Assembly (NCBI RefSeq): GCF_058153355.1
Contig: NZ_CM177019.1
Length of the DNA: 64,000 nt
Reading direction: 5' to 3' (one strand)
Shown here: positions 1-64,000 of the stretch, one piece after another
Numbering within the stretch: position 1 is the first letter of the stretch
How the letters are laid out: each line of letters begins with the position of its first letter
Program-made: the position numbers and the translations under genes
Notes under the pieces: generated by a model
Told to the model about the DNA's origin: nothing
What the model saw: only the letters and a program-made list of their open reading frames with translations
Databases searched by the model: none

Positions 1-69
1 TTAAATCGCAAAGGCTGGATTGGCCTGGTCTTGCTGTTGGCTGGAATGATTATGGTGAAGTTTGCCTGA
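1..69 (+). CDS. mdtI: 3' end of small multidrug-resistance (SMR) family spermidine exporter subunit MdtI (partial, runs off window start)
   Basis: Open frame from nt 1 ending ...GWIGLVLLLAGMIMVKFA* ; convergent with ydgD as in K-12 synteny. Confidence 0.65.
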   Translation, partial: LNRKGWIGLVLLLAGMIMVKFA

Positions 70-74
70 TGAAC

Positions 75-100
75 ACGCTGCCCGTGCTGTCGGGCAGCGT
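75..100. terminator. Hairpin between convergent mdtI and ydgD (possible bidirectional terminator)
   Basis: 10-bp inverted repeat acgctgcccg/cgggcagcgt with 6-nt loop. Confidence 0.45.
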
Positions 101-107
101 TTGAATG

Positions 108-929
108 CTATTTTTGCAAAAGTTGGTCTAGCTTGTCGCGAAAACCAGTGACAGAAATGGCCCGGTTATCGGCACGCCAGCGATCTTTCGCGGCAGGAGC
201 CGAACTTTGCACGCCAATTAACTGCCAGCCGTCATCGGTATGCAACATCAGTGGCGAACCGCTATCACCCGGCAAAGTATCGCACTGATGCGACATCACC
301 GACGTTTGCGCCCAGCCAGTTACTTCGCAATTTTGATGACTGTATAGCGTATCGAGGTGATCTTCAGGATATCCCGCTTGAGTCACTTTTCGACCTGCCG
401 CTTTTAATGCGGCGGTAAGTGCGGCTTTATCTCCCGCAAATAACGGCAACGGTGTAATGCCAGAAGGGGGATTACGTAGCACAATCAAACCGAAGTCCCA
501 CGGCGCAGCTGCGGGAGGAACAATCCAACCATCCCCATCTGCTTTTAACCGCTTTCCCAGTGTCGGGTCAACGCGGCCTTCTATGTCGTGGATCTCATAG
601 CGCCAAAGACCTTTATTTGACACAAAACGCAGCGCCACCGCTTTATCGGCTTTACCCTTTGGCGGCGTCAATAAACAGTGTCCTGCCGTTAATGCCAGAT
701 TGGGTGCAATCAGCGTCGCCGTACATAAATTGCCGCTGGCCGTTTCCAGTTGCCCAACCGCATCCCACGGTGATTGGGTCGTGTCATTCACTGGCACACG
801 ATCATCATGACCAAAAAACAGGGTGCTGACCTCATCGTTTGCCGATTTGGCAACGTCTGGTTTATCTGCAAACACAAAAGCAGACGTCAAACTAATTGCA
901 CCCAACACTACAGCAATGGTTGTACGCAT
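108..929 (-). CDS. ydgD: Trypsin-like periplasmic serine protease YdgD
   Basis: 273-aa ORF; signal-peptide-like N-terminus; catalytic motifs TAGHC and GDSGSP. Confidence 0.85.
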
Positions 930-1028
930 ATCACACTCTGGTGGGTAATTATGATTATTAAAAGCAAACCCTCATAAATACTATAGACGGGACGGGATGA
1001 AAGTGGGAGTAAAATCAGATAACTACGA

Positions 1029-1112
1029 TCAGGAAAGATAAAAACGGGTGGCAATCAGTGCGCATAAAATAAGGATGATAAGAATGAACTCAAAGCGATA
1101 ACGGCCCACCAT
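1029..1112 (-). CDS. ydgU: Small hydrophobic protein YdgU (27 aa)
   Basis: Manual translation MVGRYRFEFILIILILCALIATRFYLS*; position between ydgD and asr. Confidence 0.55.
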   Translation of the reverse strand: MVGRYRFEFILIILILCALIATRFYLS

Positions 1113-1204
1113 ACTACCCTCCGCTAAAGGCGGTGCTAAACGTTACCCGCTTAGCACCGTAATTTTCAGGCGCGAGGGGGCGCGCCAGCATTACTGTTGA
1201 AAAC

Positions 1205-1513
1205 TTACGCTGCGGGTTGTGCAGCAGGTTTTGCCGGTTGCTGATGGCTGTGTTTCTTGGCGTGTTTCTTCGCTGCCTGCGCTTTTTGTTCAGGGGCTTT
1301 CTGTTCAGCTTTCGCATTTTTATGATGCTTTTTAGCCGCCTGCGCTTTCTGGGCAGGTGCTGCTTTATGCTGTTTTTTATGATGTGTAGTTTTCGCCGGC
1401 GCTGCTTTGGTGGTCGTCGCAGTCGGAGCAGGTGTGGTCGCAGTCTCTGCAGCAAAGGCGGCAGAAGACAGACCCATAGCAGCGGCAACAACCAGAGCTA
1501 ATACTTTTTTCAT
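1205..1513 (-). CDS. asr: Acid shock protein Asr (Lys/Ala/His-rich periplasmic protein)
   Basis: ORF-track frame; start trimmed to MKKVLALVV signal peptide; low-complexity AKKH repeats. Confidence 0.85.
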
Positions 1514-1935
1514 TGTCATACCCTCAATTTGTTTTTTCATTTAACCCCACTGCGGGGCCGTTGAAATAACTATATCCCTGGGAATGGCAGACTTCCGTGA
1601 GTGGTTGGTTTCAGCGTGTAACGATATGTACAAACGTTAAATAAATTACAGCGTTGATAATAACGTATTGTGACTTAAGGGAAATTTAGCTACCAATAAT
1701 AGTAGTCTTGATCGGGTTAACTATTTTACTACTTACAAAGCGGTAGAATAACTGCGCATCAGTAATAAATGACACACAGCAAAATGAATCCGTTTATTTG
1801 GGTACTTATAATCCTGATGACACTAGATGCGCTGCGGGAATTGGCTGGCGCTTCGTCTATTTTAGGATGGCTATTAACGTTGGTTTGAGCAGGCAATAAG
1901 TCCGGATGGGTATTTACCGCAGTCCGGACTTATTT

Positions 1936-3189
1936 TTAGGCGTGCAGACGACGATGCAAACGCGTCCCGACCAGCAGAGCAATGACCAGCATCAGAGCAA
2001 TAAATGCGCCGACGCCGTTCCAGCCATAGTTATGCCAGAAAACACCTCCCAACGTCCCGGCAATACTCGACCCCAAATAGTAACTGAACAGATACAGCGA
2101 GGAAGCCTGGCCTTTAGCGCGTTTTGCGCGGGGGCCGATCCAGCTGCTGGCAACGGAGTGGGCTGCGAAGAATCCGGCTGAGAAGAGTAACATTCCGACA
2201 AAGATCAGCCACAGCGAGCTGAATAAGGTCATCAGTAAACCAAACAGCATAACCCCCGTCGAAAACAACATCACTGGACCGCGCCCATAACGGGTGGTCA
2301 TGGTTCCGGCTTTGGGTGAGCTCCATGTACCGGTCAAATCAGCCAGCGATAATAAGCCAACCACGGCCTGACTGACATGCCAGGGGGAAAGCATCAACCT
2401 ATAGCCGATGTAATTAAACAGCGTGACGAACGACCCCATCAGCAAAAAGCCTTCTGCGAACAATAACGGCAATCCCCGGTCACGCCAGTGCAGACGAAAG
2501 TTGATAAATAACGTCTTTGGTCGCAGGGAAGTCGGGCGAAAATGGCGTGATTCCGGGAGGATTTTCCAGAACATCAACGCCGAGGCCAGCGCGAAACAGC
2601 CGATAGCCGCCAGAGCAATTCGCCAGTTGAAAAAGTCCGTGAAGACACCGCTAATTAAGCGTCCGCTCATGCCGCCAATTGAGTTGCCGCTGATATACAA
2701 CCCCATCGAAAAGGCCACGAAACTGGGGTGGATTTCCTCGCTAAGATAAGTCATGCCAACAGCTGCCACGCCACTTAACGAAAGCCCAATCAAGGCGCGC
2801 ATAATCAAAATGCCGTGCCAGCTGGTCATCATTGTCGAAAGTAACGTACAAATGGAGGCCAACAGTAGCGCCGTGACCATCACTGGTTTGCGACCAATGG
2901 CATCGGATAGCGGGCCAGTAAACAGCAAACCGATAGCCAACATCGCCGTTGAAATGGACAGTGAAATACTACTGTTCGCAGGCGTTAAGCCAAACTCCTG
3001 CGAAAGCACCGGAAGGATAGGTTGCACACAATAGAGAAGTGCGAAGGTTGCCAGTCCGGCAGAGAAAAGCGCCAGGGTGACGCGCATAAATTGCGGCGTA
3101 CCGCGTTTAATAAATTGATTTGGCTGAGAAATGCTTTGCTTGTCAGTGACGCTTGCCGGAGCGCCATCAACAGTTGTAGTACGGCTCAC
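1936..3189 (-). CDS. ynfM: MFS transporter YnfM
   Basis: 417-aa ORF with multiple hydrophobic segments; synteny. Confidence 0.9.
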   Translation of the reverse strand: MSRTTTVDGAPASVTDKQSISQPNQFIKRGTPQFMRVTLALFSAGLATFALLYCVQPILPVLSQEFGLTPANSSISLSISTAMLAIGLLFTGPLSDAIGRKPVMVTALLLASICTLLSTMMTSWHGILIMRALIGLSLSGVAAVGMTYLSEEIHPSFVAFSMGLYISGNSIGGMSGRLISGVFTDFFNWRIALAAIGCFALASALMFWKILPESRHFRPTSLRPKTLFINFRLHWRDRGLPLLFAEGFLLMGSFVTLFNYIGYRLMLSPWHVSQAVVGLLSLADLTGTWSSPKAGTMTTRYGRGPVMLFSTGVMLFGLLMTLFSSLWLIFVGMLLFSAGFFAAHSVASSWIGPRAKRAKGQASSLYLFSYYLGSSIAGTLGGVFWHNYGWNGVGAFIALMLVIALLVGTRLHRRLHA

Positions 3190-3295
3190 TTGAAATCCTT
3201 GCTAAATATGCCTGTGGATCAGGCTTATGAATAGATTAGGAAAATCGAATTGTTCTGTCTAATATATTAATAATCTCAAATAAGATGTTTTAAAT

Positions 3296-4189
3296 ATGAA
3301 TATTGAACTTCGTCATCTGCGTTACTTTGTTGCTGTTGCGGAAGAGCTGCATTTCGGGCGCGCCGCTGCCCGTCTGAATATTTCGCAACCACCGCTAAGT
3401 CAGCAGATTCAGGCGCTGGAGCAACAAATTGGTGCCCGACTGCTGGCAAGGACCAATCGCAGTGTATTGCTGACGGAAGCAGGAAAACAGTTTCTTGCAG
3501 ATAGTCGGCAAATCCTGTCTATGGTGGATGACGCTGCCGCTCGCGCTGAAAGGCTGCATCAGGGCGAAGCGGGGGAGTTGCGCATTGGTTTTACTTCGTC
3601 CGCTCCTTTTATTCGGGCGGTGTCCGATACGTTATCGCTGTTTCGTCGTGATTATCCCGATGTCCATTTACAAACCCGCGAAATGAACACTCGCGAGCAA
3701 ATCGCTCCGCTCATTGAAGGAACGCTGGATATGGGATTGCTGCGTAACACAGCGTTACCGGAGACGCTTGAACACGCAGTCATCGTCCATGAACCGCTTA
3801 TGGCGATGATCCCGCACGATCATCCCCTGGCAAATAACCCGAGTGTAACGCTGGCTGAACTGGCGAAAGAACCCTTTGTCTTTTTTGATCCGCACGTAGG
3901 GACAGGGCTGTATGACGATATTCTCGGGCTGATGAGACGTTACAATTTGACGCCCGTCATCAATCAGGAGGTGGGTGAGGCAATGACCATCATCGGTCTG
4001 GTTTCCGCTGGTCTGGGTGTTTCAATTTTGCCTGCGTCATTTAAACGTGTTCAGCTCAACGAAATGCGCTGGGTGCCGATTGCTGAAGAGGATGCGGTTT
4101 CTGAAATGTGGTTGGTCTGGCCGAAACACCATGAACAAAGTCCGGCTGCGCGTAACTTTCGTATTCATCTGCTGAATGCTCTCAGGTGA
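3296..4189 (+). CDS. ynfL: LysR-family transcriptional regulator YnfL
   Basis: 297-aa ORF; N-terminal LysR HTH (MNIELRHLRYFVAVAEELHFGRAA); divergent from ynfM. Confidence 0.9.
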   Translation: MNIELRHLRYFVAVAEELHFGRAAARLNISQPPLSQQIQALEQQIGARLLARTNRSVLLTEAGKQFLADSRQILSMVDDAAARAERLHQGEAGELRIGFTSSAPFIRAVSDTLSLFRRDYPDVHLQTREMNTREQIAPLIEGTLDMGLLRNTALPETLEHAVIVHEPLMAMIPHDHPLANNPSVTLAELAKEPFVFFDPHVGTGLYDDILGLMRRYNLTPVINQEVGEAMTIIGLVSAGLGVSILPASFKRVQLNEMRWVPIAEEDAVSEMWLVWPKHHEQSPAARNFRIHLLNALR

Positions 4190-4323
4190 GGGAAATTTCA
4201 GCGAAAAAGCCCGAAAAATGTGCTGTTAATCACATGCCTAAGTAAAAATTTGACGACACGTATTGAAGTGCTTCACCATAGCCTACAGATTATTTCGGAG
4301 CGCGAAAATATAGGGAGTATGCG

Positions 4324-5544
4324 GTGGTTGCTGAAAACCAGCCTGGGCACATTGATCAAATAAAGCAGACCAACGCGGGCGCGGTTTATCGCCTGATTGA
4401 TCAGCTTGGTCCAGTCTCGCGTATCGATCTTTCCCGTCTGGCGCAACTGGCTCCTGCCAGTATCACCAAAATTGTCCGTGAGATGCTCGAAGCACACCTG
4501 GTGCAAGAGCTGGAAATCAAAGAAGCGGGGAACCGTGGCCGTCCGGCGGTGGGGCTGGTGGTTGAAACTGAAGCCTGGCACTATCTTTCTCTGCGCATTA
4601 GTCGCGGGGAGATTTTCCTTGCTTTGCGCGATCTGAGCAGCAAACTGGTGGTGGAGGAGTCGCAGGAACTGGCGTTAAAAGATGACTCGCCATTGTTGGA
4701 TCGTATCATTTCCCATATCGATCAGTTTTTTATCCGCCATCAGAAAAAACTTGAGCGTCTGACTTCTATTGCCATTACCTTGCCGGGAATTATTGATACG
4801 GAAAATGGTATTGTACATCGCATGCCGTTCTACGAGGATGTAAAAGAGATGCCGCTCGGCGAGGCGCTGGAGCAGCATACCGGCGTACCGGTTTATATTC
4901 AGCATGATATCAGCGCATGGACGATGGCTGAGGCCTTGTTTGGTGCCTCACGCGGGGCGCGCGATGTGATTCAGGTGGTTATCGATCACAACGTGGGGGC
5001 GGGCGTCATTACCGATGGTCATCTGCTACACGCAGGCAGCAGTAGCCTCGTGGAGATTGGTCACACGCAGGTCGACCCATATGGGAAACGCTGTTATTGC
5101 GGAAATCACGGCTGCCTCGAAACCATTGCCAGTGTGGACAGTATTCTTGAGTTGGCACAGCTGCGTCTCAATCAATCCATGAGCTCGATGTTACATGGAC
5201 AGCCGTTAACCGTGGACTCATTGTGTCAGGCGGCATTGCGCGGCGATCTGCTGGCAAAAGACATCATTACCGGGGTGGGCGCGCATGTCGGGCGCATTCT
5301 TGCCATCATGGTGAATTTATTTAACCCACAAAAAATACTGATTGGCTCACCGTTAAGTAAAGCGGCAGATATCCTCTTCCCGGTCATCTCGGATAGCATC
5401 CGTCAGCAGGCCCTTCCTGCGTATAGTAAGCACATTAGCGTTGAGAGTACCCAGTTTTCTAACCAGGGTACGATGGCGGGCGCTGCGCTGGTAAAAGACG
5501 CGATGTATAACGGTTCTTTGTTGATTCGTCTGTTGCAGGGTTAA
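4324..5544 (+). CDS. mlc: ROK-family global repressor Mlc (DgsA), GTG start
   Basis: 406-aa ORF; ROK zinc motif CYCGNHGCLE. Confidence 0.9.
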   Translation: MVAENQPGHIDQIKQTNAGAVYRLIDQLGPVSRIDLSRLAQLAPASITKIVREMLEAHLVQELEIKEAGNRGRPAVGLVVETEAWHYLSLRISRGEIFLALRDLSSKLVVEESQELALKDDSPLLDRIISHIDQFFIRHQKKLERLTSIAITLPGIIDTENGIVHRMPFYEDVKEMPLGEALEQHTGVPVYIQHDISAWTMAEALFGASRGARDVIQVVIDHNVGAGVITDGHLLHAGSSSLVEIGHTQVDPYGKRCYCGNHGCLETIASVDSILELAQLRLNQSMSSMLHGQPLTVDSLCQAALRGDLLAKDIITGVGAHVGRILAIMVNLFNPQKILIGSPLSKAADILFPVISDSIRQQALPAYSKHISVESTQFSNQGTMAGAALVKDAMYNGSLLIRLLQG

Positions 5545-5668
5545 CATTTTTTAACTGTTCTACCAAAATTTGCGCTATCTCAATTTGGGCCAGGAAAGCA
5601 TAACTTAGACTTTCAAGGTTAATTATTTTCCTGGTTTATATTTGTGAAGCATAACGGTGGAGTTAGTG

Positions 5669-6364
5669 ATGCTGAAGCGTTTCTTTATTACCGGTACAGA
5701 CACTTCTGTAGGGAAAACGGTGGTTTCCCGCGCATTGCTACAAGCGTTAGCCTCCCAGGGAAAAACGGTTGCGGGATATAAACCCGTAGCGAAGGGGAGC
5801 AAAGAGACACCCGAAGGGCTGCGTAATAAAGATGCCCTGGTGTTGCAGAGTGTTTCAACCATCGAACTGCCTTATGAAGCAGTTAATCCTATTGCGTTAA
5901 GCGAAGAAGAAAGTAGCGTGGCGCACAGTTGCCCAATCAATTACACCCTCATTTCAAACGGCCTGGCAAACCTGACCGATAAAGTCGATCATGTGGTGGT
6001 CGAAGGTACTGGCGGTTGGCGCAGTCTGATGAATGATTTGCGTCCGCTCTCTGAATGGGTGGTGCAGGAACAACTGCCGGTGTTGATGGTTGTCGGTATT
6101 CAGGAAGGTTGCATTAACCATGCACTGCTGACAGCTCAGGCGATTGCCAACGACGGGCTGCCGCTCATTGGCTGGGTGGCTAACCGAATCAACCCAGGAC
6201 TGGCGCATTATGCGGAAATCATTGATGTGCTAGGTAAAAAACTTCCAGCACCGCTCATTGGTGAACTGCCTTATCTGCCGCGCGCCGAACAGCGTGAACT
6301 GGGGCAATACATCCGCTTAGCTATGCTGCGCAGTGTGCTGTCGGTAGATAGAGTCACGGTGTAA
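5669..6364 (+). CDS. bioD2: Dethiobiotin synthetase paralog (BioD2/YnfK)
   Basis: P-loop GTDTSVGKT; start trimmed to MLKRFFITG. Confidence 0.85.
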
Positions 6365-7573
6365 CGTCCGCGAGATTACCGACGCAATCACGCAGGCAAT
6401 CAATAAACCGGGGAGTAGCTGATACTCCCCGGTCATTTCACATATCATCAACGTCGACATAATCGGCGCGTGCGTGGTCGCCGCCAACAGTGTCGCCATC
6501 CCGGTCAATCCGAGTAAAAGCGTAATTTCTTCGCTATCAGGGAACCATAATCCCAGGCTACGACCATACAACATGCCAATGGCAAGACCGATAAATAGCG
6601 TCGGTGTAAAGACACCACCGGGCGCGCCAGAACCACTACTCGCCAGAATGGCAAACAGTTTGCAAAGGAAGATCCCGCCAATGATCATAAACAGTGGCGG
6701 GGCGGTTAAAAAGGATTGTACGGTGCTATAGCCGTTGCCCCACACGGCAGGGGTGAACAGAGAAAGCAGACCCACGATCAACCCGCCGAGTGCTAGTTGC
6801 CAGGGGGGCGCAAGTTTGAGAATAACAAATCCTCGATGACTGGCGTTCATTAACGTTAACAACACTGGTCCGCATAGACCTGCCAGCACACCAGTACTGA
6901 TAATCAGCGCATAGTCACGAGCTTGAACCGTCACTGAGAGTTGCACGCTGTAGAGTAATGCATCGCTATGATTAATCAGATTGCTAATCAGCAACGCCAC
7001 GACAGCAGAAATAACCACCGGTCCGAGAGAGGCCAACATCATAGTGCCAAACAGCACTTCGGCTATAAATAAACTGCCAGCAAGCGGGGCGCGGTAAGCC
7101 GCAGCCATTCCCGCCGCAGCTCCACAGGCAATCCATAATTTCCACTCCTGGCGTGGCGTAAAACGCTGAGCAAAACAGGAGGCGGCAAGGGCAGCTAAAA
7201 GAATCATCGCACCTTCGCGACCAATTGCGCTGCCGCTAGTTACTACCAGCAGAGAGGCAAGCGATTTAACCAGGCTTGCTGCGTAATCGAATTTACCATC
7301 GGTTTGCAACGCTTCCATGTAATCGGTCGGCGCATGAGGGCGTTGCTGGGTAAATTTCTGCCAGCCCATCAGCAACAAACCCGCCGCCAGTCCGCCGAGC
7401 GCCGGAGTTAGCAGCCGTCGCCACGGAGAAAGATTCGTCGCTGCATTGACCAGACTGCCGGAGTCATTATTGAGGAACAGCCATTCCAGTAGCAGCATCG
7501 CGTGACGAAACGCGGCAACGGCAAAGGCCGCAAGAATACCGACTATTGTTGCGATAAGCAGACGGCGAAACAT
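6317..7573 (-). CDS. clcB: Voltage-gated ClC chloride channel ClcB
   Basis: Polytopic membrane ORF; start trimmed to MFRRLLIAT; 3' end overlaps bioD2 convergently. Confidence 0.85.
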
Positions 7574-7766
7574 AGTGCGCAGATCCGGATAGCTGTGTAG
7601 ATGGTGCATGAGCAGAAATGGACAATGAAACACGAGCGACTATTTTGCGGCAAAACAGGTTATCGGCAAAAGCAGTGCGTGCTTAAAGCGATAAAATACG
7701 TGACGTTGTAACGTATTATTGCCGAATGACGCGTGATTGTCGCCATCCGGCAATATTGCGGCAACT

Positions 7767-8381
7767 TTATCGAAACAGTGGTTTAACCGCGACAGGAATC
7801 AACAGTTGTGATTGCCATTGCGCCAGCGTTAAGCGAGCCAGTTCACCCAGCGCACGGTTGAAAGGGTGTTCTGCTTTTTCGATAAAAACGTCGAGAAAAC
7901 GTGTTGACCACGGAAAAAGATGCCATGCCAGCAATTCTTCACATTCTGTCTGGCGACCATTCTCCGCCAACCATGCAACCATCAACAGCAGTGAGCCAAA
8001 ATGATCTTCCGGTTCATTTTGCTTCATTTCAAACTGAATGCCTTTCTCGCGCATCCACTGACGAAGTGCCAATGTTGAATCGCCAAACAGCACAGATTCG
8101 CGATCCAGCCAGACTGACCCCCACGGCGGAGACGGCAGTGCCCACGGGCCGACAAACAAACGCTGCCAGGCCTGGGCGCGAGTCTCTTCACTCTGTGCCT
8201 GAAAAGCCGTCACCAGCGGCGCTAATGACGCTTCTGGTAGAGGCCACTGAGTTTCCCAGCCGTCACTGGTGAGTACCGCAACCAGAGGTGCGGCTTCTGC
8301 ACTCTCTGGAGCGTAATAAAACAGCGCGCCCAACACGCGCGCCGCGACAGAAAAATTATCTTGCTGTGAAAAATGGGTCAT
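7767..8381 (-). CDS. dmsD: Tat proofreading chaperone DmsD
   Basis: Start trimmed to MTHFSQQDNF; last gene of ynfEFGH-dmsD cluster. Confidence 0.85.
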   Translation of the reverse strand: MTHFSQQDNFSVAARVLGALFYYAPESAEAAPLVAVLTSDGWETQWPLPEASLAPLVTAFQAQSEETRAQAWQRLFVGPWALPSPPWGSVWLDRESVLFGDSTLALRQWMREKGIQFEMKQNEPEDHFGSLLLMVAWLAENGRQTECEELLAWHLFPWSTRFLDVFIEKAEHPFNRALGELARLTLAQWQSQLLIPVAVKPLFR

Positions 8382-8423
8382 TCCTAACATCCTGAAATGT
8401 GCGGGTTGCCCCGCACCAATTTG

Positions 8424-9278
8424 TTAACCTGCAATAGCCATTCCTACCGTCATGTGCAGGCCATAAAAGAGCACACGCCCGATCATCTCACCGCCAAGTA
8501 TGAGGATTAGCCCCAGAATAAGTCCGGCAACGTGAGGTTCACGGCGACGAATGAGCGGACAAAGCCAGCATCCTAGACCTGTGCATAACAATACCACACG
8601 CCAGACCTGTAAGGAGGCGTAATCTGGTACCAGTGCGCTGGCTTGTTGTACGGATGAGTGAATAGATGCCAGAGACAAACCTTGCAGCACAATCACTCCG
8701 GCACAAGCGATCAGCGCCAGAACGCTGATCATGGCAAACGGTGTGGTACTAAATGTTACGCGGGCTGCCCGTAGAATTGCGGCAGCAAGTATAGGACCGC
8801 TCAACAATACCGTCAGGAAGAACGCCAGTGTAGTGTAGCCGTTGTGCCAGGTTGGCACAGTGTCGATTTGATACACGCAGGTCATCATCCAGACGAAAAT
8901 GACGCCGAGCACCATGCTAACAAGTAACCAGAGTTTCCCCAGCGCTTGCGGCATTTTACCAATGACCGCCACCAGCCACCATAATCCGCCAACGGCAAAA
9001 AATATTGAACCGGCAGCAATCTCGTTACTCAGGCCGGAAGCTCCGATTCGATTCAGCGAGTTAAACGCCCGCAGTGGCGATCCCAGGTGCATGACAGAGG
9101 CAATAAACCCGATGGCCATCAACAGCCAGAGGAAAAACATGCCACGAACAATGTGCTGACGGTCTGCGTCATTTTTGGCGGCGAACCAGCCAATTCCGCT
9201 AACAATCAGCGCGCCTACTACGCATTGACCCAATACGGTAAAGATAACCAGTGGCCATTCGTGCCATCCATTTCCCAT
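8424..9278 (-). CDS. ynfH: DMSO reductase-type membrane anchor subunit YnfH (DmsC paralog)
   Basis: 284-aa polytopic membrane ORF. Confidence 0.9.
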   Translation of the reverse strand: MGNGWHEWPLVIFTVLGQCVVGALIVSGIGWFAAKNDADRQHIVRGMFFLWLLMAIGFIASVMHLGSPLRAFNSLNRIGASGLSNEIAAGSIFFAVGGLWWLVAVIGKMPQALGKLWLLVSMVLGVIFVWMMTCVYQIDTVPTWHNGYTTLAFFLTVLLSGPILAAAILRAARVTFSTTPFAMISVLALIACAGVIVLQGLSLASIHSSVQQASALVPDYASLQVWRVVLLCTGLGCWLCPLIRRREPHVAGLILGLILILGGEMIGRVLFYGLHMTVGMAIAG

Positions 9279-9279
9279 T

Positions 9280-9897
9280 TTAAACTTCCTCCGGATTAGC
9301 CAGGTAACCAGTGGTATCGCCGGTCGGGCGGCTGTTGGCGTTAGGTTTGATTACGATATTAGGTTTTGTGAAATGCGCGCGCGGCAGTGGCGCGACGGCA
9401 GCCAGAGTACCGTGTTTCTGGCGCAGCTCTTCAATTGGACCGAACTCAAGTGCACGCAGCGGGCAGGATTCGACACAGATGGGTTGTTTCCCTTCGGCGA
9501 CGCGCGAATAACAACCATCGCACTTCGTCATGTGTCCTTTTTCAGCATTGTACTGTGGCGCGCCGTACGGACAGGCCATGTGGCAGTAGCGGCAGCCGAT
9601 ACAAACATCTTCATCAACCACCACAAAGCCATCTTCACGCTTATGCATTGCGCCGCTGGGGCAGACTTTTGTACATGCGGGGTCATCGCAATGGTTACAG
9701 GAGATGGAGAGATAATAAGCGAACACGTTCTGGTGCCAGACGCCATTATCTTCCTGCCAGTCGCCGCCAGCATATTCATAAACACGGCGGAAACTGACTT
9801 CCGGGCCAAGATCTTTAAAATCTTTGCACGCCAGTTCGCAGGTTTTACAGCCAGTACAGCGGCTGGAATCGATAAAAAATCCATATTGTGTGGTCAT
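9280..9897 (-). CDS. ynfG: 4Fe-4S ferredoxin-type subunit YnfG (DmsB paralog)
   Basis: 205 aa with four CxxCxxCxxxCP clusters. Confidence 0.9.
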   Translation of the reverse strand: MTTQYGFFIDSSRCTGCKTCELACKDFKDLGPEVSFRRVYEYAGGDWQEDNGVWHQNVFAYYLSISCNHCDDPACTKVCPSGAMHKREDGFVVVDEDVCIGCRYCHMACPYGAPQYNAEKGHMTKCDGCYSRVAEGKQPICVESCPLRALEFGPIEELRQKHGTLAAVAPLPRAHFTKPNIVIKPNANSRPTGDTTGYLANPEEV

Positions 9898-9907
9898 GGG
9901 CTACTCC

Positions 9908-12208
9908 TTAAACCTTTTCGATCTGGACGAGATTGCTGTGCGACGGGTTTCCCTTTGCCAGCGGTGAAGGGCGGTGAGAGGTCAGAATATTGATACTGCC
10001 GCCGTGATCGACCCGGTCACCAAACATATCCGCTTTAAGCCACGCACCTTGCCCGATGGCGGTTACGCCAGGCAGAATACGCGGAGTCACTTTTGCGGCA
10101 ATCAGCATTTCTCCATTATTGTTAAATACCCGCACTGTATCGCCATGACGGATACCGCGTGCCTGAGCATCAATGGGGTTGATCCACACCTCTTGTGGGC
10201 AGGCCTGCTGTAACACATCAATATTGCCGTAGCTGGAGTGGGTACGCGCTTTGTAGTGGAAGCCCGTTAACTGCAGTGGATAGGTTTTCCGCAGGGGATC
10301 GTCCCAGCCATCAAAACCTGGGGTATACGCAGGAAGGGGATGAATTATTTCATCTTTTTTCAATTCCCAGGTATCCGCAATCGTCGCCAGTCGTTCAGAA
10401 TAAATTTCGATTTTCCCCGAAGGTGTTTTCAACGGGTTTGCCTGTGGATCTTCACGGAATGCGCGGAAAGCGACATAGTGTTCTTCCGGGCATTTTTTCT
10501 TAAAGATCCCGGTCATTTTCATCTCCTCGTAGTCCGGCATCTCAGGGTTACGTTCCTTCGTTTTCGCATGGAGATATTTGATCCATTCATGCTGGCTGCG
10601 ACCTTCAGTAAAAGTTTGATAAACGTCTGGTCCTAAGCGTTTCGCGACTTCACTCAGAATCCAGTAGATGGGTTTGCGTTCAAATTTTGCCGAGGTGGCG
10701 GGTTGGGCGAGGATCACATAGCCCATATTCCCTGCAGATTCATGAGAGATAAGGTCTTCTTGCTCTGTTGGCATCAGGTCGGGCAACAGGATATCGCAAT
10801 ACTTAGCCGAGGCCGTCATGAAGTGGTCAATGCCAACAATCATCTCGCACTTGCTGTCATCCTGAAGCACCTCATGGGTGTGATTGATGTCGCCATGTTG
10901 ATTGATCAATGTGTTACTGGCGTAGCACCATAAAAACTTGATGGGGACATCCAGTTTTTCTTTTCCACGAATACCATCACGGGTCGCGGTCATTTCCGTA
11001 CCGTGGTCGATGGCATCTGTCCATGTAAAGACGGAAATCTGCGTTTTAACAGGATTATCAAGCATCGGGAACCATTCGACCCCCAGATCCCAGCTACCTT
11101 CGCGTACACCTGAGTTGCCGCCGTTTATGCCGACGTTACCGGTGAGAACGGAAAGCATGGCAATAGCGCGGGACGTTTGCTCGCCGTTGGAGTGTCGTTG
11201 TGGCCCCCAACCCTGACAAATATAAGCAGGTTTTGCTGAACCGATCTCTCGTGCCAACTGGATAATTTTTTCTGCCGGGATGCTGGTGATTTTTGCTGCC
11301 CATTCCGGCGTTTTAGCTATGCCGTCAGGTCCTTCGCCCAGAATATAGGCTTTATAATGCGCGTTACGTGGTGCGTTGGCGGGCAGCGTTTTTTCATCGT
11401 AACCAACACAATATTTGTCGAGAAATGGCTGATCGACCATGTTTTCCGTAATCAGTACCCAGGCAATCGCACAGGCCAGTGCGCCATCGGTGCCAGGGCG
11501 AATGGGCAGCCATTCATCTTCACGCCCGGCAGCGGTATCGTTATAACGTGGATCAATGACGATCATGCGTGCGTTTGAACGTTCGCGGGCTTGCTCGACG
11601 TAGTAAGTGACACCACCGCCGCTCATCCGCGTTTCTGCCGGGTTATTTCCGAACATAACGACCAGTTTCGTATTGGCGATATCATCCGGGCTGTTGCCAT
11701 CATTGGCACCGAACATATAACTCATTGCGGCACTGATCTGTGCGGTACTGTAGCTGCCATAGCGACTGAGAAAACCACCACAAGAGTTCATCAGACGGTA
11801 CGGGACGTTTGAGTTGGTGATGTTTCCGCCATCTACGCCTGTTCCGTACAGGACATGTACAGCCTCATTGCCGTAATCTTTTAGGATCCGCCGAAGATTA
11901 TCACTGATGGTATCCAGGGCTTCGTCCCAACTTATCCGTTCAAATTTACCTTCACCGCGCTTGCCGACGCGCTTCATGGGATATTTCAGCCGATCAGGAT
12001 GATTCATCCGTCGGCGGATAGAGCGCCCGCGTAAACAGGCCCGAACCTGATGATTACCGTAAACGTCGTCACCTGTCGTATCAGACTCCACCCAGTACAC
12101 AGTGTCATCTTTCACATGCAAACGTAACAGACAGCGGCTCCCGCAGTTAACGGTGCAGGAACTCCAGACCGCTTTCTCTTCTACCGGAGCCTCTGCCGCT
12201 CGGACCAT
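9908..12208 (-). CDS. ynfF: Molybdopterin oxidoreductase catalytic subunit YnfF (DmsA paralog); main 766-codon frame, apparently lacking its Tat signal peptide because of an upstream frameshift
   Basis: 766-aa ORF highly similar to adjacent ynfE; begins MVRAAEAP immediately after where the paralog carries its RR signal. Confidence 0.85.
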   Translation of the reverse strand: MVRAAEAPVEEKAVWSSCTVNCGSRCLLRLHVKDDTVYWVESDTTGDDVYGNHQVRACLRGRSIRRRMNHPDRLKYPMKRVGKRGEGKFERISWDEALDTISDNLRRILKDYGNEAVHVLYGTGVDGGNITNSNVPYRLMNSCGGFLSRYGSYSTAQISAAMSYMFGANDGNSPDDIANTKLVVMFGNNPAETRMSGGGVTYYVEQARERSNARMIVIDPRYNDTAAGREDEWLPIRPGTDGALACAIAWVLITENMVDQPFLDKYCVGYDEKTLPANAPRNAHYKAYILGEGPDGIAKTPEWAAKITSIPAEKIIQLAREIGSAKPAYICQGWGPQRHSNGEQTSRAIAMLSVLTGNVGINGGNSGVREGSWDLGVEWFPMLDNPVKTQISVFTWTDAIDHGTEMTATRDGIRGKEKLDVPIKFLWCYASNTLINQHGDINHTHEVLQDDSKCEMIVGIDHFMTASAKYCDILLPDLMPTEQEDLISHESAGNMGYVILAQPATSAKFERKPIYWILSEVAKRLGPDVYQTFTEGRSQHEWIKYLHAKTKERNPEMPDYEEMKMTGIFKKKCPEEHYVAFRAFREDPQANPLKTPSGKIEIYSERLATIADTWELKKDEIIHPLPAYTPGFDGWDDPLRKTYPLQLTGFHYKARTHSSYGNIDVLQQACPQEVWINPIDAQARGIRHGDTVRVFNNNGEMLIAAKVTPRILPGVTAIGQGAWLKADMFGDRVDHGGSINILTSHRPSPLAKGNPSHSNLVQIEKV

Positions 12209-12333
12209 TTGGGAAAATGGCAGAGTGAAAGCACTGCTTGCCAGTCGAGACTGCCAAGTGCGGAGGTTTTCATAAGACTTCTACGGCTGATTTCAGCCTT
12301 CATGAGCGCCTCTGTGGTATGGATTTTCATCAT
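12181..12333 (-). pseudogene. ynfF: Orphaned Tat-signal-peptide fragment of ynfF in a different frame (MMKIHTTEALMKAEISRRSLMKTSALGSL...)
   Basis: Manual translation; twin-arginine motif SRRSLMK; frame departs from the main ynfF frame near nt 12250 and stops at 12181. Confidence 0.55.
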
Positions 12334-12390
12334 TACTCACTTATTGCTTTTCAAACAAAATGTCATGCCAGAATTTATGGTTGTAGTGGG

Positions 12391-14817
12391 TTATATTTTT
12401 TCGATCTCGACCAGATTAGTGTGCTGCGGGTTTCCCTTCGCCAGTGGTGAAGGGCGCAGAGTGGTTAGCGTATTCACACAGCCGCCGTGGTCGATTTTAT
12501 CGCCAGACATATTGGCCTCGTGCCAGGCTCCCTGGCCCATAGCGCTAACTCCAGGGAGAATGCGTGGTGTCACTTTGGCTGGTAGCCGAACTTCGCCACG
12601 ATGGTTAAACACCCGCACCATATCGCCGTTGGCAATCCCACGTTTCTGTGCATCTATAGGGTTGATCCACACTTCCTGACGGCAGGCTGCCTTCAGGACA
12701 TCAATGTTGCCGTAGGTCGAGTGAGTACGAGATTTGTAATGGAAACCAAACAGTTGCAGTGGGAAGATACTACGTTCAGGGGAGTCCCAGCCTTCAAAGG
12801 TTGAGGCATAAACCGGCAGTGGGCTTATCACTTCATCTTTTTCCAGTTCCCAGGTACGGGCAATTTCCGCCAGCTTGCTGGAATAAATTTCAATCTTACC
12901 GGAAGGCGTTTTAAGTGGATTTGCCTCGGGGTCGTCACGAAATGCTTTGTAGGCGACAAAATGACCATTGGGATCTTTACGCTTATAGATACCCATTTTT
13001 TTCAGTTCGTCGTAAGACGGTAACGCCGGATCTTTGGCAAGCATTTTGGCGTACAGATGTTGTAACCATTGTTCCTGAGTGCGGCCTTCAGTGAATTTTT
13101 GATAGACGTCAGGGCCAAGACGTTTCGCGACTTCACTCAGGATCCAGTAAATCGGTTTGCGTTCGAATTTTTCGCTGGTGACTGGCTGGAGGAAAATGAG
13201 ATATCCCATGTTACCGGCGTAATCGTTAGGAATAATATCTTCCTGCTCAACGGTCATCAGGTCTGGCAGCAGAATGTCGGCATATTTTGCCGATGAGGTC
13301 ATAAAGTTTTCGATGACCACAATCATTTCGCATTTCGATTCGTCCTGCAGAATTTCATGCGTTTTGTTAATGTCAGAATGCTGATTAACCAGGGTATTTC
13401 CCGCGTAGTTCCAGATGAACTTAATGGGCACATCCAGTTTATCTTTGCCGCGGACGCCGTCGCGGATTGCCGTCATTTGCGGGCCATGATCGATAGCATC
13501 TGTCCAGCTGAAGCAGGAGATTGACGTTTTGACCGGATTATCCAGCACCGGCAGGCGTTCTATGGTAATGGTATAGGTGGATTCACGCGCGCCACTATTT
13601 CCGCCGCTGATGCCGACATTGCCCGTCAGAATAGGCAACATCGCAATAGCGCGTGCGGTCAGCTCACCGTTTGCCTGGCGTTGCGGTCCCCAACCCTGGC
13701 AGATATAAGCGGGTTTTGCTGTGCCGATTTCACGCGCCAGTTTGATGATACGGTCCACCGGGATACCAGTAATTTGCGAAGCCCACTGCGGCGTTTTTGC
13801 TGTTTTATCGTCACCATCACCAAGAATATAGGCTTTATAGTGGCCATTTTTTGGTGCATCTGCGGGTAAGGTTTTTTCGTCATAACCGACGCAGTATTTA
13901 TCGAGAAAAGGTTGATCAACGAGATTTTCGTTAATCAATACCCAGGCAATGCCCGCTACCAGCGCGGCATCAGTGCCCGGGCGAATAGGAATCCATTCGT
14001 CTTCACGACCGGCAGCCGTGTCGGTATATCGCGGATCGATAACAATCATTTTTGCGTTCGATTTCTCGCGCGCTTTTTCAAGAAGATAAGTGATGCCACC
14101 ACCGCTCACGCGGGTTTCTGCCGGATTGTTACCAAACATCACGACCAGCTTGCTGTTTTCAATATCCGTGGTGCTGTTGCCATCATTACTGCCGTAGGTG
14201 TAGGGCATGGCACAGGAAATTTGCGCGGTGCTGTAGGAGCCATACTGATTGAGTGAACCGCCGTAGCAGTTCATCAGGCGTTTGACCGCCGAGGCTGATG
14301 GTGAAGAGCGGGTCATATTGCCGCCAACAATCCCCGAAGAGTACTGAATATATACAGCCTCATTGCCATATTGTTCGACGGTTTTTTTCAGGCTACCAGC
14401 GATAGTATCCAGGGCTTCATCCCAGCTAATCCGTTCGAATTTGCCTTCGCCACGTTTGCCCACGCGTTTCATTGGGTAATTCAAGCGATCGGGATGATTA
14501 ATACGTCGACGGATGGACCGACCGCGCAAACAGGCGCGTACTTGATGATTGCCATACTCGTCGTTGCCGGTGTTGTCAGTTTCCACCCAGGTGACTTCAT
14601 TATCTTTAACATGTAGACGAAGTGCACAGCGGCTACCACAGTTGACGGAACAGGCACCCCAGACCACTTTTTCGCTGGCCTGTTGTACCGCTGCCGCTGC
14701 ACTGCGCAGGGTGAACGGTAAAGAAAAACCGCCTGCAGCCAGCGCCAGAGAACCTATCGCGGTAGATTTAACGAGTGTTCTGCGGCTGATGCCCACCATT
14801 TGTTCATTTTTGGACAT
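12391..14817 (-). CDS. ynfE: Tat-exported molybdopterin oxidoreductase catalytic subunit YnfE (DmsA paralog)
   Basis: 808 aa; intact Tat signal SRRTLVKSTAIGSLALAAG; CxxCxxxC Fe-S motif. Confidence 0.9.
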   Translation of the reverse strand: MSKNEQMVGISRRTLVKSTAIGSLALAAGGFSLPFTLRSAAAAVQQASEKVVWGACSVNCGSRCALRLHVKDNEVTWVETDNTGNDEYGNHQVRACLRGRSIRRRINHPDRLNYPMKRVGKRGEGKFERISWDEALDTIAGSLKKTVEQYGNEAVYIQYSSGIVGGNMTRSSPSASAVKRLMNCYGGSLNQYGSYSTAQISCAMPYTYGSNDGNSTTDIENSKLVVMFGNNPAETRVSGGGITYLLEKAREKSNAKMIVIDPRYTDTAAGREDEWIPIRPGTDAALVAGIAWVLINENLVDQPFLDKYCVGYDEKTLPADAPKNGHYKAYILGDGDDKTAKTPQWASQITGIPVDRIIKLAREIGTAKPAYICQGWGPQRQANGELTARAIAMLPILTGNVGISGGNSGARESTYTITIERLPVLDNPVKTSISCFSWTDAIDHGPQMTAIRDGVRGKDKLDVPIKFIWNYAGNTLVNQHSDINKTHEILQDESKCEMIVVIENFMTSSAKYADILLPDLMTVEQEDIIPNDYAGNMGYLIFLQPVTSEKFERKPIYWILSEVAKRLGPDVYQKFTEGRTQEQWLQHLYAKMLAKDPALPSYDELKKMGIYKRKDPNGHFVAYKAFRDDPEANPLKTPSGKIEIYSSKLAEIARTWELEKDEVISPLPVYASTFEGWDSPERSIFPLQLFGFHYKSRTHSTYGNIDVLKAACRQEVWINPIDAQKRGIANGDMVRVFNHRGEVRLPAKVTPRILPGVSAMGQGAWHEANMSGDKIDHGGCVNTLTTLRPSPLAKGNPQHTNLVEIEKI

Positions 14818-14916
14818 AACTCACTCCCTGTTCTTTATCGTTATATAAAAGTTTATATATTGAATATTTAGCGCGCTAACAATAGAGGGAGTCTACCCAT
14901 TTTGGGTTAAGAATTA

Positions 14917-14930
14917 TTAATCCATATCAA
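14917..14930 (-). promoter_or_regulatory. Candidate FNR box (TTGAT-N4-ATTAA) upstream of ynfE
   Basis: One mismatch to TTGAT-N4-ATCAA, about 100 bp upstream of the ynfE start; the operon is anaerobically expressed. Confidence 0.3.
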
Positions 14931-15015
14931 TAGAAGGGTATGAGTAATAAGGCGGGATTATGTTGTATGTTCATATCGCCGGACCTGTTGAATCCGGCGT
15001 TTAGTCAATAATGTG

Positions 15016-15321
15016 TTACTGCGGTTCGGCAGGCGCGCCATCCTGAGTAGACTGCGCGGGGGCAGAGACGTTACCGTTGGTGGTGCGGGTGTAAAGAATT
15101 TTATGCGTATCATTGGCGCAATGCCCGACGACCTGGGAATCAGGCTGATCAACCTGGTCATTGGGTACAATACTTAACGTGAAGCTGCTTTCAGGTACGC
15201 CATTATTGATAATACGCTGTGATATATCGCTCTTTATGCGCTCACAGGAAACCGGGACGGCGAGTACCGCGGGTGAGGTGAGTGCGAGCAGAAGCGCGGC
15301 ACAGCAAGTTGAGAGTTTCAT
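15016..15321 (-). CDS. ynfD: Small secreted protein YnfD (DUF1161-like)
   Basis: Start trimmed to MKLSTCCAALLLALTSPAVLA signal peptide. Confidence 0.8.
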   Translation of the reverse strand: MKLSTCCAALLLALTSPAVLAVPVSCERIKSDISQRIINNGVPESSFTLSIVPNDQVDQPDSQVVGHCANDTHKILYTRTTNGNVSAPAQSTQDGAPAEPQ

Positions 15322-15428
15322 CATAAGCTCCTTACGCGAATATAACTTCTTTAAGCATAGCATTTAACGTGTAAAGTACTGTATTTGCTACTATGATTGA
15401 GAATCATCTCTACTGTCTGGTGACTGTT

Positions 15429-16139
15429 GTGAAATACAAATTACTGCCATGCTTACTCGCGATATTACTCACAGGATGTGACCGCACAGAGGTAACACTT
15501 TCATTTACCCCTGAGATGGCCAGTTTCTCTAATGAATTCGATTTTGATCCGCTGCGTGGTCCGGTAAAAGATTTCACTCAGACATTAATGGATGAGCAAG
15601 GTGAAGTGACGAAACGTGTTTCGGGGACTTTGTCGGAAGAAGGCTGTTTTGATTCACTCGAATTACTGGATCTGGAAAATAATACCGTGGTTGCCCTGGT
15701 ATTGGACGCCAATTATTACCGTGATGCCCAGACGCTGGAGAAAAGAGTACGTTTACAGGGAAAATGCCAGCTAGCAGAATTACCTTCTGCCGGGGTGAGT
15801 TGGGAAACCGATGATAATGGCTTCGTGATTAAAGCCAGCAGCAAACAAATGCAGATGGAATATCGCTATGATGAGCAGGGGTATCCGCTGGGTAAAACCA
15901 CGAAAAGTAACGACAAAACATTATCTGTCAGCGCCACGCCATCAACGGATCCGATCAAAAAATTAGATTACACCGCGGTTACTTTACTGAATAATCAACG
16001 GGTAGGTAATGTAAAACAGAGCTGTGAATATGACAGTCACGCCAATCCGGTGGACTGTCAGCTAATCATTGTTGATGAAGGAGTAAAACCCGCCGTCGAA
16101 CGGGTTTATACCATCAAAAATACTATCGATTATTATTAA
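15429..16139 (+). CDS. ynfC: Lipoprotein YnfC (UPF0257), GTG start
   Basis: Lipobox LLTGC after signal peptide. Confidence 0.8.
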   Translation: MKYKLLPCLLAILLTGCDRTEVTLSFTPEMASFSNEFDFDPLRGPVKDFTQTLMDEQGEVTKRVSGTLSEEGCFDSLELLDLENNTVVALVLDANYYRDAQTLEKRVRLQGKCQLAELPSAGVSWETDDNGFVIKASSKQMQMEYRYDEQGYPLGKTTKSNDKTLSVSATPSTDPIKKLDYTAVTLLNNQRVGNVKQSCEYDSHANPVDCQLIIVDEGVKPAVERVYTIKNTIDYY

Positions 16140-16141
16140 TG

Positions 16142-16702
16142 CTATTGTGCGGTCGGCTTCAGGAGAGTCTGACCCGGTGTTTTGTGCTCTGCCAGATACT
16201 GATGCTGGAATATGCACATGCGAATGGCATTCCGATATTGACCATTAATAAAGAACTCATGCATCAATTCACCTTCAACCGTAAAGCCAAGCTTGCGGTA
16301 AATGTGAATTGCTTTTTCGTTCTCTTTATCGACGATCAGATACAGCTTATAGAGATTGAGAACGGTGAAGCCATAGTCCATTGCTAATTTTGCGGCACGC
16401 GTTGCCAGACCTTTCCCCTGATACTCCGGGGAGATAATTATCTGAAATTCTGCGCGGCGATGGACATGGTTAATTTCCACCAGCTCCACCAGACCGGCTT
16501 TTTCGCCGTCACATTCCACCACAAAGCGCCGCTCGCTCTGATCGTGAATATGCTTATCATACAGATCAGAGAGTTCAACGAAGGCTTCGTAGGGTTCCTC
16601 AAACCAGTAACGCATCACACTGGCGTTATTGTCGAGTTGATGTACATAGCGTAAATCTTCACGCTCCAGCGGACGTAGCTTAACACTGTGGGCGCTTGGC
16701 AT
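16142..16702 (-). CDS. speG: Spermidine N1-acetyltransferase SpeG (GNAT)
   Basis: 186-aa ORF recognised as SpeG. Confidence 0.9.
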
Positions 16703-16736
16703 AACGTGTCCTTACATTCCTTAAATCAATAACAGG

Positions 16737-17078
16737 TTAGGGGGTAATAACGCGGCCAGTTCGACGGTCCAGGCAGCGCAATGTATTTGGCTCCCAGTAG
16801 GCATTGATGTTGGCACTTTGCTCGCATTTATCGCGGTTATCAAAAGCGGCGTCGGCTTTATCCCACTCTTTTTCAGTGCGTTTATTCACTTTCTGTCGCA
16901 GATTGCGCGTGTCATTCCATTGTTCTTTTTCCATTGCTGCGTGCTGGCGGCTTTGTGCTCTGTCGCCAGACTCAATCACCAGTTTGTTAGTTTCGGCATG
17001 GGCCGTTGTGCTCAATGCCAGTGCGCAAGGCAGCAGAAAAGCGAGCAGGCCAATTCGTTTGCTGAGAGTAATTTTCAT
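16737..17078 (-). CDS. ynfB: Secreted protein YnfB (UPF0482)
   Basis: 113 aa with signal peptide. Confidence 0.85.
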
Positions 17079-17212
17079 AATTCATTCCCTGTATGAATGA
17101 TTAAAGGTGATTCTACACCATCCACTGCGAACGCAAAACGTACCAGGAGGATGTTTATATTGATGATATTATGTCGTCCTATAACTATACATGATGTCAA
17201 TAAGTGACAAAG

Positions 17213-17539
17213 ATGATTAAAACAACGTTACTATTTTTTGCTACTGCGCTGTGTGAAATTATTGGATGCTTTCTGCCCTGGTTGTGGTTAAAACGAAACG
17301 CCAGTATCTGGCTGTTGCTTCCGGCGGGGATTTCTCTGGCACTGTTTGTCTGGTTGTTAACGTTGCATCCTGCGGCGAGTGGGCGTGTTTACGCGGCTTA
17401 TGGTGGCGTTTATGTCTGCACGGCGTTGATTTGGCTGCGCGTTGTGGATGGCGTGAAGTTAAGTCTTTATGACTGGACGGGGGCGTTGATTGCGCTTTGC
17501 GGCATGTTGATCATTGTTGCGGGCTGGGGGCGCGCGTAA
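17213..17539 (+). CDS. ynfA: Small inner-membrane protein YnfA (UPF0060)
   Basis: Start trimmed to MIKTTLLFF; hydrophobic. Confidence 0.8.
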
Positions 17540-17744
17540 GGACATAAATCCATTTTATCAATAAGATACAAGGAAGTGTCAGCTGACAAAAGGTATTCTA
17601 TTTCATCTTTTGTCAACCATTCACGGCGCAAATATACACCTTTTTTTGTGATCACTCCGGCTTTTTTCGATCTTTATACTTGTATGGTAGTAGCTCAGTT
17701 GCGTAGATTTCATGCATCACGACAAGCGATGCAAGGAATCGAAC

Positions 17745-18959
17745 ATGAAGATCGTAAAGGCTGAAGTTTTTGTTACCTGTCCGGGGCGTAATTTCGTCAC
17801 ATTAAAAATCACCACTGAGGACGGTATTACGGGCCTTGGGGATGCCACCCTCAATGGACGTGAGCTTTCCGTGGCCTCTTATTTGCAGGATCACCTTTGT
17901 CCGCAGCTTATTGGTCGCGATGCACAGCGTATCGAAGATATCTGGCAGTTTTTTTATAAAGGTGCTTACTGGCGTCGCGGTCCGGTGACGATGTCGGCCA
18001 TTTCAGCGGTTGATATGGCGCTGTGGGATATTAAAGCCAAAGCTGCCAACATGCCGCTTTACCAGTTACTCGGCGGCGCGTCTCGTGAAGGGGTGATGGT
18101 TTATTGCCATACCACCGGTCACAGTATTGATGAAGCTCTGGATGATTATGCCCGTCATCAGGCGCTGGGATTCAAAGCCATCCGCGTGCAGTGCGGAATC
18201 CCTGGTATGAAAACCACCTACGGCATGTCGAAAGGCAAAGGTCTGGCTTATGAACCCGCAACCAAAGGACAGTGGCCGGAAGAGCAGCTGTGGTCGACGG
18301 AGAAATACCTCGATTTCATGCCGAAATTGTTTGACGCGGTACGTAACAAGTTTGGTTTTAATGAACATTTGCTACATGACATGCACCATCGCTTAACGCC
18401 TATTGAAGCGGCGCGCTTTGGTAAAAGCATTGAAGATTATCGCATGTTCTGGATGGAAGACCCGACGCCTGCGGAAAACCAGGAATGCTTCCGCCTGATT
18501 CGCCAACACACCGTCACGCCAATTGCAGTGGGTGAAGTCTTCAATAGCATTTGGGACTGCAAACAGCTGATTGAAGAACAACTTATCGACTATATCCGCA
18601 CCACGCTGACTCACGCGGGGGGGATTACCGGTATGCGCCGGATTGCCGATTTTGCTTCGCTGTATCAGGTACGTACTGGCTCACACGGTCCTTCCGATTT
18701 GTCGCCAGTCTGCATGGCTGCGGCGCTGCACTTTGATCTGTGGGTCCCCAATTTCGGTGTCCAGGAATACATGGGTTATTCCGAACAAATGCTTGAAGTC
18801 TTCCCGCACAACTGGACTTTCGATAACGGCTATATGCATCCGGGAGACAAACCGGGTCTTGGCATCGAATTCGATGAAAAGCTGGCGGCGAAATATCCCT
18901 ATGAACCTGCTTATCTGCCAGTCGCACGTCTGGAAGATGGCACGCTGTGGAACTGGTAA
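17745..18959 (+). CDS. rspA: Enolase-superfamily mannonate/altronate dehydratase-like starvation-sensing protein RspA
   Basis: Start trimmed to [10 protein letters not shown]. Confidence 0.9.
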
Positions 18960-18970
18960 GGAGTAAGATA

Positions 18971-19990
18971 ATGAAAAGCATTTTAATTGAAAAACCGAAT
19001 CAACTGGCAATTATCGAACGCGAAATACCCACCCCGTCAGCGGGTGAAGTACGAGTAAAAGTGAAACTTGCCGGAATTTGTGGTTCAGATAGCCATATTT
19101 ATCGTGGGCATAATCCTTTTGCGAAATATCCGCGCGTCATTGGACATGAATTCTTTGGCGTCATTGATGCAGTGGGTGAAGGCGTGGAAAGCGACAGAGT
19201 CGGTGAACGCGTTGCTGTCGATCCGGTGGTCAGCTGTGGGCATTGCTATCCGTGCTCTATAGGTAAGCCGAACGTTTGTACGACACTGGCTGTATTAGGT
19301 GTGCACGCTGACGGTGGTTTCAGTGAATATGCCGTGGTGCCGGCAAAAAATGCGTGGAAAATTCCTGAAGCAGTGGCCGATCAATATGCGGTGATGATCG
19401 AACCTTTTACCATTGCGGCTAACGTTACCGGTCATGGTCAACCGACTGAAAATGATACCGTTCTGGTTTACGGTGCAGGTCCAATCGGCCTGACAATCGT
19501 TCAGGTATTAAAAGGCGTCTATAACGTTAAGAATGTGATTGTTGCCGATCGCATTGATGAACGACTGGAAAAAGCGAAAGAGAGCGGGGCAGACTGGGCG
19601 ATTAATAACAGCCAGACACCGCTTGGCGAGATTTTCGCTGAAAAAGGCATAAAGCCGACATTAATTATCGATGCGGCTTGTCATCCTTCAATCCTGAAAG
19701 AAGCCGTAACGCTGGCTTCTCCAGCGGCACGTATTGTATTGATGGGCTTCTCCAGTGAACCGTCTGAAGTGATTCAGCAAGGAATTACCGGAAAAGAACT
19801 CTCTATTTTCTCTTCACGCTTAAATGCAAATAAATTCCCGGTCGTTATCGACTGGTTAAGTAAAGGGTTAATTAAACCAGAAAAACTAATTACCCATACG
19901 TTTGATTTCCAGCATGTTGCTGATGCCATTAGTTTATTTGAACAGGATCAAAAGCATTGCTGCAAAGTCTTACTCACTTTTTCTGAATAA
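18971..19990 (+). CDS. rspB: Zinc-dependent alcohol dehydrogenase-family protein RspB
   Basis: GHEFFG and Zn-ligand Cys cluster; start trimmed to MKSILIEK. Confidence 0.9.
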   Translation: MKSILIEKPNQLAIIEREIPTPSAGEVRVKVKLAGICGSDSHIYRGHNPFAKYPRVIGHEFFGVIDAVGEGVESDRVGERVAVDPVVSCGHCYPCSIGKPNVCTTLAVLGVHADGGFSEYAVVPAKNAWKIPEAVADQYAVMIEPFTIAANVTGHGQPTENDTVLVYGAGPIGLTIVQVLKGVYNVKNVIVADRIDERLEKAKESGADWAINNSQTPLGEIFAEKGIKPTLIIDAACHPSILKEAVTLASPAARIVLMGFSSEPSEVIQQGITGKELSIFSSRLNANKFPVVIDWLSKGLIKPEKLITHTFDFQHVADAISLFEQDQKHCCKVLLTFSE

Positions 19991-20047
19991 TACCAATAAC
20001 GGCGAGTAAGTAGTACGCATCTTACCTCTTTTTTAGAGATAACCATT

Positions 20048-21415
20048 ATGACAATAGAAAAACACGAAAGAAGCACTAAGGATTTGGTGAAAGCAGCAGT
20101 ATCGGGATGGCTGGGCACTGCGCTTGAATTCATGGATTTCCAGTTATATTCGCTCGGCGCAGCGTTAGTGTTTCATGAAATATTTTTTCCTGAATCATCA
20201 ACGGCAATGGCGTTAATTCTGGCAATGGGAACCTACGGTGCAGGTTATGTGGCGCGTATTGTCGGAGCATTTATTTTCGGCAAAATGGGCGACAGAATCG
20301 GGCGTAAAAAAGTGCTCTTTATTACCATCACTATGATGGGGATCTGTACCACCTTAATTGGTGTGCTGCCGACCTATGCACAAATTGGTGTGTTTGCGCC
20401 AATTTTGCTGGTGACGCTGCGTATTATTCAGGGGCTGGGGGCAGGCGCGGAAATTTCCGGTGCCGGTACGATGCTGGCGGAATATGCGCCAAAAGGTAAG
20501 CGCGGAATTATCTCCTCATTTGTTGCTATGGGGACTAACTGCGGAACCTTGAGCGCAACGGCAATCTGGGCCTTTATGTTCTTCATTCTCAGTAAAGAGG
20601 AACTGTTGGCGTGGGGATGGCGTATACCGTTCCTGGCGAGCGTTGTCGTGATGGTCTTTGCTATCTGGTTGCGTATGAATCTGAAAGAAAGCCCGGTCTT
20701 TGAGAAGGTTAACGACAGCAACCAACCGACAGCAAAACCTGCACCTGCTGGTAGCATGTTCCAGAGCAAATCCTTCTGGCTGGCAACAGGGCTGCGTTTT
20801 GGTCAGGCTGGTAACTCAGGTTTAATTCAGACTTTCCTTGCAGGCTATTTAGTGCAGACGTTATTGTTTAACAAAGCAATTCCAACAGATGCATTGATGA
20901 TCAGTTCGATTCTCGGCTTTATGACCATTCCGTTCCTTGGTTGGTTATCCGATAAAATTGGTCGCCGGATCCCGTATATTATTATGAATACCTCTGCGAT
21001 TGTGCTGGCGTGGCCAATGCTTTCTATCATCGTAGATAAAAGCTATGCCCCGAGCACCATTATGGTTGCACTGATTGTGATTCATAACTGTGCGGTGCTG
21101 GGATTATTTGCTCTGGAAAACATTACCATGGCAGAAATGTTCGGCTGTAAAAATCGCTTTACCCGGATGGCCATTTCTAAAGAAATTGGTGGTCTTATCG
21201 CTTCCGGTTTTGGTCCTATCCTGGCGGGTATTTTCTGCACCATGACGGAATCCTGGTATCCGATCGCCATTATGATCATGGCATATTCAGTGATTGGTTT
21301 AATCTCTGCGCTGAAAATGCCAGAAGTGAAAGACCGTGATTTAAGTGCACTGGAAGATGCCGCGGAAGATCAACCGCGTGTTGTAACAGCTGCGCAACCT
21401 TCAAGAAGTCTGTAA
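20048..21415 (+). CDS. ydfJ: MFS transporter YdfJ, uninterrupted
   Basis: 455-aa polytopic ORF directly downstream of rspB. Confidence 0.85.
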   Translation: MTIEKHERSTKDLVKAAVSGWLGTALEFMDFQLYSLGAALVFHEIFFPESSTAMALILAMGTYGAGYVARIVGAFIFGKMGDRIGRKKVLFITITMMGICTTLIGVLPTYAQIGVFAPILLVTLRIIQGLGAGAEISGAGTMLAEYAPKGKRGIISSFVAMGTNCGTLSATAIWAFMFFILSKEELLAWGWRIPFLASVVVMVFAIWLRMNLKESPVFEKVNDSNQPTAKPAPAGSMFQSKSFWLATGLRFGQAGNSGLIQTFLAGYLVQTLLFNKAIPTDALMISSILGFMTIPFLGWLSDKIGRRIPYIIMNTSAIVLAWPMLSIIVDKSYAPSTIMVALIVIHNCAVLGLFALENITMAEMFGCKNRFTRMAISKEIGGLIASGFGPILAGIFCTMTESWYPIAIMIMAYSVIGLISALKMPEVKDRDLSALEDAAEDQPRVVTAAQPSRSL

Positions 21416-21504
21416 ATCCTCCATCCCTTCTCTTACCGGAGAGGGGATTTTTTATTCATATAACAAAACATGCAGCTTGCCATATTTAAATTTAAGGAAT
21501 TGTT

Positions 21505-22965
21505 ATGGGAAATAATTTGTTATCAGCAAAAGCGACGCTCCCTGTTTATGATCGTAATAACCTGGCCCCAAGAATTGTTCATTTAGGCTTTGGTGCATTT
21601 CACCGTGCGCATCAGGGCGTGTATGCCGATATTCTTGCTACGGAACATTTCAGTGACTGGGGATATTATGAGGTCAATTTAATCGGCGGCGAACAGCAAA
21701 TTGCCGATTTACAACAGCAAGATAATCTTTATACCGTTGCGGAAATGTCGGCCGATGCGTGGACGGCTCGCGTCGTTGGCGTCGTTAAAAAAGCCTTGCA
21801 CATACAAATAGATGGCTTAGAAACCGTGCTGGCTGCGATGTGTGAACCGCAAATCGCGATTGTCTCTCTGACAATCACCGAAAAAGGGTATTTCCACTCT
21901 CCGGCGACCGGACAGTTAATGCTCGATCACCCGATGGTCGTTGCCGACGTGCAAAATCCCCACCAGCCGAAAACTGCAACAGGGGTGATTGTTGAGGCGC
22001 TGGCTCGCCGTAAAGCGGCAGGACTTCCCGCATTTACCGTCATGTCATGTGACAACATGCCAGAAAACGGTCATGTTATGCGTGACGTTGTCACTTCCTA
22101 CGCGCAAGCTGTTGATGTAAAACTGGCACAATGGATCGAAGAAAACGTGACTTTCCCATCAACAATGGTGGACCGTATTGTGCCCGCAGTGACAGAGGAT
22201 ACGCTGGCGAAAATCGAACAACTTACCGGTGTGCGCGATCCTGCTGGCGTTGCTTGTGAACCTTTCCGCCAGTGGGTAATAGAAGATAACTTTGTTGCCG
22301 GACGTCCGGAATGGGAAAAAGCGGGAGCCGAACTGGTTAGTGATGTGCTGCCTTATGAAGAGATGAAGTTGCGCATGCTCAACGGCAGTCATTCATTCCT
22401 GGCGTATCTGGGTTATCTTGCCGGATATCAGCACATTAATGACTGCATGGAAGATGAACATTATCATCATGCAGCGTATGCCTTGATGTTGCAGGAACAA
22501 GCGCCGACGTTGAAAGTGCAGGACGTTGATTTGCAAGATTACGCTAACCGATTAATTGAACGCTATAGCAACCCGGCGCTACGTCATCGAACCTGGCAGA
22601 TTGCGATGGATGGCAGCCAGAAATTGCCACAGCGGATGTTGGATTCTGTTCGCTGGCATCTGGCGCATGACAGCAAGTTCGATCTGCTGGCGCTGGGCGT
22701 CGCGGGTTGGATGCGTTATGTCGGTGGTGTTGATGAACAGGGAAATCAGATAGAAATCAGTGACCCACTGTTACCTGTTATTCAGAAGGCAGTACAAAGT
22801 AGTGCTGAAGGGACAGCGCGCGTCCAGTCATTGCTGGCAATTAAGGCGATCTTTGGTGATGATTTACCAGGCAATAGTTTGTTTACGACAAAAGTAACGG
22901 AAGCGTACTTGTCTTTATTAGCGCATGGCGCGAAAGCGACCGTGGCGAAATATTCCGTGAAGTAA
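21505..22965 (+). CDS. ydfI: Mannitol dehydrogenase-family oxidoreductase YdfI
   Basis: 486 aa; N-terminal Rossmann [10 protein letters not shown]. Confidence 0.85.
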
Positions 22966-23000
22966 AAAAAGCAATGCCGCCATCGGCGGCATTCACACGC

Positions 23001-23204
23001 TTAGTTCATGCCGAGACGAATCAGGTCCAGTGGTGCCAGTTTCTCTTCACAACCTTCAACAACTACGGTTTTTCCGCGGCGGATTTGCTCAGCGGTCAGA
23101 CCTTCAGTATCAATCGACAGGATCTTGCCAGTGTGACCGGTGCCGCTAACCATAACACGGCTGCCAGTGGTGATTGCGTTACGGTTACGATCGTAGGTCG
23201 TCAT
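23001..23204 (-). CDS. ydfZ: Small protein YdfZ (67 aa)
   Basis: [30 protein letters not shown]... Confidence 0.85.
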
Positions 23205-23380
23205 AGGTGTTTTCTCCTTTCTGATTTACAGTCGAAGCCCACGTAACGGGCGCAATATAAATACTCCTGTCGAGTGAAATATTTTTTGTTTTTGATCAAG
23301 CTCACATCTTTTTTGATGCATGCATGAGCCATATGACGGAGGGAAAAACTCTCACCCCTGATGGGATGAGAGGAAATGAA

Positions 23381-24067
23381 TTACTCTTCGCTAAACCAGT
23401 CGCTGTTTTCCTGGCGGATCTGGCGCACGGATTCGCTGATTTCCTGCAAATGTTGCGTCATTGCACGTTCTACCGCATCGCCATCACGTTTTTGCAGGGC
23501 AGAGAAAATCTCAAGATGCTGGCGTAACAGCATTTCTGGTGGAGAAACGTGGTCGAAACTCATATAGCGCACGCGATCAACGGTCGCTTTCAGGTTCTCA
23601 ATGGTATCCCACGCCAGTTGACAGTCGGCAATCTGCGTCAGGAGTTGATGGAAGTTGTCATCAAGTTCAAAAAAATCATCCAGTTGCTTGCGCTCAATGG
23701 CAATGCGTTGCTGGTGAAGATTTTGTTCCAGTTGGTAGCACTGGCTTTCGGTAATCATGCTCGCCGCCCGACGCGCCACCGCGCACTCAATGGCCTGACG
23801 GATAAAACTGCCGTTGTGCACCTGGGCCATGGAAATTTTGTTGACGTAGCTGCCACGCTGCGGACGAATTTGAATCAGGCCGTTTTCCGCCAGTTTAATA
23901 AAGGCTTCACGAACCGGCTGGCGTGACACATTGAAACGAACAGAAACTTCTTTTTCCGACAACGGTGTGCCTGGTGCAATCAGGCAATGGACAATGTCGC
24001 GGCGAAGAATACGATAAATCTGCTGATTGACAGGCTGTGTGGGATTAAGTTGCGTTTCGACGGTCAT
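23381..24067 (-). CDS. ydfH: GntR/FadR-family regulator YdfH (RspR)
   Basis: 228 aa with N-terminal GntR HTH. Confidence 0.85.
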
Positions 24068-24155
24068 TCGTTCTTGCTTGTGAGTGAGTTAACTGCATGA
24101 GTCTACCACTTTTTTGTGACAAGCAATAACCCGGCAGTTACGCCGGGTATAAAAA

Positions 24156-24902
24156 TTACTGACGGTGGACATTCAGTCCGGCATAGCTTTGGGTAACCGG
24201 CATCATTTCCAGGGTATTGATATTGACGTGAGCAGGTAGCGTTGACACCCACCAGACGGCTTCGCTGACATCTTCTGGCGTCAATGCAACGGTATTTTGA
24301 TAGGTTTTTTCCGCTTTACCGTCATCACCTTTAAAGCGGACATTGGAAAACTCGGTGCCACCCACCAGTCCCGGTTCGATGTCTGTGACACGTACTGCCG
24401 TACCGTGCAGATCTGTGCGTAGATTAAGGCTGAACTGACGAACAAACGCTTTCGTCGCACCATAAACGTTACCACCAGCATACGGCCAGCTGCCTGCCGT
24501 GGAGCCAATGTTAATGATATGACCATGATTACGTTCAACCATACCCGGTAAGACGGCCCGCGTCATATATACCAGGCCTTTGTTGTTGGTATCAATCATC
24601 GTTTCCCAGTCTTCAACGCTGGCTTTATGCGCAGGCTCCATGCCCAGCGCCAGACCGGCATTGTTTACCAGGATATCAATATTGCACCACTCGGCAGGAA
24701 GCGATGCCAGCATCTCTTCAATAGCGGCGCGATTACGAACGTCCAGTTGGGCGATATACAGATTATCACCCAGTTCGTCTTTTAACTCCTGCAACCGCTC
24801 CTGGCGACGGCCAGTGGCGATAACTTTATGCCCTTGTTGAATAAAACGACGAGTAATGCATTCACCAAAACCTGCCGTTGCTCCAGTTACTAAAACGATC
24901 AT
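24156..24902 (-). CDS. ydfG: NADP-dependent short-chain dehydrogenase YdfG
   Basis: TGATAGFG Rossmann motif; start trimmed to MIVLVTG. Confidence 0.85.
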   Translation of the reverse strand: MIVLVTGATAGFGECITRRFIQQGHKVIATGRRQERLQELKDELGDNLYIAQLDVRNRAAIEEMLASLPAEWCNIDILVNNAGLALGMEPAHKASVEDWETMIDTNNKGLVYMTRAVLPGMVERNHGHIINIGSTAGSWPYAGGNVYGATKAFVRQFSLNLRTDLHGTAVRVTDIEPGLVGGTEFSNVRFKGDDGKAEKTYQNTVALTPEDVSEAVWWVSTLPAHVNINTLEMMPVTQSYAGLNVHRQ

Positions 24903-25038
24903 CTCACTGTTCCTCAACGCTTTTGTGTGTCAATAACATAGCACGTGATGCTTAAGAGCGGGTAATACTGGTTTGCAAGATTGCACTCCGTTATCAGTAA
25001 GCCTACGCTATGGAACACCTCGCGTTCAGGAGAAGAAA

Positions 25039-27084
25039 ATGACAACAATGAATCCTTTCCTTGTGCAAAGCACACTGCCGTATCTGGCTCCCCATTTTGA
25101 TCAAATTGCCAATCATCACTATCGACCGGCATTTGATGAGGGAATGCAGCAAAAGCGGGCCGAAATTGCCGCCATTGCGCTCAACCCGCAAACACCTGAT
25201 TTCAACAATACTATTCTGGCACTGGAGCAGAGTGGGGAACTGCTGACCCGCGTCACCAGCGTTTTTTTTGCGATGACTGCGGCGCATACCAATGATGAAT
25301 TACAGCGTCTTGATGAGCAGTTTTCCGCTGAACTGGCAGAACTGGCTAATGATATCTATCTGAACGGTGAATTATTCGCGCGAGTAGATGCTGTCTGGCA
25401 GCGCCGTGAATCCGAGGGGCTTGATAGTGAATCCATTCGCCTGGTGGAGGTTATTCATCAACGTTTTGTCCTTGCCGGAGCCAAACTTGCACAAGCTGAT
25501 AAAGCAAAATTAAAAGTTCTTAATACAGAAGCTGCGACCCTGACCAGCCAGTTTAATCAGCGGTTACTTGCGGCAAATAAATCCGGCGGTCTGGTTCTGG
25601 ACGATATTGCGCAACTGGCTGGGATGAGCGAACAGGAGATTGCGCTGGCGGCAGAGGCGGCTCGCGAGAAAGGTCTGGATAACAAATGGCTTATTCCGCT
25701 GCTGAATACCACCCAGCAACCGGCGCTTGCTGAACTTCGCGATCGCGCGACGCGTGAAAAACTATTCACTGCGGGCTGGACGCGGGCAGAAAAAAATGAC
25801 GCTAACGATACCCGTGCCATTATTCAACGGCTTGTGGAGATCCGCGCGCAGCAGGCAAAACTGCTTGGCTTCCCTCATTATGCCGCATGGAAAATCGCCG
25901 ATCAGATGGCAAAAACGCCAGAAGCAGCACTCAACTTTATGCGGGAAATTGTTCCAGCGGCGCGTCAACGTGCGAGCGATGAATTAGCCTCCATACAGGC
26001 GGTTATCGATAAGCAGCAGGGCGGGTTTAGCGCGCAGCCGTGGGACTGGGCATTTTATGCCGAGCAGGTAAGACGTGAGAAATTCGATCTCGATGAAGCG
26101 CAGCTCAAACCTTATTTCGAATTAAACACGGTGTTGAATGAAGGTGTATTCTGGACCGCGAATCAGCTCTTCGGTATTAAGTTTGTCGAACGTTTTGATA
26201 TTCCTGTCTACCATCCTGACGTTCGTGTGTGGGAAATTTTTGATCATAATGGCGTGGGGCTGGCGTTATTTTACGGTGATTTCTTCGCCCGTGATTCAAA
26301 AAGCGGCGGTGCATGGATGGGCAATTTTGTTGAGCAATCAACGCTGAATGAAACGCATCCGGTAATTTATAACGTCTGCAATTATCAGAAACCCGCTGCC
26401 GGTGAACCTGCGTTGTTACTCTGGGATGATGTGATAACCTTATTCCATGAATTTGGTCATACGCTGCACGGCCTTTTTGCCCGCCAGCGTTATGCCACGC
26501 TTTCCGGTACCAACACGCCGCGTGATTTTGTCGAATTTCCATCGCAAATCAACGAACACTGGGCAACGTATCCGCAGGTATTCGCTCGCTACGCCCGGCA
26601 TTATCAGAGCGGGGCAGCAATGCCTGACAAACTGCAACAGAAAATGCGTAAAGCCAGCCTGTTCAACAAAGGGTATGAGATGAGCGAACTGCTTAGCGCC
26701 GCACTTCTCGATATGCGCTGGCATTGCCTGGAAGAAAACGAAGCAATGCAGGATGTCGATGATTTCGAATTGTGGGCGCTGGTGGCGGAAAATATGGATC
26801 TTCCTGCTATACCGCCACGCTATCGCAGCAGTTATTTCGCCCATATTTTTGGTGGCGGATATGCCGCAGGTTATTATGCTTATCTGTGGACGCAAATGTT
26901 GGCCGATGATGGTTATCAGTGGTTTGTTGAGCAGGGCGGATTAACGCGTGAAAATGGGCTGCGTTTTCGCGAGGCGATCCTTTCCAGAGGTAACAGCGAA
27001 GATCTGGAACGCCTGTATCGACAATGGCGCGGTAAGGCTCCTCAGATTATGCCGATGCTGCAACATCGTGGCTTGAACATATAA
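25039..27084 (+). CDS. dcp: Dipeptidyl carboxypeptidase II (M3 zinc metallopeptidase) Dcp
   Basis: HEFGH zinc motif; start trimmed to MTTMNPFLVQ. Confidence 0.9.
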   Translation: MTTMNPFLVQSTLPYLAPHFDQIANHHYRPAFDEGMQQKRAEIAAIALNPQTPDFNNTILALEQSGELLTRVTSVFFAMTAAHTNDELQRLDEQFSAELAELANDIYLNGELFARVDAVWQRRESEGLDSESIRLVEVIHQRFVLAGAKLAQADKAKLKVLNTEAATLTSQFNQRLLAANKSGGLVLDDIAQLAGMSEQEIALAAEAAREKGLDNKWLIPLLNTTQQPALAELRDRATREKLFTAGWTRAEKNDANDTRAIIQRLVEIRAQQAKLLGFPHYAAWKIADQMAKTPEAALNFMREIVPAARQRASDELASIQAVIDKQQGGFSAQPWDWAFYAEQVRREKFDLDEAQLKPYFELNTVLNEGVFWTANQLFGIKFVERFDIPVYHPDVRVWEIFDHNGVGLALFYGDFFARDSKSGGAWMGNFVEQSTLNETHPVIYNVCNYQKPAAGEPALLLWDDVITLFHEFGHTLHGLFARQRYATLSGTNTPRDFVEFPSQINEHWATYPQVFARYARHYQSGAAMPDKLQQKMRKASLFNKGYEMSELLSAALLDMRWHCLEENEAMQDVDDFELWALVAENMDLPAIPPRYRSSYFAHIFGGGYAAGYYAYLWTQMLADDGYQWFVEQGGLTRENGLRFREAILSRGNSEDLERLYRQWRGKAPQIMPMLQHRGLNI

Positions 27085-27128
27085 ACACCACCAATGGCTG
27101 TCCTGGAGATATCGCCAGGCCAGCCTGG

Positions 27129-27647
27129 TTATAGCAGTAATTGCAGCAGCTGGGCGAGGGCAAACCTCACCGCTAAAGCTAATACCGTTTCGCAGTCGCC
27201 AGCAAAATGCATAACCGCAGTGTAGTTCTGGCCTTTAATATGCCACGCGAACCAGACGGTACCCGCTGGCGTACCATCTTCACCGCCCTCCGGTCCGCCG
27301 TAGCCGGTAATGGCAATACTGACATCAGCATCCGCACGCTCTATGGCACCGGTTGCCATTTCTGCTGCCACTTTCTCACTCACCGCAGAATATCGTTCAA
27401 GAGATTGCTGGCTTACGCTGAGGATTTTCATCTTTGCCTGATCGGTGAAAGTAACAAAGCCTGCACCGTAAAATTTGGGTGTATCTTCAGCTGCACACAG
27501 GGCGCTAGCCAACTTACCGCCGGTGCATGATTCGGCGGTAGTTAAGCGTAATTGATCCGCGATAAGTCTTTGACTCAACGCGGATGTCAGGTTTTCAATA
27601 GTGTCGGTATCTGCGAGTTGTACAATTTTATCTTTATTAATGTTCAC
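27129..27647 (-). CDS. ydeJ: CinA-like (PncC domain) protein YdeJ
   Basis: 172-aa ORF. Confidence 0.85.
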   Translation of the reverse strand: MNINKDKIVQLADTDTIENLTSALSQRLIADQLRLTTAESCTGGKLASALCAAEDTPKFYGAGFVTFTDQAKMKILSVSQQSLERYSAVSEKVAAEMATGAIERADADVSIAITGYGGPEGGEDGTPAGTVWFAWHIKGQNYTAVMHFAGDCETVLALAVRFALAQLLQLLL

Positions 27648-27922
27648 TGTTTTTTGTCCACGCTATTATATGTAAAGGTGATTTGCTTTTTCTGTATGCT
27701 CGTCCAATATAATAATTTTCAAACATATAAATCCGATTATTCTGAAAATATGTTTAAGACTCTTCAATCTTCTTAACTTTAGTGAGTTAAATTCTCTGAA
27801 TATTTGACAGCTAGTTGGCTGATTTTAAATGCCTTATAACAATTGGCAGTATTCTTATTTGGCAATTATAAAAATAGCAACCAGACTTAATAAGTCAAAC
27901 CAAACGCAATTAAGGAGTTAGT

Positions 27923-28315
27923 ATGAAATTTCAGGCCATTGTATTAGCAAGTTTTCTTGTCATGCCTTATGCGTTGGCAGATGACCAGGGCGGTTTAAAA
28001 CAGGATGCAGCGCCACCACCGCCTCATGCAATAGAAGATGGCTATCGCGGAACCGATGATGCAAAAAAAATGACCGTTGATTTCGCAAAAACCATGCACG
28101 ATGGCGCTTCGGTTTCACTACGCGGTAATTTGATTTCTCACAAAGGAGAGGACCGTTACGTTTTTCGCGATAAGAGCGGTGAAATTAATGTTGTTATTCC
28201 TGCGGCAGTCTTTGATGGACGAGAAGTTCAGCCGGACCAGATGATCAACATTAGCGGCAGTCTGGATAAGAAAAGCGCGCCGGCCGTCGTTCGGGTCACT
28301 CATTTGCAGAAATAA
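27923..28315 (+). CDS. ydeI: Periplasmic OB-fold (BOF/YgiW family) protein YdeI
   Basis: 130 aa with signal peptide. Confidence 0.85.
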
Positions 28316-28569
28316 AAATAAATTAGCCTGATGGCCTGAACTACTGGGCCATTAGGGTATTGGGTTATGCTATTTGTCATCCTTTTAATTGCGATAATGC
28401 AGAGTTAATTTATAGAATTAAACACTTTTTTATCTGCTGATTTTGTTTTAAATCACAATGTTATCTCAGAGATGGCTCATAACTTCGGATTTCTATGAAA
28501 ATATTGACGTAATTTTGCTTTTCTCTCGTTAGAATAGCGCGCACAAGGAACTGTGAAAAAGGAGTGGCA

Positions 28570-29460
28570 ATGATCAAGAAGACAACGGAAATTGATGCCA
28601 TCTTGTTAAATCTCAATAAGGCTATCGATGCCCACTACCAGTGGCTGGTAAGTATGTTTCACAGCGTGGTCGCGAGAGATGCCAGTAAGCCAGAAATAAC
28701 GGATAACCATTCTTATGGACTGTGCCAGTTTGGTCGGTGGATTGATCATCTGGGGCCACTCGATAACGATGAATTACCTTACGTTCGGCTAATGGATTCT
28801 GCCCATCAACATATGCATAACTGTGGTCGGGAATTAATGCTGGCTATTGTTGAAAATCACTGGCAGGACGCGCATTTCGACGCTTTTCAGGAAGGGGTGC
28901 TTTCTTTTACTGCGGCATTAACCGATTACAAAATTTATTTGCTGACGATCCGTAGCAATATGGATGTTCTGACGGGATTGCCGGGTCGTCGGGTTCTTGA
29001 TGAATCCTTCGATCATCAGTTACGCAATGCTGAACCTCTGAATCTTTATTTAATGTTGTTGGATATTGACCGATTTAAATTGGTTAATGATACCTACGGG
29101 CATTTAATCGGCGATGTAGTATTACGCACCCTGGCAACTTACTTAGCCAGTTGGACGCGTGATTACGAAACGGTTTATCGCTACGGGGGCGAAGAATTTA
29201 TCATTATTGTCAAAGCGACTAATGATGAAGAAGCATGTCGTGCAGGTGTCAGAATTTGCCAGTTAGTCGATAACCATGCCATCACACATTCTGAAGGGCA
29301 TATCAACATTACCGTGACTGCTGGTGTGAGTCGTGCATTTCCTGAAGAGCCTCTGGATGTGGTCATTGGAAGAGCGGACAGGGCAATGTATGAGGGTAAG
29401 CAAACCGGCAGGAATCGCTGCATGTTTATTGACGAACAAAATGTGATTAACCGAGTTTAA
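28570..29460 (+). CDS. dgcZ: Zinc-sensing diguanylate cyclase DgcZ (YdeH)
   Basis: GGEEF motif RYGGEEF; start trimmed to MIKKTTEID. Confidence 0.85.
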   Translation: MIKKTTEIDAILLNLNKAIDAHYQWLVSMFHSVVARDASKPEITDNHSYGLCQFGRWIDHLGPLDNDELPYVRLMDSAHQHMHNCGRELMLAIVENHWQDAHFDAFQEGVLSFTAALTDYKIYLLTIRSNMDVLTGLPGRRVLDESFDHQLRNAEPLNLYLMLLDIDRFKLVNDTYGHLIGDVVLRTLATYLASWTRDYETVYRYGGEEFIIIVKATNDEEACRAGVRICQLVDNHAITHSEGHINITVTAGVSRAFPEEPLDVVIGRADRAMYEGKQTGRNRCMFIDEQNVINRV

Positions 29461-29470
29461 GCTCCGTTTA
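29454..29470 (+). promoter_or_regulatory. Candidate PhoP box (AGTTTA-N5-CGTTTA direct repeat)
   Basis: Hexamer direct repeat with 5-nt spacer overlapping the dgcZ stop; plausible -10 (tactgt) about 25 nt downstream. Confidence 0.4.
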
Positions 29471-29502
29471 ACATTCATTGAGAAAACTGATGCTACTGTG
29501 TC

Positions 29503-29594
29503 AACGATCCGTTATCAGTGCAGGAAAATGCCTGTTAGCGTAAAAGCAAAACACAAATCTATCCATGCAAGCATTCACCGCCGGTTTACTGGCG
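29503..29594 (+). ncRNA. mgrR: Candidate PhoP-regulated sRNA MgrR (about 90-98 nt), ends approximate
   Basis: PhoP-box-like repeat and -10 upstream; strong intrinsic terminator (7-bp GC stem plus T9) at 29568-29594; no ORF; known neighbourhood of mgtS. Confidence 0.5.
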
Positions 29595-29600
29595 GTTTTT

Positions 29601-29642
29601 TTTTCGCCGTCATAAAAATCAGGCCCCTTGTACACAACTGTA
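29601..29642 (-). terminator. Intrinsic terminator downstream of mgtS
   Basis: 10-bp stem ggccccttgt/acaaggggcc followed on the minus strand by TGATTTTTAT. Confidence 0.5.
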
Positions 29643-29669
29643 ACAAGGGGCCGGTTAGGTGAGGGATTA

Positions 29670-29765
29670 TCTCCGTTCATTAGTCATCCCATTTGTGGCT
29701 GAAATACGCGGCCAGAAACCCAGAAAATAAAATTATTCCCAGTACGGCCATAAAAACATTCATAT
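29670..29765 (-). CDS. mgtS: Small membrane protein MgtS (YneM), 31 aa
   Basis: Manual translation MLGNMNVFMAVLGIILFSGFLAAYFSHKWDD*. Confidence 0.7.
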
Positions 29766-29901
29766 TACCCAGCATTATTTGCCTCCGTTTATGGTGTGGT
29801 GTGTTTCCTCGCTTACCTTAATTTTCATCTCAATGAGAAAGATATTAGCAGAGGTAACTTAAACGAAGGCTGAATTAAATTTTTATTGTGTTCGACTTAA
29901 A

Positions 29902-31089
29902 TCAACAAAGCGCGGGCTGCCCCCACGGTCTTGCACGAATCCCTTTTAACATCAGCACCCACGCAGCAATGATCACCAACGCTAAGATGATAAACAGCGA
30001 GGAAGGCGGCAGGCTGGTTAGCACTACGCCACTCACTAATGGGTTAATCGCCGCACCAAGCCAGCCTAAAGACTGAGCGGAAAAATAGCTGGCTTTCATT
30101 CCTGCCGGCGCAATATGGTCAATCAACATATACTCGCCCGGCGCATAAATGATTTCACCGACAGTAAATACCGCAGCTGACATACCCCACAATAGTAGGC
30201 TGTTGCCGGAAAAGATAAAACCGACCAGCCCGATGACGAAACAGAGGGTGCCTGCTGTCATCAGCGCGCGGATGTTAGCCGGATTAAGGCGGCGGCCCAC
30301 GGAATATTGCAACGTAACCACCATGGCAGCATTCACCGGAAGAACAACCGCGACCACCTTTTCGGCAAAATCACCATCAGCAATCACCATCACATATTGT
30401 GAAATGCATGAAGCAAATGCGCCGCTAACAAAAGAAGCCAGAAAGCCAGAGCAGGTAAACCACAACAGTGCTTTATCTTGTAATAAAACTTTCGGCGACC
30501 AGACACTGCCTGTTTCCGTGGCGATGATTTTCTCGCTGCGCTTTACCCAAATTTGAATGAAAAGCATGGGAAACGCGGAACAGATAGCTGCCAGCCAGAA
30601 GGGCAGATTGATGCTCTGCATCACCAACAGCGTGCCGAGCGGCGGACCGATGGTCCAGCCAATGTTGAGCATGGTGTAGTTGATTGAGAAAATCTTCGTT
30701 TTGCTGGTGGACGAAAGATTGTCGGCAAACCAGGCTTTCAGCACGGTAGCAAAAACGGAGTAGGCGCAGTTAATAAGGGCAAAAAAGAGCACCACTAGCG
30801 TCACGTTATTCACTAAAGGAATGGCAATAAAACCGCTAGCGAAGGCGGTAATTGACAGTAACATATAGCGTTTCTTGTCGAACTTATCCGCCAGGATACC
30901 AAAACCGAGGCTAAAAACGACGCCAATAGTGAGCGCAATTGTCATCGCATAACCAATGAGATCGACACTCAGGCTGTACTGGCGACTCAAGTAAATGGTC
31001 ATAAACGGCAGCGTAGCGCCGCGTCCGATGGTTAATAACAACGACGAGGCAAGAAGGGCGCTGGTAGAGCGTCGTAGGGATAAGTTCAT
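29902..31089 (-). CDS. ydeE: MFS transporter YdeE
   Basis: 395-aa polytopic ORF. Confidence 0.85.
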   Translation of the reverse strand: MNLSLRRSTSALLASSLLLTIGRGATLPFMTIYLSRQYSLSVDLIGYAMTIALTIGVVFSLGFGILADKFDKKRYMLLSITAFASGFIAIPLVNNVTLVVLFFALINCAYSVFATVLKAWFADNLSSTSKTKIFSINYTMLNIGWTIGPPLGTLLVMQSINLPFWLAAICSAFPMLFIQIWVKRSEKIIATETGSVWSPKVLLQDKALLWFTCSGFLASFVSGAFASCISQYVMVIADGDFAEKVVAVVLPVNAAMVVTLQYSVGRRLNPANIRALMTAGTLCFVIGLVGFIFSGNSLLLWGMSAAVFTVGEIIYAPGEYMLIDHIAPAGMKASYFSAQSLGWLGAAINPLVSGVVLTSLPPSSLFIILALVIIAAWVLMLKGIRARPWGQPALC

Positions 31090-31283
31090 TTGTCTGTCCG
31101 GCAGTGCGTTTCGTTATGTTTTGTTTTAGAGATGTAAAGAAATAGCATGGCAAAAATCCGAAGTATAGCGACTTATTTGCGCATTAATGCCGTCGTAACC
31201 GGCGACTAACGAATCAACTGTTAAAGAAAAGTAAATTCAGCTAAGTTGATTGCTTACAAAAGATGAAATTCAGAGGCGGTAGA

Positions 31284-32183
31284 ATGTCGCGAAAAGATGG
31301 GGTGTTGGCGCTACTGGTAGTGGTCGTATGGGGGCTAAATTTTGTGGTCATCAAAGTGGGGCTTCATAACATGCCACCGCTGATGCTGGCCGGTTTGCGC
31401 TTTATGCTGGTCGCTTTTCCGGCCATCTTTTTTGTCGCACGACCGAAAGTACCACTGAATTTGCTGCTGGGGTATGGATTAACCATCAGTTTTGCGCAGT
31501 TTGCCTTTCTGTTCTGTGCCATAAATTTTGGTATGCCTGCTGGGCTGGCCTCACTGGTATTACAGGCTCAGGCGTTTTTTACTATTGTGCTCGGTGCGTT
31601 TACGTTTGGCGAACGGCTGCACGGTAAGCAACTGGCGGGGATCGCGTTAGCGATTTTTGGCGTACTGGTGTTAATCGAAGATAGTCTGAACGGTCAGCAT
31701 GTGGCGATGCTCGGCTTTATGTTGACCCTGGCGGCAGCATTTAGTTGGGCGTGCGGCAATATCTTCAATAAAAAAATAATGTCACACTCAACGCGTCCGG
31801 CAGTGATGTCGCTGGTCATCTGGAGCGCATTAATCCCGATCATTCCTTTCTTTGTTGCCTCGCTGATTCTCGATGGTTCCGCAACCATGATTCACAGTCT
31901 GGTCACTATCGATATGACCACCATCTTGTCTCTGATGTATCTGGCGTTTGTGGCGACAATTGTTGGTTATGGGATCTGGGGGACGTTACTGGGACGCTAT
32001 GAAACCTGGCGGGTTGCACCGTTATCGTTACTGGTGCCCGTAGTAGGACTGGCAAGTGCGGCACTATTGCTGGATGAACGCTTAACGGGTCTGCAATTCT
32101 TTGGTGCGGTGCTCATTATGACCGGGCTATATATCAATGTGTTTGGTATGCGGTGGCGTAAAGCCGTGAAAGTGAGAGGCTAA
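31284..32183 (+). CDS. eamA: DMT-family cysteine/O-acetylserine exporter EamA (YdeD)
   Basis: Start trimmed to MSRKDGVLALL. Confidence 0.85.
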   Translation: MSRKDGVLALLVVVVWGLNFVVIKVGLHNMPPLMLAGLRFMLVAFPAIFFVARPKVPLNLLLGYGLTISFAQFAFLFCAINFGMPAGLASLVLQAQAFFTIVLGAFTFGERLHGKQLAGIALAIFGVLVLIEDSLNGQHVAMLGFMLTLAAAFSWACGNIFNKKIMSHSTRPAVMSLVIWSALIPIIPFFVASLILDGSATMIHSLVTIDMTTILSLMYLAFVATIVGYGIWGTLLGRYETWRVAPLSLLVPVVGLASAALLLDERLTGLQFFGAVLIMTGLYINVFGMRWRKAVKVRG

Positions 32184-32213
32184 AAAGCCCCGAGATGTCG
32201 GGGCCAGAATAAA

Positions 32214-32432
32214 CTATATAGCGTGTTGATTATAATAGGGCACGCCAAGCGCATCCGATTTATCACTGCCTGTGCTCATGTGGTTAAAATCAAATGGTGA
32301 TTGTTCCGGTGATGGGGGAACAACCACCACATTGCCACAGGAAGTAACAACCGGCTGCGTGGTTTGTTCCGCAAAGCTCTGCGCAGAGAAGAGAATAAGC
32401 GCGGTTACCATTGCGGATAAAAGTGGTTTCAT
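32214..32432 (-). CDS. marB: Multiple antibiotic resistance protein MarB
   Basis: 72 aa with signal peptide; follows marA. Confidence 0.9.
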   Translation of the reverse strand: MKPLLSAMVTALILFSAQSFAEQTTQPVVTSCGNVVVVPPSPEQSPFDFNHMSTGSDKSDALGVPYYNQHAI

Positions 32433-32463
32433 GATTGCCTCAGTGACGTTGTCACGTTATCAA

Positions 32464-32847
32464 CTAGCTGTTGTAATGATTTAATGGATGTAAAAAGCGC
32501 GATTCGCCCTGCATATTGGTCATCCGGTATTTATGTGGCGGAACATCAAAGTAATTTTTGAAGGTTCGGGTCAGAGTTTGTTGCGACTCGAAGCCATATC
32601 GTTCTGCCAGATAGAGTATCGGCTCGTTACTTTCCTTCAGCTTTTGCGCGATTTCCGTCATCTTACGGCTGCGGATGTATTGGCCTAATGAATGACCGGT
32701 TTCTTTTTTAAACATCCGTTGCAGGTGCCATTTGGAGTAACCCGAACGCTCTGACACTTTCTCCAGTGACAGTGGCGATTCCAGGTTGTCCTCGATCCAG
32801 TCCAAAATGCTATGAATGGTAATAGCGTCAGTATTGCGTCTGGACAT
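32464..32847 (-). CDS. marA: AraC/XylS-family transcriptional activator MarA
   Basis: Start trimmed to [21 protein letters not shown]. Confidence 0.9.
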
Positions 32848-32867
32848 CGTCATACCTCTTTTTTTGT

Positions 32868-33302
32868 TTACGGCAGGACTTTCTTAAGCAAATGCTCAAG
32901 TGTTGCCACTTCGTCCGCCGTCAGGTTTTTTGTTAATTCTTGATGCAGGTCCTGGCCAACTAATTGATGGCATTGTTCACATATTGCCGCGCCGCTGGTG
33001 GTAAGTTTTACCAGTACGCCGCGCTTATCATTCGGGTTCGGCAACCTTTCCACCCAGCCTTTACAAACCAGGCGATCCAGCATACGGGTCAGCGCTCCCA
33101 GGTCGACCGACAACACTTTTTTCAGTTCAACCGGAGTAATACACGACGCGCAGCGGATAGAGCAGAGCACCTTAAACTGTGCCGCGGTAATATCCAGCGG
33201 AGACAGATACTCGTTAAGCAGGCGATCTTTCTTCTGATTAACCATATGGATTAAGCGACCCAATGGAATAATTTCATTGAACAGATCGCTGGTACTTTTC
33301 AC
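32868..33302 (-). CDS. marR: MarR repressor
   Basis: 144-aa winged-helix ORF heading the marRAB operon. Confidence 0.9.
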
Positions 33303-33308
33303 ATTAGT

Positions 33309-33356
33309 TGCCCTGGCAAGTAATTAGTTGCAGGGGATAATATTGCCCAGGCAAGT
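33309..33356. promoter_or_regulatory. marO operator with two MarR palindromic sites (TTGCC-N2-GGCAA) in the marRAB/marC divergent promoter region
   Basis: Palindromes at 33309-33320 and 33345-33356, directly upstream of the marR start. Confidence 0.7.
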
Positions 33357-33513
33357 ATAAGTCAAATGAATGAATTGACCGATGCCACGTTTTGCTAAAT
33401 CGGTTCAAGTTTTGGTCAATGCGATTCAAGGCTAGCTAAAGAGTGACACTTTATCGTTGTTTACCCCTTATACTTTTCGCTGATAACCCAGATACACAGG
33501 ATAACAACCACTA

Positions 33514-34179
33514 ATGTTAGATTTGTTTAAAGCAATAGGCCTGGGGCTGGTGGTGTTACTGCCGTTAGCTAACCCATTAACAACTGTCGCGTTATTTCTT
33601 GGTCTGGCAGGCAACATGAACAGTGCCGAACGTAATCGTCAGTCGTTGATGGCCTCGGTGTACGTCTTTGCCATCATGATGGTGGCGTATTACGCCGGGC
33701 AACTGGTGATGGATACATTTGGCATTTCGATTCCCGGTCTGCGAATTGCAGGCGGCTTAATCGTCGCGTTTATCGGTTTTCGGATGCTCTTTCCGCAACA
33801 GAAAGCGATTGATTCACCGGAAGCGAAAAGCAAGTCGGAAGAGCTGGAAGATGAACCCAGCGCCAATATTGCCTTTGTACCTCTGGCAATGCCTAGTACC
33901 GCCGGTCCGGGAACCATTGCGATGATTATTAGCTCGGCGTCCACTGTGCGTCAGAGTTCAACCTTCGCTGATTGGGTACTGATGGCTGCGCCGCCGCTGA
34001 TCTTTTTCCTGGTGGCGGTTATTTTGTGGGGAAGTCTACGCAGCTCTGGCGCAATTATGCGGCTGGTGGGCAAGGGGGGAATTGAAGCGATCTCCCGTCT
34101 GATGGGATTCCTGCTGGTATGTATGGGTGTGCAGTTTATTATTAACGGCATCCTGGAAATCATTAAAACGTATCATTAA
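33514..34179 (+). CDS. marC: Inner-membrane protein MarC
   Basis: 221 aa, divergent from marRAB. Confidence 0.9.
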
Positions 34180-34203
34180 AAAAGGCCCGAATGGGCCTTT
34201 CAA

Positions 34204-35394
34204 CTATTGCGTCTGTTCTTCGAGTGTCACTGGCCAGCGACGAAAAATGATGATTGACCATATTAACGCGGCAAAAGCAGGCACCGCGCCCACATAACCA
34301 ATCATCGACATTGACCAGTGCAGACTGACCTGATTACCTACCAACGCGCCAGCGCCGATTCCAATATTAAATATTCCCGAGAATAGCGCCATCGCGACGT
34401 CGGTGGCATCTGGTGCCAGCGCCAGCACTTTAACCTGCATACCAAGCCCGATGATCATCATCGCGATCCCCCAGAAAATACTCAGCACCCCGAGGTGTAT
34501 TTCACTGTTCGCCGCAGGTAGCAGTAATGCAAGGCAGACCAGCAACAGCGCAATCGCCGTACTCACCAACGTAGACGCATACTGATTGCCCAGTTTACCG
34601 AAAATCACGCTGCCAATAATGCCCGCACCACCGAGTAATAACAGTAATGCCGTGGCAAAGTTAGCGCTGAATCCCGCAATGTTTTGCACAAAAGGCTCGA
34701 TATAGCTGTATGCCGTGTAATGGGCGGTGACAACCACCACAGTTAACAAATAAATGCTCATTAATGCCGGGCGGCGGAACAATAGCGGAAGGCTTTTCAA
34801 CGACCCTGAATGCTCGCTGGGGAGTAAGGGAAGTAACTTAATCAGGCACAGAAGGGTGATAAATGCCCCGATACCGATCGCGAAGAAGGTCATACGCCAA
34901 CCGAAATACTGCCCCACAATGCGCCCGAGAGGTAAACCTAATACCATCGCCAGAGCTGTACCGGTGGCAATTAAACTCAATGCCTGTGCTCGCTTTCCGG
35001 CCGGAGCCATACGGATCGCCAGAGACGCCGTAATCGACCAGAAAATCGCATGTGCAAAAGCTACACCAATGCGACTGATCACCAGAACGGTAAAGCTCCA
35101 CGACAAAAAAGACAGTACATGGCTGGCAATAAACACCACAAACAGGCAGATCAGTAATTTGCGGCGTTCAACCTGGCTTGTCATTAGCATAAAAGGCAAT
35201 GACATTAGCGCCACTACCCATGCATAAATGGTTAACATGATACCGACTTGAGCGGTTTGCATATGGAAACTTTGTGCGATGTCAGAAAGCAGGCCAACAG
35301 GGACAAATTCGGTAGTATTGAAGATGAAAGCGGCGACTGCCAGCGTAACTACCCGTAGCCACGCCACTTTGCGGGAAACAGTGTTTGTTGTCAT
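34204..35394 (-). CDS. sotB: MFS sugar efflux transporter SotB (YdeA)
   Basis: 396-aa polytopic ORF. Confidence 0.85.
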
Positions 35395-35541
35395 AACAGA
35401 TTATCGGGTGAGTTGCGAAAAGTAATGAAATGATCTTAAAACGGTTAATGATGTGAATACAATGCATTTGTGATCTAGATCGCATTTCCATCTCTCTGAC
35501 GGTTGTTCTGTCACGCGTCAGAGAGTTGTTAACATCACATT

Positions 35542-36657
35542 TTAATGACGATCAGGAAGGTCTGGCGTTTTGGTGGCTGATGGTAAAGGTGGCCTCACAG
35601 GGGAACGAGGCCTGTTGTCCAGTAGTTCTTCGTTACTAATTTTGGGCGGAATTTCATTTTTTACAAAAAGTTTTAAAATCTTGCGTGCCATACGATGGAT
35701 ACTTTTATCTTCACTTAATAATGCCGGTATCAACACATCATTCAGGTCATTTTCATTAGGTTTCATAAAAATTTGAAAGTGCAATAACATATTTGTAAAA
35801 AATAAGAATAGACTCTGAAAGTGAGGTATTTCTTTGTTTGATAAAAGCGATAAAAAGCAGATACAAACTTCAGGTAGTACTTGTTTGTTAGAACCTAATG
35901 AATCCATGAGCTTTTGTAATAACTCCTCTTTTAATGGGCTATCCTTTATGTCGTAGATGGCGGTGATTAAGTTTGGGTTTTTATTCGCGAACCACCTGTG
36001 GACCTGCGGCTTATTCCATAGTCGGGGGAGTATGACAAAATTACCACGAGAGATAAAGTTCAGTACGAATAAATCAAACTGACGTAAGTAATCTGCAGCG
36101 GTATGATGCTCAGGAGGAAGAGGTTCAATATGTGGAGTATGAGACCTTTTGATGGGGACGCCGGGGCTGATCATTGGAAATTGTTCAATAAAGTCATTAA
36201 GAAACAGAAAGAGCACACGCTCGACGCCGGTCTGAAAGGCCCGACCCATAGTGACAGGCTTTGGGTCGGGAGCACAATAAATATTAATTTCCCCATCGTG
36301 GCGAAAATTATCTAAATAAATAGGGCTTAAATTTATTACTACCTGAAATTCAATGTTTTCTTTATGTCTTCCATTCTTAACAGGATAAGTGAGTTTAAAT
36401 TGAACCTTTTCATTGTATAGCGTGTCGTTATCTCGGAAAGTTGTCCTCTGTATATAAGATAGGTTATCAAGATTATTGAATATCTTTTTGGTGTTTGAAT
36501 TGATGTTTAAAGACGTACGCCACTCCTCATCACATATTATAATGCTGAGCGCATCAATAAAATCCTTCAAAACTTCTTTTACCTGAGGTGCAATATTGCG
36601 AACGGGAAAATCATCAGGAAGTGAGATGAAATTGCTGATGCTTACTGGCGTAACCAT
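35542..36657 (-). CDS. yneK: Uncharacterized protein YneK
   Basis: 371-aa ORF; synteny. Confidence 0.8.
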   Translation of the reverse strand: MVTPVSISNFISLPDDFPVRNIAPQVKEVLKDFIDALSIIICDEEWRTSLNINSNTKKIFNNLDNLSYIQRTTFRDNDTLYNEKVQFKLTYPVKNGRHKENIEFQVVINLSPIYLDNFRHDGEINIYCAPDPKPVTMGRAFQTGVERVLFLFLNDFIEQFPMISPGVPIKRSHTPHIEPLPPEHHTAADYLRQFDLFVLNFISRGNFVILPRLWNKPQVHRWFANKNPNLITAIYDIKDSPLKEELLQKLMDSLGSNKQVLPEVCICFLSLLSNKEIPHFQSLFLFFTNMLLHFQIFMKPNENDLNDVLIPALLSEDKSIHRMARKILKLFVKNEIPPKISNEELLDNRPRSPVRPPLPSATKTPDLPDRH

Positions 36658-36734
36658 ATTTGCCCCATATAGTCATAAGTCATCGGAACATCACTATATA
36701 GAGCATATGAGCTGCAAGAACTATCAAAAATAGC

Positions 36735-37616
36735 TCATTGGGAAGACTGTTTTGCTGAGTCAGGCACATCGAGCAGTTGAATAAACGCTTCAAGAGGACG
36801 CGTTTTCGCACCGCGACGCCAGACCAGCCAGGTTGTTAACCAACGCCATTGCTCAGCCAACGGCCACGCTTCAACCTGGTGATGCCCCGGCATACTTTCC
36901 AGCATTGAGCGTGGGATAAGTGCAATGCCCGCACCCGCAACCACACAGGCTAACATACCGTGATACGACTCCATTTCATGGATGGTCCCCGGCGCTGCAC
37001 CGTCGGCATGAAACCAGCTTTCAAAGTGGCGACGATATGAACAATTGGCACGGAATGCATAAATGTTACAGCCATTAACCTGACTGGCGCGGGTTACTGG
37101 TGCATGTCCTTGTGGCGTGACAATCATCAACTCCTCGCGGTAGACCGGTATTCCATCAATAGCAGTATGGTTAATGGGCCCATCAATAAATGCCGCATTC
37201 AGTTTTCCCTCCAACACACCTTCCAGCATGGTGCCGGAAGGACCGGTGGAAAGCGAAAACTGAATTTTGGGATAACGACGGTTAAACTCCGCCAGCGTGG
37301 GCGGAATGCGCACTGCTGCGGTGCTTTCCAGCGAACCAAGAGAAAATAAACCTTGCGGCTCATCGCCAGCGACAACGCTCCGCGCTTCATCCACTAACGC
37401 GAGAATTTGTTGGCTATAGCGTAAAAAGTTATGCCCGGCAGGCGAGAGACGTAAACGCTGATTCTCGCGAATAAACAGATCAACCCCCAGTTCTGTTTCC
37501 AGCTGGCGTAGACGGGTAGTGAGATTCGACGGGACGCGATGCACTTTTGCTGCAGCCTGGGTAATGCTGCCAGCTTCGGCAACCGCGTTGAACATCTCCA
37601 GTTGGGTCAGATCCAT
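36735..37616 (-). CDS. yneJ: LysR-family regulator YneJ
   Basis: LysR HTH; divergent from sad. Confidence 0.85.
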
Positions 37617-37716
37617 GGCATTCTCAATTCGTGAATAAGTGGCTTAATATTATTCATTTTCAAGCAAGAGTAAATCTGCGTATCTTTTTACCATAACCCA
37701 TAAAGGAGATACCCCG

Positions 37717-39105
37717 ATGACCATTACTCCGGCAACCCATGCAATTTCGATAAATCCTGCCACTGGTGAACAACTTTCTGTGCTGCCGTGGGCTGGCGCT
37801 GACGATATAGAAAACGCACTTCAGCTGGCGGCAGCAGGCTTTCGCGACTGGCGCGAGACAAATATAGATTATCGTGCTGAAAAACTGCGTGATATCGGTA
37901 AGGCTCTGCGCGCCCGTAGCGAAGAAATGGCGCAAATGATCACCCGTGAAATGGGCAAACCGATCAACCAGGCGCGTGTTGAAGTGGCGAAATCGGCGAA
38001 TTTGTGTGACTGGTATGCAGAACATGGTCCGGCGATGCTGAAGGCGGAACCTACGCTGGTGGAAAATCAGCAGGCGGTTATTGAGTATCGACCGTTGGGG
38101 ACGATTCTGGCGATTATGCCGTGGAATTTTCCGTTATGGCAGGTGATGCGTGGCGCTGTTCCCATCATACTTGCAGGTAACGGCTACTTACTTAAACATG
38201 CGCCGAATGTGATGGGCTGTGCACAGCTCATTGCCCAGGTGTTTAAAGATGCGGGGATCCCGCAAGGCGTATATGGCTGGCTGAATGCTGACAACGACGG
38301 TGTCAGTCAGATGATTAAAGACTCGCGCATTGCTGCTGTCACAGTGACCGGAAGTGTTCGTGCGGGAGCAGTTATTGGCGCACAGGCTGGAGCGGCACTG
38401 AAAAAATGTGTACTGGAACTGGGCGGTTCGGATCCGTTTATTGTGCTTAACGATGCCGATCTGGAACTTGCGGTGAAAGCGGCGGTAGTCGGACGTTATC
38501 AGAATACTGGACAGGTTTGTGCGGCGGCAAAACGCTTTATCATCGAAGAGGGAATTGCTTCGGCATTTACTGAACGTTTTGTAGCAGCTGCGGCAGCCTT
38601 GAAAATGGGCGATCCACGTGATGAAGAGAACGATCTCGGACCCATGGCTCGCTTTGATTTGCGTGATGAGCTACATCATCAGGTAGAAAAAACTCTGGCT
38701 CAAGGTGCACGTTTGTTACTGGGCGGGGAAAAGCTGGCTGGGGCAGGTAACTACTATCCGCCAACGGTTCTGTCGAATGTCACACCAGAAATGACCGCTT
38801 TTCGGGAAGAGATGTTTGGCCCCGTTGCGGCAATCACTATTGCAAAGGATGCAGAACATGCGTTGGAACTGGCTAATGATAGCGAGTTCGGCCTTTCAGC
38901 GACCATTTTCACCACCGACGAAACACGGGCCAGACAGATGGCGGCACGTCTGGAATGCGGTGGCGTGTTTATCAATGGTTACTGTGCCAGTGATGCGCGA
39001 GTCGCCTTTGGTGGCGTGAAGAAGAGTGGCTTTGGTCGTGAACTTTCCCATTTCGGTTTACATGAGTTCTGTAATATCCAGACGGTGTGGAAAGACCGGA
39101 TCTGA
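37717..39105 (+). CDS. sad: NAD-dependent succinate-semialdehyde dehydrogenase Sad (YneI)
   Basis: 462-aa aldehyde dehydrogenase family ORF. Confidence 0.9.
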
Positions 39106-39168
39106 CGCTACATATTCAGCTCTGATATACTCGCAGGTCTTTTCAGACCTGCGGTCCAGGAGTAGAAA

Positions 39169-40095
39169 GTGGCAGTCGCCATGGATAATGCAATTTTAGA
39201 AAACATCTTGCGGCAAGTGCGGCCGCTCATTGGTCAGGGTAAAGTCGCGGATTATATTCCGGCGCTGGCTACGGTAGACGGTTCCCGGCTGGGCATTGCT
39301 ATCTGTACCGTTGACGGACAGCTTTTTCAGGCCGGAGACGCACAAGAACGTTTTTCCATTCAGTCTATTTCCAAAGTGCTGAGTCTCGTTGTCGCCATGC
39401 GTCATTACTCCGAAGAGGAAATCTGGCAACGCGTCGGCAAAGATCCGTCTGGATCACCGTTCAATTCTTTAGTGCAATTGGAAATGGAGCAGGGTATTCC
39501 GCGTAATCCGTTTATTAATGCCGGTGCGCTGGTGGTCTGCGATATGTTGCAAGGGCGATTAAGCGCTCCTCGGCAACGTATGCTGGAAGTCGTGCGCGGC
39601 TTAAGCGGTGTGTCTGATATTTCCTACGATACGGTGGTAGCGCGTTCCGAATTTGAACACTCCGCGCGAAATGCGGCTATCGCCTGGCTGATGAAGTCGT
39701 TTGGCAATTTCCATCATGATGTGACAACTGTTCTGCAAAACTACTTTCATTACTGCGCTCTGAAAATGAGCTGTGTAGAGCTGGCCCGGACGTTTGTCTT
39801 TCTGGCTAATCAGGGGAAAGCTATTCATATTGATGAACCTGTGGTGACGCCAATGCAGGCGCGGCAAATTAACGCACTAATGGCGACCAGTGGTATGTAC
39901 CAGAACGCGGGGGAGTTTGCCTGGCGGGTGGGACTACCGGCAAAATCTGGCGTCGGCGGCGGTATTGTGGCGATTGTTCCGCATGAAATGGCCATCGCTG
40001 TCTGGAGTCCGGAACTGGATGATGCCGGTAACTCGCTTGCGGGCATTGCTGTCCTTGAACAATTGACGAAACAATTAGGGCGTTCGGTTTATTAA
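39169..40095 (+). CDS. glsB: Glutaminase 2 GlsB (YneH)
   Basis: 308-aa serine-dependent glutaminase family ORF. Confidence 0.9.
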
Positions 40096-40457
40096 TGCAG
40101 TCTCTCGATCCACTCTTCGCGCGTTTATCCCGTTCAAAATTTCGCTCTCGCTTTCGTTTGGGTGTGAAAGAGCGTCAGTATTGTCTGGAGAAAGGCGCGC
40201 CAGTCATCGAACAACATGCGGCGGATTTTGTCTCTAAACGTCTTGCTCCGGCATTACCGGCTAACGACGGTAAGCAAACCCCCATGCGCGGGCATCCGGT
40301 GTTTATCGCTCAGCACGCCACTGCAACCTGTTGTCGCGGTTGTCTGGCTAAGTGGCATAACATTCCGCAGGGTGTTTCGTTAAGCGAGGAACAACAACGT
40401 TATATCGTGTCGGTAATCTATCACTGGTTGGTTATACAGATGAATCAGCCAAGATAA
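40095..40457 (+). CDS. yneG: DUF4186-family protein YneG
   Basis: 120 aa, start overlaps the glsB stop. Confidence 0.8.
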   Translation: MQSLDPLFARLSRSKFRSRFRLGVKERQYCLEKGAPVIEQHAADFVSKRLAPALPANDGKQTPMRGHPVFIAQHATATCCRGCLAKWHNIPQGVSLSEEQQRYIVSVIYHWLVIQMNQPR

Positions 40458-40592
40458 TTGCGGAAAACGATAAAATAGCATTCCCAGGATATCTTTATTT
40501 GCCGCCGCTGTCAGCGAACATGCTATCCTTTATGAGAATTTACTTATTACGTTGAGATAATTGCCACCCGCAATTGTATGGACAGATAATTA

Positions 40593-42011
40593 ATGCATGT
40601 ACAGCCCATTTCAACTTTCCGTTTGTTCCAGGAAGGTCATCTGCTACGTAATAGCATCGCTATTTTTGTGCTAACCACGCTGTTCTATTTTATTGGTGCA
40701 GAGTTACGGCTGGTTCACGAACTTTCTCTTTTCTGGCCGCTGAATGGCGTAATGGCAGGGGTGTTTGCCCGCTATGTCTGGCTTAATCGACTGCATTACT
40801 ATGCGATCAGTTATGTGGCAATGCTGGTTTATGATGCCATAACCACCGAATGGGGGCTGGTTTCACTGGCTATCAATTTCTCCAATATGATGTTTATTGT
40901 TACCGTCGCCTTACTGGTCGCGCGGGATAAGCGTCTGGGGAAAAATAAGTACGAGCCAGTAAGTGCCTTACGGCTATTTAATTACTGTCTGATTGCCGCA
41001 TTATTATGCGCTATTGTCGGGGCGATTGGTTCGGTCAGTATTGATAGTCTGGATTTCTGGCCTTTGCTTGCCGACTGGTTCAGTGAGCAATTCTCAACGG
41101 GCGTGTTGATCGTGCCTTGTATGCTGACGTTGGCAATTCCTGGAGTGCTGCCGCGCTTTAAAGCAGAACAGATGATGCCCGCTATCGCGCTTATTGTGTC
41201 GGTTGTTGCCTCGGTAGTCATTGGCGGAGCGGGGAGTCTGGCGTTCCCGCTGCCTGCATTAATCTGGTGTGCAGTGCGCTATACGCCGCAGGTAACATGT
41301 CTGTTGACCTTTGTCACCGGTGCGGTGGAAATCGTACTGGTGGCAAATTCGGTGATTGATATCTCGGTCGGTTCGCCGTTCTCCATTCCGCAAATGTTCT
41401 CCGCACGTCTCGGTATTGCCACGATGGCGATATGCCCAATTATGGTTTCTTTTAGCGTGGCAGCGATCAATTCGCTAATGAAGCAAGTTGCGCTGCGAGC
41501 CGACTTTGATTTTCTGACTCAGGTTTACTCACGGTCTGGTCTTTATGAGGCGCTGAAAAGTCCATCGCTGAAACAGACACAACATCTGACTGTCATGCTG
41601 CTTGATATCGACTATTTCAAAAGCATTAACGATAACTATGGACATGAATGTGGCGATAAAGTGTTAAGCGTGTTTGCCCAGCATATTCAGAAGATTGTCG
41701 GTGATAAGGGGCTGGTGGCGCGAATGGGCGGCGAAGAATTTGCTGTTGCAGTGTCATCGGTGAATCCTGTCGATGGTCTGCTAATGGCGGAAAAAATCCG
41801 TAAAGGCGTTGAACTGCAACCGTTCACCTGGCAACAAAAAACGCTTTATCTCACGGTAAGTATTGGCGTCGGTAGTGGTTGCGCATCGTACCGAACGCTG
41901 ACCGATGACTTTAATAAATTGATGGTCGAAGCCGATACATGTCTGTATCGCTCGAAGAAAGATGGGCGCAACCGTACCAGCACTATGCGTTACGGTGAGG
42001 AAGTTGTCTGA
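40593..42011 (+). CDS. dgcF: Membrane-anchored diguanylate cyclase DgcF (YneF), long form
   Basis: N-terminal polytopic domain plus C-terminal GGDEF domain (RMGGEEFAV). Confidence 0.8.
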   Translation: MHVQPISTFRLFQEGHLLRNSIAIFVLTTLFYFIGAELRLVHELSLFWPLNGVMAGVFARYVWLNRLHYYAISYVAMLVYDAITTEWGLVSLAINFSNMMFIVTVALLVARDKRLGKNKYEPVSALRLFNYCLIAALLCAIVGAIGSVSIDSLDFWPLLADWFSEQFSTGVLIVPCMLTLAIPGVLPRFKAEQMMPAIALIVSVVASVVIGGAGSLAFPLPALIWCAVRYTPQVTCLLTFVTGAVEIVLVANSVIDISVGSPFSIPQMFSARLGIATMAICPIMVSFSVAAINSLMKQVALRADFDFLTQVYSRSGLYEALKSPSLKQTQHLTVMLLDIDYFKSINDNYGHECGDKVLSVFAQHIQKIVGDKGLVARMGGEEFAVAVSSVNPVDGLLMAEKIRKGVELQPFTWQQKTLYLTVSIGVGSGCASYRTLTDDFNKLMVEADTCLYRSKKDGRNRTSTMRYGEEVV

Positions 42012-42237
42012 CATCTTTATTCATTCAGAGCGTTTTAAATGCAATGTGTTCTACCACTTTATGTTCCAAGAAAAGGCGTATTTCCTCGATTAAACCATGA
42101 TCCGCGCCACACTTTTCTCATAAAACTGCTCATTAATCATCAGGAGTTGATCAAAACAGGGGTTCGGCGTATTAAAGTTTGCTAATCTGTCGTACCAATT
42201 CAAACAGGTTGTATGACTAATCAGAAGGGAACCCATT

Positions 42238-43689
42238 GTGAAAACACTAAATCGTCGCGATTTTCCCGGTGCACAGTATCCAGAACGTATCATTCAGTTT
42301 GGTGAAGGTAACTTCCTGCGCGCCTTTGTTGACTGGCAAATCGATCTCCTGAATGAGCACACCGATCTGAATTCTGGCGTGGTCGTTGTTCGTCCGATTG
42401 AAACTTCATTCCCGCCGTCATTGAGCACGCAGGATGGTCTGTACACCACCATTATCCGTGGTTTGAATGAGAAGGGGGAGGCGGTCAGCGACGCGCGTCT
42501 GATTCGCTCGGTTAATCGTGAAATCAGCGTCTACAGTGAATACGATGAATTCCTGAAACTGGCGCACAACCCGGAAATGCGCTTTGTTTTCTCTAACACC
42601 ACCGAAGCGGGTATCAGCTACCATGCGGGCGATAAATTCGATGACGCGCCAGCGGTAAGTTATCCGGCAAAACTGACCCGTCTGCTGTTCGAACGTTTTA
42701 GCCATTTCAACGGAGCGCAGGATAAAGGTTGGATCATCATCCCATGTGAACTGATCGACTATAACGGCGATGCACTGCGTGAACTGGTGCTGCGCTACGC
42801 GCAAGAGTGGGCACTACCAGAAGCATTTATTCAATGGCTGGATCAGGCTAACAGTTTCTGTTCTACGCTGGTGGACCGTATCGTTACCGGTTATCCGCGT
42901 GATGAAGTGGCTAAACTGGAAGAAGAACTGGGTTATCACGATGGTTTCCTCGACACCGCTGAACACTTTTACCTGTTTGTGATTCAGGGGCCGAAATCCT
43001 TAGCGACTGAGCTGCGTCTGGACAAATATCCGCTCAACGTGCTGATTGTTGACGATATTAAACCGTATAAAGAGCGCAAAGTGGCAATCCTCAACGGTGC
43101 ACACACGGCGCTGGTGCCGGTGGCGTTCCAGGCAGGGCTGGATACTGTAGGTGAAGCGATGAACGATGCTGAAATTTGTGCATTCGTTGAAAAAGCCATC
43201 TACGAAGAGATTATTCCGGTACTGGATTTGCCTCGTGATGAACTGGAATCTTTCGCCAGTGCAGTCACCGGACGTTTCCGTAATCCGTACATCAAGCATC
43301 AGCTGCTGTCTATCGCGCTTAACGGTATGACCAAGTTCCGCACCCGTATCCTGCCGCAGCTGCTGGCAGGGCAGAAGGCAAACGGCACACTTCCGGCGCG
43401 CCTTACTTTCGCATTAGCGGCATTGATTGCGTTTTATCGCGGTGAGCGTAACGGAGAAACATATCCGGTACAGGACGATGCCCACTGGCTGGAACGTTAT
43501 CAGCAACTCTGGAGCCAGCATCGTGACCGTGTTATCGGCACCCAGGAACTGGTTGCTATTGTGTTGGCTGAAAAAGATCACTGGGAGCAGGACCTGACGC
43601 AAGTGCCTGGTCTGGTCGAGCTGGTTGCTAATGACCTGGATGCGATTCTCGAAAAAGGAATGCGCGAAGCTGTACGTCCGTTGTGCTAA
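42238..43689 (+). CDS. uxaB: Altronate oxidoreductase UxaB, GTG start
   Basis: 483-aa mannitol dehydrogenase family ORF. Confidence 0.9.
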
Positions 43690-43696
43690 TACTCTG

Positions 43697-43726
43697 AACC
43701 CGGTTTCGACCGGGTTTCTTATTTCA
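43697..43726 (+). terminator. Intrinsic terminator after uxaB
   Basis: Hairpin aacccggtttcgaccgggtt followed by a T-rich run. Confidence 0.55.
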
Positions 43727-43885
43727 CTATATTAGTTACAACATCCTATGTGCCTTTATCATTAACAGGTGCCACATGCAGCACCTGTTAATGTTGTAAG
43801 CTTATAGGTAATTTGTAAGTAGTGTCTTAAGAATGTGATCGTAATCACGTTTAATAGGGCGACTTTTACACGCCTGAAGATAACC

Positions 43886-44800
43886 ATGATCGTTCGTCCA
43901 CAACAACACTGGCTGCGCCGTATTTTTGTCTGGCACGGTTCAGTATTATCCAAGATATCCTCACGCTTACTACTTAATTTTCTCTTTTCTACTGCCGTTA
44001 TTTTCATGCTGCCCTGGTACACGCATCTGGGTATTAAATTTACCCTCGCACCATTCAGCATTCTCGGTGTCGCCATCGCCATTTTTCTTGGTTTTCGTAA
44101 TAATGCCGGGTACGCCCGTTACGTTGAAGCGCGAAAACTTTGGGGGCAGTTGATGATTGCCTCACGGTCGTTACTGCGCGAGGTAAAAACGACATTGCCG
44201 GATTCGGCAAGTGTAAGGGAGTTTGCACGGCTGCAAATCGCCTTCGCCCACTGTTTACGCATGACATTACGCAAACAACCACAGGCGGAAGTGCTGGCAC
44301 ATTATCTCAAGACTGAAGATCTTCAGCGTGTACTGGCTTCAAACACTCCAGCTAACCGTATTTTGTTGATAATGGGGGAGTGGTTGGCGGTTCAGCGACG
44401 CAATGGACAGCTTTCAGATATCCTGTTTATTAGCCTCAACGATCGGCTTAACGATATTTCAGCGGTTCTGGCAGGCTGCGAGCGCATTGCCTACACGCCA
44501 ATTCCCTTTGCCTACACCCTGATTTTGCATCGTACCGTTTATCTGTTTTGTATCATGCTGCCGTTCGCGCTGGTCGTGGACCTGCATTACATGACGCCAT
44601 TTATCTCTGTGCTGATTTCCTACACTTTTATTTCGCTGGATTGTCTGGCGGAAGAGCTGGAAGATCCGTTCGGTACTGAAAACAATGATTTACCGCTGGA
44701 TGCCATCTGCAACGCTATTGAAATTGACCTGTTACAGATGAACGATGAAACAGAAATTCCAGCAAAAATTCTTCCCGATCGTCATTACCAGCTGACGTAA
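43886..44800 (+). CDS. yneE: Bestrophin-like membrane protein YneE
   Basis: Start trimmed to MIVRPQQHWLRRIF. Confidence 0.8.
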   Translation: MIVRPQQHWLRRIFVWHGSVLSKISSRLLLNFLFSTAVIFMLPWYTHLGIKFTLAPFSILGVAIAIFLGFRNNAGYARYVEARKLWGQLMIASRSLLREVKTTLPDSASVREFARLQIAFAHCLRMTLRKQPQAEVLAHYLKTEDLQRVLASNTPANRILLIMGEWLAVQRRNGQLSDILFISLNDRLNDISAVLAGCERIAYTPIPFAYTLILHRTVYLFCIMLPFALVVDLHYMTPFISVLISYTFISLDCLAEELEDPFGTENNDLPLDAICNAIEIDLLQMNDETEIPAKILPDRHYQLT

Positions 44801-44803
44801 TAT

Positions 44804-45562
44804 TTACTCCGTACGCCGGGCAACAATAAACAGACGCGGAAATGCCAGCAGTATCTGTCCGTTCTCTTGCAGTGGATACTGCTCTTCCAGCATCTGATGG
44901 TAGCGCGTAAGAAAATGCTGCTGTTCGCTCTCGGTCAGATCCTGTAACCACGGACGTAATCCAGTGGCGGTCACCCAGTCAATAATCGCCTGGTGCGACG
45001 GCATCTGGTGATAGTAAGTGGTTCGCCAGATATCGACCTCGCATCCGGCTTCACTCAAAATATCGTAGTAAGCATGAACGCCAGCCAGCGGCTCACGCCC
45101 GCGATCCGGGTAGTTTTGTTCCCAGGCGACTTCGCGCATGAGCACATGGGTAGGCTCCAGCCAGTTATCCGGCATTTGTACCGCCAGCACGCCCTGCGGA
45201 CTGAGTAACGAAACCAGATGAGGGAACAGTTCGTAATGGTCGGGCAGCCATTGCAGCGAGGCATTAGCAAAAATCAGATCGAGTGCCTGTTCCGGTTGCC
45301 AGTTGCGGATGTCTGCTTCCACGAACTGGCAGTCTGGCAAAGCACTGCGCGCTTCAGCAATCATCGCCGGAGACGAGTCGATGCCTGTTATCCTGGCCGC
45401 AGGCCAACGTTGATGCAGCAGGGCGGTGCTGTTACCTGGGCCACAGCCAAGATCGGCAACGTATTCGATATTCTCCAGCGGCACTCTGGCAAGCAGCTCC
45501 ACCGCCGGACGCGATCGTTCAGCGGCAAAGTGCAGATATAAAGAGGGGTTCCAGTCAGACAT
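44804..45562 (-). CDS. tam: Trans-aconitate 2-methyltransferase Tam
   Basis: SAM-binding motif [17 protein letters not shown] ribosome-binding site upstream. Confidence 0.9.
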
Positions 45563-45650
45563 ATTTTTACTCCCGTCAGCGCGTTACCCCTAGTGTAGAT
45601 AAAACTGTTGACATCCTCCACGCCCTGAAGGACGTGGATCCCTGCTACGT

Positions 45651-46859
45651 TCAGGCTGTCGCCTGAATCATTTCGGTGGGTTCCTGCTTCAACGGGCGGC
45701 CTGACTGCACCATCCCTCCACAGGCAAGAACGGCGTGCCCCGCCGCTAAAATGTTACGAGCGCCGTTCACATCGGCGTTCGCTGTGTATCCACATACCTG
45801 GCATCTGAATTTACTTTGTGACAGACGATTTTCTTTCGCTGTATGACCACAGCACGCGCAACGCTGGCTTGTGTACGCTGGCGGAACAGCAAGCACCTGA
45901 CCACCACGCCAGAGCTGCTTGTACTCAAGCTGGCGGCGCATTTCATACCAGCCCTGATCCAGTATCGAACGGTTTAAACCTGATTTTGCCCGGACATTGC
46001 GCCCCGGCGGGCTGACCGTACCCGCTGCTGACTTTGACATGTTACTGACCTTCAAATCCTCAATGACTATCATTGCGTGGTTTTTGCTGACGGTCGTTGT
46101 GACTTTATGAAGGTAGTCCCTGCGGATATTTGCGATACGGGAATGCAGTCGCTGTATTTTGCGTTTCTGCTTCTGCCAGTTATTGCTGAATTTGACCTTG
46201 CGGCTTAACTGTCGCTGAAGTCTCGCCAGCGTCTTCTGGTTTTTCTGAAAACTGTTTACAGGCTCAAAGACTGTGCCATCTGACAGCATGGCGAGTTTAG
46301 CCACGCCAGCATCCAGCCCGATCATTGATGCTGAAGGGTGAACCGGAGTGGATACTTCACTTTCTGTCTGAATACTGATGTACCACTTACCGCAGGACTG
46401 GCTGACAGTGACATTTTTCACAACCCCCGTGACCTGACGGCTGTTCCGGTAGCGCATCCAGCCCAGTTTCGGCAGAAAAATACGGCTGTTTTCCTGATCG
46501 AGCTTAACGCCCTGCGGGTAGCGGAATGCATCATTCTGTCCCCGCGTTTTGAATCGGGGAAAAGCAGCCCGCTTCTGGAAGAAGTTTTTGTAAGCCCGCT
46601 CAAGGTCTTTCAGTGACTGTTGCAATGGCTGTGAGGGCGAATCTTTAAGCCATTGCGTTTCAGTGGCGTTTTTCCACTCAACCAGCCAGGAAGCCATTTT
46701 CCCGTAAGGGATGTATTTATTACCGGCCTCATGATTCTCATTCTGACGTGCCAGAGCACGATTGAAAACGAAACGACATGCGCCTGCGAAGCGCCTCATT
46801 TCACGCTCCTGTTGACCACCGGGTCTTAACTGGAATTTAAATGCCTGTAGTCGTTTCAC
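45651..46859 (-). CDS. tnpB: TnpB (OrfB) RNA-guided endonuclease of the IS200/IS605 family, apparently intact
   Basis: 402 aa; C-terminal zinc finger CACCGH...CQVCG and RuvC-III motif [10 protein letters not shown]. Confidence 0.85.
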
Positions 46860-46866
46860 AGGTCAA

Positions 46867-47340
46867 ATGATACTTTGGTCTGTGAAAAAAGAAACCGATA
46901 TCCGGCGTGGAAGGCATTGTGTTTTCCTGATGCATGTTCACCTGGTCTTTGTCCCAAATACCGACGCCAGATTTTTGACCATGACGCGACAGAAAAACTA
47001 CGCACTTACTTTTCAAATGTATGTGCTGATTTTGAAGCTGAACTGGTTGAAATGGATGGCGAACCAGATCACGTCCATTTGTTAATTAACTATCCTCCCA
47101 AACTGGCGATATCCAGTCTGGTAAACAGCCTCAAAGGCGTATCGGGTAGGTTACTGCGACGAGATCGACCAGATATTGCAGTCAGGTATTACTACAAAGG
47201 CGTTTTGTGGAGTCCTGGCTATTTTGCCAGTAGCTGCGGAGGTGCGCCAATATCCGTCATCCGCCAATACATTGAACAACAGCAAACACCTGGTCAGGTG
47301 GAAAACCGCGCCTTATATCCCCGCCCTGAAGGACGGGGTT
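46867..47340 (+). pseudogene. tnpA: IS200-type Y1 (HuH) transposase TnpA, apparently frameshifted near its N-terminus
   Basis: First beta-strand motif MHVHLVFVP lies in the ATG frame (46867) but PKYRRQIF, the HuH motif DHVHLL and the catalytic region YIEQQ continue in the +2 frame (46875, TTG). Confidence 0.55.
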
Positions 47341-47365
47341 TTACGGCGCACCGGATAAATTCGCC

Positions 47366-47656
47366 TCACGGCATCAATCCATTGAACAGACGTTTTTTAC
47401 GCGGCCCGGTCATTAAAGATTCCAGTTTTGCGACACAGGTTTTGTAGTGGGGCGTGGTTTTATGGAACGCCACTGCGTCTTCATCTTTATAGGCTTCATA
47501 GATATAAAAGCGCGAATTCACTTCCGGGTCCTGTAAGACATCGAAGCGCAAATTGCCTTCTTCCTGTACCGAGCCCAGGTGGTTCTGGCGAAAAACTTCG
47601 ATAAACTCGTCAACCTTGTCTTCATGAACGTTAATTTCAACCAGTGTGACGTGCAT
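47366..47656 (-). CDS. lsrG: AI-2 degrading protein LsrG
   Basis: 96-aa ORF; last gene of the lsr operon. Confidence 0.9.
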
Positions 47657-47679
47657 AATTCTTCTCCTTAAATCCGCAG

Positions 47680-48555
47680 TTACTGTTTTTCACTCAGATA
47701 GAGTTCATATGCCCGATCAGCCGTTTCGTTATGGTGTACCACCGCCTGTACGGCTTTCATCATCGCCACCGGATGGTCAGACTGGAAAATATTACGCCCC
47801 ATATCCACACCAGAAGCGCCCTGATCGATAGCCTGCCAGCACATTTCCAGCGCCTCGCGCTCCGGTAATTTTTTACCGCCAGCAATAACAATGGGTACCG
47901 GACATCCGGCAACAATCCGTTCAAAACCTTTATCGACATAATAAGTTTTGATAATCTGCGCCCCCATTTCAGCGGCGATTCGGGTAGCCAGCGAGAAATA
48001 ACGTTGGTCGCGCACCATATCTTTGCCCACGCCAGTGACTGCCATGGTCGGCATTCCTACTTTCATTCCGGCATCGACCAGCTGAATAATATTTTTAATC
48101 GACTGATGTTCATATTCACTGCCGATATAAACCTGCGCTGCCACCGCGCAACTGTTCAGGCGCACGGCGTCATCCATCGATAACGCCACGGCTTCATTAC
48201 TTAATTCCGCCAGAATAGAGTTCGCACCAGACGCCCGCAGTACTACCGGCTTATTGGTCGCCGGGGGGACTACGCTGCGCAAAATGCCGCGCGTACACAT
48301 TAATACATCGGCATGTTCAAACAGCGGGGCGATATTTATATCAATGCGTTCAAGTCCGGTAGTCGGCCCCTGAAAATAACCATGGTCAAAGGCCAGCATC
48401 ACGGTTTTACCCGTTTTCGGATTAAATATCCGTGATAAGCGTGACTGCATTCCCCAATCCAGCGCACCGCAACCTTTCAGGGTAAAAGGGATATTTTGTT
48501 GCGGTTGATCGGTGCGAAAATCTTTACCATCTTTAATATCGTCTAAATCTGCCAT
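47680..48555 (-). CDS. lsrF: Aldolase-family thiolase LsrF
   Basis: 291-aa ORF. Confidence 0.9.
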
Positions 48556-48581
48556 AACGTACTCCGGTTAAGTAATGCACA

Positions 48582-49604
48582 TCAGAAATCGTATTTGCCG
48601 ATATTCTCTTTGTTGAATATCACGCGCTCCGGTAACAGTACGATGCCATTACCATCCGCTTCGTAGTCATAGCCCTGAACGCTGTTTGGCGAGACTTCAA
48701 CCTGACCTACGCCCTGAATATTCAGCTTGTCGCCCGTTTTCATTGATCCTTTTTTCAATAATGCATCCGCGACATAAACTGAAATTTTGCCTTGCTGAAC
48801 CACATCCCACAGGCCAAATTCTTTCACCGTGCCGCGCTCTACATACGGACGCATCACGTTTGGCGTACTGAATCCGACAATCGCAACTTTGTCATTTTTC
48901 AGGTTTTCTGCGGCTTGTGCGGCAGCGGGCAGGGCGTTGGCGTCCGGGGCGATAATGGCGTCGAGATCGCTATAGGCTTTTAATATTCCTTCTGCGGTTT
49001 GTAACGATTTAGTGGCATCGTTATAGCCAAACTGCGTAGTGACAATTTCCCAGCCTGGATGGTCTTTGGCGATTTTCGCTTTCGCCTCTTTCACCCACTG
49101 GTTTTGGTCCATAACGGTGGGGCTTGAGTAGAAAAACGCGACTTTGGCTTTGTCTTTATTCACCTGACGCGCCGCCATATCCACCAACATACCTCCCAAC
49201 TGGGCGGGCGTTCCCTGATTAATGTAGTAAGAGCGGCACTCCGGTTTGGTATCAGAGTCCCAGGTCAGCACTCTCACGCCACGTTGCATGGCGCGTTTCA
49301 GTGCCGGACACAAGCCATCAGGCGAAACCGCAGAAACGATAATGGCGTTATACCCCTGATTGACGAAGTTATTAATCAACTGTACCTGACCAGAAACACT
49401 GGGTTCTGTCGGCCCGTCGTAGGTCACATCAACGCCCAGCTCTTTACCCGCTTGTTGTGCGCCGTTGCCACCGCTGGTAAAAAATCCCACGCCAACCAGT
49501 TTGGGAATAAAAGCAATACGCTCTGCGGCCTGCACATTCATAGAGATTGCGGCAATGCCAAGAGCGCTAAGTAAGGCGATTTTCTTAAAGCGATGAAGTG
49601 TCAT
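48582..49604 (-). CDS. lsrB: AI-2 periplasmic binding protein LsrB
   Basis: 340 aa with signal peptide. Confidence 0.9.
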
Positions 49605-49615
49605 GAAGATATCCT

Positions 49616-50608
49616 TTATGGCAATGGGTTATTGGCCCGACGCGCCAGCCACTCTTTAATTTGCTGGCGATGCAGGCTAACGGAACGACCTACGACAACG
49701 ACGATAAGCAGCGCACCGGAAAGGGCGCTGGACACCTGATTTGGCACTCCTGCCATTTGCAAACCTTGTTGCAAATATCCCACTAGTAAAACCGCAATGG
49801 CGGTGCCGATAATGGAACCGGAACCACCATAAATATTGGCACCGCCAAGCACCACGGCGGTGATGGCGGGCATCAGAAACGACGCACCGAGATCGGAACG
49901 TGCTGAACCAAAATACGATACCAGCAGCACAGCGGCGACCGCAGACGCCAGCCCCGTCATGGCATAGAGCGCACATAAGGTGCGGTTAACTTTAATCGCG
50001 CTATAAAGCGCCACGCGCGGGCTTTGCCCAATCAAAAACACATTACGTCCGGCATGGGTTTTATGCAGCCAGAGCCAGAAAACGAGGAGACATATCAGAA
50101 AGATAATCAGCGGAACGGGGAGTCCCAGCACATCCAGGTTAGCGAAATCTGTAAACGCCATCGGGAATCCACCAATACCTTCGTACCCCGTCGCTCCGGC
50201 CATCCCGGAAAGCAGCAGAGCGCTTCCGGCAAACAGATACAGCGTGCCAAGCGTAATCACCAGCGGGTTAACTTTGGTATAGATAATTAATCCGGCGTTA
50301 ATCAGCCCGCACAATGCGCCGAGCAGAAAGGTCAGAAGAATCGCCAGCGGCATCGGCACGCCGCTTTGAAACAGTACGCCTAATGCAATGGCGCACAAGC
50401 CGATGGTCGAGCCAAACGAAATATCGATCCCGCCACTGACAATCACCATCGTCAGCGGTAGGGCGACAATGCCAATGCAGATAAAGTCACTGGTGCTGAA
50501 CAGCAACATATTGAGATCTAACATCCGCGGGTTAATTGCACCAAATGCGACAATCTCAATCACGAGCAGTGCGGCAAGAGCTAGTTCCCAACCGTAGCGA
50601 ATACGCAT
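49616..50608 (-). CDS. lsrD: AI-2 ABC transporter permease LsrD
   Basis: 330-aa polytopic ORF. Confidence 0.9.
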
Positions 50609-51636
50609 TACGCGACCTCCCGTTTTTTACCTGACGAAGCGGGTTTAACGGATGGCGGTGGCGTCATAAAGCGGGCATATTTTTGCCGCCGTAGATTACG
50701 TTCCAGCGCACAACGCAGGCGTCCATCAAACACCAGCACCGCCAGCAGAACTAGGCCCGCGATAAAATCATTCCACCATGCCGGAATGCGCAACAGCACC
50801 AGTACACTATCGATCTGCGTCAGGAACCATGCGCCGAGTACCGCACCGATGATCGCACCGGAACCGCCGAGCAAACTAATACCGCCCAGCACGCAGGCTG
50901 CAATCGCTTTCATCTCCAGCCCGGTACCGGTCTGGTTGGGAATAAAACCGATCTGCGAAGCAAACACAATCCCCGCCAGTGCCGCCATGCAGCCGTTCAA
51001 CGAAAATGCCACAATCCTAATGGCTTCCGTACGAACGCCCAGTTGACGAGCGCCCTGCAAATTATCGCCCGTGGCATAAAAACTGCGTCCAAACGCCGTC
51101 TTCGCCAGCAGCCAGGCCATAAATGCCACCAGAATTATCGTCAACCAACCAATTGCTGAAACGCCAAACAGCAGCGGGGCGGAGAGTTGTTTCAGTTCGG
51201 CGGGTAACCCCTCAATCCATTTACCGCCAGTCCACAGCAACATGATGCCCCTGTACAATCCTAATGTACCGAGCGTGGCAACAATGGCAGGGATCTTTAG
51301 CCACGCGACCAGGACACCGTTGAAAAATCCCGCGAGCAAACCAAGCAGTAAAGTCGCGACACAAGCAACAGGTAGTGAATACCCCGCGTTCAGTAACATT
51401 CCCAACAGCACTGCGCACATTCCGGTAATCGAACCTACCGAAACATCGATATTGCGCGTGAGCATCACCAGCGTCGCGCCCATTGCCAGCAGGATCAGGA
51501 TTTGCGCGCTGCTATAAACCATGGTCAGCGTTTGCATACTTAAATACTGGCGGTCGAGAAAACCGGGTAATACAAACAGCAACACCACCGCCAGCAGTGC
51601 CGTGATTTCACGGTTGTTCTGGATAAACTTCAGCAT
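50608..51636 (-). CDS. lsrC: AI-2 ABC transporter permease LsrC
   Basis: 342-aa polytopic ORF. Confidence 0.9.
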
Positions 51637-53165
51637 GATGCCTCCTGACGCTGACTATCGCCGAAGGCAACGCGCATAATGGTCTCGACATTAATATCGC
51701 GTCCGGTCAGTGCAGAGTGGGCAATTTCGCCCTGATGCATCACATATACGCGATCTGCCATCAGTTCGATCTCTTCCAGATCAGAGGAGATAAGCAGCAC
51801 AGCTACATTTTGTGCGGCGATGCTGCGCAACAGCTGGTAGATATCATTACGGGCCGAGACATCCACGCCGCGCGTCGGCTCATCGACAATCAAAACTTGC
51901 GGCGAAGCTTCCAGACATTTGGCAATCAGGATTTTTTGCTGGTTGCCGCCGGATAAGGTCCGCGCAGCTTGTTCCGGTTGGTTAAATTTAATATTCAGAG
52001 CCCGACGATAACGTTCCAGTGTGGCGTTATCTTTCGCGGTTTTCGCCCAGAATCCACGAAGGTTGTGGGTCAGGGCGCAAACGTTCCAGGCCAGCGAAGC
52101 ATCGAGATTCAGTCCGGATGACTGGCGATCTTCCGGCAGATAAACCAGACCGCGCAGTAAACGTTCTCCAGTGTATAATCTATTGATCTCTTTACCATTC
52201 AGCATAATGCGTCCGCCACGCAAAGTACGCAGACCATAGAGCGTCTCGGCCAGTTCTGTGCGTCCGGCCCCCACCAGCCCAGCCAGACCCAGAATTTCTC
52301 CGGCATTAAGCGTCAAGCTGACATTCATAAAACCTTCGCCGGTCAGGTTTTCCAGTGTCAGCACCGGCGTTCCGGCGGCATGTTGTGGTCGGTTGCCAGG
52401 TAACTCCAGCCATAATTTTTGGCTGGCAGAGAGCGATTTTTCCCGTAGCGCTGGCGTGATGGCCTGAATAATGTCGTCGGTAGACAGTTCGCTGGTTTTG
52501 CCGCTTAAGGCGATGGTTCCGTCGCGCATCACGCTAATTCGATCGGCAATCTGGCGAATTTCCGGCAGCTTATGCGAGATAAAAACAATACCCACGCCAG
52601 TAGCAAGCAACTCTTGCAAGCGACTAAACAAACGTTCGGTTTCGGCGGGGGTAAGCGAGGCGGTAGGTTCATCGAGGATCAGAATCCGCGAGTCGCGCAT
52701 CAGCCCGCGGAGGATTTCCACCATTTGGCGATCGGCGACATCCAGCGATCCTGCCAGACTATGCAGATCAAACTGGCAGCCCAGCGCCGCCAGCAAGTTC
52801 TTCAGTTTCTGCATGGAGAGCTGTTTTTTTGCTAGCCCAAACAGAATGTTTTCTTTTATCGACAGGCTTGGGAAAAGCAGCGGTTCCTGGGGAACGAGAT
52901 AAATACCCAACTGATGAGCATGAACTGGCGTTAATCTGGTGTAGTTGTTGCCTCCAATCTCCAGCGTACCGCTATCAGCAGGGGTAATACCGGCAATGAT
53001 CTTCATTAACGTCGATTTACCGGCACCATTGCCGCCAAGCAGGGCGTGGACTTCCCCCTGATGCAACGTAAAATCGATGCCTTTCAGGACATTAACCCCT
53101 GAATACTGTTTATAAACCGAGCGGGCGCAAAGTAGCGGTAACGCGCGGATATCACTCGTTAGCAT
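51630..53165 (-). CDS. lsrA: AI-2 ABC transporter ATPase LsrA (two ABC domains)
   Basis: Walker [10 protein letters not shown]; start trimmed to [12 protein letters not shown]. Confidence 0.85.
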
Positions 53166-53414
53166 GTTTCCCCCGTTCAGTTTTGCAGGTGAGTTTTGAA
53201 CAAATGTATTTCTGCTTTCAATTTGTTCATAAACCTTAGGTGGACATTGCACATATTTCCGACGAATAGATCACAATTTATGCTATTTTGATTTTCACGG
53301 TTGCGTTTGTTCATGCTCGTAGAGTCAAACTGTGGTTGCTATCACAGATATAAATGCGCAAGAACTGAACAATTGCATTAAAGATTTAAATATGTTCAAA
53401 GTGAAGAATGAATT
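53166..53414. promoter_or_regulatory. Divergent lsrA/lsrR promoter-operator region
   Basis: AT-rich intergenic region between divergent lsr operons; individual sites not resolved by eye. Confidence 0.5.
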
Positions 53415-54368
53415 ATGACAATCAACGATTCGGCAATTTCAGAACAGGGAATGTGTGAAGAAGAACAGGTCGCGCGGATCGCGTGGTTTTACTATCACGA
53501 CGGGCTGACCCAGAGCGAGATCAGCGAGCGTCTCGGGCTGACTCGCTTGAAAGTGTCGCGATTACTGGAAAAAGGGCATCAGTCCGGCATTATTCGCGTG
53601 CAGATTAATTCTCGCTTTGAAGGCTGTCTGGAATATGAAACTCAATTACGTTGTCAGTTTTCGCTGCAACATGTCCGGGTGATCCCTGGGCTTGCGGATG
53701 CTGATGTCGGCGGGCGACTAGGGATAGGCGCGGCGCATATGTTGATGAGTTTACTTCAACCACAACAGATGCTGGCGATTGGTTTTGGCGAGGCAACCAT
53801 GAATACGCTGCAACGCTTAAGTGGTTTTATTTCGTCGCAGCAAATTCGCCTGGTCACGCTCTCCGGTGGCGTCGGTTCTTATATGACGGGTATCGGGCAG
53901 CTTAATGCGGCGTGCAGTGTGAATATTATTCCGGCTCCGCTGCGGGCATCCTCCGCTGACATTGCCCATACGCTAAAAAATGAAAATTGCGTCAAAGATG
54001 TTCTGTTAGCCGCACAAGCTGCGGATGTGGCGATTGTCGGCATTGGGGCCGTGAGTCAACAAGACGACGCGACGATCATTCGCTCCGGTTACATCAGTCA
54101 GGGCGAACAGTTAATGATTGGTCGAAAAGGGGCGGTTGGCGACATCTTAGGCTACTTTTTTGATGCAAAAGGTGACGTTGTCACGGATATCAAAATACAT
54201 AACGAACTGATTGGCTTACCTTTAAGCGCGCTGAAGACCATTCCCGTCCGGGTTGGCGTGGCAGGGGGAGAAAATAAAGCCGAAGCCATTGCCGCTGCAA
54301 TTAAAGGCGGCTATATCAACGCACTGGTTACCGATCAGGACACAGCAGCGGCGATTTTACGTAGTTAA
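53415..54368 (+). CDS. lsrR: SorC-family repressor LsrR
   Basis: 317-aa ORF. Confidence 0.9.
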
Positions 54369-54446
54369 ATTTGCATGACCTTATTACCGGGAATGATGGA
54401 GAACGTATAGAGGAACAGACAGAACGCATAAGCCGAGGATAATCTA

Positions 54447-56039
54447 ATGGCTCGACTCTTTACCCCTTCAGAATCAAAGTACTACCTGATGGCGCTGGAT
54501 GCAGGCACCGGAAGTATTCGGGCTGTGATATTCGACCTGGAAGGCAATCAAATAGCAGTGGGACAGGCGGAGTGGCGGCATCTGGCAGTACCGGACGTTC
54601 CTGGTTCTATGGAATTTGATCTCAACAAAAACTGGCAACTGGCGTGTGAGTGTATGCGCCAAGCGCTGCACAACGCCGGCATAGCCCCGGAGTATATCGC
54701 TGCCGTTTCGGCATGTTCGATGCGCGAAGGCATTGTTTTATATAACAATGAAGGAACACCGATCTGGGCCTGCGCCAATGTGGATGCCAGAGCGGCGCGC
54801 GAAGTTAGCGAACTTAAAGAACTGCACAACAATACCTTTGAAAACGAAGTTTATCGCGCCACCGGACAAACGCTGGCTTTAAGCGCTATTCCCAGATTAC
54901 TTTGGCTGGCGCACCATCGTTCTGATATCTACCGACAGGCGTCGACCATCACCATGATCAGCGACTGGCTGGCCTATATGCTCAGCGGTGAACTTGCGGT
55001 GGATCCCTCTAACGCTGGCACCACGGGACTTCTTGATCTAACCACCCGTGACTGGAAACCTGCATTGCTGGATATGGCCGGACTGCGGGCCGATATTCTT
55101 TCTCCTGTCAAAGAAACCGGCACATTGCTGGGCGTGGTAAGTTCACAAGCGGCGGAACTCTGCGGTCTGAAGGCGGGCACTCCGGTGGTCGTTGGAGGAG
55201 GCGACGTGCAACTTGGTTGCCTGGGGTTAGGCGTTGTCCGTCCGGCACAAACCGCTGTTCTTGGCGGTACATTCTGGCAGCAAGTTGTAAACTTAGCCGC
55301 GCCGGTGACAGACCCAGAAATGAACGTGCGCGTTAATCCTCATGTTATTCCTGGCATGGTACAAGCTGAATCTATAAGCTTTTTTACCGGACTCACCATG
55401 CGCTGGTTCCGCGATGCTTTCTGTGCCGAAGAAAAACTGATTGCCGAACGTTTAGGCATCGACACCTATACGTTGCTTGAAGAGATGGCAAGTCGTGTGC
55501 CGCCTGGGTCGTGGGGCGTAATGCCGATATTCTCCGACAGAATGCGCTTTAAAACCTGGTATCACGCTGCGCCTTCATTTATTAATTTGTCTATTGATCC
55601 GGATAAATGTAACAAAGCGACATTGTTCCGTGCGCTGGAAGAAAATGCGGCGATTGTATCAGCGTGTAACTTGCAGCAAATTGCTGATTTTTCGAATATT
55701 CATCCCACATCGTTGGTCTTTGCCGGCGGAGGTTCAAAAGGGAAATTATGGAGTCAAATTCTCGCTGATGTCTCGGGATTACCCGTCAATATTCCGGTGG
55801 TCAAAGAAGCCACCGCATTAGGATGTGCCATTGCAGCTGGCGTCGGTGCCGGAATTTTTTCATCAATGGCAGAAACCGGAGAACGCCTGGTTCGCTGGGA
55901 ACGGACGCACACACCAGACCCGGAAAAGCATGAACTTTATCAGGATTCACGCGATAAGTGGCAGGCTGTTTATCAGGATCAGCTGGGGCTGGTTGATCAT
56001 GGACTGACGACGTCGTTATGGAAAGCGCCTGGGTTATAG
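54447..56039 (+). CDS. lsrK: AI-2 kinase LsrK (FGGY family)
   Basis: 530-aa ORF. Confidence 0.9.
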
Positions 56040-56047
56040 TTTCATTG

Positions 56048-56083
56048 ACAGCCACATCATGATGACCGTGGCTGTTAGTTTTT
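56048..56083 (+). terminator. Intrinsic terminator after lsrK
   Basis: 8-bp stem acagccac/gtggctgt followed by T5. Confidence 0.5.
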
Positions 56084-56112
56084 GAGTATTCTTATTTCCC
56101 TTCTTTTAGAGC

Positions 56113-64000: not shown

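Follow-up and report, generated by a model that had tools for sequence, protein, structure and literature searches.

Does the ynfF gene of this E. coli strain still encode an exported reductase, or has it been inactivated? In the window (the whole 64,000-nucleotide stretch of contig NZ_CM177019.1 that was analysed), the twin-arginine leader of YnfF and the body of the enzyme are found in different reading frames. This arrangement could reflect a pseudogene, a gene that is still expressed in spite of its split frame, or an intact gene with one faulty base in the assembly. Our analysis points to the first of these: ynfF in this strain is very probably a recent, strain-specific pseudogene created by the deletion of one C at codon 29, in the hydrophobic core of the Tat signal peptide. 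We describe below the operon and the lesion, the distribution of the allele among E. coli genomes, and the expected consequences for the organism.

Organization of the ynfE-ynfF-ynfG-ynfH-dmsD operon

The window retains the order ynfE-ynfF-ynfG-ynfH-dmsD at positions 7767-14817, with the four partner genes of ynfF intact (Table 1). The locus, the operon order and the neighbouring genes are the same as those of the intact E. coli ynfF (b1588), which encodes a Tat-exported catalytic subunit of a selenate/tellurate reductase, and the window gene shares about 98% DNA identity with its K-12 counterpart. It differs from b1588 in lacking one C at nucleotide 86, with the result that leader and enzyme are in different frames. 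YnfE and YnfF are paralogous isoenzymes (PMC12724226), and DmsD, the product of the last gene, is the Tat proofreading chaperone for DmsA, YnfE and YnfF (PMC5203670, PMC12096835). An earlier note on this DNA, made from the sequence alone, had described the paralogue ynfE as carrying an intact leader, and this was borne out: the YnfE model is matched end to end, with a score of 1793.8 bits against the NCBIfam profile NF041885 (selenate_YnfE, cut-off 1675) over profile positions 2-805. A promoter and terminator scan of positions 7600-15100 returned 6 promoter-like sites versus 8.2 in shuffled sequence, and is thus uninformative on an internal promoter for ynfG, ynfH or dmsD.

Table 1. Features of the ynfF lesion and of the surrounding operon (window coordinates)
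Feature	Coordinates	Strand	Details
One-base deletion site	12245..12246	-	Missing C between g12246 and a12245, from alignments with close relatives and K-12
ynfF body ORF	9908..12208	-	766 codons plus stop; NF041884 match
ynfF remnant leader ORF	12181..12333	-	50 codons if counted from the first ATG and 49 with the RefSeq-style start (12330)
Twin-arginine motif S15-R16-R17-S18-L19-M20-K21	12268..12288	-	agc cgt aga agt ctt atg aaa
ynfE, intact paralogue	14817..12391	-	808 aa; own Tat leader (MSKNEQMVGISRRTLVKSTAIGSLALAAGGFSLPF..)
ynfG, iron-sulfur subunit, intact	9280..9897	-	tblastn 205/205 aa, no gaps; downstream of the frameshift, same operon
ynfH, membrane anchor, intact	8424..9278	-	tblastn versus R32_14_1F
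dmsD, Tat proofreading chaperone, intact	7767..8381	-	Last gene of the operon; tblastn versus R32_14_1F

A one-base deletion in the Tat signal peptide of YnfF

The ORF listing resolves ynfF on the minus strand into two ORFs in adjacent frames, a 50-codon leader and a 766-codon body. The earlier note had claimed that the twin-arginine leader is out of frame with the body and that the leader frame ends at 12181; the ORFs and their translations agree with the former, and a TAG codon at 12183-12181 with the latter. It had also placed the divergence of the two frames near 12250, where the window reads ctcgactggc rather than ctcgcactggc, the string given there for K-12. The position and the missing base hold, as a one-base gap between 12246 and 12245, but the attribution of the longer string to K-12 does not. 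In an alignment with E. coli 2013C-4282, K-12 MG1655 and three contigs with a window-identical YnfE, the window has ctcg-actggc and its nearest relatives ctcgcactggc. The latter is the allele of the closest relatives of the window, and K-12 MG1655 has cttgcgctggc at this site, a reading that leaves the argument from length and frame unaffected.

The deleted C is nucleotide 86 of the 2,424-nt ynfF coding sequence (K-12 numbering). Its loss changes the Ala29 codon, one of 807, from GCA to G-A (p.Ala29Aspfs*22), at a position that follows the SRRSLMK motif and falls within the hydrophobic h-region of the Tat signal peptide. The surrounding sequence, tcg[c]act, contains no homopolymer. Relative to K-12, the close relatives and 15 other loci, the indel is not a multiple of three and converts one ORF into two frames, as is characteristic of a frameshifted pseudogene. 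The ynfF body is otherwise undamaged, with no second disabling mutation, and the deletion event is therefore likely to be very young. When one C is re-inserted, the conceptual protein agrees at each of its 807 residues with YnfF of GCA_015332025.1, the nearest relative.

The leader ORF is translated as MMKIHTTEALMKAEISRRSLMKTSALGSL, followed by the out-of-frame tail DWQAVLSLCHFPKWSERQRLR and the stop codon. It retains the Tat n-region and twin-arginine motif along with the initial third of the h-region, beyond which 21 out-of-frame codons lead to the TAG, and its residues 2-32 give a weak match to the start of the DmsA model. A motif of the S/T-R-R-x-F-L-K type is present after a polar n-region, in the form of SRRSLMK, and its sequence is unchanged from that of the intact ynfF of the relatives. 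What this ORF lacks is an unbroken h-region and an A-x-A cleavage region that share the frame of the mature protein: after Leu28 it enters the out-of-frame tail, and the wild-type continuation ALASSAFTLPFSQMVRA-AEAP sits in the other frame. The RefSeq start of ynfF is the second ATG (window position 12330), which gives 807 aa, and the first M of MMKIH is therefore probably outside the YnfF protein. The public assemblies record no gene call for the 50-aa leader peptide.

The product of the body ORF consists of the final four signal-peptide residues and the entire mature molybdoenzyme. The ORF starts at the Met of ..FSQMVRAAEAP (..FSQMVRAAEAPVEEKAVWSSCTVNCGSRC..) and runs uninterrupted to ..NLVQIEKV and the stop codon, with the Cys-rich N-terminal FeS motif and all three Pfam domains present. 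In tblastn, YnfF of E. coli strain R32_14_1F (NZ_CP074749.1) aligns colinearly over 778 aa. The 766-aa product scores 1741.4 bits against NCBIfam NF041884 (selenate_YnfF), above the cut-off of 1650, and 1257 against TIGR02166 (the DmsA/YnfE subfamily, cut-off 777.7). However, it aligns to NF041884 positions 38-798 of 798, versus 1-798 for an intact relative. Profile positions 1-37 are outside the body, and no single continuous frame covers the whole profile with its leader part.

Distribution of the deletion among E. coli genomes

A 30-mer centred on the deletion junction found no match in 5,426 complete E. coli genomes, and no junction-spanning 28-mer was found there. Since a centred 30-mer can seed only if the deletion is present, the lack of a match means that the junction is absent from this collection. 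An off-centre 50-mer across the junction gave 1,668 gapped matches, none of them at 100%. With a 301-base query over the site, 5,289 of the 5,426 genomes were matched at a best identity of 99.0%, and among the matches listed each record spans one base more than the query. The earlier note had named one observation that would count against a frameshift, namely the same arrangement in reference ynfF genes. This is not the case: the 5' end of ynfF is in frame in K-12 and in 15 other loci from different assemblies. Ten diverse E. coli loci were drawn via the YdfJ protein, whose conservation (8,667 blocks) is too high to single out close relatives, and the 5' end was in frame in all ten.

The sequence places the window in a sparsely sampled E. 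coli lineage. In a large assembly collection, the exact YnfE protein of the window was found in five contigs. The Logan assembly of the run SRR31441161 is 100% identical to window positions 9753-18806 (9,054 bp), deletion included, and it is the only other assembly in which the 766-aa product is recorded. Two further relatives, SRR28786219 and GCA_015332025.1, differ from the window by one SNP each over 9 kb and have an intact ynfF. The close relative SRR8656992 shows three mismatches and no gap over 17,919 bp. Such divergence, about 1-2 SNPs per 10 kb, leaves ample time for private mutations to arise, the ynfF deletion among them.

The one SNP that separates the window from SRR28786219 and GCA_015332025.1 is at position 16959 and is likewise private to the window and SRR31441161. 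It changes ynfB codon 40 from AGT to AGA (S40R); residue 40 is Ser in all other inspected loci. This change and the ynfF deletion are two private mutations within 4.7 kb of each other. In the adjacent ynfB-ynfA intergenic region, GCA_015332025.1, the closest relative in NCBI, lacks 34 bp that correspond to window positions 17111-17144. These 34 bp are present in the window, SRR28786219 and SRR31441161, and the ynfB-ynfA spacing of the window equals that of R32_14_1F.

Sequencing error or laboratory mutation as possible sources of the deletion

A single-base error in the reads or in the consensus, the alternative named in the earlier note, would produce the same picture, with the C present and ynfF intact in the true genome. 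The lesion is the sole one in an otherwise perfect gene that, this base aside, does not differ from the relatives' intact allele, which fits an artefact as well as a recent mutation, and the allele is known only from the window and SRR31441161, possibly the same isolate. Indeed, this run may be the read set behind the assembly of the window itself, in which case it confirms the consensus call and does not represent an independent isolate. Nevertheless, the Logan assembly of SRR31441161 was generated by a separate pipeline and agrees base for base over 9 kb, and the deletion lies in no homopolymer, whereas most indel errors do. No other frameshift was found in the neighbourhood: compared with E. 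coli R32_14_1F, 55 further conserved genes in the 56 kb that run from ydgD to lsrK align over their full length without gaps, and no other indel was detected over 27 kb in comparison with the close relatives (SRR28786219/GCA_015332025.1 and SRR8656992). Given the sequence context, the intact genes, the lack of indels and the matching assembly, we consider a sequencing error quite unlikely. A mis-assembly between the paralogues ynfE and ynfF was also considered and rejected, as their leader regions are dissimilar and the flanks of the deletion match ynfF exactly.

The deletion could also be real and have arisen during laboratory passage of the isolate and not in nature. The mutation is very recent and confined to the window plus one run, and ynfF would be dispensable in the laboratory, judging from the Salmonella delta-ynfF data cited in PMC5203670. 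Nothing in the sequence separates such an origin from a recent natural mutation, however, and the time allowed by the SNP divergence noted above is ample for private mutations in nature. We regard an origin in the laboratory as unlikely, and a natural pseudogene as the preferred reading.

Potential for expression of the split gene

The two frames overlap by about 97 nt (12280-12184), so that the split ynfF might in principle remain functional, either by -1 slippage of the ribosome within the overlap or by re-initiation at the ATG at 12208. The body frame is open from 12280, and this ATG, which is located after the twin-arginine motif, is the first ATG, GTG or TTG codon in it. The overlap includes a run of four T (cat ttt tcc), the ATG lies 25 nt upstream of the TAG codon of the leader frame (12183-12181), making termination-re-initiation geometrically possible, and the YnfF body that would be produced is undamaged. 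On the other hand, a canonical X XXY YYZ slippery heptamer is lacking in 12280-12184, which has only the T4 run, and no Shine-Dalgarno sequence precedes the ATG at 12208 (upstream sequence CAAGCAGTGCTTTCACTCTGCCATTTTCCCAAATG; ..CACTCTGCCATTTTCCCAA). The arrangement is absent from the 5,426 complete genomes, whereas programmed recoding sites are conserved. Moreover, a slipped product would have a scrambled h-region, and a re-initiated one would be devoid of the Tat leader needed for DmsD and for export (PMC5203670). Functional rescue of ynfF by either route is accordingly very improbable. Programmed ribosomal frameshifting in particular was rejected for want of a slippery heptamer and of conservation among homologues. 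There is a similarly slight chance that the body is expressed leaderless or with a variant leader, in which case the periplasmic reductase would be relocated (to the cytoplasm, if leaderless) rather than destroyed.

Comparison with other disrupted ynfE and ynfF alleles

A pangenome analysis from 2026 that covered 2,377 E. coli genomes places ynfE and ynfF among the most frequently pseudogenised metabolic genes (PMC13322260). In the present comparison, less than 80% of ynfF is covered in 577 of the 5,316 genomes with a ynfF match. Among the individual cases, strain SK1144 has a ynfF remnant of 1,570 nt, 854 bp shorter and flagged as 'frameshifted' by PGAP, NY1601 carries a different one-base deletion in ynfF, in a G5 run at nucleotide 1248, and the ynfE product of E200086 has 380 aa. 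All of these resemble the window allele in that function is lost in one paralogue and the rest of the operon is kept. In contrast to them, only the lesion in the window falls within the signal peptide and leaves the whole mature domain untouched. Elsewhere in the same operon, E. coli 2013C-4282 has a truncated ynfG beside a phage antirepressor gene.

The h-region of a DmsD-dependent Tat leader is also the site of the signal-peptide mutations L24Q and A28Q in Salmonella YnfE, and chaperone binding maps to this region (PMC5203670). The Salmonella variants are engineered missense mutations that keep the frame, whereas in ynfF of the window the frame is lost and the leader is left unattached to the enzyme.

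Other features of the window

Several observations concern the background of the strain and other parts of the window. For positions 1-25000, the best identity among the 5,426 complete genomes was 98.9%; only four genomes reached 98.8-98.9%, and the next best among the matches listed had 97.7%. Exact matches to the Sad protein of the window were found in only five contigs of the large assembly collection.

A 1.75-kb element of the IS200/IS605 family is inserted between tam and lsrG at positions 45608-47353, and is absent from E. coli R32_14_1F and GCA_033186615.1. It encodes a 402-aa TnpB on the minus strand (45651-46859; NF040570, 387 bits) and a divergent IS200-type TnpA ORF on the plus strand (46875-47447), the latter extending about 30 codons beyond the end of the insertion.

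At positions 56119-58799, an autotransporter gene of the ECSE_1600 family is broken into three frames and contains an exact direct repeat of 300 nt with a spacing of 521 nt (57230-57529 and 57751-58050). Truncated at about residue 894 of 1806, the gene runs directly into the final 64 codons of hipA (58608-58799); the larger part of hipA is missing, and so is hipB.

Within the following segment (58800-64000), the minus strand encodes a 400-aa leucine-rich-repeat protein at 60610-61812. It is similar to two type III effectors, SspH2 and SlrP, in their leucine-rich-repeat part, with a match that falls far short of the NCBIfam cut-off (E=1e-31), and no NEL ligase domain is visible. At least 80% of the 5.4-kb segment with this gene is shared by only one of the 5,426 complete E. 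coli genomes. The homologue there, 508 aa long, is annotated as 'NEL-type E3 ubiquitin ligase domain-containing protein', and about 108 aa of repeats are absent from the window copy.

Expected consequences and annotation of ynfF

Translation from the normal ynfF start would yield a peptide of 49-50 residues that contains the twin-arginine motif and a scrambled h-region, and the YnfF body would be made little or not at all. Any body that is made would lack the Tat leader bound by DmsD, and would probably be neither properly matured nor exported to the periplasm. With the leader unattached to the body, periplasmic YnfF would be lost. This supports the interpretation in the earlier note, by which YnfF would either not be produced or not reach the periplasm. 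Sambasivarao et al. reportedly observed in 2000 that DmsA without its leader is an unstable and untargeted enzyme. The leader is required for DmsD binding and export (PMC5203670). The strain would then depend on the intact YnfE, together with YnfG and YnfH, for the reduction of selenate and tellurate. In addition, the untranslated stretch of 2.3 kb might cause Rho-dependent polarity and lower the expression of ynfG, ynfH and dmsD. In Salmonella, YnfF 'does not contribute greatly' to selenate reduction (PMC5203670), and because of this minor role we expect a mild phenotype in the strain studied here.

For annotation, ynfF in this genome is better described as a frameshifted pseudogene than as a 766-aa 'molybdopterin oxidoreductase' accompanied by a small hypothetical protein. 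The deletion could also be of use in recognizing this rare lineage, as a clone-specific marker. On the sequence evidence, the allele appears to be private so far, and the kind of event appears ordinary and already known. Beyond correct annotation the finding matters little, and it represents one more case of the frequent decay of the redundant pair ynfE and ynfF.

Follow-up and report, generated by a model that had tools for sequence, protein, structure and literature searches.

The 64,000-nucleotide stretch of E. coli DNA analyzed here (hereafter, the window; contig NZ_CM177019.1 of NCBI RefSeq assembly GCF_058153355.1) almost certainly has the rspA-rspB-ydfJ-ydfI sugar-acid cluster in its ancestral, uninterrupted state, with an unoccupied attB site for Qin/mEp460-type phages inside the 5' end of ydfJ. 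The TAA stop codon of rspB occupies positions 19988-19990 and the ATG of ydfJ starts at 20048, so the two genes are separated by a spacer of exactly 57 bp (19991-20047), the same distance that a preliminary description of this DNA had read from the letters. Downstream of this spacer, ydfJ is a single ORF, with neither a separate 5' stub (ynfP) nor a remnant that begins at Met29. The coordinates of the features discussed below are collected in Table 1.

Table 1. Genes of the rsp cluster and sequence features at the rspB-ydfJ junction (window coordinates)
Feature	Position	Strand	Description
rspA	17745-18959	+	404 aa, intact; D-mannonate dehydratase (ManD) family enzyme
rspB	18971-19990	+	339 aa, intact; Zn-dependent oxidoreductase
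Conserved 39-nt block	20009-20047	+	just upstream of the ydfJ ATG; ..GTACGCATCTTACC..AGAGATAACCATT, also given as GTACGCATCTTACC..AGAGATAGCCATT
ydfJ	20048-21415	+	455 aa, full length; MHS-family MFS transporter
Unoccupied attB for Qin/mEp460-type lambdoid phages	20125-20143	.	TGAATTCATGGATTTCCAG; ydfJ codons 27-32
Presumed crossover region	20132-20140	.	9 bp, ATGGATTTC; shared without mismatch by attB, attP and the two prophage junctions
Terminator-like hairpin	21423-21448	+	directly after the ydfJ stop; 11-pair stem, then a T run; from a consensus scan only
ydfI	21505-22965	+	486 aa, intact; mannitol-dehydrogenase-family oxidoreductase, fructuronate reductase subfamily
rspR (ydfH)	23381-24067	-	228 aa; regulator gene of the cluster, opposite strand to rspA-ydfI

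All four genes from rspA to ydfI are intact, lie on one strand in the conserved order, and have rspR next to them; their products all scored above the NCBIfam cut-offs, and the enzyme assignments drawn from these models are at the level of the family only. RspA matched the ManD equivalog model NF043051 with 741.7 bits (cut-off 550), aligning from residue 12 of the listed ORF, whose start codon is present in the sequence, and RspB matched the equivalog model NF007489 end to end (profile positions 1-339) with 694.7 bits against a cut-off of 376. YdfI reached 646.7 bits with NF011611 (cut-off 603). The match of YdfJ to TIGR00883 (metabolite/H+ symporter) extended over the full length of the protein at 462.9 bits (cut-off 443.45), which bears out the earlier reading of ydfJ as a full-length transporter of 455 aa. 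We also observed that the proteins of the cluster differ from their RefSeq counterparts by 0-2 aa. RspB is identical to the Zn-dependent oxidoreductase RspB of strain R32_14_1F, and YdfJ is identical to the "MHS family MFS transporter YdfJ" of both R32_14_1F and 2013C-4282, which share one protein accession; compared with R32_14_1F, YdfI differs by 1 aa and RspA by 2 aa. The assignment of rspR follows from synteny with the annotated rspR of K-12 and other strains, and the gene is kept beside the cluster in most other species.

Within the 57-bp spacer, a simple scan reported neither terminator-like nor promoter-like sites, but 3' of ydfJ it did report a strong hairpin followed by a T run. This outcome is consistent with transcription of ydfJ together with rspAB. 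The cluster is reportedly tied to L-gulonate catabolism via fructuronate and mannonate. With all of its genes intact, we infer that it provides a working route of uptake and catabolism that is absent from K-12.

To place the junction relative to K-12, we compared the window with the corresponding region of MG1655, where the annotation puts the cryptic prophage Qin at 1632277..1652745 (20,469 bp) and gives the gene order ydfI, ydfJ (b1543, 427 aa), Qin, ynfP (36 aa), rspB, rspA. BLAST aligned window positions 15886-20143 to the rspB side and 20125-25419 to the ydfJ side of the MG1655 region, skipping Qin altogether. The two alignments are each ∼97.3% identical and overlap by 19 bp, at 20125-20143. 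Qin is therefore inserted within ydfJ in MG1655, 78-96 nt past the start codon (codons 27-32), and not in the 57-bp spacer. The spacer between rspB and ynfP in K-12 is also 57 bp long (between the ynfP start at position 25839 and the rspB end at position 25897 of the K-12 locus) and is 100% identical to that of the window; K-12 departs from the window only after ATGGATTTC, at window position 20140. The translation of ynfP consists of ydfJ codons 1-31 followed by five phage-derived codons, and b1543 corresponds to YdfJ from Met29 onward, that is, without residues 1-28. The first transmembrane helix region begins within the residues lost in K-12. Thus the window and K-12 share the chromosomal site, the flanks that align on either side of 20125-20143 and the rspB-proximal spacer, but the window has one att core where K-12 has two hybrid junctions, and a 455-aa ydfJ where K-12 has the 36-aa ynfP stub and a 427-aa remnant.

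The preliminary description had placed, in K-12 MG1655, a cryptic Qin prophage of roughly 20 kb between ydfJ and rspB, and had named alignment to MG1655 as the test of that placement. The position it gave proved essentially right: the annotation does list Qin between the two genes, although the insertion lies inside ydfJ and the spacer is not its site. The gene content it gave agrees with the MG1655 annotation as well, in which Qin carries dicA, dicB, dicC, dicF, relBE, hokD, cspB, cspF and cspI together with a pseudogenised intQ. As for the claim that no Qin-type prophage sits at the junction, its substance stands, since the alignment skips Qin and the searches for Qin returned no hits, but the interval given for it does not, the true site being 20125-20143 rather than 19991-20047. 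Neither tblastn with 35 Qin proteins nor blastn with the Qin interior found a Qin match anywhere in the 64-kb window at E ≤ 1e-3, in keeping with the statement that the prophage-borne toxin-antitoxin and division-inhibitor genes are absent from this locus. The earlier suggestion of a non-K-12 lineage likewise holds on sequence identity: the window belongs to such a lineage, because it is 97.0-97.4% identical to K-12 in the flanking sequence close to the site and 95.5-97.1% identical at greater distances.

The boundaries of the site at 20125-20143 rest on two observations, namely the overlap of the two K-12 alignments and the breakpoints of the E. coli genomes with an insertion, which fall in the same place. 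This 19-mer is present once in the 64-kb window, allowing up to 3 mismatches. We defined its core by a four-way alignment of the window attB, the attP of phage mEp460 and the two K-12 junctions. The window attB reads GCGCT-TGAATTC-ATGGATTTC-CAG-TTATATT, and the mEp460 attP reads CACCTG-TGAATT-ATGGATTTC-AAG-AGTCATA. The K-12 junction on the rspB side combines the left arm of attB with the right arm of attP, and the junction on the ydfJ side combines the left arm of attP with the right arm of attB, an anatomy that fits the Campbell model of integration. The same hybrid cores were found in both K-12 junctions, in the rspB-side junction of KK05-19 and in the ydfJ-side junction of EDL933.

We then joined the phage-side arms of both Qin ends into a hypothetical attP of 309 bp. 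This rebuilt attP is contiguous, at 98.7-99.7% identity over the 309 bp, in four sequenced lambdoid phages (PhiR42_1, HannyBb, mEp460_ev081 and Tritos), and adjoins the integrase gene in each of them. The attP sites of these phages thus equal the joined phage-side ends of Qin, and they share with the window attB the 9-bp ATGGATTTC core and partial homology in the sequence flanking it. They differ in that the phage partner site lies beside integrase and excisionase genes, whereas the window holds the bacterial partner only. In genomes with an insertion, integrase and excisionase genes also lie directly adjacent to the rspB-side junction. From this gene placement and the anatomy of the junctions, we infer that the phage integrase uses 20125-20143 as its integration site. 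The same ydfJ core is shared by prophages with other cargo: in O157:H7 EDL933, a lambdoid prophage with NleG effector genes abuts a truncated ydfJ, which is annotated as missing its N-terminus at the junction, and 34 records of Stx2a-converting phages match the integrase-side att arm from the core onward. Unlike these elements, the window carries neither NleG type III secretion effectors nor Stx2a.

Taken together with the Campbell model, these sequences suggest how the two forms of the locus would be related. In strains with the prophage, recombination between phage attP and attB by a Qin/mEp460-type tyrosine integrase would have split ydfJ. The first 31 codons of ydfJ would then remain next to rspB behind the unchanged 57-bp spacer, and ydfJ from Met29 onward would be displaced beyond the prophage, ∼20 kb away in the case of K-12. 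No such integration is visible in the window, and ydfJ is therefore whole and directly 3' of rspB. Similar behavior is known from e14 at icd and Rac at ttcA, where a tyrosine integrase also targets a short core within a conserved coding sequence and where occupancy also varies among strains (PMC6379469). The outcomes for the target genes differ, however: integration of e14 leaves icd with a second copy of its 3' end, and that of Rac alters the N-terminus of TtcA (PMC6379469), whereas Qin-type integration removes the ydfJ promoter and the first 28 codons and supplies no replacement.

Whether Qin occupies ydfJ is a common polymorphism that has already been published, and there is nothing new about the empty state. 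By site-specific integration, Qin enters the 5' end of ydfJ, which thereby loses its promoter and is truncated by 28 N-terminal codons; the prophage was present in 48% of 638 strains (PMC6379469). For four laboratory strains (E. coli W, K-12, B and Crooks), ydfJ was also listed as the gene into which Qin is inserted (PMC3032704), and in SE11 a lambda-like prophage was placed "between ydfJ and rspB" (PMC2608844).

Next to this record, we surveyed the junction in complete E. coli genomes, a comparison that the preliminary description had proposed. With a 1.3-kb query, the junction was contiguous in 2006 of the 5386 matching genomes; with a 201-bp query centered on the core, it was contiguous in 2008 of 5370. 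The remaining matching genomes break at query positions equivalent to window 20125-20143. Hence ∼37% of matching complete E. coli genomes are empty at the ydfJ site and ∼63% are interrupted.

To ask which state came first, we examined 80 Enterobacterales loci, one genome per species, from genera including Citrobacter, Enterobacter, Klebsiella, Raoultella, Kluyvera, Kosakonia, Buttiauxella, Serratia, Pragia and Gilliamella. In 78 of these 80 other species, rspB lies directly upstream of ydfJ with a gap of 38-172 bp (median 55), usually with rspA before rspB and with ydfI and rspR after ydfJ, so that the gene order of the window is common to most of them. Because 78 of the 80 species have it, the contiguous rspB-ydfJ arrangement is, judged by comparative gene order, the ancestral one, as had been proposed at the outset; within Escherichia the survey covered a single further entry, Escherichia sp. 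E1V33 (87.7% nucleotide identity), and the argument therefore rests on the more distant genera. One of the two exceptions is a contig edge. The other is Silvania hatchlandensis, in which, over a locus of positions 1-7314, ydfJ is truncated at the same Met29 (MDFQLYSLG..) with phage tail-fibre-like ORFs upstream, and no rspAB was found within 6 kb of the truncated gene. Thus, prophage use of this ydfJ site seems to extend to a genus other than Escherichia.

We also considered whether the point of interest of the spacer is not a missing prophage but a conserved element that controls ydfJ in cis, either as a protein operator or as an mRNA leader. Across genera, the 39-nt block that ends at the ydfJ ATG is about as conserved as the coding DNA around it: its median identity is 0.79, compared with 0.77 (ydfJ) and 0.72 for the neighboring coding DNA. 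In 43 of the 78 other species, its core motif, GTACGCAT, keeps a constant distance from the ATG, and in many species an ATGCG..CGCAT inverted repeat surrounds the motif. However, the left arm of this repeat is degenerate in E. coli, and the demands of ribosome binding could by themselves conserve sequence so close to a start codon; the block may be no other than a translation-initiation region. RNAalifold returned no consensus RNA structure for the 39-nt block and Rfam returned no match to it. The motif has no second copy upstream of rspA or ydfI, nor elsewhere in the window beyond chance. With the structure, family and copy searches all empty, a consensus RNA structure or a repeated operator in the spacer was rejected as a candidate, and so was a promoter or terminator within the 57 bp, of which the scan reported none. 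We consider it unlikely that such an element is what matters about the spacer, and an element of this kind would in any case be compatible with an empty attB, since both can hold. The more specific proposal, that 20009-20047, which is conserved in many genera of the Enterobacteriaceae, is an undescribed operator or mRNA leader setting the expression of ydfJ within the rsp cluster, strikes us as quite doubtful; if it were true, K-12 would have a cis-element stranded ahead of the ynfP stub.

A second alternative accepts the empty attB but reverses its history: the site would formerly have held a Qin-type prophage that was later excised precisely by integrase and excisionase, making the empty state secondary. 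The share of interrupted genomes given above implies that gains at this site are frequent across the species, and functional phages with a matching attP, integrase and excisionase exist. Against this stand the near-universal contiguity among the outgroup species, the lack of any phage remnant in the window, and a core whose bases are of the host type at the positions that distinguish attB from attP (20141 is C, not A, and the core is not shortened by 1 bp). The host-type core is nevertheless compatible with excision too, because a precise event leaves no scar and restores exactly the same sequence. On balance, we hold a secondary loss to be improbable. That the contiguity is an assembly artefact, with a prophage collapsed or dropped, is next to inconceivable: similar prophages can confuse assemblers, but we found no further support for such an error, and the same contiguous sequence is present in ∼2000 independently finished E. 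coli genomes at up to 100% identity across the core, the ydfJ frame is perfect and encodes a protein identical to a RefSeq protein, and the core is present exactly once.

An uninterrupted ancestral cluster with an empty attB, the reading that we favor, has a few consequences. The strain lacks the Qin-borne DicB/DicF, RelBE, HokD and cold-shock genes at this locus and is not K-12-like at the Qin site. With its attB intact, it could in principle acquire mEp460-type, Stx2a-converting or effector-carrying phages there, which is mildly relevant to typing and risk assessment. Since ydfJ is intact, the rsp cluster may also function as a complete unit for uptake and catabolism, which is not the case in K-12. 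Beyond correct annotation, the observation is of little importance, and the locus represents an ordinary prophage polymorphism.

Several other parts of the window were compared with related strains. Strain 2013C-4282 (compared over a locus of positions 1-10500), which resembles the window most closely at the ydfJ junction, has a prophage inserted in ynfG, at a distance of ∼10 kb; this prophage encodes Hok/Gef and Ant and includes an 8.4-kb gene with an LPD38 domain. Unlike in 2013C-4282, ynfG is intact in the window (9280-9897) and contains no prophage. The gene ynfF (9908-12331, minus strand) has, relative to R32_14_1F, a 1-bp deletion near 12245, ∼86 nt into the gene and in the Tat signal region, which splits the ORF into pieces of 766 aa and 50 aa; this is either a pseudogene or a sequencing error. 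Among the 5426 complete RefSeq E. coli genomes searched, identity over the 24 kb around the junction (8000-32000) is 97.4% in most and exceeds 98.8% in none, and no genome has a coverage above 90% for the final 24 kb (40000-64000). The best-matching genomes also change from segment to segment of the window. Since no genome exceeds 98.8% and the best matches differ by segment, the window points to a poorly represented or mosaic lineage; the 64 kb contain no phylogroup marker genes.

Other differences from K-12 lie toward the end of the window. Between yneG and dgcF, ∼500 bp (40528-41025) are absent from K-12; at this position other strains have a longer, sensor-domain diguanylate cyclase annotated (1419 nt), and the dgcF of K-12 looks like a deleted form. 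An element of the IS200/IS605 family, also absent from K-12, lies between tam and lsrG at 45607-47354. Its tnpB (45651-46859, minus strand; 402 aa) has OrfB_IS605 and Cas12f1-like TNB domains. The IS200-type tnpA (46875-47447) is probably frameshifted, because its alignment to Y1_Tnp starts only at profile position 11 and the N-terminus is found in another frame (46867-47085). Fragments of an autotransporter (the K-12 pseudogene yneO; ECSE_1600 family) occupy 56230-58648 and are broken into several ORFs, and an internal duplication in this interval is evident from the peptide MNVGTTGTGTLTLTNNG.., which recurs in two consecutive ORFs. The terminal segment (58626-64000) lacks nearly all of the toxin-antitoxin locus hipBA that K-12 has, and only ∼280 bp around the 3' end of hipA match. 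This hipA remnant is followed by ∼5 kb with no K-12 counterpart, including a gene for a 400-aa leucine-rich-repeat protein (60610-61812, minus strand). The ORF may be a truncated effector-like gene, because a related strain has an NEL-type E3 ubiquitin ligase annotated in the region. Among small RNAs, Rfam did not report mgrR in the window, although it is annotated in the corresponding region of K-12; the sole Rfam match above the gathering score in the window is the Hfq-binding sRNA STnc560 (29472-29686, plus strand; 277.5 bits).

What the first reader, a model, noticed from the sequence alone, without database searches (positions are those of the whole stretch)
29454..29642. PhoP-box plus strong terminator define a likely MgrR sRNA convergent with mgtS
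A direct repeat AGTTTA-N5-CGTTTA overlaps the dgcZ stop. About 110 nt downstream is a GC-stem/T9 intrinsic terminator, with no ORF between them, so a roughly 90-100 nt plus-strand sRNA is predicted. The 31-aa mgtS gene lies convergently with its own terminator. The match to published MgrR is from memory, not alignment.
Basis: partly seen in the sequence, partly recalled or inferred. Interest (0 to 1): 0.3.

Follow-up and report, generated by a model that had tools for sequence, protein, structure and literature searches.

The report
Known E. coli small RNA MgrR

Summary
Window 29506-29604 (+) is mgrR. It gives a full-length Rfam hit to RF01407/STnc560 (277.5 bits; gathering score 55). It also aligns to the annotated K-12 ncRNA mgrR (b4698), with one substitution and one extra T in the terminator tail.

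That is the PhoP box position attributed to Moon & Gottesman 2009. The terminator, the overlap with the dgcZ stop codon and the convergent mgtS with its own terminator are all present.

MgrR is a PhoQ/PhoP-induced, Hfq-dependent RNA. It represses eptB and other mRNAs through nucleotides 55-68.

One refinement came from 74 diverged homologues recovered from metagenomes. They keep CGTTTA, the extended -10 and the start site at fixed spacing. They also keep a third phased half-site (CATTGA, 29476-29481), but not the upstream AGTTTA. The conserved PhoP unit may therefore lie at -41 to -25.

This window carries a minority T9 tail allele. It shifts the reading frame of the antisense small gene mgtT.

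The parts
28570..29460 (+). dgcZ (diguanylate cyclase DgcZ/YdeH) coding sequence. Its last codons and TAA stop (29458-29460) overlap PhoP half-site A.
   Evidence: ORF list. RefSeq annotation of identical DNA in K-12 and CFT073.
29454..29459 (+). PhoP half-site A (AGTTTA), the upstream half of the published PhoP box at -52 to -36. Specific to Escherichia-type loci.
   Evidence: Sequence. Position matches the -52 to -36 quoted in PMC8313858. At the exact phase, only 13 of 74 diverged homologues have 2 or fewer mismatches to KGTTTA, and 6 of those are E. coli-type.
29465..29470 (+). PhoP half-site B (CGTTTA), shared by both candidate boxes. It ends 23 nt upstream of the -10 hexamer.
   Evidence: G-T-T-(T/G)-A in all 74 anchored homologues; the -10 element lies at a fixed distance in 71-74 of 74.
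29476..29481 (+). Candidate third PhoP half-site C (CATTGA), 11 bp downstream of B. It ends 12 nt upstream of the -10 hexamer, so B+C spans -41 to -25.
   Evidence: TT invariant in 74/74. Two or fewer mismatches to KGTTTA in 43/74, against 7.7% of control hexamers. Its function is inferred, not shown.
29491..29499 (+). Extended -10 element TGcTACTGT (TG at 29491-29492, hexamer 29494-29499). There is no -35 hexamer.
   Evidence: TGnTAnnnT conserved in 71-74 of 74 homologues. The sigma-70 consensus scan found no complete promoter in 29300-29950.
29506..29604 (+). mgrR, the MgrR small RNA: 99 nt here, 98 nt in K-12.
   Evidence: K-12 annotation b4698 mapped by alignment. Rfam RF01407 hit at 29472-29686. 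Own covariance model scores 128.8 bits.
29510..29540 (+). 5' stem-loop of MgrR (nt 5-35, 11 base pairs).
   Evidence: Minimum-free-energy fold. Agrees with the enzymatic probing reported in PMC6239178. All 11 pairs show compensatory changes across homologues.
29542..29557 (+). A-rich (ARN)-type motif AAAAGCAAAACACAAA, the proposed contact with the distal face of Hfq (Class II sRNA).
   Evidence: Sequence. Described in PMC6239178. Unpaired in the fold.
29560..29573 (+). Seed / target-pairing region U55-A68 (UAUCCAUGCAAGCA).
   Evidence: Published pairing region. Pairs with K-12 eptB -7 to +9 at -16.8 kcal/mol; 3 of 2000 shuffles do as well. It is the best of all 14-nt windows of the RNA.
29577..29604 (+). 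Rho-independent terminator of MgrR: stem-loop 29577-29596 and U9 tail 29596-29604. Probably also terminates dgcZ transcripts.
   Evidence: Terminator scan; fold. Stem sequence nearly invariant in 74 homologues, with an A-U/G-C exchange at one pair.
29611..29652 (-). mgtS terminator: hairpin 29652 down to 29622, then UGAUUUUUAUG.
   Evidence: Fold at -22.6 kcal/mol, z = -3.5. Covered by the 3' part of the Rfam model.
29680..29775 (-). mgtS (yneM), a 31-aa membrane protein, convergent with mgrR.
   Evidence: ORF; Pfam PF22865 at 88 bits; RefSeq annotation. A convergent mgtS homologue lies downstream in 31 of 75 homologous loci.
29501..29680 (-). mgtT reading frame, antisense to the 3' end of MgrR. 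It is 34 aa in K-12. Here the T9 tract shifts the frame to give a 59-aa ORF.
   Evidence: Translations. Pfam PF23498 matches residues 1-28 only. CFT073 annotation calls it 'frameshifted'.

Best explanation
Window 29506-29604 (+) is mgrR, the gene for the PhoQ/PhoP-dependent, Hfq-binding small RNA MgrR (called STnc560 in Salmonella). In low Mg2+/Ca2+, phosphorylated PhoP binds phased GTTTA-type half-sites just upstream of an extended -10 promoter that has no -35 element, and activates transcription from G29506. Transcription ends at the intrinsic terminator, giving a 99-nt RNA. The RNA has a 5' stem-loop, a single-stranded A-rich (ARN) stretch, a single-stranded seed (nt 55-68) and a terminator hairpin with a U9 tail. 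Hfq binds the U tail and the A-rich stretch. The seed pairs across the start codon of eptB, and with ygdQ, pitA and other mRNAs, repressing them; this changes LPS modification and polymyxin sensitivity. Shown here: sequence identity with the annotated gene, the family match, the promoter and terminator anatomy, structural covariation, and seed-eptB complementarity. Taken from the literature: PhoP dependence, Hfq dependence and the targets. Inferred: that this strain expresses and uses the RNA in the same way.
For: Rfam RF01407 full-length hit, 277.5 bits against a gathering score of 55. K-12 ncRNA mgrR b4698 aligns to 29506-29604 with 1 substitution and 1 extra T, and the promoter region 29431-29505 is identical. 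The locus is present in 5414 of 5426 complete E. coli genomes. The repeat at -52 to -36 matches the published PhoP motif position. A promoter-only mgrR-lacZ fusion (up to +10) and MgrR northern signals follow PhoP levels (PMC3536696). mgrR and mgtS are described as convergent, PhoPQ-dependent genes. The predicted fold, with 5' and 3' hairpins and an open centre, matches the published probing, ARN motif, U55-A68 seed and U8 tail. Seed-eptB duplex: -16.8 kcal/mol across the AUG, reached by 3 of 2000 shuffles. In 74 diverged homologues the half-site, extended -10 and start site keep fixed spacing. In the same set, 89.4% of helix cells pair, against 29-53% for slid controls; 13 of 19 pairs show compensatory changes; covariation score 0.270 against 0.126 in shuffles, 0 of 500 reaching it. 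STnc560 was seen as a ~90-nt RNA enriched 29-fold with Hfq in Salmonella.
Against: Nothing contradicts the identification. Caveats follow. Expression, PhoP binding and Hfq binding cannot be tested with sequence tools. The primary paper (Moon & Gottesman 2009) was not held, so its content is cited second-hand. The published PhoP box rests on motif identification, not a footprint. The eptB sequence used is from K-12, not from this strain. The U tail is one residue longer than in about 90% of E. coli genomes; any effect of that is unknown.
Confidence: 0.97

Rival explanations
1. There is no independent sRNA gene. The hairpin and T9 tract are simply the dgcZ terminator, and any short RNA is dgcZ read-through or a processed 3' UTR fragment.
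For: No terminator lies between the dgcZ stop (29460) and the hairpin at 29577, so dgcZ transcripts very probably do end there.
Against: A fusion carrying only the mgrR promoter up to +10 is active and PhoP-dependent. An extended -10 and the start site are conserved at fixed spacing in 74 homologues. Salmonella-type loci (L044, L054) keep the whole unit downstream of ydeI with no dgcZ (Sittka table). K-12 annotates a separate ncRNA.
Confidence: 0.01
2. The functional PhoP-binding unit is not (or not only) the reader's and the published pair A+B (-52 to -36). It is the pair B+C (CGTTTA-ACATT-CATTGA, -41 to -25), or all three phased half-sites acting together.
For: Half-site C is conserved: TT in 74/74, and 2 or fewer mismatches in 43/74 against 7.7% of controls. 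Half-site A is not conserved outside Escherichia. C ends 12 nt from the -10 hexamer, the classical 'architecture I' position of mgtA and phoP. B ends 23 nt away, the 'architecture III' position of rstA. Both spacings activate in reporter assays (PMC3335776). E. albertii carries an 11-bp insertion between A and B and leaves B+C untouched.
Against: In E. coli, A+B is much the better match to the consensus: 2 mismatches, both at the degenerate first base, against 4 for B+C. A+B is the box recorded in the literature. The conserved TTCATTGA block could serve another purpose. The homologue set is of unknown taxonomy and was selected by an exact seed match.
Confidence: 0.4
3. The region acts mainly as a cis-antisense pair. 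MgrR's 3' end and the mgtS-mgtT mRNA overlap and regulate each other, with trans-targets secondary.
For: The mgtT frame overlaps the MgrR 3' end on the opposite strand: 29 nt in K-12 and the whole RNA in this window. Both genes are induced by the same signal.
Against: The mgtS hairpin terminator lies before the overlap. 43 of 75 homologous loci have the sRNA with no mgtS within the downstream sequence available, up to 900 nt. Trans-repression of eptB from plasmids is documented. Deleting or overexpressing mgtT had no phenotype.
Confidence: 0.03

Closest known systems
MgrR of E. coli K-12 (mgrR, b4698; Moon & Gottesman 2009)
   Same: Same locus (dgcZ - mgrR - mgtT/mgtS - ydeE). Identical promoter region, identical 5' hairpin, ARN motif, seed and terminator stem.
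   Different: C instead of T at +4; C is the commoner E. coli allele in the loci sampled. U9 instead of U8 tail: the exact T9 version is in 204 records and the T8 version in 4885.
STnc560 / MgrR of Salmonella (Rfam RF01407; Sittka et al. 2008)
   Same: Same Rfam family, ~90-nt Hfq-bound RNA, convergent with yneM/mgtS, next to ydeE.
   Different: In Salmonella the upstream neighbour is ydeI, not dgcZ. The promoter therefore does not overlap a stop codon, and the upstream half-site is TGGTTG in Salmonella-type loci.
PhoP-activated promoters of architecture III (rstA, ompX) and architecture I (mgtA, phoP), Zwir et al. 2012
   Same: Direct-orientation PhoP box 23 nt (A+B) or 12 nt (B+C) upstream of the -10 hexamer, on the activating face of the helix.
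   Different: mgrR was not among the 23 promoters classified there. Three phased half-sites sharing the middle one is not one of the five listed architectures.
Class II Hfq-dependent sRNAs (ChiX, CyaR, McaS)
   Same: An ARN-type A-rich stretch plus a U-rich terminator tail, binding both faces of Hfq.
   Different: Different regulators and targets, and no sequence relationship.

Membership tests
MgrR / STnc560 (Rfam RF01407) | Score at or above the Rfam gathering threshold over the full model | tested here: met
   277.5 bits against 55, model positions 1-214 of 214, E = 1.7e-64.
MgrR / STnc560 (Rfam RF01407) | Orthology with the experimentally characterised K-12 gene mgrR (b4698) | tested here: met
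   Alignment maps b4698 onto 29506-29604, with 97 of 98 positions identical plus one extra T.
MgrR / STnc560 (Rfam RF01407) | Genomic context: convergent with mgtS (yneM), beside ydeE | tested here: met
   mgtS at 29680-29775 (-) and ydeE at 29902-31089 (-). Same order as K-12. A convergent mgtS homologue lies downstream in 31 of 75 homologous loci.
MgrR / STnc560 (Rfam RF01407) | Two-hairpin architecture with a single-stranded centre | tested here: met
   MFE fold agrees with published probing. Covariation across 74 homologues: 89.4% of cells paired, 13 of 19 pairs with compensatory changes. That alignment was fitted to the structure, so it leans towards it.
MgrR / STnc560 (Rfam RF01407) | Seed U55-A68 complementary to the eptB translation start | tested here: met
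   -16.8 kcal/mol with K-12 eptB -7 to +9; 3 of 2000 shuffles reach it; best 14-mer of the RNA. This strain's own eptB is not in the window.
PhoP regulon promoter | PhoP box (T/G)GTTTA-N5-(T/G)GTTTA at an activating distance from the -10 hexamer | tested here: met
   AGTTTA-AGCTC-CGTTTA at -52 to -36, 23 nt from the -10 hexamer. Both mismatches are at the degenerate first base.
PhoP regulon promoter | PhoP binding and PhoP-dependent transcription | not testable with these tools
   Reported for K-12 using an identical promoter sequence. Not measured for this strain.
Hfq-dependent Class II sRNA | Rho-independent terminator with a long U tail, plus an ARN motif | tested here: met
   8-pair stem plus U9. 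AAAAGCAAAACACAAA at 29542-29557.
Hfq-dependent Class II sRNA | Physical binding to Hfq and Hfq-dependent stability | not testable with these tools
   Literature only: PMC6239178 and PMC2515195.

The most novel reading that the evidence does not exclude
The mgrR promoter may carry three phased PhoP half-sites. The evolutionarily conserved, and possibly principal, PhoP-binding unit would then be CGTTTA-N5-CATTGA at -41 to -25 (the class II position, 12 nt from the -10 hexamer). The published and reader-identified AGTTTA-N5-CGTTTA at -52 to -36 would be an Escherichia-specific upstream addition that arose where dgcZ abuts the promoter.
Probability: 0.4. Interest if true: 0.25.

Novelty: already known. 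Interest (0 to 1): 0.08.

Why it matters
As a discovery it does not matter. MgrR has been characterised since 2009, is annotated in K-12 and is in Rfam. The value of the check is confirmation that a tool-free reader can locate an sRNA gene correctly from a regulator box and a terminator.

Two small refinements could interest specialists. First, comparative evidence points to a conserved third PhoP half-site at the canonical class II position, which invites a footprint that apparently has never been published. Second, the length of the MgrR U tail (T7, T8 or T9 among E. coli) also sets the reading frame and C-terminus of the antisense small protein MgtT.

Tried and rejected
- **Primary papers not held.** Moon & Gottesman 2009 (PubMed id 19889087, PMC2841474) and Yin et al. 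2019 (PMC6351178) were not in the library. Their content is quoted only through other papers.
- **19-mer genome scan.** An exact 19-mer from the A-rich region, scanned over the one-genome-per-species collection, hit only Escherichia species plus chance matches.
- **MgtS as a protein query.** MgtS is too short for the homologue search. The exact-sequence look-up returned only E. coli-type loci.
- **YdeE homologues.** They led to five Citrobacter loci whose 2-kb flanks lack mgrR and mgtS. This is probably because an ABC-transporter operon separates them: metagenomic loci with 81%-identical YdeE have mgrR about 6 kb away. It is not evidence that the gene is absent.
- **Guessed Salmonella-type terminator pattern.** It found nothing in metagenomes.
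- **Whole-RNA duplex prediction against eptB.** It was uninformative: -40.6 kcal/mol, with 289 of 500 shuffles as good. Only the seed-restricted test is meaningful.
- **Plain MAFFT alignment of the diverged homologues.** It scrambled the 5' hairpin, so a covariance-model alignment was used instead.
- **Escherichia-only alignment.** It has no compensatory changes because divergence is too low. It does show substitutions concentrated in unpaired positions (Fisher p = 1e-4).
- **Consensus sigma-70 promoter scan.** It found nothing, as expected for an activator-dependent promoter.

Full report
**Observation**

AGTTTA (29454-29459), AGCTC and CGTTTA (29465-29470) form a direct repeat with an 11-bp period. 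The dgcZ reading frame ends with TAA at 29458-29460, inside the first half-site.

The core GTTTA-N6-GTTTA occurs once in the 64-kb window, against 0.08 expected from shuffles. The looser published consensus with two mismatches is not distinctive by itself: 27 matches against 18 expected.

An 8-pair G+C-rich stem at 29577-29596 followed by nine T's was one of only two terminator-like sites found in 29300-29950. It folds at -13.7 kcal/mol, z = -4.6. mgtS (31 aa, 29680-29775, minus strand) is convergent. It has its own hairpin at 29622-29652 (-22.6 kcal/mol) followed by a U-rich run.

**Identity**

An Infernal scan of Rfam gives a single hit, RF01407 STnc560. It spans 29472-29686 on the + strand at 277.5 bits (gathering score 55) and covers the full model.

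STnc560 and MgrR are the same Salmonella locus. One paper lists STnc560 at SL1344 position 1,550,776, and another maps MgrR chimeras to 1,550,778-1,550,844.

The K-12 MG1655 record annotates ncRNA mgrR (b4698, 98 nt) between dgcZ and mgtT/mgtS. Alignment maps it onto window 29506-29604. The differences are C for T at +4 and T9 for T8 in the tail, and the upstream 75 bp are identical. The 401-bp region is present in 5414 of 5426 complete E. coli genomes.

**Anatomy**

That is the position quoted for the PhoP motif of Moon & Gottesman 2009 (PMC8313858). An extended -10 element, TGcTACTGT, lies at 29491-29499. There is no -35 hexamer, and a sigma-70 consensus scan finds no complete promoter.

The RNA folds into four parts:
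- a 5' stem-loop (nt 5-35);
- an open centre holding the A-rich ARN stretch (29542-29557);
- the seed U55-A68 (29560-29573);
- the terminator hairpin with its U tail.

This matches the enzymatic probing, ARN motif, seed and U8 tail described in PMC6239178.

**Mechanism**

[quoted passage not shown] A fusion carrying only the promoter up to +10 follows PhoP levels, as does the MgrR northern signal (PMC3536696). mgrR and mgtS are convergent, PhoPQ-dependent genes induced by low Mg2+.

MgrR binds both faces of Hfq and represses eptB and ygdQ. pitA is a further target.

Tested here: the seed pairs with K-12 eptB from -7 to +9, across the AUG, at -16.8 kcal/mol. Only 3 of 2000 shuffled seeds do as well, and nt 55-68 is the best 14-nt window of the whole RNA. 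That this strain behaves in the same way is an inference from near-identity.

**Related sequences**

Within Escherichia (E. albertii, E. whittamii and an unnamed species) every helix cell stays paired. Seven of the eight variable columns of the 5' hairpin lie in unpaired positions (Fisher p = 1e-4).

A metagenome scan with the 18-nt seed returned 120 loci, of which 74 distinct sequences are clear homologues. Because the seed was the query, its invariance in this set is circular; the rest of each sequence is not.

My own covariance model aligned all 74. The results were:
- 89.4% of helix cells pair, against 29-53% when partners are slid;
- 13 of 19 pairs show compensatory double changes, including all 11 pairs of the 5' hairpin;
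- the covariation score is 0.270 against 0.126 in shuffles, with 0 of 500 shuffles reaching it.

This alignment is fitted to the structure, so it leans towards it.

A convergent mgtS homologue (61-100% identical) lies downstream in 31 of 75 loci, and none was found in the downstream sequence available (up to 900 nt) in 43. dgcZ abuts the promoter only in Escherichia-type loci. Salmonella-type loci (L044, L054) have ydeI upstream instead, as in Sittka et al..

**The PhoP box in comparative view**

The 74 promoters were anchored on the CGTTTA half-site (B). The extended -10 sits at a fixed distance in 71-74 of 74, with 23 nt between B and the hexamer, and the start site is also fixed.

A further block 11 bp downstream of B is conserved (C: CATTGA in the window at 29476-29481; also TATTGA, TGTTGA, CGTTGA, CGTTAA). 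Its TT is invariant, and 43 of 74 have 2 or fewer mismatches to KGTTTA, against 7.7% of control hexamers.

Only 13 of 74 have 2 or fewer mismatches, and six of those are E. coli-type.

According to Zwir et al. 2012, direct PhoP boxes activate from 12 nt (mgtA, phoP) or 23 nt (rstA) upstream of the -10 hexamer, on the same helical face. A+B sits at 23 nt and B+C at 12 nt. E. albertii has an exact 11-bp insertion between A and B that leaves B+C untouched.

I therefore rate it an open possibility (about 0.4) that B+C, or all three half-sites, is the conserved binding unit. In E. coli itself A+B is much the better consensus match and is the documented box, though it was documented by motif identification only.

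**Rivals**

A terminator that serves dgcZ alone is excluded as the sole explanation by four lines of evidence: the promoter-only fusion, the conserved -10 and start site, loci that lack dgcZ and the K-12 annotation. Since no other terminator follows the dgcZ stop, the hairpin very probably ends dgcZ transcripts as well.

A mainly cis-antisense role against mgtS-mgtT is unlikely. The mgtS terminator precedes the overlap, and more than half of the homologues have no neighbouring mgtS.

**Verdict**

The feature is the already known sRNA gene mgrR, so interest is low. The third half-site and the tail-length polymorphism that shifts the mgtT frame are minor side results.

Noticed in passing
window 29501-29680 (-), T tract 29596-29604: The small gene mgtT (34 aa in K-12) starts at the mgtS stop and reads antisense through the MgrR terminator tail. 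The T9 tract here shifts its frame to a 59-aa ORF covering all of mgrR; Pfam MgtT matches residues 1-28 only. Among E. coli loci the tract is T7, T8 or T9, giving MgtT of 30, 34 or 59 aa. The exact T9 version is in 204 records and the T8 version in 4885. CFT073's annotation calls mgtT frameshifted.
   Followed up: partly
window 29611-29652 (-) relative to the mgtT frame: The mgtS intrinsic terminator lies inside the mgtT ORF, upstream of its stop codon (about 29576 in the K-12 frame). A full-length MgtT would therefore need read-through of that terminator.
   Followed up: no
window 29583-29599 (+): The MgrR terminator loop and 3' arm (GGTTTACTGGCGGTTTT) match the PhoP-box consensus with one mismatch, one of only two such matches in the window. 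This is probably coincidental.
   Followed up: no
window 29842-29876 (-): The mgtS promoter region shows a PhoP-type half-site CGTTTA (29865 to 29860) with a weak partner AATTCA 11 bp upstream. It lies 12 nt before a TAATAT -10 hexamer (29847 to 29842), the classical architecture I spacing. This is consistent with reported PhoP control of mgtS.
   Followed up: partly
L003 (E. albertii), about 8735-8770: There is an 11-bp insertion (one helical turn) between the two half-sites of the published mgrR PhoP box. It carries its own AGTTTT-like half-site. The downstream half-site, the CATTGA-type block and the -10 are unchanged.
   Followed up: partly
L026-L030 (Citrobacter ydeE loci); L045, L051, L079, L102: In five Citrobacter genomes ydeE is followed directly by an ABC-transporter operon, with no mgtS or mgrR within 2 kb. 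Metagenomic loci with 81%-identical YdeE carry mgrR-mgtS about 6 kb from ydeE, which suggests an insertion between them.
   Followed up: partly
L031-L150 (metagenome loci): 43 of 75 distinct MgrR-like loci have no mgtS in the downstream sequence available (up to 900 nt), so the sRNA often occurs without its small-protein partner. Their taxonomy was not determined.
   Followed up: no
L011 (Escherichia sp. MOD1-EC7003), about 10206-10400: mgrR is intact, but the sequence diverges completely from the middle of the mgtS terminator onward. mgtS appears to be missing at this position in this species.
   Followed up: no
window 27923-28315 (+) compared with L002 (CFT073): ydeI is intact (130 aa) in the window but is a truncated pseudogene in CFT073 and in some metagenomic E. 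coli contigs that share the same T9 mgrR allele.
   Followed up: no

Follow-up and report, generated by a model that had tools for sequence, protein, structure and literature searches.

Organisation of the tam–lsrG region

In the window (the whole 64,000-nucleotide stretch of DNA analysed here), tam and lsrG are about 1.8 kb apart, as read from the open reading frame list and the raw sequence. The DNA that separates them carries an insertion sequence of the IS200/IS605 family with an intact tnpB gene and a tnpA pseudogene on opposite strands (Table 1). On the minus strand, which is the functional “top” strand of the element, the order of its parts is LE, tnpA (antisense), tnpB and RE. The tam–lsrG spacer measures 56 bp, and the two genes are adjacent in both empty-site E. 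coli genomes that were read (L003 and L078). An element is found at exactly this position in 30 of 5,426 E. coli genomes, including that of strain UTME-7, in keeping with the initial annotation, which described the two genes as adjacent in K-12.

Table 1. Features of the IS609-like element and its surroundings (positions in the window).
Feature	Position	Strand	Basis or remarks
tam	44804–45562	−	ORF list, raw sequence
Predicted guide segment, CAGUUUUAUCUACACU	45592–45607	−	Flanking DNA past RE; length of 16 nt assumed from ISDra2
IS609-like IS200/IS605-family insertion sequence, 1,747 bp	45608–47354	−	Ends from the empty site of L003 and from loss of similarity among 10 other copies
Omega RNA scaffold	45608–45754	−	Takes in RE and the final ~100 nt of tnpB; ends in ...GGAGGAUGUCAA; 5′ limit approximate
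RE subterminal hairpin, CCACGTCC-TTCA-GGGCGTGG	45618–45637	−	Lies 10 nt inside the right end; doubles as the final stem of the omega RNA
tnpB (insQ-type RNA-guided endonuclease), 402 aa, intact ORF	45651–46859	−	Pfam, NCBIfam, alignment with ISDra2
tnpA pseudogene (Y1 HUH transposase)	46867–47297	+	One A deleted between 46953 and 46954
LE subterminal hairpin, CCCCGTCC-TTCA-GGGCGGGG	47319–47338	−	16 nt inside the left end
Target / transposon-adjacent motif (TAM), TTTAT	47355–47359	−	Flanking DNA directly 5′ of LE; also in the empty site
lsrG	47366–47656	−	ORF list, raw sequence

The ends of the element were fixed by comparing the tam–lsrG junction between genomes. The empty site of L003 reads ...AAAACTG/ATAAATTCG... 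(in a longer form, ...TAGATAAAACTG/ATAAATTCGCC...), while the occupied site in the window reads ...AAAACTG-TTGACATCC...(element)...GCGCACCGG-ATAAATTCGCC. The element therefore spans positions 45608 to 47354, and no part of the target is duplicated; the scarless tam–lsrG joint that lacks the element is GAATTTAT/CAGTTTTATC. In ten further copies at five other sites, similarity begins and ends at the identical bases. An element of roughly 1.8 kb parting tam and lsrG had been annotated initially, which holds, but its ends had been set at 45590 and 47365 and are corrected here. The right end on the minus strand is ...GGAGGATGTCAA, which finishes in TCAA. Since TTTAT occurs in the empty site too, it lies outside the element. 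At the six distinct insertion sites compared, the 5′ flank is TTTAT in five and CTTAT in one.

The near-identical subterminal hairpins that had been noticed at both ends are each 20 nt long, lie in the same orientation, and differ at two positions that compensate each other. Their pattern is matched twice in the window, where chance alone would give 0.01 matches. As single-stranded DNA, both hairpins fold better on the minus strand, where the LE hairpin is the more stable for having a T.G pair in place of an A/C mismatch. The element thus has what is expected of the IS200/IS605 family: imperfect subterminal hairpins that point the same way at the two ends, no terminal inverted repeats, and an insertion point directly 3′ of a short conserved motif, with the target left unduplicated. 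For GC skew, the window-wide and local signs disagree; taken as positive on the plus strand, it would put the top strand on the template of leading-strand synthesis, contrary to the usual preference.

The succession of target motif, LE hairpin, RE hairpin and TCAA end is an architecture of the IS608 type. As in IS608 of Helicobacter pylori, which serves as the mechanistic model for TnpA of the IS200/IS605 family, the subterminal hairpins are formed on one strand, insertion occurs 3′ of a short motif without duplication, and the right end finishes in TCAA 10 nt past the hairpin. The two elements differ in their target (TTTAT here, TTAC in IS608) and in the spacing between target and LE hairpin (16 nt here, 19 nt in IS608). 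The genes tnpA and tnpB are divergent here, as in IS605, whereas they are co-directional in IS608.

Identity and prevalence of the element

By its sequence, the element is a copy of IS609, a member of the IS605 group of the IS200/IS605 family. It is 97.7% identical (41 differences in 1,748 columns) to the copy in E. coli strain 33F4 (L004), the TnpA of which (WP_000604912.1) is named “IS200/IS605-like element IS609 family transposase” in RefSeq; the threshold of at least 95% DNA identity for IS609 is thus exceeded, as measured against L004 and by way of the RefSeq name of its TnpA. Assignment to the IS200/IS605 family, as proposed in the initial annotation, is borne out by both proteins, which score above the NCBIfam cut-offs (TnpA with its missing base restored; see below), and by the ends, the lack of duplication and the TTTAT target.

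IS609 is an element already known, common and already annotated. Using megablast, IS609-like DNA was found in 5,061 of 5,426 complete E. coli genomes (93%). The median genome has it at two places, identity is mostly 95–99%, and the places number about 11,500 in all. This prevalence agrees with a survey of TnpB-containing elements, in which they were present in more than 90% of E. coli genomes at about two copies each (PMC9956272). In RefSeq, the copies are labelled “RNA-guided endonuclease InsQ/TnpB family protein” and “tnpA: IS200/IS605 family transposase”, and most of them keep a full-length InsQ/TnpB.

The E. coli copies of IS609, among them those of K-12 (insQ, next to ydcO) and 33F4, are 97.7–98.6% identical to the window copy over 1,748 bp and share with it the divergent layout of tnpA and tnpB, the ends, and the TTTAT target. 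The tnpA gene of the K-12 copy is likewise a pseudogene, but through a TGA codon, where the window copy has a 1-nt deletion. The window copy is further set apart by its insertion site between tam and lsrG, which it has in common with 30 RefSeq genomes, and by at least nine private SNPs. The tam–lsrG site and the tnpA deletion were not found together in any of the 5,426 E. coli genomes. The importance of the find beyond annotation is slight: the tam–lsrG spacer is a polymorphic insertion site, and its occupant is best labelled IS609, with tnpA marked as a pseudogene, tnpB/insQ as intact, and the omega RNA added.

Frameshift and decay of tnpA

The tnpA gene lies on the plus strand, divergent from tnpB, and its reading frame is split. 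One frame encodes MHVHLVFVP (MILWSVKKETDIRRGRHCVFLMHVHLVFVP), and the next encodes KYRRQIF...DHVHLLI...RQYIEQQ (IRQYIEQQQTPG), so that the HUH motif (HVH) and the catalytic tyrosine (in RQYIEQQ) are still encoded 3′ of the frameshift. A 1-nt indel had been proposed as the cause. Alignment with six other E. coli copies, including the one at the same site in UTME-7, located a single missing A, by which GTCACCAAAT became GTCCCAAAT and the codons GTC ACC AAA TAC CGA (V T K Y R) became GTC CCA AAT ACC GAC. The true start of tnpA is likely the GTG at 46882, and the deletion falls at about codon 30; the product has 72 aa, of which 29 are native residues. Once the base is put back, the translated protein is recognised by Pfam Y1_Tnp (E = 5e-42) and scores 148.3 bits against NCBIfam NF033573 (cut-off 55). 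The restored form is thus a Y1 HUH TnpA, and the gene as found is a pseudogene of that family.

Homologues encode HVHLVFV(T/A)KYRR in a single frame, both in L004 and at more than 20 loci in other genera (Serratia, Yersinia, Klebsiella, Morganella, Xenorhabdus, Pantoea, Photorhabdus and others). The two-frame layout is absent from the six other E. coli copies and from all of the more than 20 homologues of other genera, and the split is therefore a lesion and not a trait of the family. A second lesion is the loss of the stop codon, with CAG at positions 47295–47297. Most E. coli copies are likewise affected, while a TAG or TAA stop follows QQQTP(G/S) in L004 and 17 relatives. The repaired ORF would extend through LE into the flank, as far as position 47447. 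No other internal stop is present in the window tnpA. Other lesions among the E. coli copies are an in-frame TGA (K-12 and others) and Y135S, which affects the catalytic tyrosine, in L006.

Among 11 copies, tnpA shows 25 nonsynonymous and three synonymous changes (dN/dS about 2.5), against 43 and 33 in tnpB (dN/dS about 0.38). In this lineage, therefore, tnpA is in decay and tnpB under constraint. As far as can be read from its sequence, the window copy is unable to move itself, its tnpA being dead. The initial annotation had gone further and suggested that it may be immobile, which holds for self-movement but is an overstatement otherwise: both ends are intact, and for this reason a TnpA supplied in trans from elsewhere in the genome, of which the window covers 64 kb, could mobilise the copy, which is best described as non-autonomous.

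TnpB and its omega RNA

The TnpB protein, annotated initially as intact with a zinc finger and a RuvC motif, is fully in line with that description. It contains the Pfam domains PF12323 (HTH_OrfB_IS605), PF01385 (OrfB_IS605) and PF07282 (TNB zinc ribbon), and scores 386.9 bits against NCBIfam NF040570 (cut-off 100). Residues D183, E267 and D363 align with the RuvC positions GVDVG, TEHL and DRDEN of ISDra2 TnpB, and the zinc-binding cysteines C334, C337, C353 and C356 form two CxxC pairs. None of the three private substitutions of the window TnpB (K105T, T191M and Q284P) falls at a catalytic or zinc position, though they may still bear on its activity. The change C336Y in the TnpB proteins of K-12 and UTME-7 was considered as the loss of a zinc ligand and rejected, the ligands being C334 and C337. 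Domestication of TnpB as a nuclease-dead regulator was also rejected, given that the triad of catalytic residues is complete and neither transposon end is damaged.

A search of the window against Rfam gave no match in the element at the gathering threshold. Three families matched below it: HgcC (RF00062; 31.4 vs 50 bits, E = 1.4e-4, over the full length of the model), RAGATH-18 (RF03064; 28.1 vs 44.9 bits) and sot0042 (RF02656; 20.5 vs 88 bits). All three matches lie on the minus strand at the 3′ end of tnpB and RE, and that to HgcC takes in the terminal hairpin and the GGAGGAUGUCAA-like tail. Membership of the omega RNA in any of these families was rejected, as all of the scores are below the gathering threshold. 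Because Rfam yielded only such sub-threshold matches, a separate model was built from other genera.

The region around the stop codon was aligned for 66 related tnpB loci from species-representative genomes. In all full-length relatives, conservation continues for 43 nt beyond the tnpB stop and then ends abruptly after GGAGGATGTCAA; in 27 of the relatives, similarity ends exactly at position 45608, the right end of the element. RNAalifold, applied to 20 sequences, predicted 47 pairs in eight helices, of which 10 pairs have compensatory changes. Counted over the alignment, 97.8% of cells are paired, a proportion that falls to 40–49% in slid registers, and none of 500 shuffles reached the observed covariation. 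A covariance model made from 16 non-Escherichia sequences and run on the 64-kb window gave one strong match, from 45775 to 45608 on the minus strand (189.7 bits, E = 9e-48), at the 3′ end of tnpB, where a search for an omega RNA had been proposed in the initial annotation. All 44 pairs of the model are standard pairs in the window copy. Further matches are weak (best E = 0.067) and fall on the LE hairpin, which resembles the portion of the model that describes the terminal hairpin. The RNA is thus structured and overlaps both the tnpB 3′ end and RE, and it is predicted to run into the flank. On this evidence, tnpB and the omega RNA both look intact.

Predicted guide sequence and proposed mode of action

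TTTAT followed by the predicted guide (CAGTTTTATCTACACT, minus strand, from 45607 to 45592) is an exact match to the empty-site joint of L003. The empty joint of L078 has one mismatch to it, at guide position 15 (distal). The predicted guide matches the empty allele that is found in most E. coli.

The arrangement has close parallels in two known systems. The TAM of ISDra2, TTGAT, differs from the TTTAT found here. In ISDra2, as predicted for the window copy, the RNA covers RE together with the 3′ end of tnpB, and its guide comes from the flank. The D-E-D and zinc-finger positions are shared with ISDra2 TnpB (PDB 8EXA, 8BF8 and 8H1J), to which identity is modest (E = 1e-55 over 372 aligned residues); the window TnpB also contains 15 extra residues (approximately 279–293) that follow the catalytic Glu. 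The TTTAT TAM is shared with the ISGst elements of Geobacillus stearothermophilus (TnpB2), in which one motif is read by both TnpA and TnpB, and cleavage of the scarless donor joint by TnpB retains the element (Meers et al., bioRxiv 10.1101/2023.03.14.532601). Many ISGst copies are likewise non-autonomous (bioRxiv 10.1101/2023.03.14.532601). The ISGst elements belong to another host and are distant in sequence, and the donor-joint match of the window copy is an in silico one.

We consider it very probable that the locus holds an IS609 copy with a dead tnpA, intact ends, tnpB and omega RNA, and the arrangement of a TnpB homing system. IS609 would have entered the tam–lsrG spacer by “peel and paste” transposition of a single strand, landing 3′ of a TTTAT. 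Its tnpA is dead through the one-A deletion and has lost its stop codon as well. A TnpA acting in trans could still excise or transpose the copy. TnpB, if expressed, would bind the omega RNA read from the tnpB 3′ end through RE into the flank, and the complex would cut DNA in which TTTAT is followed by the guide sequence, that is, the scarless empty tam–lsrG joint. The cut site would then regain the element by recombining with an occupied copy (homing or retention). The nuclease activity, the length of the guide and homing are predicted here by analogy with work on ISDra2 and on the Geobacillus elements, for which a TTTAT TAM and a model of retention by TnpB and TnpA are reported (bioRxiv 10.1101/2023.03.14.532601). 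A search of the literature on the activity of IS609 TnpB gave one paper in which the protein was purified, and its text, as far as consulted, makes no mention of cis-cleavage.

Alternative readings and spread of the deletion allele

The 36-mer that spans the tnpA deletion recurs unchanged in 213 complete genomes, at 301 places in total and at up to three in any one genome. The loci include yfeD–gltX and yajI, and RefSeq flags tnpA as frameshifted there. All four E. coli copies with the allele that were read also bear an in-frame TGA in tnpA. The deletion is absent from all 30 E. coli copies at the tam–lsrG site, and a chimeric probe was matched nowhere over 80% or more of its length.

Among assembly errors, indels of one base are the most frequent, and the absence of the deletion from the same-site genomes could suggest that the missing A is an error of sequencing or assembly and that tnpA is really in frame. 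The deleted A is, however, outside any homopolymer (TCACC), and the identical 36-mer recurs in 213 independently assembled genomes, where it is annotated as a frameshift; error was thus rejected as the main explanation, and we regard it as highly improbable. A real deletion might instead be bypassed in translation. It creates the heptamer C_CCA_AAT (of the form X_XXY_YYZ) at positions 46953–46959, in the zero frame of the upstream ORF (site sequences GTCCCAAATACC and TTTGTCCCAAATACCGAC; comparison sequence TTTGTCACCAAATACC). A programmed −1 slip there would restore the native frame exactly and yield a low level of full-length TnpA (..VFVPN-YRRQIF..), leaving the copy weakly autonomous. Programmed −1 frameshifting is used in the IS1 and IS3 families, and a bypass of this kind would give IS609 a similar translational throttle on transposition. 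It could also explain how one allele, by no means rare, came to lie at several loci in up to three copies per genome, and the window tnpA, having no other internal stop, would allow it. Against this reading, no stimulatory structure is predicted by RNA folding downstream of the heptamer (MFE −3.1 kcal/mol, z +1.2), no Shine-Dalgarno-like sequence is visible upstream, and A-site AAU slips poorly in E. coli. Moreover, the four E. coli copies read with the allele also carry the TGA, tnpA shows no purifying selection, the repaired ORF lacks a stop codon, and no homologue is in two frames. We know of no IS200/IS605 TnpA under −1 frameshift control, and think a bypass extremely improbable.

The whole element might also be an inert fossil, with tnpB open only because it has not yet decayed, and with TnpB and the omega RNA functionless here. 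The varied decay of tnpA across E. coli described above is in agreement with this, and some tnpB genes are damaged as well (S386* in L010; a frameshift and C353F in L011). A scan of positions 45400–47500 for sigma-70 promoters and terminators gave no more matches than shuffled sequences, and none usefully placed for tnpB or the omega RNA. The TnpB of H. pylori IS608 was inactive in a published interference assay (bioRxiv 10.1101/2023.03.14.532601), so that, by analogy, an intact TnpB sequence would be no guarantee of activity. This reading is nevertheless unlikely in our view: among the same 11 copies, dN/dS is far lower in tnpB than in tnpA, the catalytic residues and zinc ligands are retained, every pair of the omega RNA model is standard in the window copy, and InsQ/TnpB is full length in most RefSeq copies. 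The reading of a non-autonomous IS609 with an intact TnpB system is therefore preferred. It makes the copy a natural example of the asymmetry usual in the family, in which the transposase gene decays while the RNA-guided nuclease and its RNA are constrained.

A point of some interest is the route by which one tnpA deletion allele reached several loci. When the 11 copies were put to the four-gamete test, incompatibility was seen in 43% of the informative site pairs, and the deletion itself was incompatible with 26 of 44 sites. The most likely route is gene conversion from copy to copy; trans-mobilisation of dead copies or recurrence of the deletion are alternatives. Among the genomes compared, L078 has the closest flank haplotype to the window (99.6% identity in tam), yet its site is empty, whereas the flank of UTME-7 is 96.5% identical and its site is occupied. 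Occupancy of the tam–lsrG site therefore does not track the flanks.

Distribution of the deletion allele and occupancy of the tam-lsrG site

Across 213 E. coli genomes, the 1-nt tnpA deletion allele (46953/46954) occupies 301 places, spread over different loci and different SNP backgrounds (copies L008-L011 among them). None of the 213 E. coli genomes carrying the allele has it at the tam-lsrG site. The IS609 copies are strongly mosaic, and 43% of site pairs among them failed the four-gamete test. Occupancy of the tam-lsrG site is not tied to flank haplotype. The site is empty in the E. coli genome with the closest flanks (L078, NZ_CP074749.1; tam 99.6%), and is occupied in L001 (NZ_CP169029.1), yet tam identity there is only 96.5%. 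Precise excision, independent insertion and recombination are all possible causes of this mismatch.

Because only 13 of 5,426 E. coli genomes matched positions 47366-64000 at a cover of at least 80%, with the matches split into 7-9 pieces, this region past lsrG is a mosaic, variable neighbourhood. It contains the lsr operon, hipA, an ECSE_1600-family autotransporter and a NEL-type E3 ubiquitin ligase domain protein. Elsewhere in the window, STnc560 (RF01407), an Hfq-binding sRNA family with a gathering score of 55, is matched over its full length at 277.5 bits.

Features of the IS609 copy and its surroundings in the window
Feature	Position	Strand	Sequence
STnc560 (RF01407)	29472-29686	plus	
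RE hairpin	45618-45637		
tnpB start	46859	minus	GTG
tnpA annotated start	46867	plus	ATG
tnpA putative start	46882		GTG
tnpA stop position	47295-47297		CAG
LE hairpin	47319-47338		

Starts and stop of tnpA

The tnpB start and the annotated tnpA start are spaced by 7 nt, so that the promoter of each gene necessarily lies within the other. In many relatives the annotated ATG reads ATT, which suggests that the true tnpA start is a Met/Val codon six codons further in. The tnpA stop codon is replaced by CAG in the window copy and in comparison loci L001, L002 and L005-L012, this being the majority state among E. coli IS609 copies; the stop is kept in reference IS609 and 17 Enterobacterales relatives. 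As a result of its loss, the tnpA frame extends past the LE hairpin into flanking DNA, in the window copy to 47447. PGAP labels such stop-less E. coli copies as "missing C-terminus."

Hairpins, omega RNA and strand orientation

The RE and LE hairpins differ by two mutually compensating changes (A..T versus C..G), and non-compensatory variation occurs within E. coli at 45630 and 45635 of the RE hairpin. In L033-L039, a subgroup of relatives from Photorhabdus and Klebsiella pneumoniae with TnpA identity of only ~50%, the terminal omega RNA/RE hairpin is longer and of other sequence (GGGGATCCCCCTCTTGAGTCACGAAGTGCGAAAGTGGGG), although the GGAGGATGTCAA end remains unchanged.

Over the whole window (1-64000) the plus strand has a positive cumulative GC skew, but the sign is negative between 44 and 52 kb. 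Read literally, the window-wide skew would place the IS top (minus) strand on the leading-strand template, although the local sign disagrees. This orientation would be opposite to the preference reported for IS608 and ISDra2.

Follow-up and report, generated by a model that had tools for sequence, protein, structure and literature searches.

The insertion between lsrG and tam in the window, the whole 64,000-nucleotide stretch of DNA analysed here (RefSeq assembly GCF_058153355.1, contig NZ_CM177019.1), is very probably best explained as an ordinary polymorphic IS609 insertion in the lsrG–tam spacer that carries the standard TnpB/omega-RNA layout and leaves the tam promoter in place. IS609 insertions of this sort belong to an ordinary and already known kind of element. 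IS609 is an insertion sequence that is annotated in Escherichia coli K-12, is recognised by PGAP in relatives and works in a known way.

Identity, ends and genes of the IS609 copy

The element and its parts are as follows (positions are those of the window; the basis of each assignment is given in brackets).

45608-47354, minus strand (as top strand of the element): IS609, IS200/IS605 family, 1747 bp (K-12 IS609 match, four insertions, empty site)
47355-47358, minus strand: 5'-TTAT, the target tetranucleotide immediately 5' to the left end and the expected motif of TnpB recognition (shared by four insertions)
47319-47338, minus strand: left subterminal hairpin, CCCCGTCC-TTCA-GGGCGGGG (sequence; 12-mer in common with the right-end hairpin)
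45618-45637, minus strand: right subterminal hairpin, CCACGTCC-TTCA-GGGCGTGG (sequence; homologue alignments)
45651-46859, minus strand: tnpB, intact, 402 aa (open reading frame list; Pfam; alignment to ISDra2 TnpB structures)
46867-47353, plus strand: tnpA (Y1/HUH transposase) pseudogene (Pfam Y1_Tnp, E 2.9e-37; alignment with other copies)

The window copy is identical to K-12 IS609 (NC_000913.3 1503161-1504908, annotated as 'insertion sequence:IS609') at 1711 of 1748 aligned positions (97.9%), and the two share the termini CCGGTG...GGATGTCAA. In the window, the left end at 47354 starts with CCGGTGCG and the right end at 45608 finishes in GGATGTCAA. TTAT precedes CCGGTGCG in all four insertions compared (window, lsrG/tam; VCSW5, gltX/yfeD; EC43, yedK; K-12, ydcL/ydcO), and the right end is GGATGTCAA in 4/4, with divergence thereafter. 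The sequence-only reading of this DNA had pointed to a comparison with IS-free strains, and the IS-free allele of FDAARGOS_497 supplies it, consisting of GAATTTAT followed directly by CAGTTTTATCTACACTAGGGG, which are the window flanks on either side of the element placed end to end without a duplicated base. By this comparison there is no target-site duplication at the lsrG–tam IS609. The lsrG–tam spacer of K-12 is 56 bp long, and alignment of the window junctions to K-12 puts the insertion inside it. An alternative placement of the ends, TTATC/CGGTG...GTCAAC, is compatible with the empty site, yet is excluded by the varying base after GTCAA (C, T, G and C in the four insertions) and by the K-12 annotation; the boundary CCGGTG...GTCAA is therefore preferred.

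Members of the IS200/IS605 family are single-strand HUH transposons that insert 3' of a short motif without target duplication, and the hallmarks of the family are present here, with hairpins at both ends and neither terminal inverted repeats nor a target-site duplication. Both subterminal hairpins contain the 12-mer CCCTGAAGGACG, which occurs twice in the window where chance would give 0.12 matches. On the minus strand the hairpins include a G.T wobble where the plus strand would carry a C.A mismatch, which fits the minus strand as the active strand. The invariant sequence AGGATGTCAA (45617-45608) lies directly 3' of the right-end hairpin, and TCAA (45611-45608) forms the last bases of the element. 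IS608 of Helicobacter pylori likewise has a tetranucleotide target at its left end, TCAA at its right end, subterminal hairpins and no target duplication, but its target is TTAC and its tnpA and tnpB are co-directional, whereas the window IS609 follows TTAT and its genes are divergent, as in IS605.

The product of tnpB, whose TGA stop lies at 45653-45651, contains three Pfam domains, all above their cut-offs: PF12323 (HTH_OrfB_IS605), PF01385 (OrfB_IS605, RuvC) and PF07282 (Cas12f1-like_TNB, zinc ribbon). It aligned over its full length to the ISDra2 TnpB structures 8bf8, 8exa and 8h1j (E 1e-55), with identical residues at the positions of ISDra2 D191, E278 and D361 and with both CxxC pairs kept. 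With the D/E/D triad and the zinc-finger cysteines in place, TnpB is predicted to be nuclease-competent. The two proteins share a fold family and catalytic residues at about one third protein identity (alignment read by eye), and the window copy appears to follow the logic of ISDra2, in which the 3' end of tnpB and the right end provide the scaffold, the flank provides the guide, and the transposon-associated motif (TAM) is the target motif. In contrast, the TAM of ISDra2 is TTGAT rather than TTAT, and tnpA in the window is divergent from tnpB rather than co-directional.

The tnpA gene has decayed. Relative to the copies in EC43 and UTME-7, it has a 1-nt deletion at 46953/46954, where one A is missing (GTCACC to GTCCC), and the resulting frameshift separates the HUH part from the remaining protein. 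None of the copies examined has an in-element stop for the tnpA frame, which in each of them exits through the left end (in the window it runs to 47447); this is probably why PGAP flags such genes as 'missing C-terminus'. The other tnpA copies examined were flagged incomplete and one is additionally frameshifted, while tnpB stays intact at 402 aa in the window and in many other copies where tnpA decays. The K-12 element is similar in its termini, the TTAT on its left flank, its divergent tnpA and tnpB with start codons 7 nt apart, its 402-aa TnpB (insQ/tnpB, b1432) and its decayed tnpA (pseudogene yncK). It differs in its site (ydcL/ydcO rather than lsrG/tam) and therefore in its flank-derived guide, and the 1-nt tnpA deletion is the window copy's own. 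In the proposed course of events, IS609 would have entered 3' of TTAT without target duplication and tnpA would have decayed later by frameshift, with tnpB left intact.

Expression of tam beside the insertion

The host genes and signals around the element are listed here.

47366-47656, minus strand: lsrG, intact, 96 aa (open reading frame list; Pfam ABM)
44804-45562, minus strand: tam (trans-aconitate 2-methyltransferase), intact, 252 aa (open reading frames; Pfam SAM methyltransferases; annotation in relatives)
45570-45574, minus strand: tam Shine-Dalgarno sequence, GGGAG (sequence)
45592-45599, minus strand: candidate sigma-S-type -10, TCTACACT (conservation; motif read by eye; inferred start site)

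Around IS609 the minus strand carries lsrB, lsrF, lsrG, tnpB and tam, with the plus-strand tnpA between lsrG and tnpB. The stop codon of lsrG is 7 nt from the TTAT target, and the right end of IS609 is 45 nt upstream of the tam ATG (45562-45560). This start codon and the GGGAG had already been picked out in the sequence-only reading, and both are read in the sequence on the minus strand. The flank that it placed directly upstream of the ribosome-binding site does adjoin it, but measures 33 nt (45607-45575) to the Shine-Dalgarno sequence rather than 25-30 nt. Similarly, the insertion of 1.8 kb that it described between lsrG and tam is there, with an exact size of 1747 bp, and its convergent gene corresponds to the frameshifted tnpA on the plus strand, whereas tnpB shares the orientation of lsrG and tam.

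The same reading held that the insertion cuts tam off from the lsr operon and that tam expression is probably changed. Taken further, this would mean that the insertion rewires tam, with AI-2/LsrR/CRP control lost, the promoter damaged or replaced, and tam either silent or driven by read-through from IS609, an outcome that we regard as unlikely. In its favour, lsrACDBFG-tam is listed as one transcription unit (PMC8085971), the lsrG–tam adjacency is broken by 1747 bp, and with the element 45 nt from the ATG the inferred promoter has lost its native DNA beyond about -22. In addition, tnpB and tam are on one strand and no terminator was found between the tnpB stop and tam, the weak terminator-like sites between lsrG and tam lying elsewhere, so that read-through from lsr or tnpB into tam is possible. 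However, Maciag et al. 2011 (PMC3141248) report a sigma-S-dependent start site of tam's own, mapped in vitro, and tam occurs without lsr genes in ST131, where it stands beside a divergent hipB and upstream homology extends over only about 105 nt. Strain 83972 is lsr-negative, yet tam is reported to rise there at stationary-phase entry and was not differentially expressed after lsr was added back (PMC12263705). Expression of tam is also strongly RpoS-dependent, about 86-fold in EDL933 (PMC2907692). Further searches of the literature for a tam promoter yielded nothing of use.

Comparison of tam loci points to a promoter on the tam side of the insertion. TACAAT/TACACT, set within TCTACA(A/C)T, is the sole TANNNT in the roughly 105 nt upstream of tam that ST131 keeps (read by eye). 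When one genome per species was scanned, 36 tam loci turned up; only three have lsrG upstream, plus one with a remnant. The motif KCTAYNNT lies 36-39 nt before the tam ATG in 5/5 Escherichia loci and in 17/18 Enterobacter/Lelliottia loci, whatever the upstream gene. From this conservation we infer that TCTACACT, which lies inside the predicted guide region 9 nt downstream of the end of IS609, is the tam -10. E. albertii and E. coli are homologous only from AGTTTYTATCTACA onwards, in essence from where IS609 inserted, with unrelated DNA upstream of this point and the -10 block kept. This suggests, at the level of sequence, that DNA upstream of the insertion point is dispensable for the tam promoter, and unrelated DNA upstream of that point is thus already tolerated in nature.

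The junction itself offers little sign of a new promoter. A sigma-70 scan of 45400-47700 found no minus-strand site near the right end and one weak plus-strand site, and hence no sign that the element brings in a promoter, whether outward-facing or hybrid. TGGAGG, the -35 hexamer that the element contributes, is poor (judged by eye), yet no worse than the native GAGGCG when the hexamers are compared, which also counts against a damaged promoter. Masking of the tam Shine-Dalgarno sequence in a read-through transcript was considered and rejected: the fold has a z-score of -1.5, and the nearby pairing involves tam leader and coding bases with no IS sequence.

Most likely, then, tam keeps its own promoter. 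It would retain its Shine-Dalgarno sequence, its leader and the conserved sigma-S-type -10, and the insertion would replace only the DNA upstream of about -22. What stands of the claim that tam is cut off is the 1747 bp that separates it from lsrG; set against it are the reported sigma-S start, the -10 downstream of the element and the co-directional tnpB. With an RpoS-dependent start reported and a conserved -10 downstream of the element, a probable change in tam expression is not established, and a quantitative effect of the insertion on tam is possible.

Predicted omega RNA scaffold and guide

The predicted RNA features, together with the sub-threshold Rfam matches, are given below.

45608-45752, minus strand: predicted omega-RNA scaffold, comprising the last ~100 nt of tnpB and the right end, with an approximate 5' limit (Rfam, fold, covariation; exact stretch preserved in the tnpB-deleted copy of 2017-02-2CC)
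45650-45667, minus strand: hairpin TTCAGGC-GACA-GCCTGAA, with a 7-bp stem, overlapping the tnpB stop (sequence; MFE folds)
45718-45595, minus strand: HgcC (RF00062) match (Rfam E 1.7e-4, 31.4 bits against a gathering score of 50)
45724-45681, minus strand: RAGATH-18 match (Rfam E 0.033, 28.1 bits, below the gathering score)
45778-45617, minus strand: sot0042 (RF02656) match (Rfam E 0.031, 20.5 bits against a gathering score of 88)
45588-45607, minus strand: predicted guide, the first 16-20 nt of the flank, CAGTTTTATCTACACT(AGGG) (empty-site match; window search)

The predicted scaffold contains two hairpins, one at the tnpB stop codon, as the sequence-only reading had noted, and one at the right end with a UUCA tetraloop. 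An Rfam scan of 5 kb at the E-value level returned three matches in all, which stack on the minus strand over the 3' end of tnpB and the right end, and at the gathering level no family reached its curated threshold. The 145-nt stretch 45752-45608 has a fold z-score of -3.0. Families sot0042 and HgcC have been linked to transcripts that overlap the 3' ends of IS1341-type tnpB genes and bear a UUCA-tetraloop hairpin close to their end, and sense-overlapping transcripts at tnpB 3' ends were reported in E. coli K12 RNA-seq data (Gomes-Filho et al., PMC4615843). The window is like these RNAs in position, strand and the UUCA loop of its right-end hairpin, although the families were built from archaeal sequences and the window scores are sub-threshold.

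Homologues of TnpB from plasmids, at 94% to 54% protein identity, were compared with the window copy. The sequence GGAGGATGTCAA (in one copy GGAGGGTGTCAA) ends the element in 12/12 aligned sequences, and all homologues fold to a 3' architecture of two hairpins, one at the position of the stop codon and one terminal, with differing stem sequences. On the 12-sequence alignment, whose most distant member has 54% protein identity, the RNAalifold covariation term was only -0.02 kcal/mol. As the variable hairpin was misaligned by MAFFT, per-sequence folds and a gap-free alignment of nine close homologues (seven distinct sequences) were used instead. With a structure derived from the window, 92.9% of cells in the gap-free alignment were paired, against 31-42% in slid controls, and three pairs changed on both sides. 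In the stop-codon hairpin of the homologues, pairs 30/54 and 39/46 were changed on both sides, and the wider homologue alignment contains a synonymous G-C to A-U switch at pair 77/83, within the tnpB coding sequence.

These comparisons give modest support for a structured RNA that spans the 3' end of tnpB and the right end. As the terminal hairpin serves TnpA as a DNA signal too, conservation there is no proof of RNA, and the structured region could in principle be only such a signal, a subterminal hairpin with its cleavage site on an inert relic that yields no functional RNA. The frameshift in tnpA, the incomplete state of the other tnpA copies examined, the double use of the terminal hairpin and the sub-threshold Rfam matches would all agree with that reading. 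It is nevertheless improbable, as tnpB has stayed intact at 402 aa in the window and many other copies despite the decay of tnpA, conservation and compensatory changes are not confined to the terminal hairpin but continue upstream within tnpB coding sequence (the synonymous switch among them), and tnpB 3'-end transcripts are on record for K-12. We infer that the window copy makes an omega RNA and where that RNA ends. The last ~100 nt of tnpB and the right end would form the scaffold, and the RNA would run out of the element into the flank. The IS200/IS605 layout of omega RNA and guide that had been proposed for this region agrees with the intact TnpB, the sub-threshold Rfam matches on the expected strand, the TTAT motif and the conserved architecture.

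TnpB systems take their guide from the flank next to the right end and use the transposon target motif as TAM, and the published role of the nuclease is to cut the empty site, so that repair from the occupied copy retains the element. The flank from 45607 downwards reads CAGTTTTATCTACACTAGGG, and a guide of 16-20 nt would extend from 45607 to 45592 or 45588, which leaves 13 nt between its end and the tam Shine-Dalgarno sequence. The TTAT seen at the IS609 left ends in the four insertions agrees with the supplement of PMC12781874, where TTAT is given as the 5' motif of an IS609-type TnpB. TTAT followed by CAGTTTTATCTACACTAGGGG is the IS-free lsrG–tam allele of FDAARGOS_497, whereas in the occupied allele TCAA stands in front of the 20 nt of the guide. 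Since the guide comes from one flank and the TAM lies across the element from it, only the element-free allele (TTAT+CAGTTTTATC...) would be recognisable by the TnpB–omega RNA, and the occupied locus, with TCAA before the target, would be no target for its own RNA. No further guide matches with up to two mismatches were found in the window. The IS609 TnpB–omega RNA would thus cut empty lsrG–tam sites, and repair from an occupied copy would keep the element.

TldR-type regulators have lost the nuclease residues and the transposon ends and are in fixed association with the gene they regulate. It is barely credible that the TnpB–omega RNA has been domesticated as a TldR-like, RNA-guided regulator that binds the tam promoter via its flank-derived guide, as might be read from the overlap of the guide region with the inferred -10 and its end 13 nt from the Shine-Dalgarno sequence, because the catalytic triad is complete and both element ends are intact, unlike in TldR-type exapted regulators, the occupied tam promoter has TCAA instead of the TAM before the guide target, the same element with the same right end occurs at the unrelated sites ydcL/ydcO, gltX/yfeD and yedK, and IS609 lies beside tam in just 31 of 5426 genomes, with no fixed association. 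Most likely the guide serves retention of the element rather than regulation of tam, and its closeness to the tam ribosome-binding site is a by-product of the landing site and no regulatory device.

Distribution and significance

Occupation of the lsrG–tam site by IS609 was found in 31 of 5426 complete E. coli genomes (about 0.6%). Full-length IS609 is present at the same TTAT in 30 complete genomes of the UTME-7 type, which differ from the window by 2.5-3.3% in the flanks and 2.1% in the IS and have the leader variant ...ACAATTGG. In strain 2017-02-2CC the junction between the right end and tam is identical to that of the window (136/136), but about 1019 bp of tnpB has been lost (window 45752-46770). 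Still present in this strain are the left end and tnpA, 89 nt from the 5' end of tnpB, and the final 101 nt of tnpB together with the right end; this last piece is precisely the stretch predicted as omega-RNA scaffold. On the tam side, the flank nearest to that of the window (99.5%) belongs to a genome with an empty site.

Two divergent haplotype groups therefore carry the element at an identical position, the 30 UTME-7-type genomes on the one hand and the window with 2017-02-2CC on the other. They may reflect independent insertions, or one old insertion followed by recombination. With the empty site of the genome closest in its tam-side flank and the scaffold stretch kept in 2017-02-2CC, they could also be read to mean that the guide of IS609 actively maintains the element at the lsrG–tam TTAT, which is a doubtful proposition.

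The locus shows the exact ends, the TTAT target and the predicted guide of one IS609 copy, and its main value lies in correct annotation. For work on lsr/AI-2 or on tam, it draws attention to the few strains, about 0.6% of complete genomes, whose tam and lsrG lie 1.7 kb apart. It also presents a natural E. coli strain with an RNA-guided nuclease whose predicted guide is host promoter and leader sequence. On the doubtful reading of active maintenance, if TnpB from other IS609 copies loads the orphan RNA of 2017-02-2CC, the result would be a guide-only drive against incoming IS-free lsrG–tam alleles, which arrive by recombination, and the guide of such a drive would be a host promoter sequence. 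The occupied, empty and tnpB-deleted alleles of this one site occur naturally and could be used to study TnpB-mediated retention in the native host.

A tnpB-deleted relative and the mosaic relationships of the region

Sequence comparison showed that strain 2017-02-2CC carries the same IS609 insertion as the window, with an identical right end–tam junction, while its tnpB is short by ~1019 bp:

45752-46770, compared with 3844-4030 of L019 (NZ_AP027764.1, strain 2017-02-2CC): the tnpB deletion

This strain has kept the left end, tnpA and the first 89 nt of tnpB. It has also kept precisely the final 101 nt of tnpB together with the right end, the stretch predicted to be the omega-RNA scaffold. 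The deletion breakpoint has a 3-nt microhomology.

When window 43000-48900 was compared with a collection of 5426 complete E. coli genomes, relationships across the region proved mosaic, and none of the 5426 was identical to the window. The tam/yneE/uxaB side shares 99.5% identity with a human-isolate group that includes E200086, but the 45-nt tam leader agrees instead with 2017-02-2CC and with the IS-free allele of FDAARGOS_497.

Organisation and variation of tnpA and tnpB

The two transposon genes are divergent, with only 7 nt between their start codons (46857-46869), and the tnpA frame runs beyond the element:

46859-46857, minus strand: tnpB start codon, GTG
46867-46869, plus strand: tnpA start codon, ATG
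46867-47447, plus strand: tnpA open frame; likewise L004, 219-893

Given this spacing and orientation, the promoter of each gene would have to lie within the coding region of the other. None of the IS609 copies examined has a stop codon for tnpA within the element: the frame exits via the left-end hairpin into whichever flank adjoins it. In the window, the read-out adds 31 codons, which overlap the lsrG 3' end in antisense. The C-terminal tail of TnpA would therefore vary with insertion site.

The tnpA frameshift of the window is due to a 1-nt deletion (46953/46954; L003) that the gltX/yfeD copy of VCSW5 also has. In UTME-7, the copy at the same site lacks this deletion and instead has ATT at the tnpA start-codon position; the deletion is apparently also missing from the copy of 2017-02-2CC, whose tnpA carries no frameshift flag. 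This distribution suggests that the mutation has recurred or that IS copies have exchanged sequence.

The right end and the DNA upstream of tam

On the plus strand, the TGTCAA of the right-end terminus becomes TTGACA (45608-45613), a perfect -35 hexamer. It points towards the interior of IS609, opposite in direction to tnpB and the predicted RNA; no accompanying -10 was seen at 16-18 bp. Some minimum-energy folds pick an alternative terminal hairpin, ACGUCCUUCA/UGGAGGAUGU (45608-45643, minus strand), which competes with the canonical right-end hairpin, takes in bases adjoining the cleavage site and is less well kept among homologues.

In ST131 (L007, 2309-2616), one end of the lsr deletion lies within lsrG, so that ~105 nt remain upstream of tam, beside a divergent hipBA. 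A similar lsrG remnant, 18 codons long, is kept by an Escherichia sp. genome (L027). Among loci L025-L054, those of Enterobacter and Lelliottia share a conserved GC-rich hairpin ~40-75 nt ahead of the tam start codon, for example AGATACCTGCC...GCAGGTATCT. This hairpin resembles a terminator belonging to the upstream gene, and a -10-like motif, GCTATTCT, follows it directly.

The tam-side flank in the window contains a second copy of the IS609 target motif, directly 5' of the inferred tam -10 hexamer:

45598-45601, minus strand: second TTAT, CAGTTTTAT followed by CTACAC, 9 nt from the IS609 right end

This site is a further potential target of IS609; insertion at this point would cut the -10 off from all upstream DNA.
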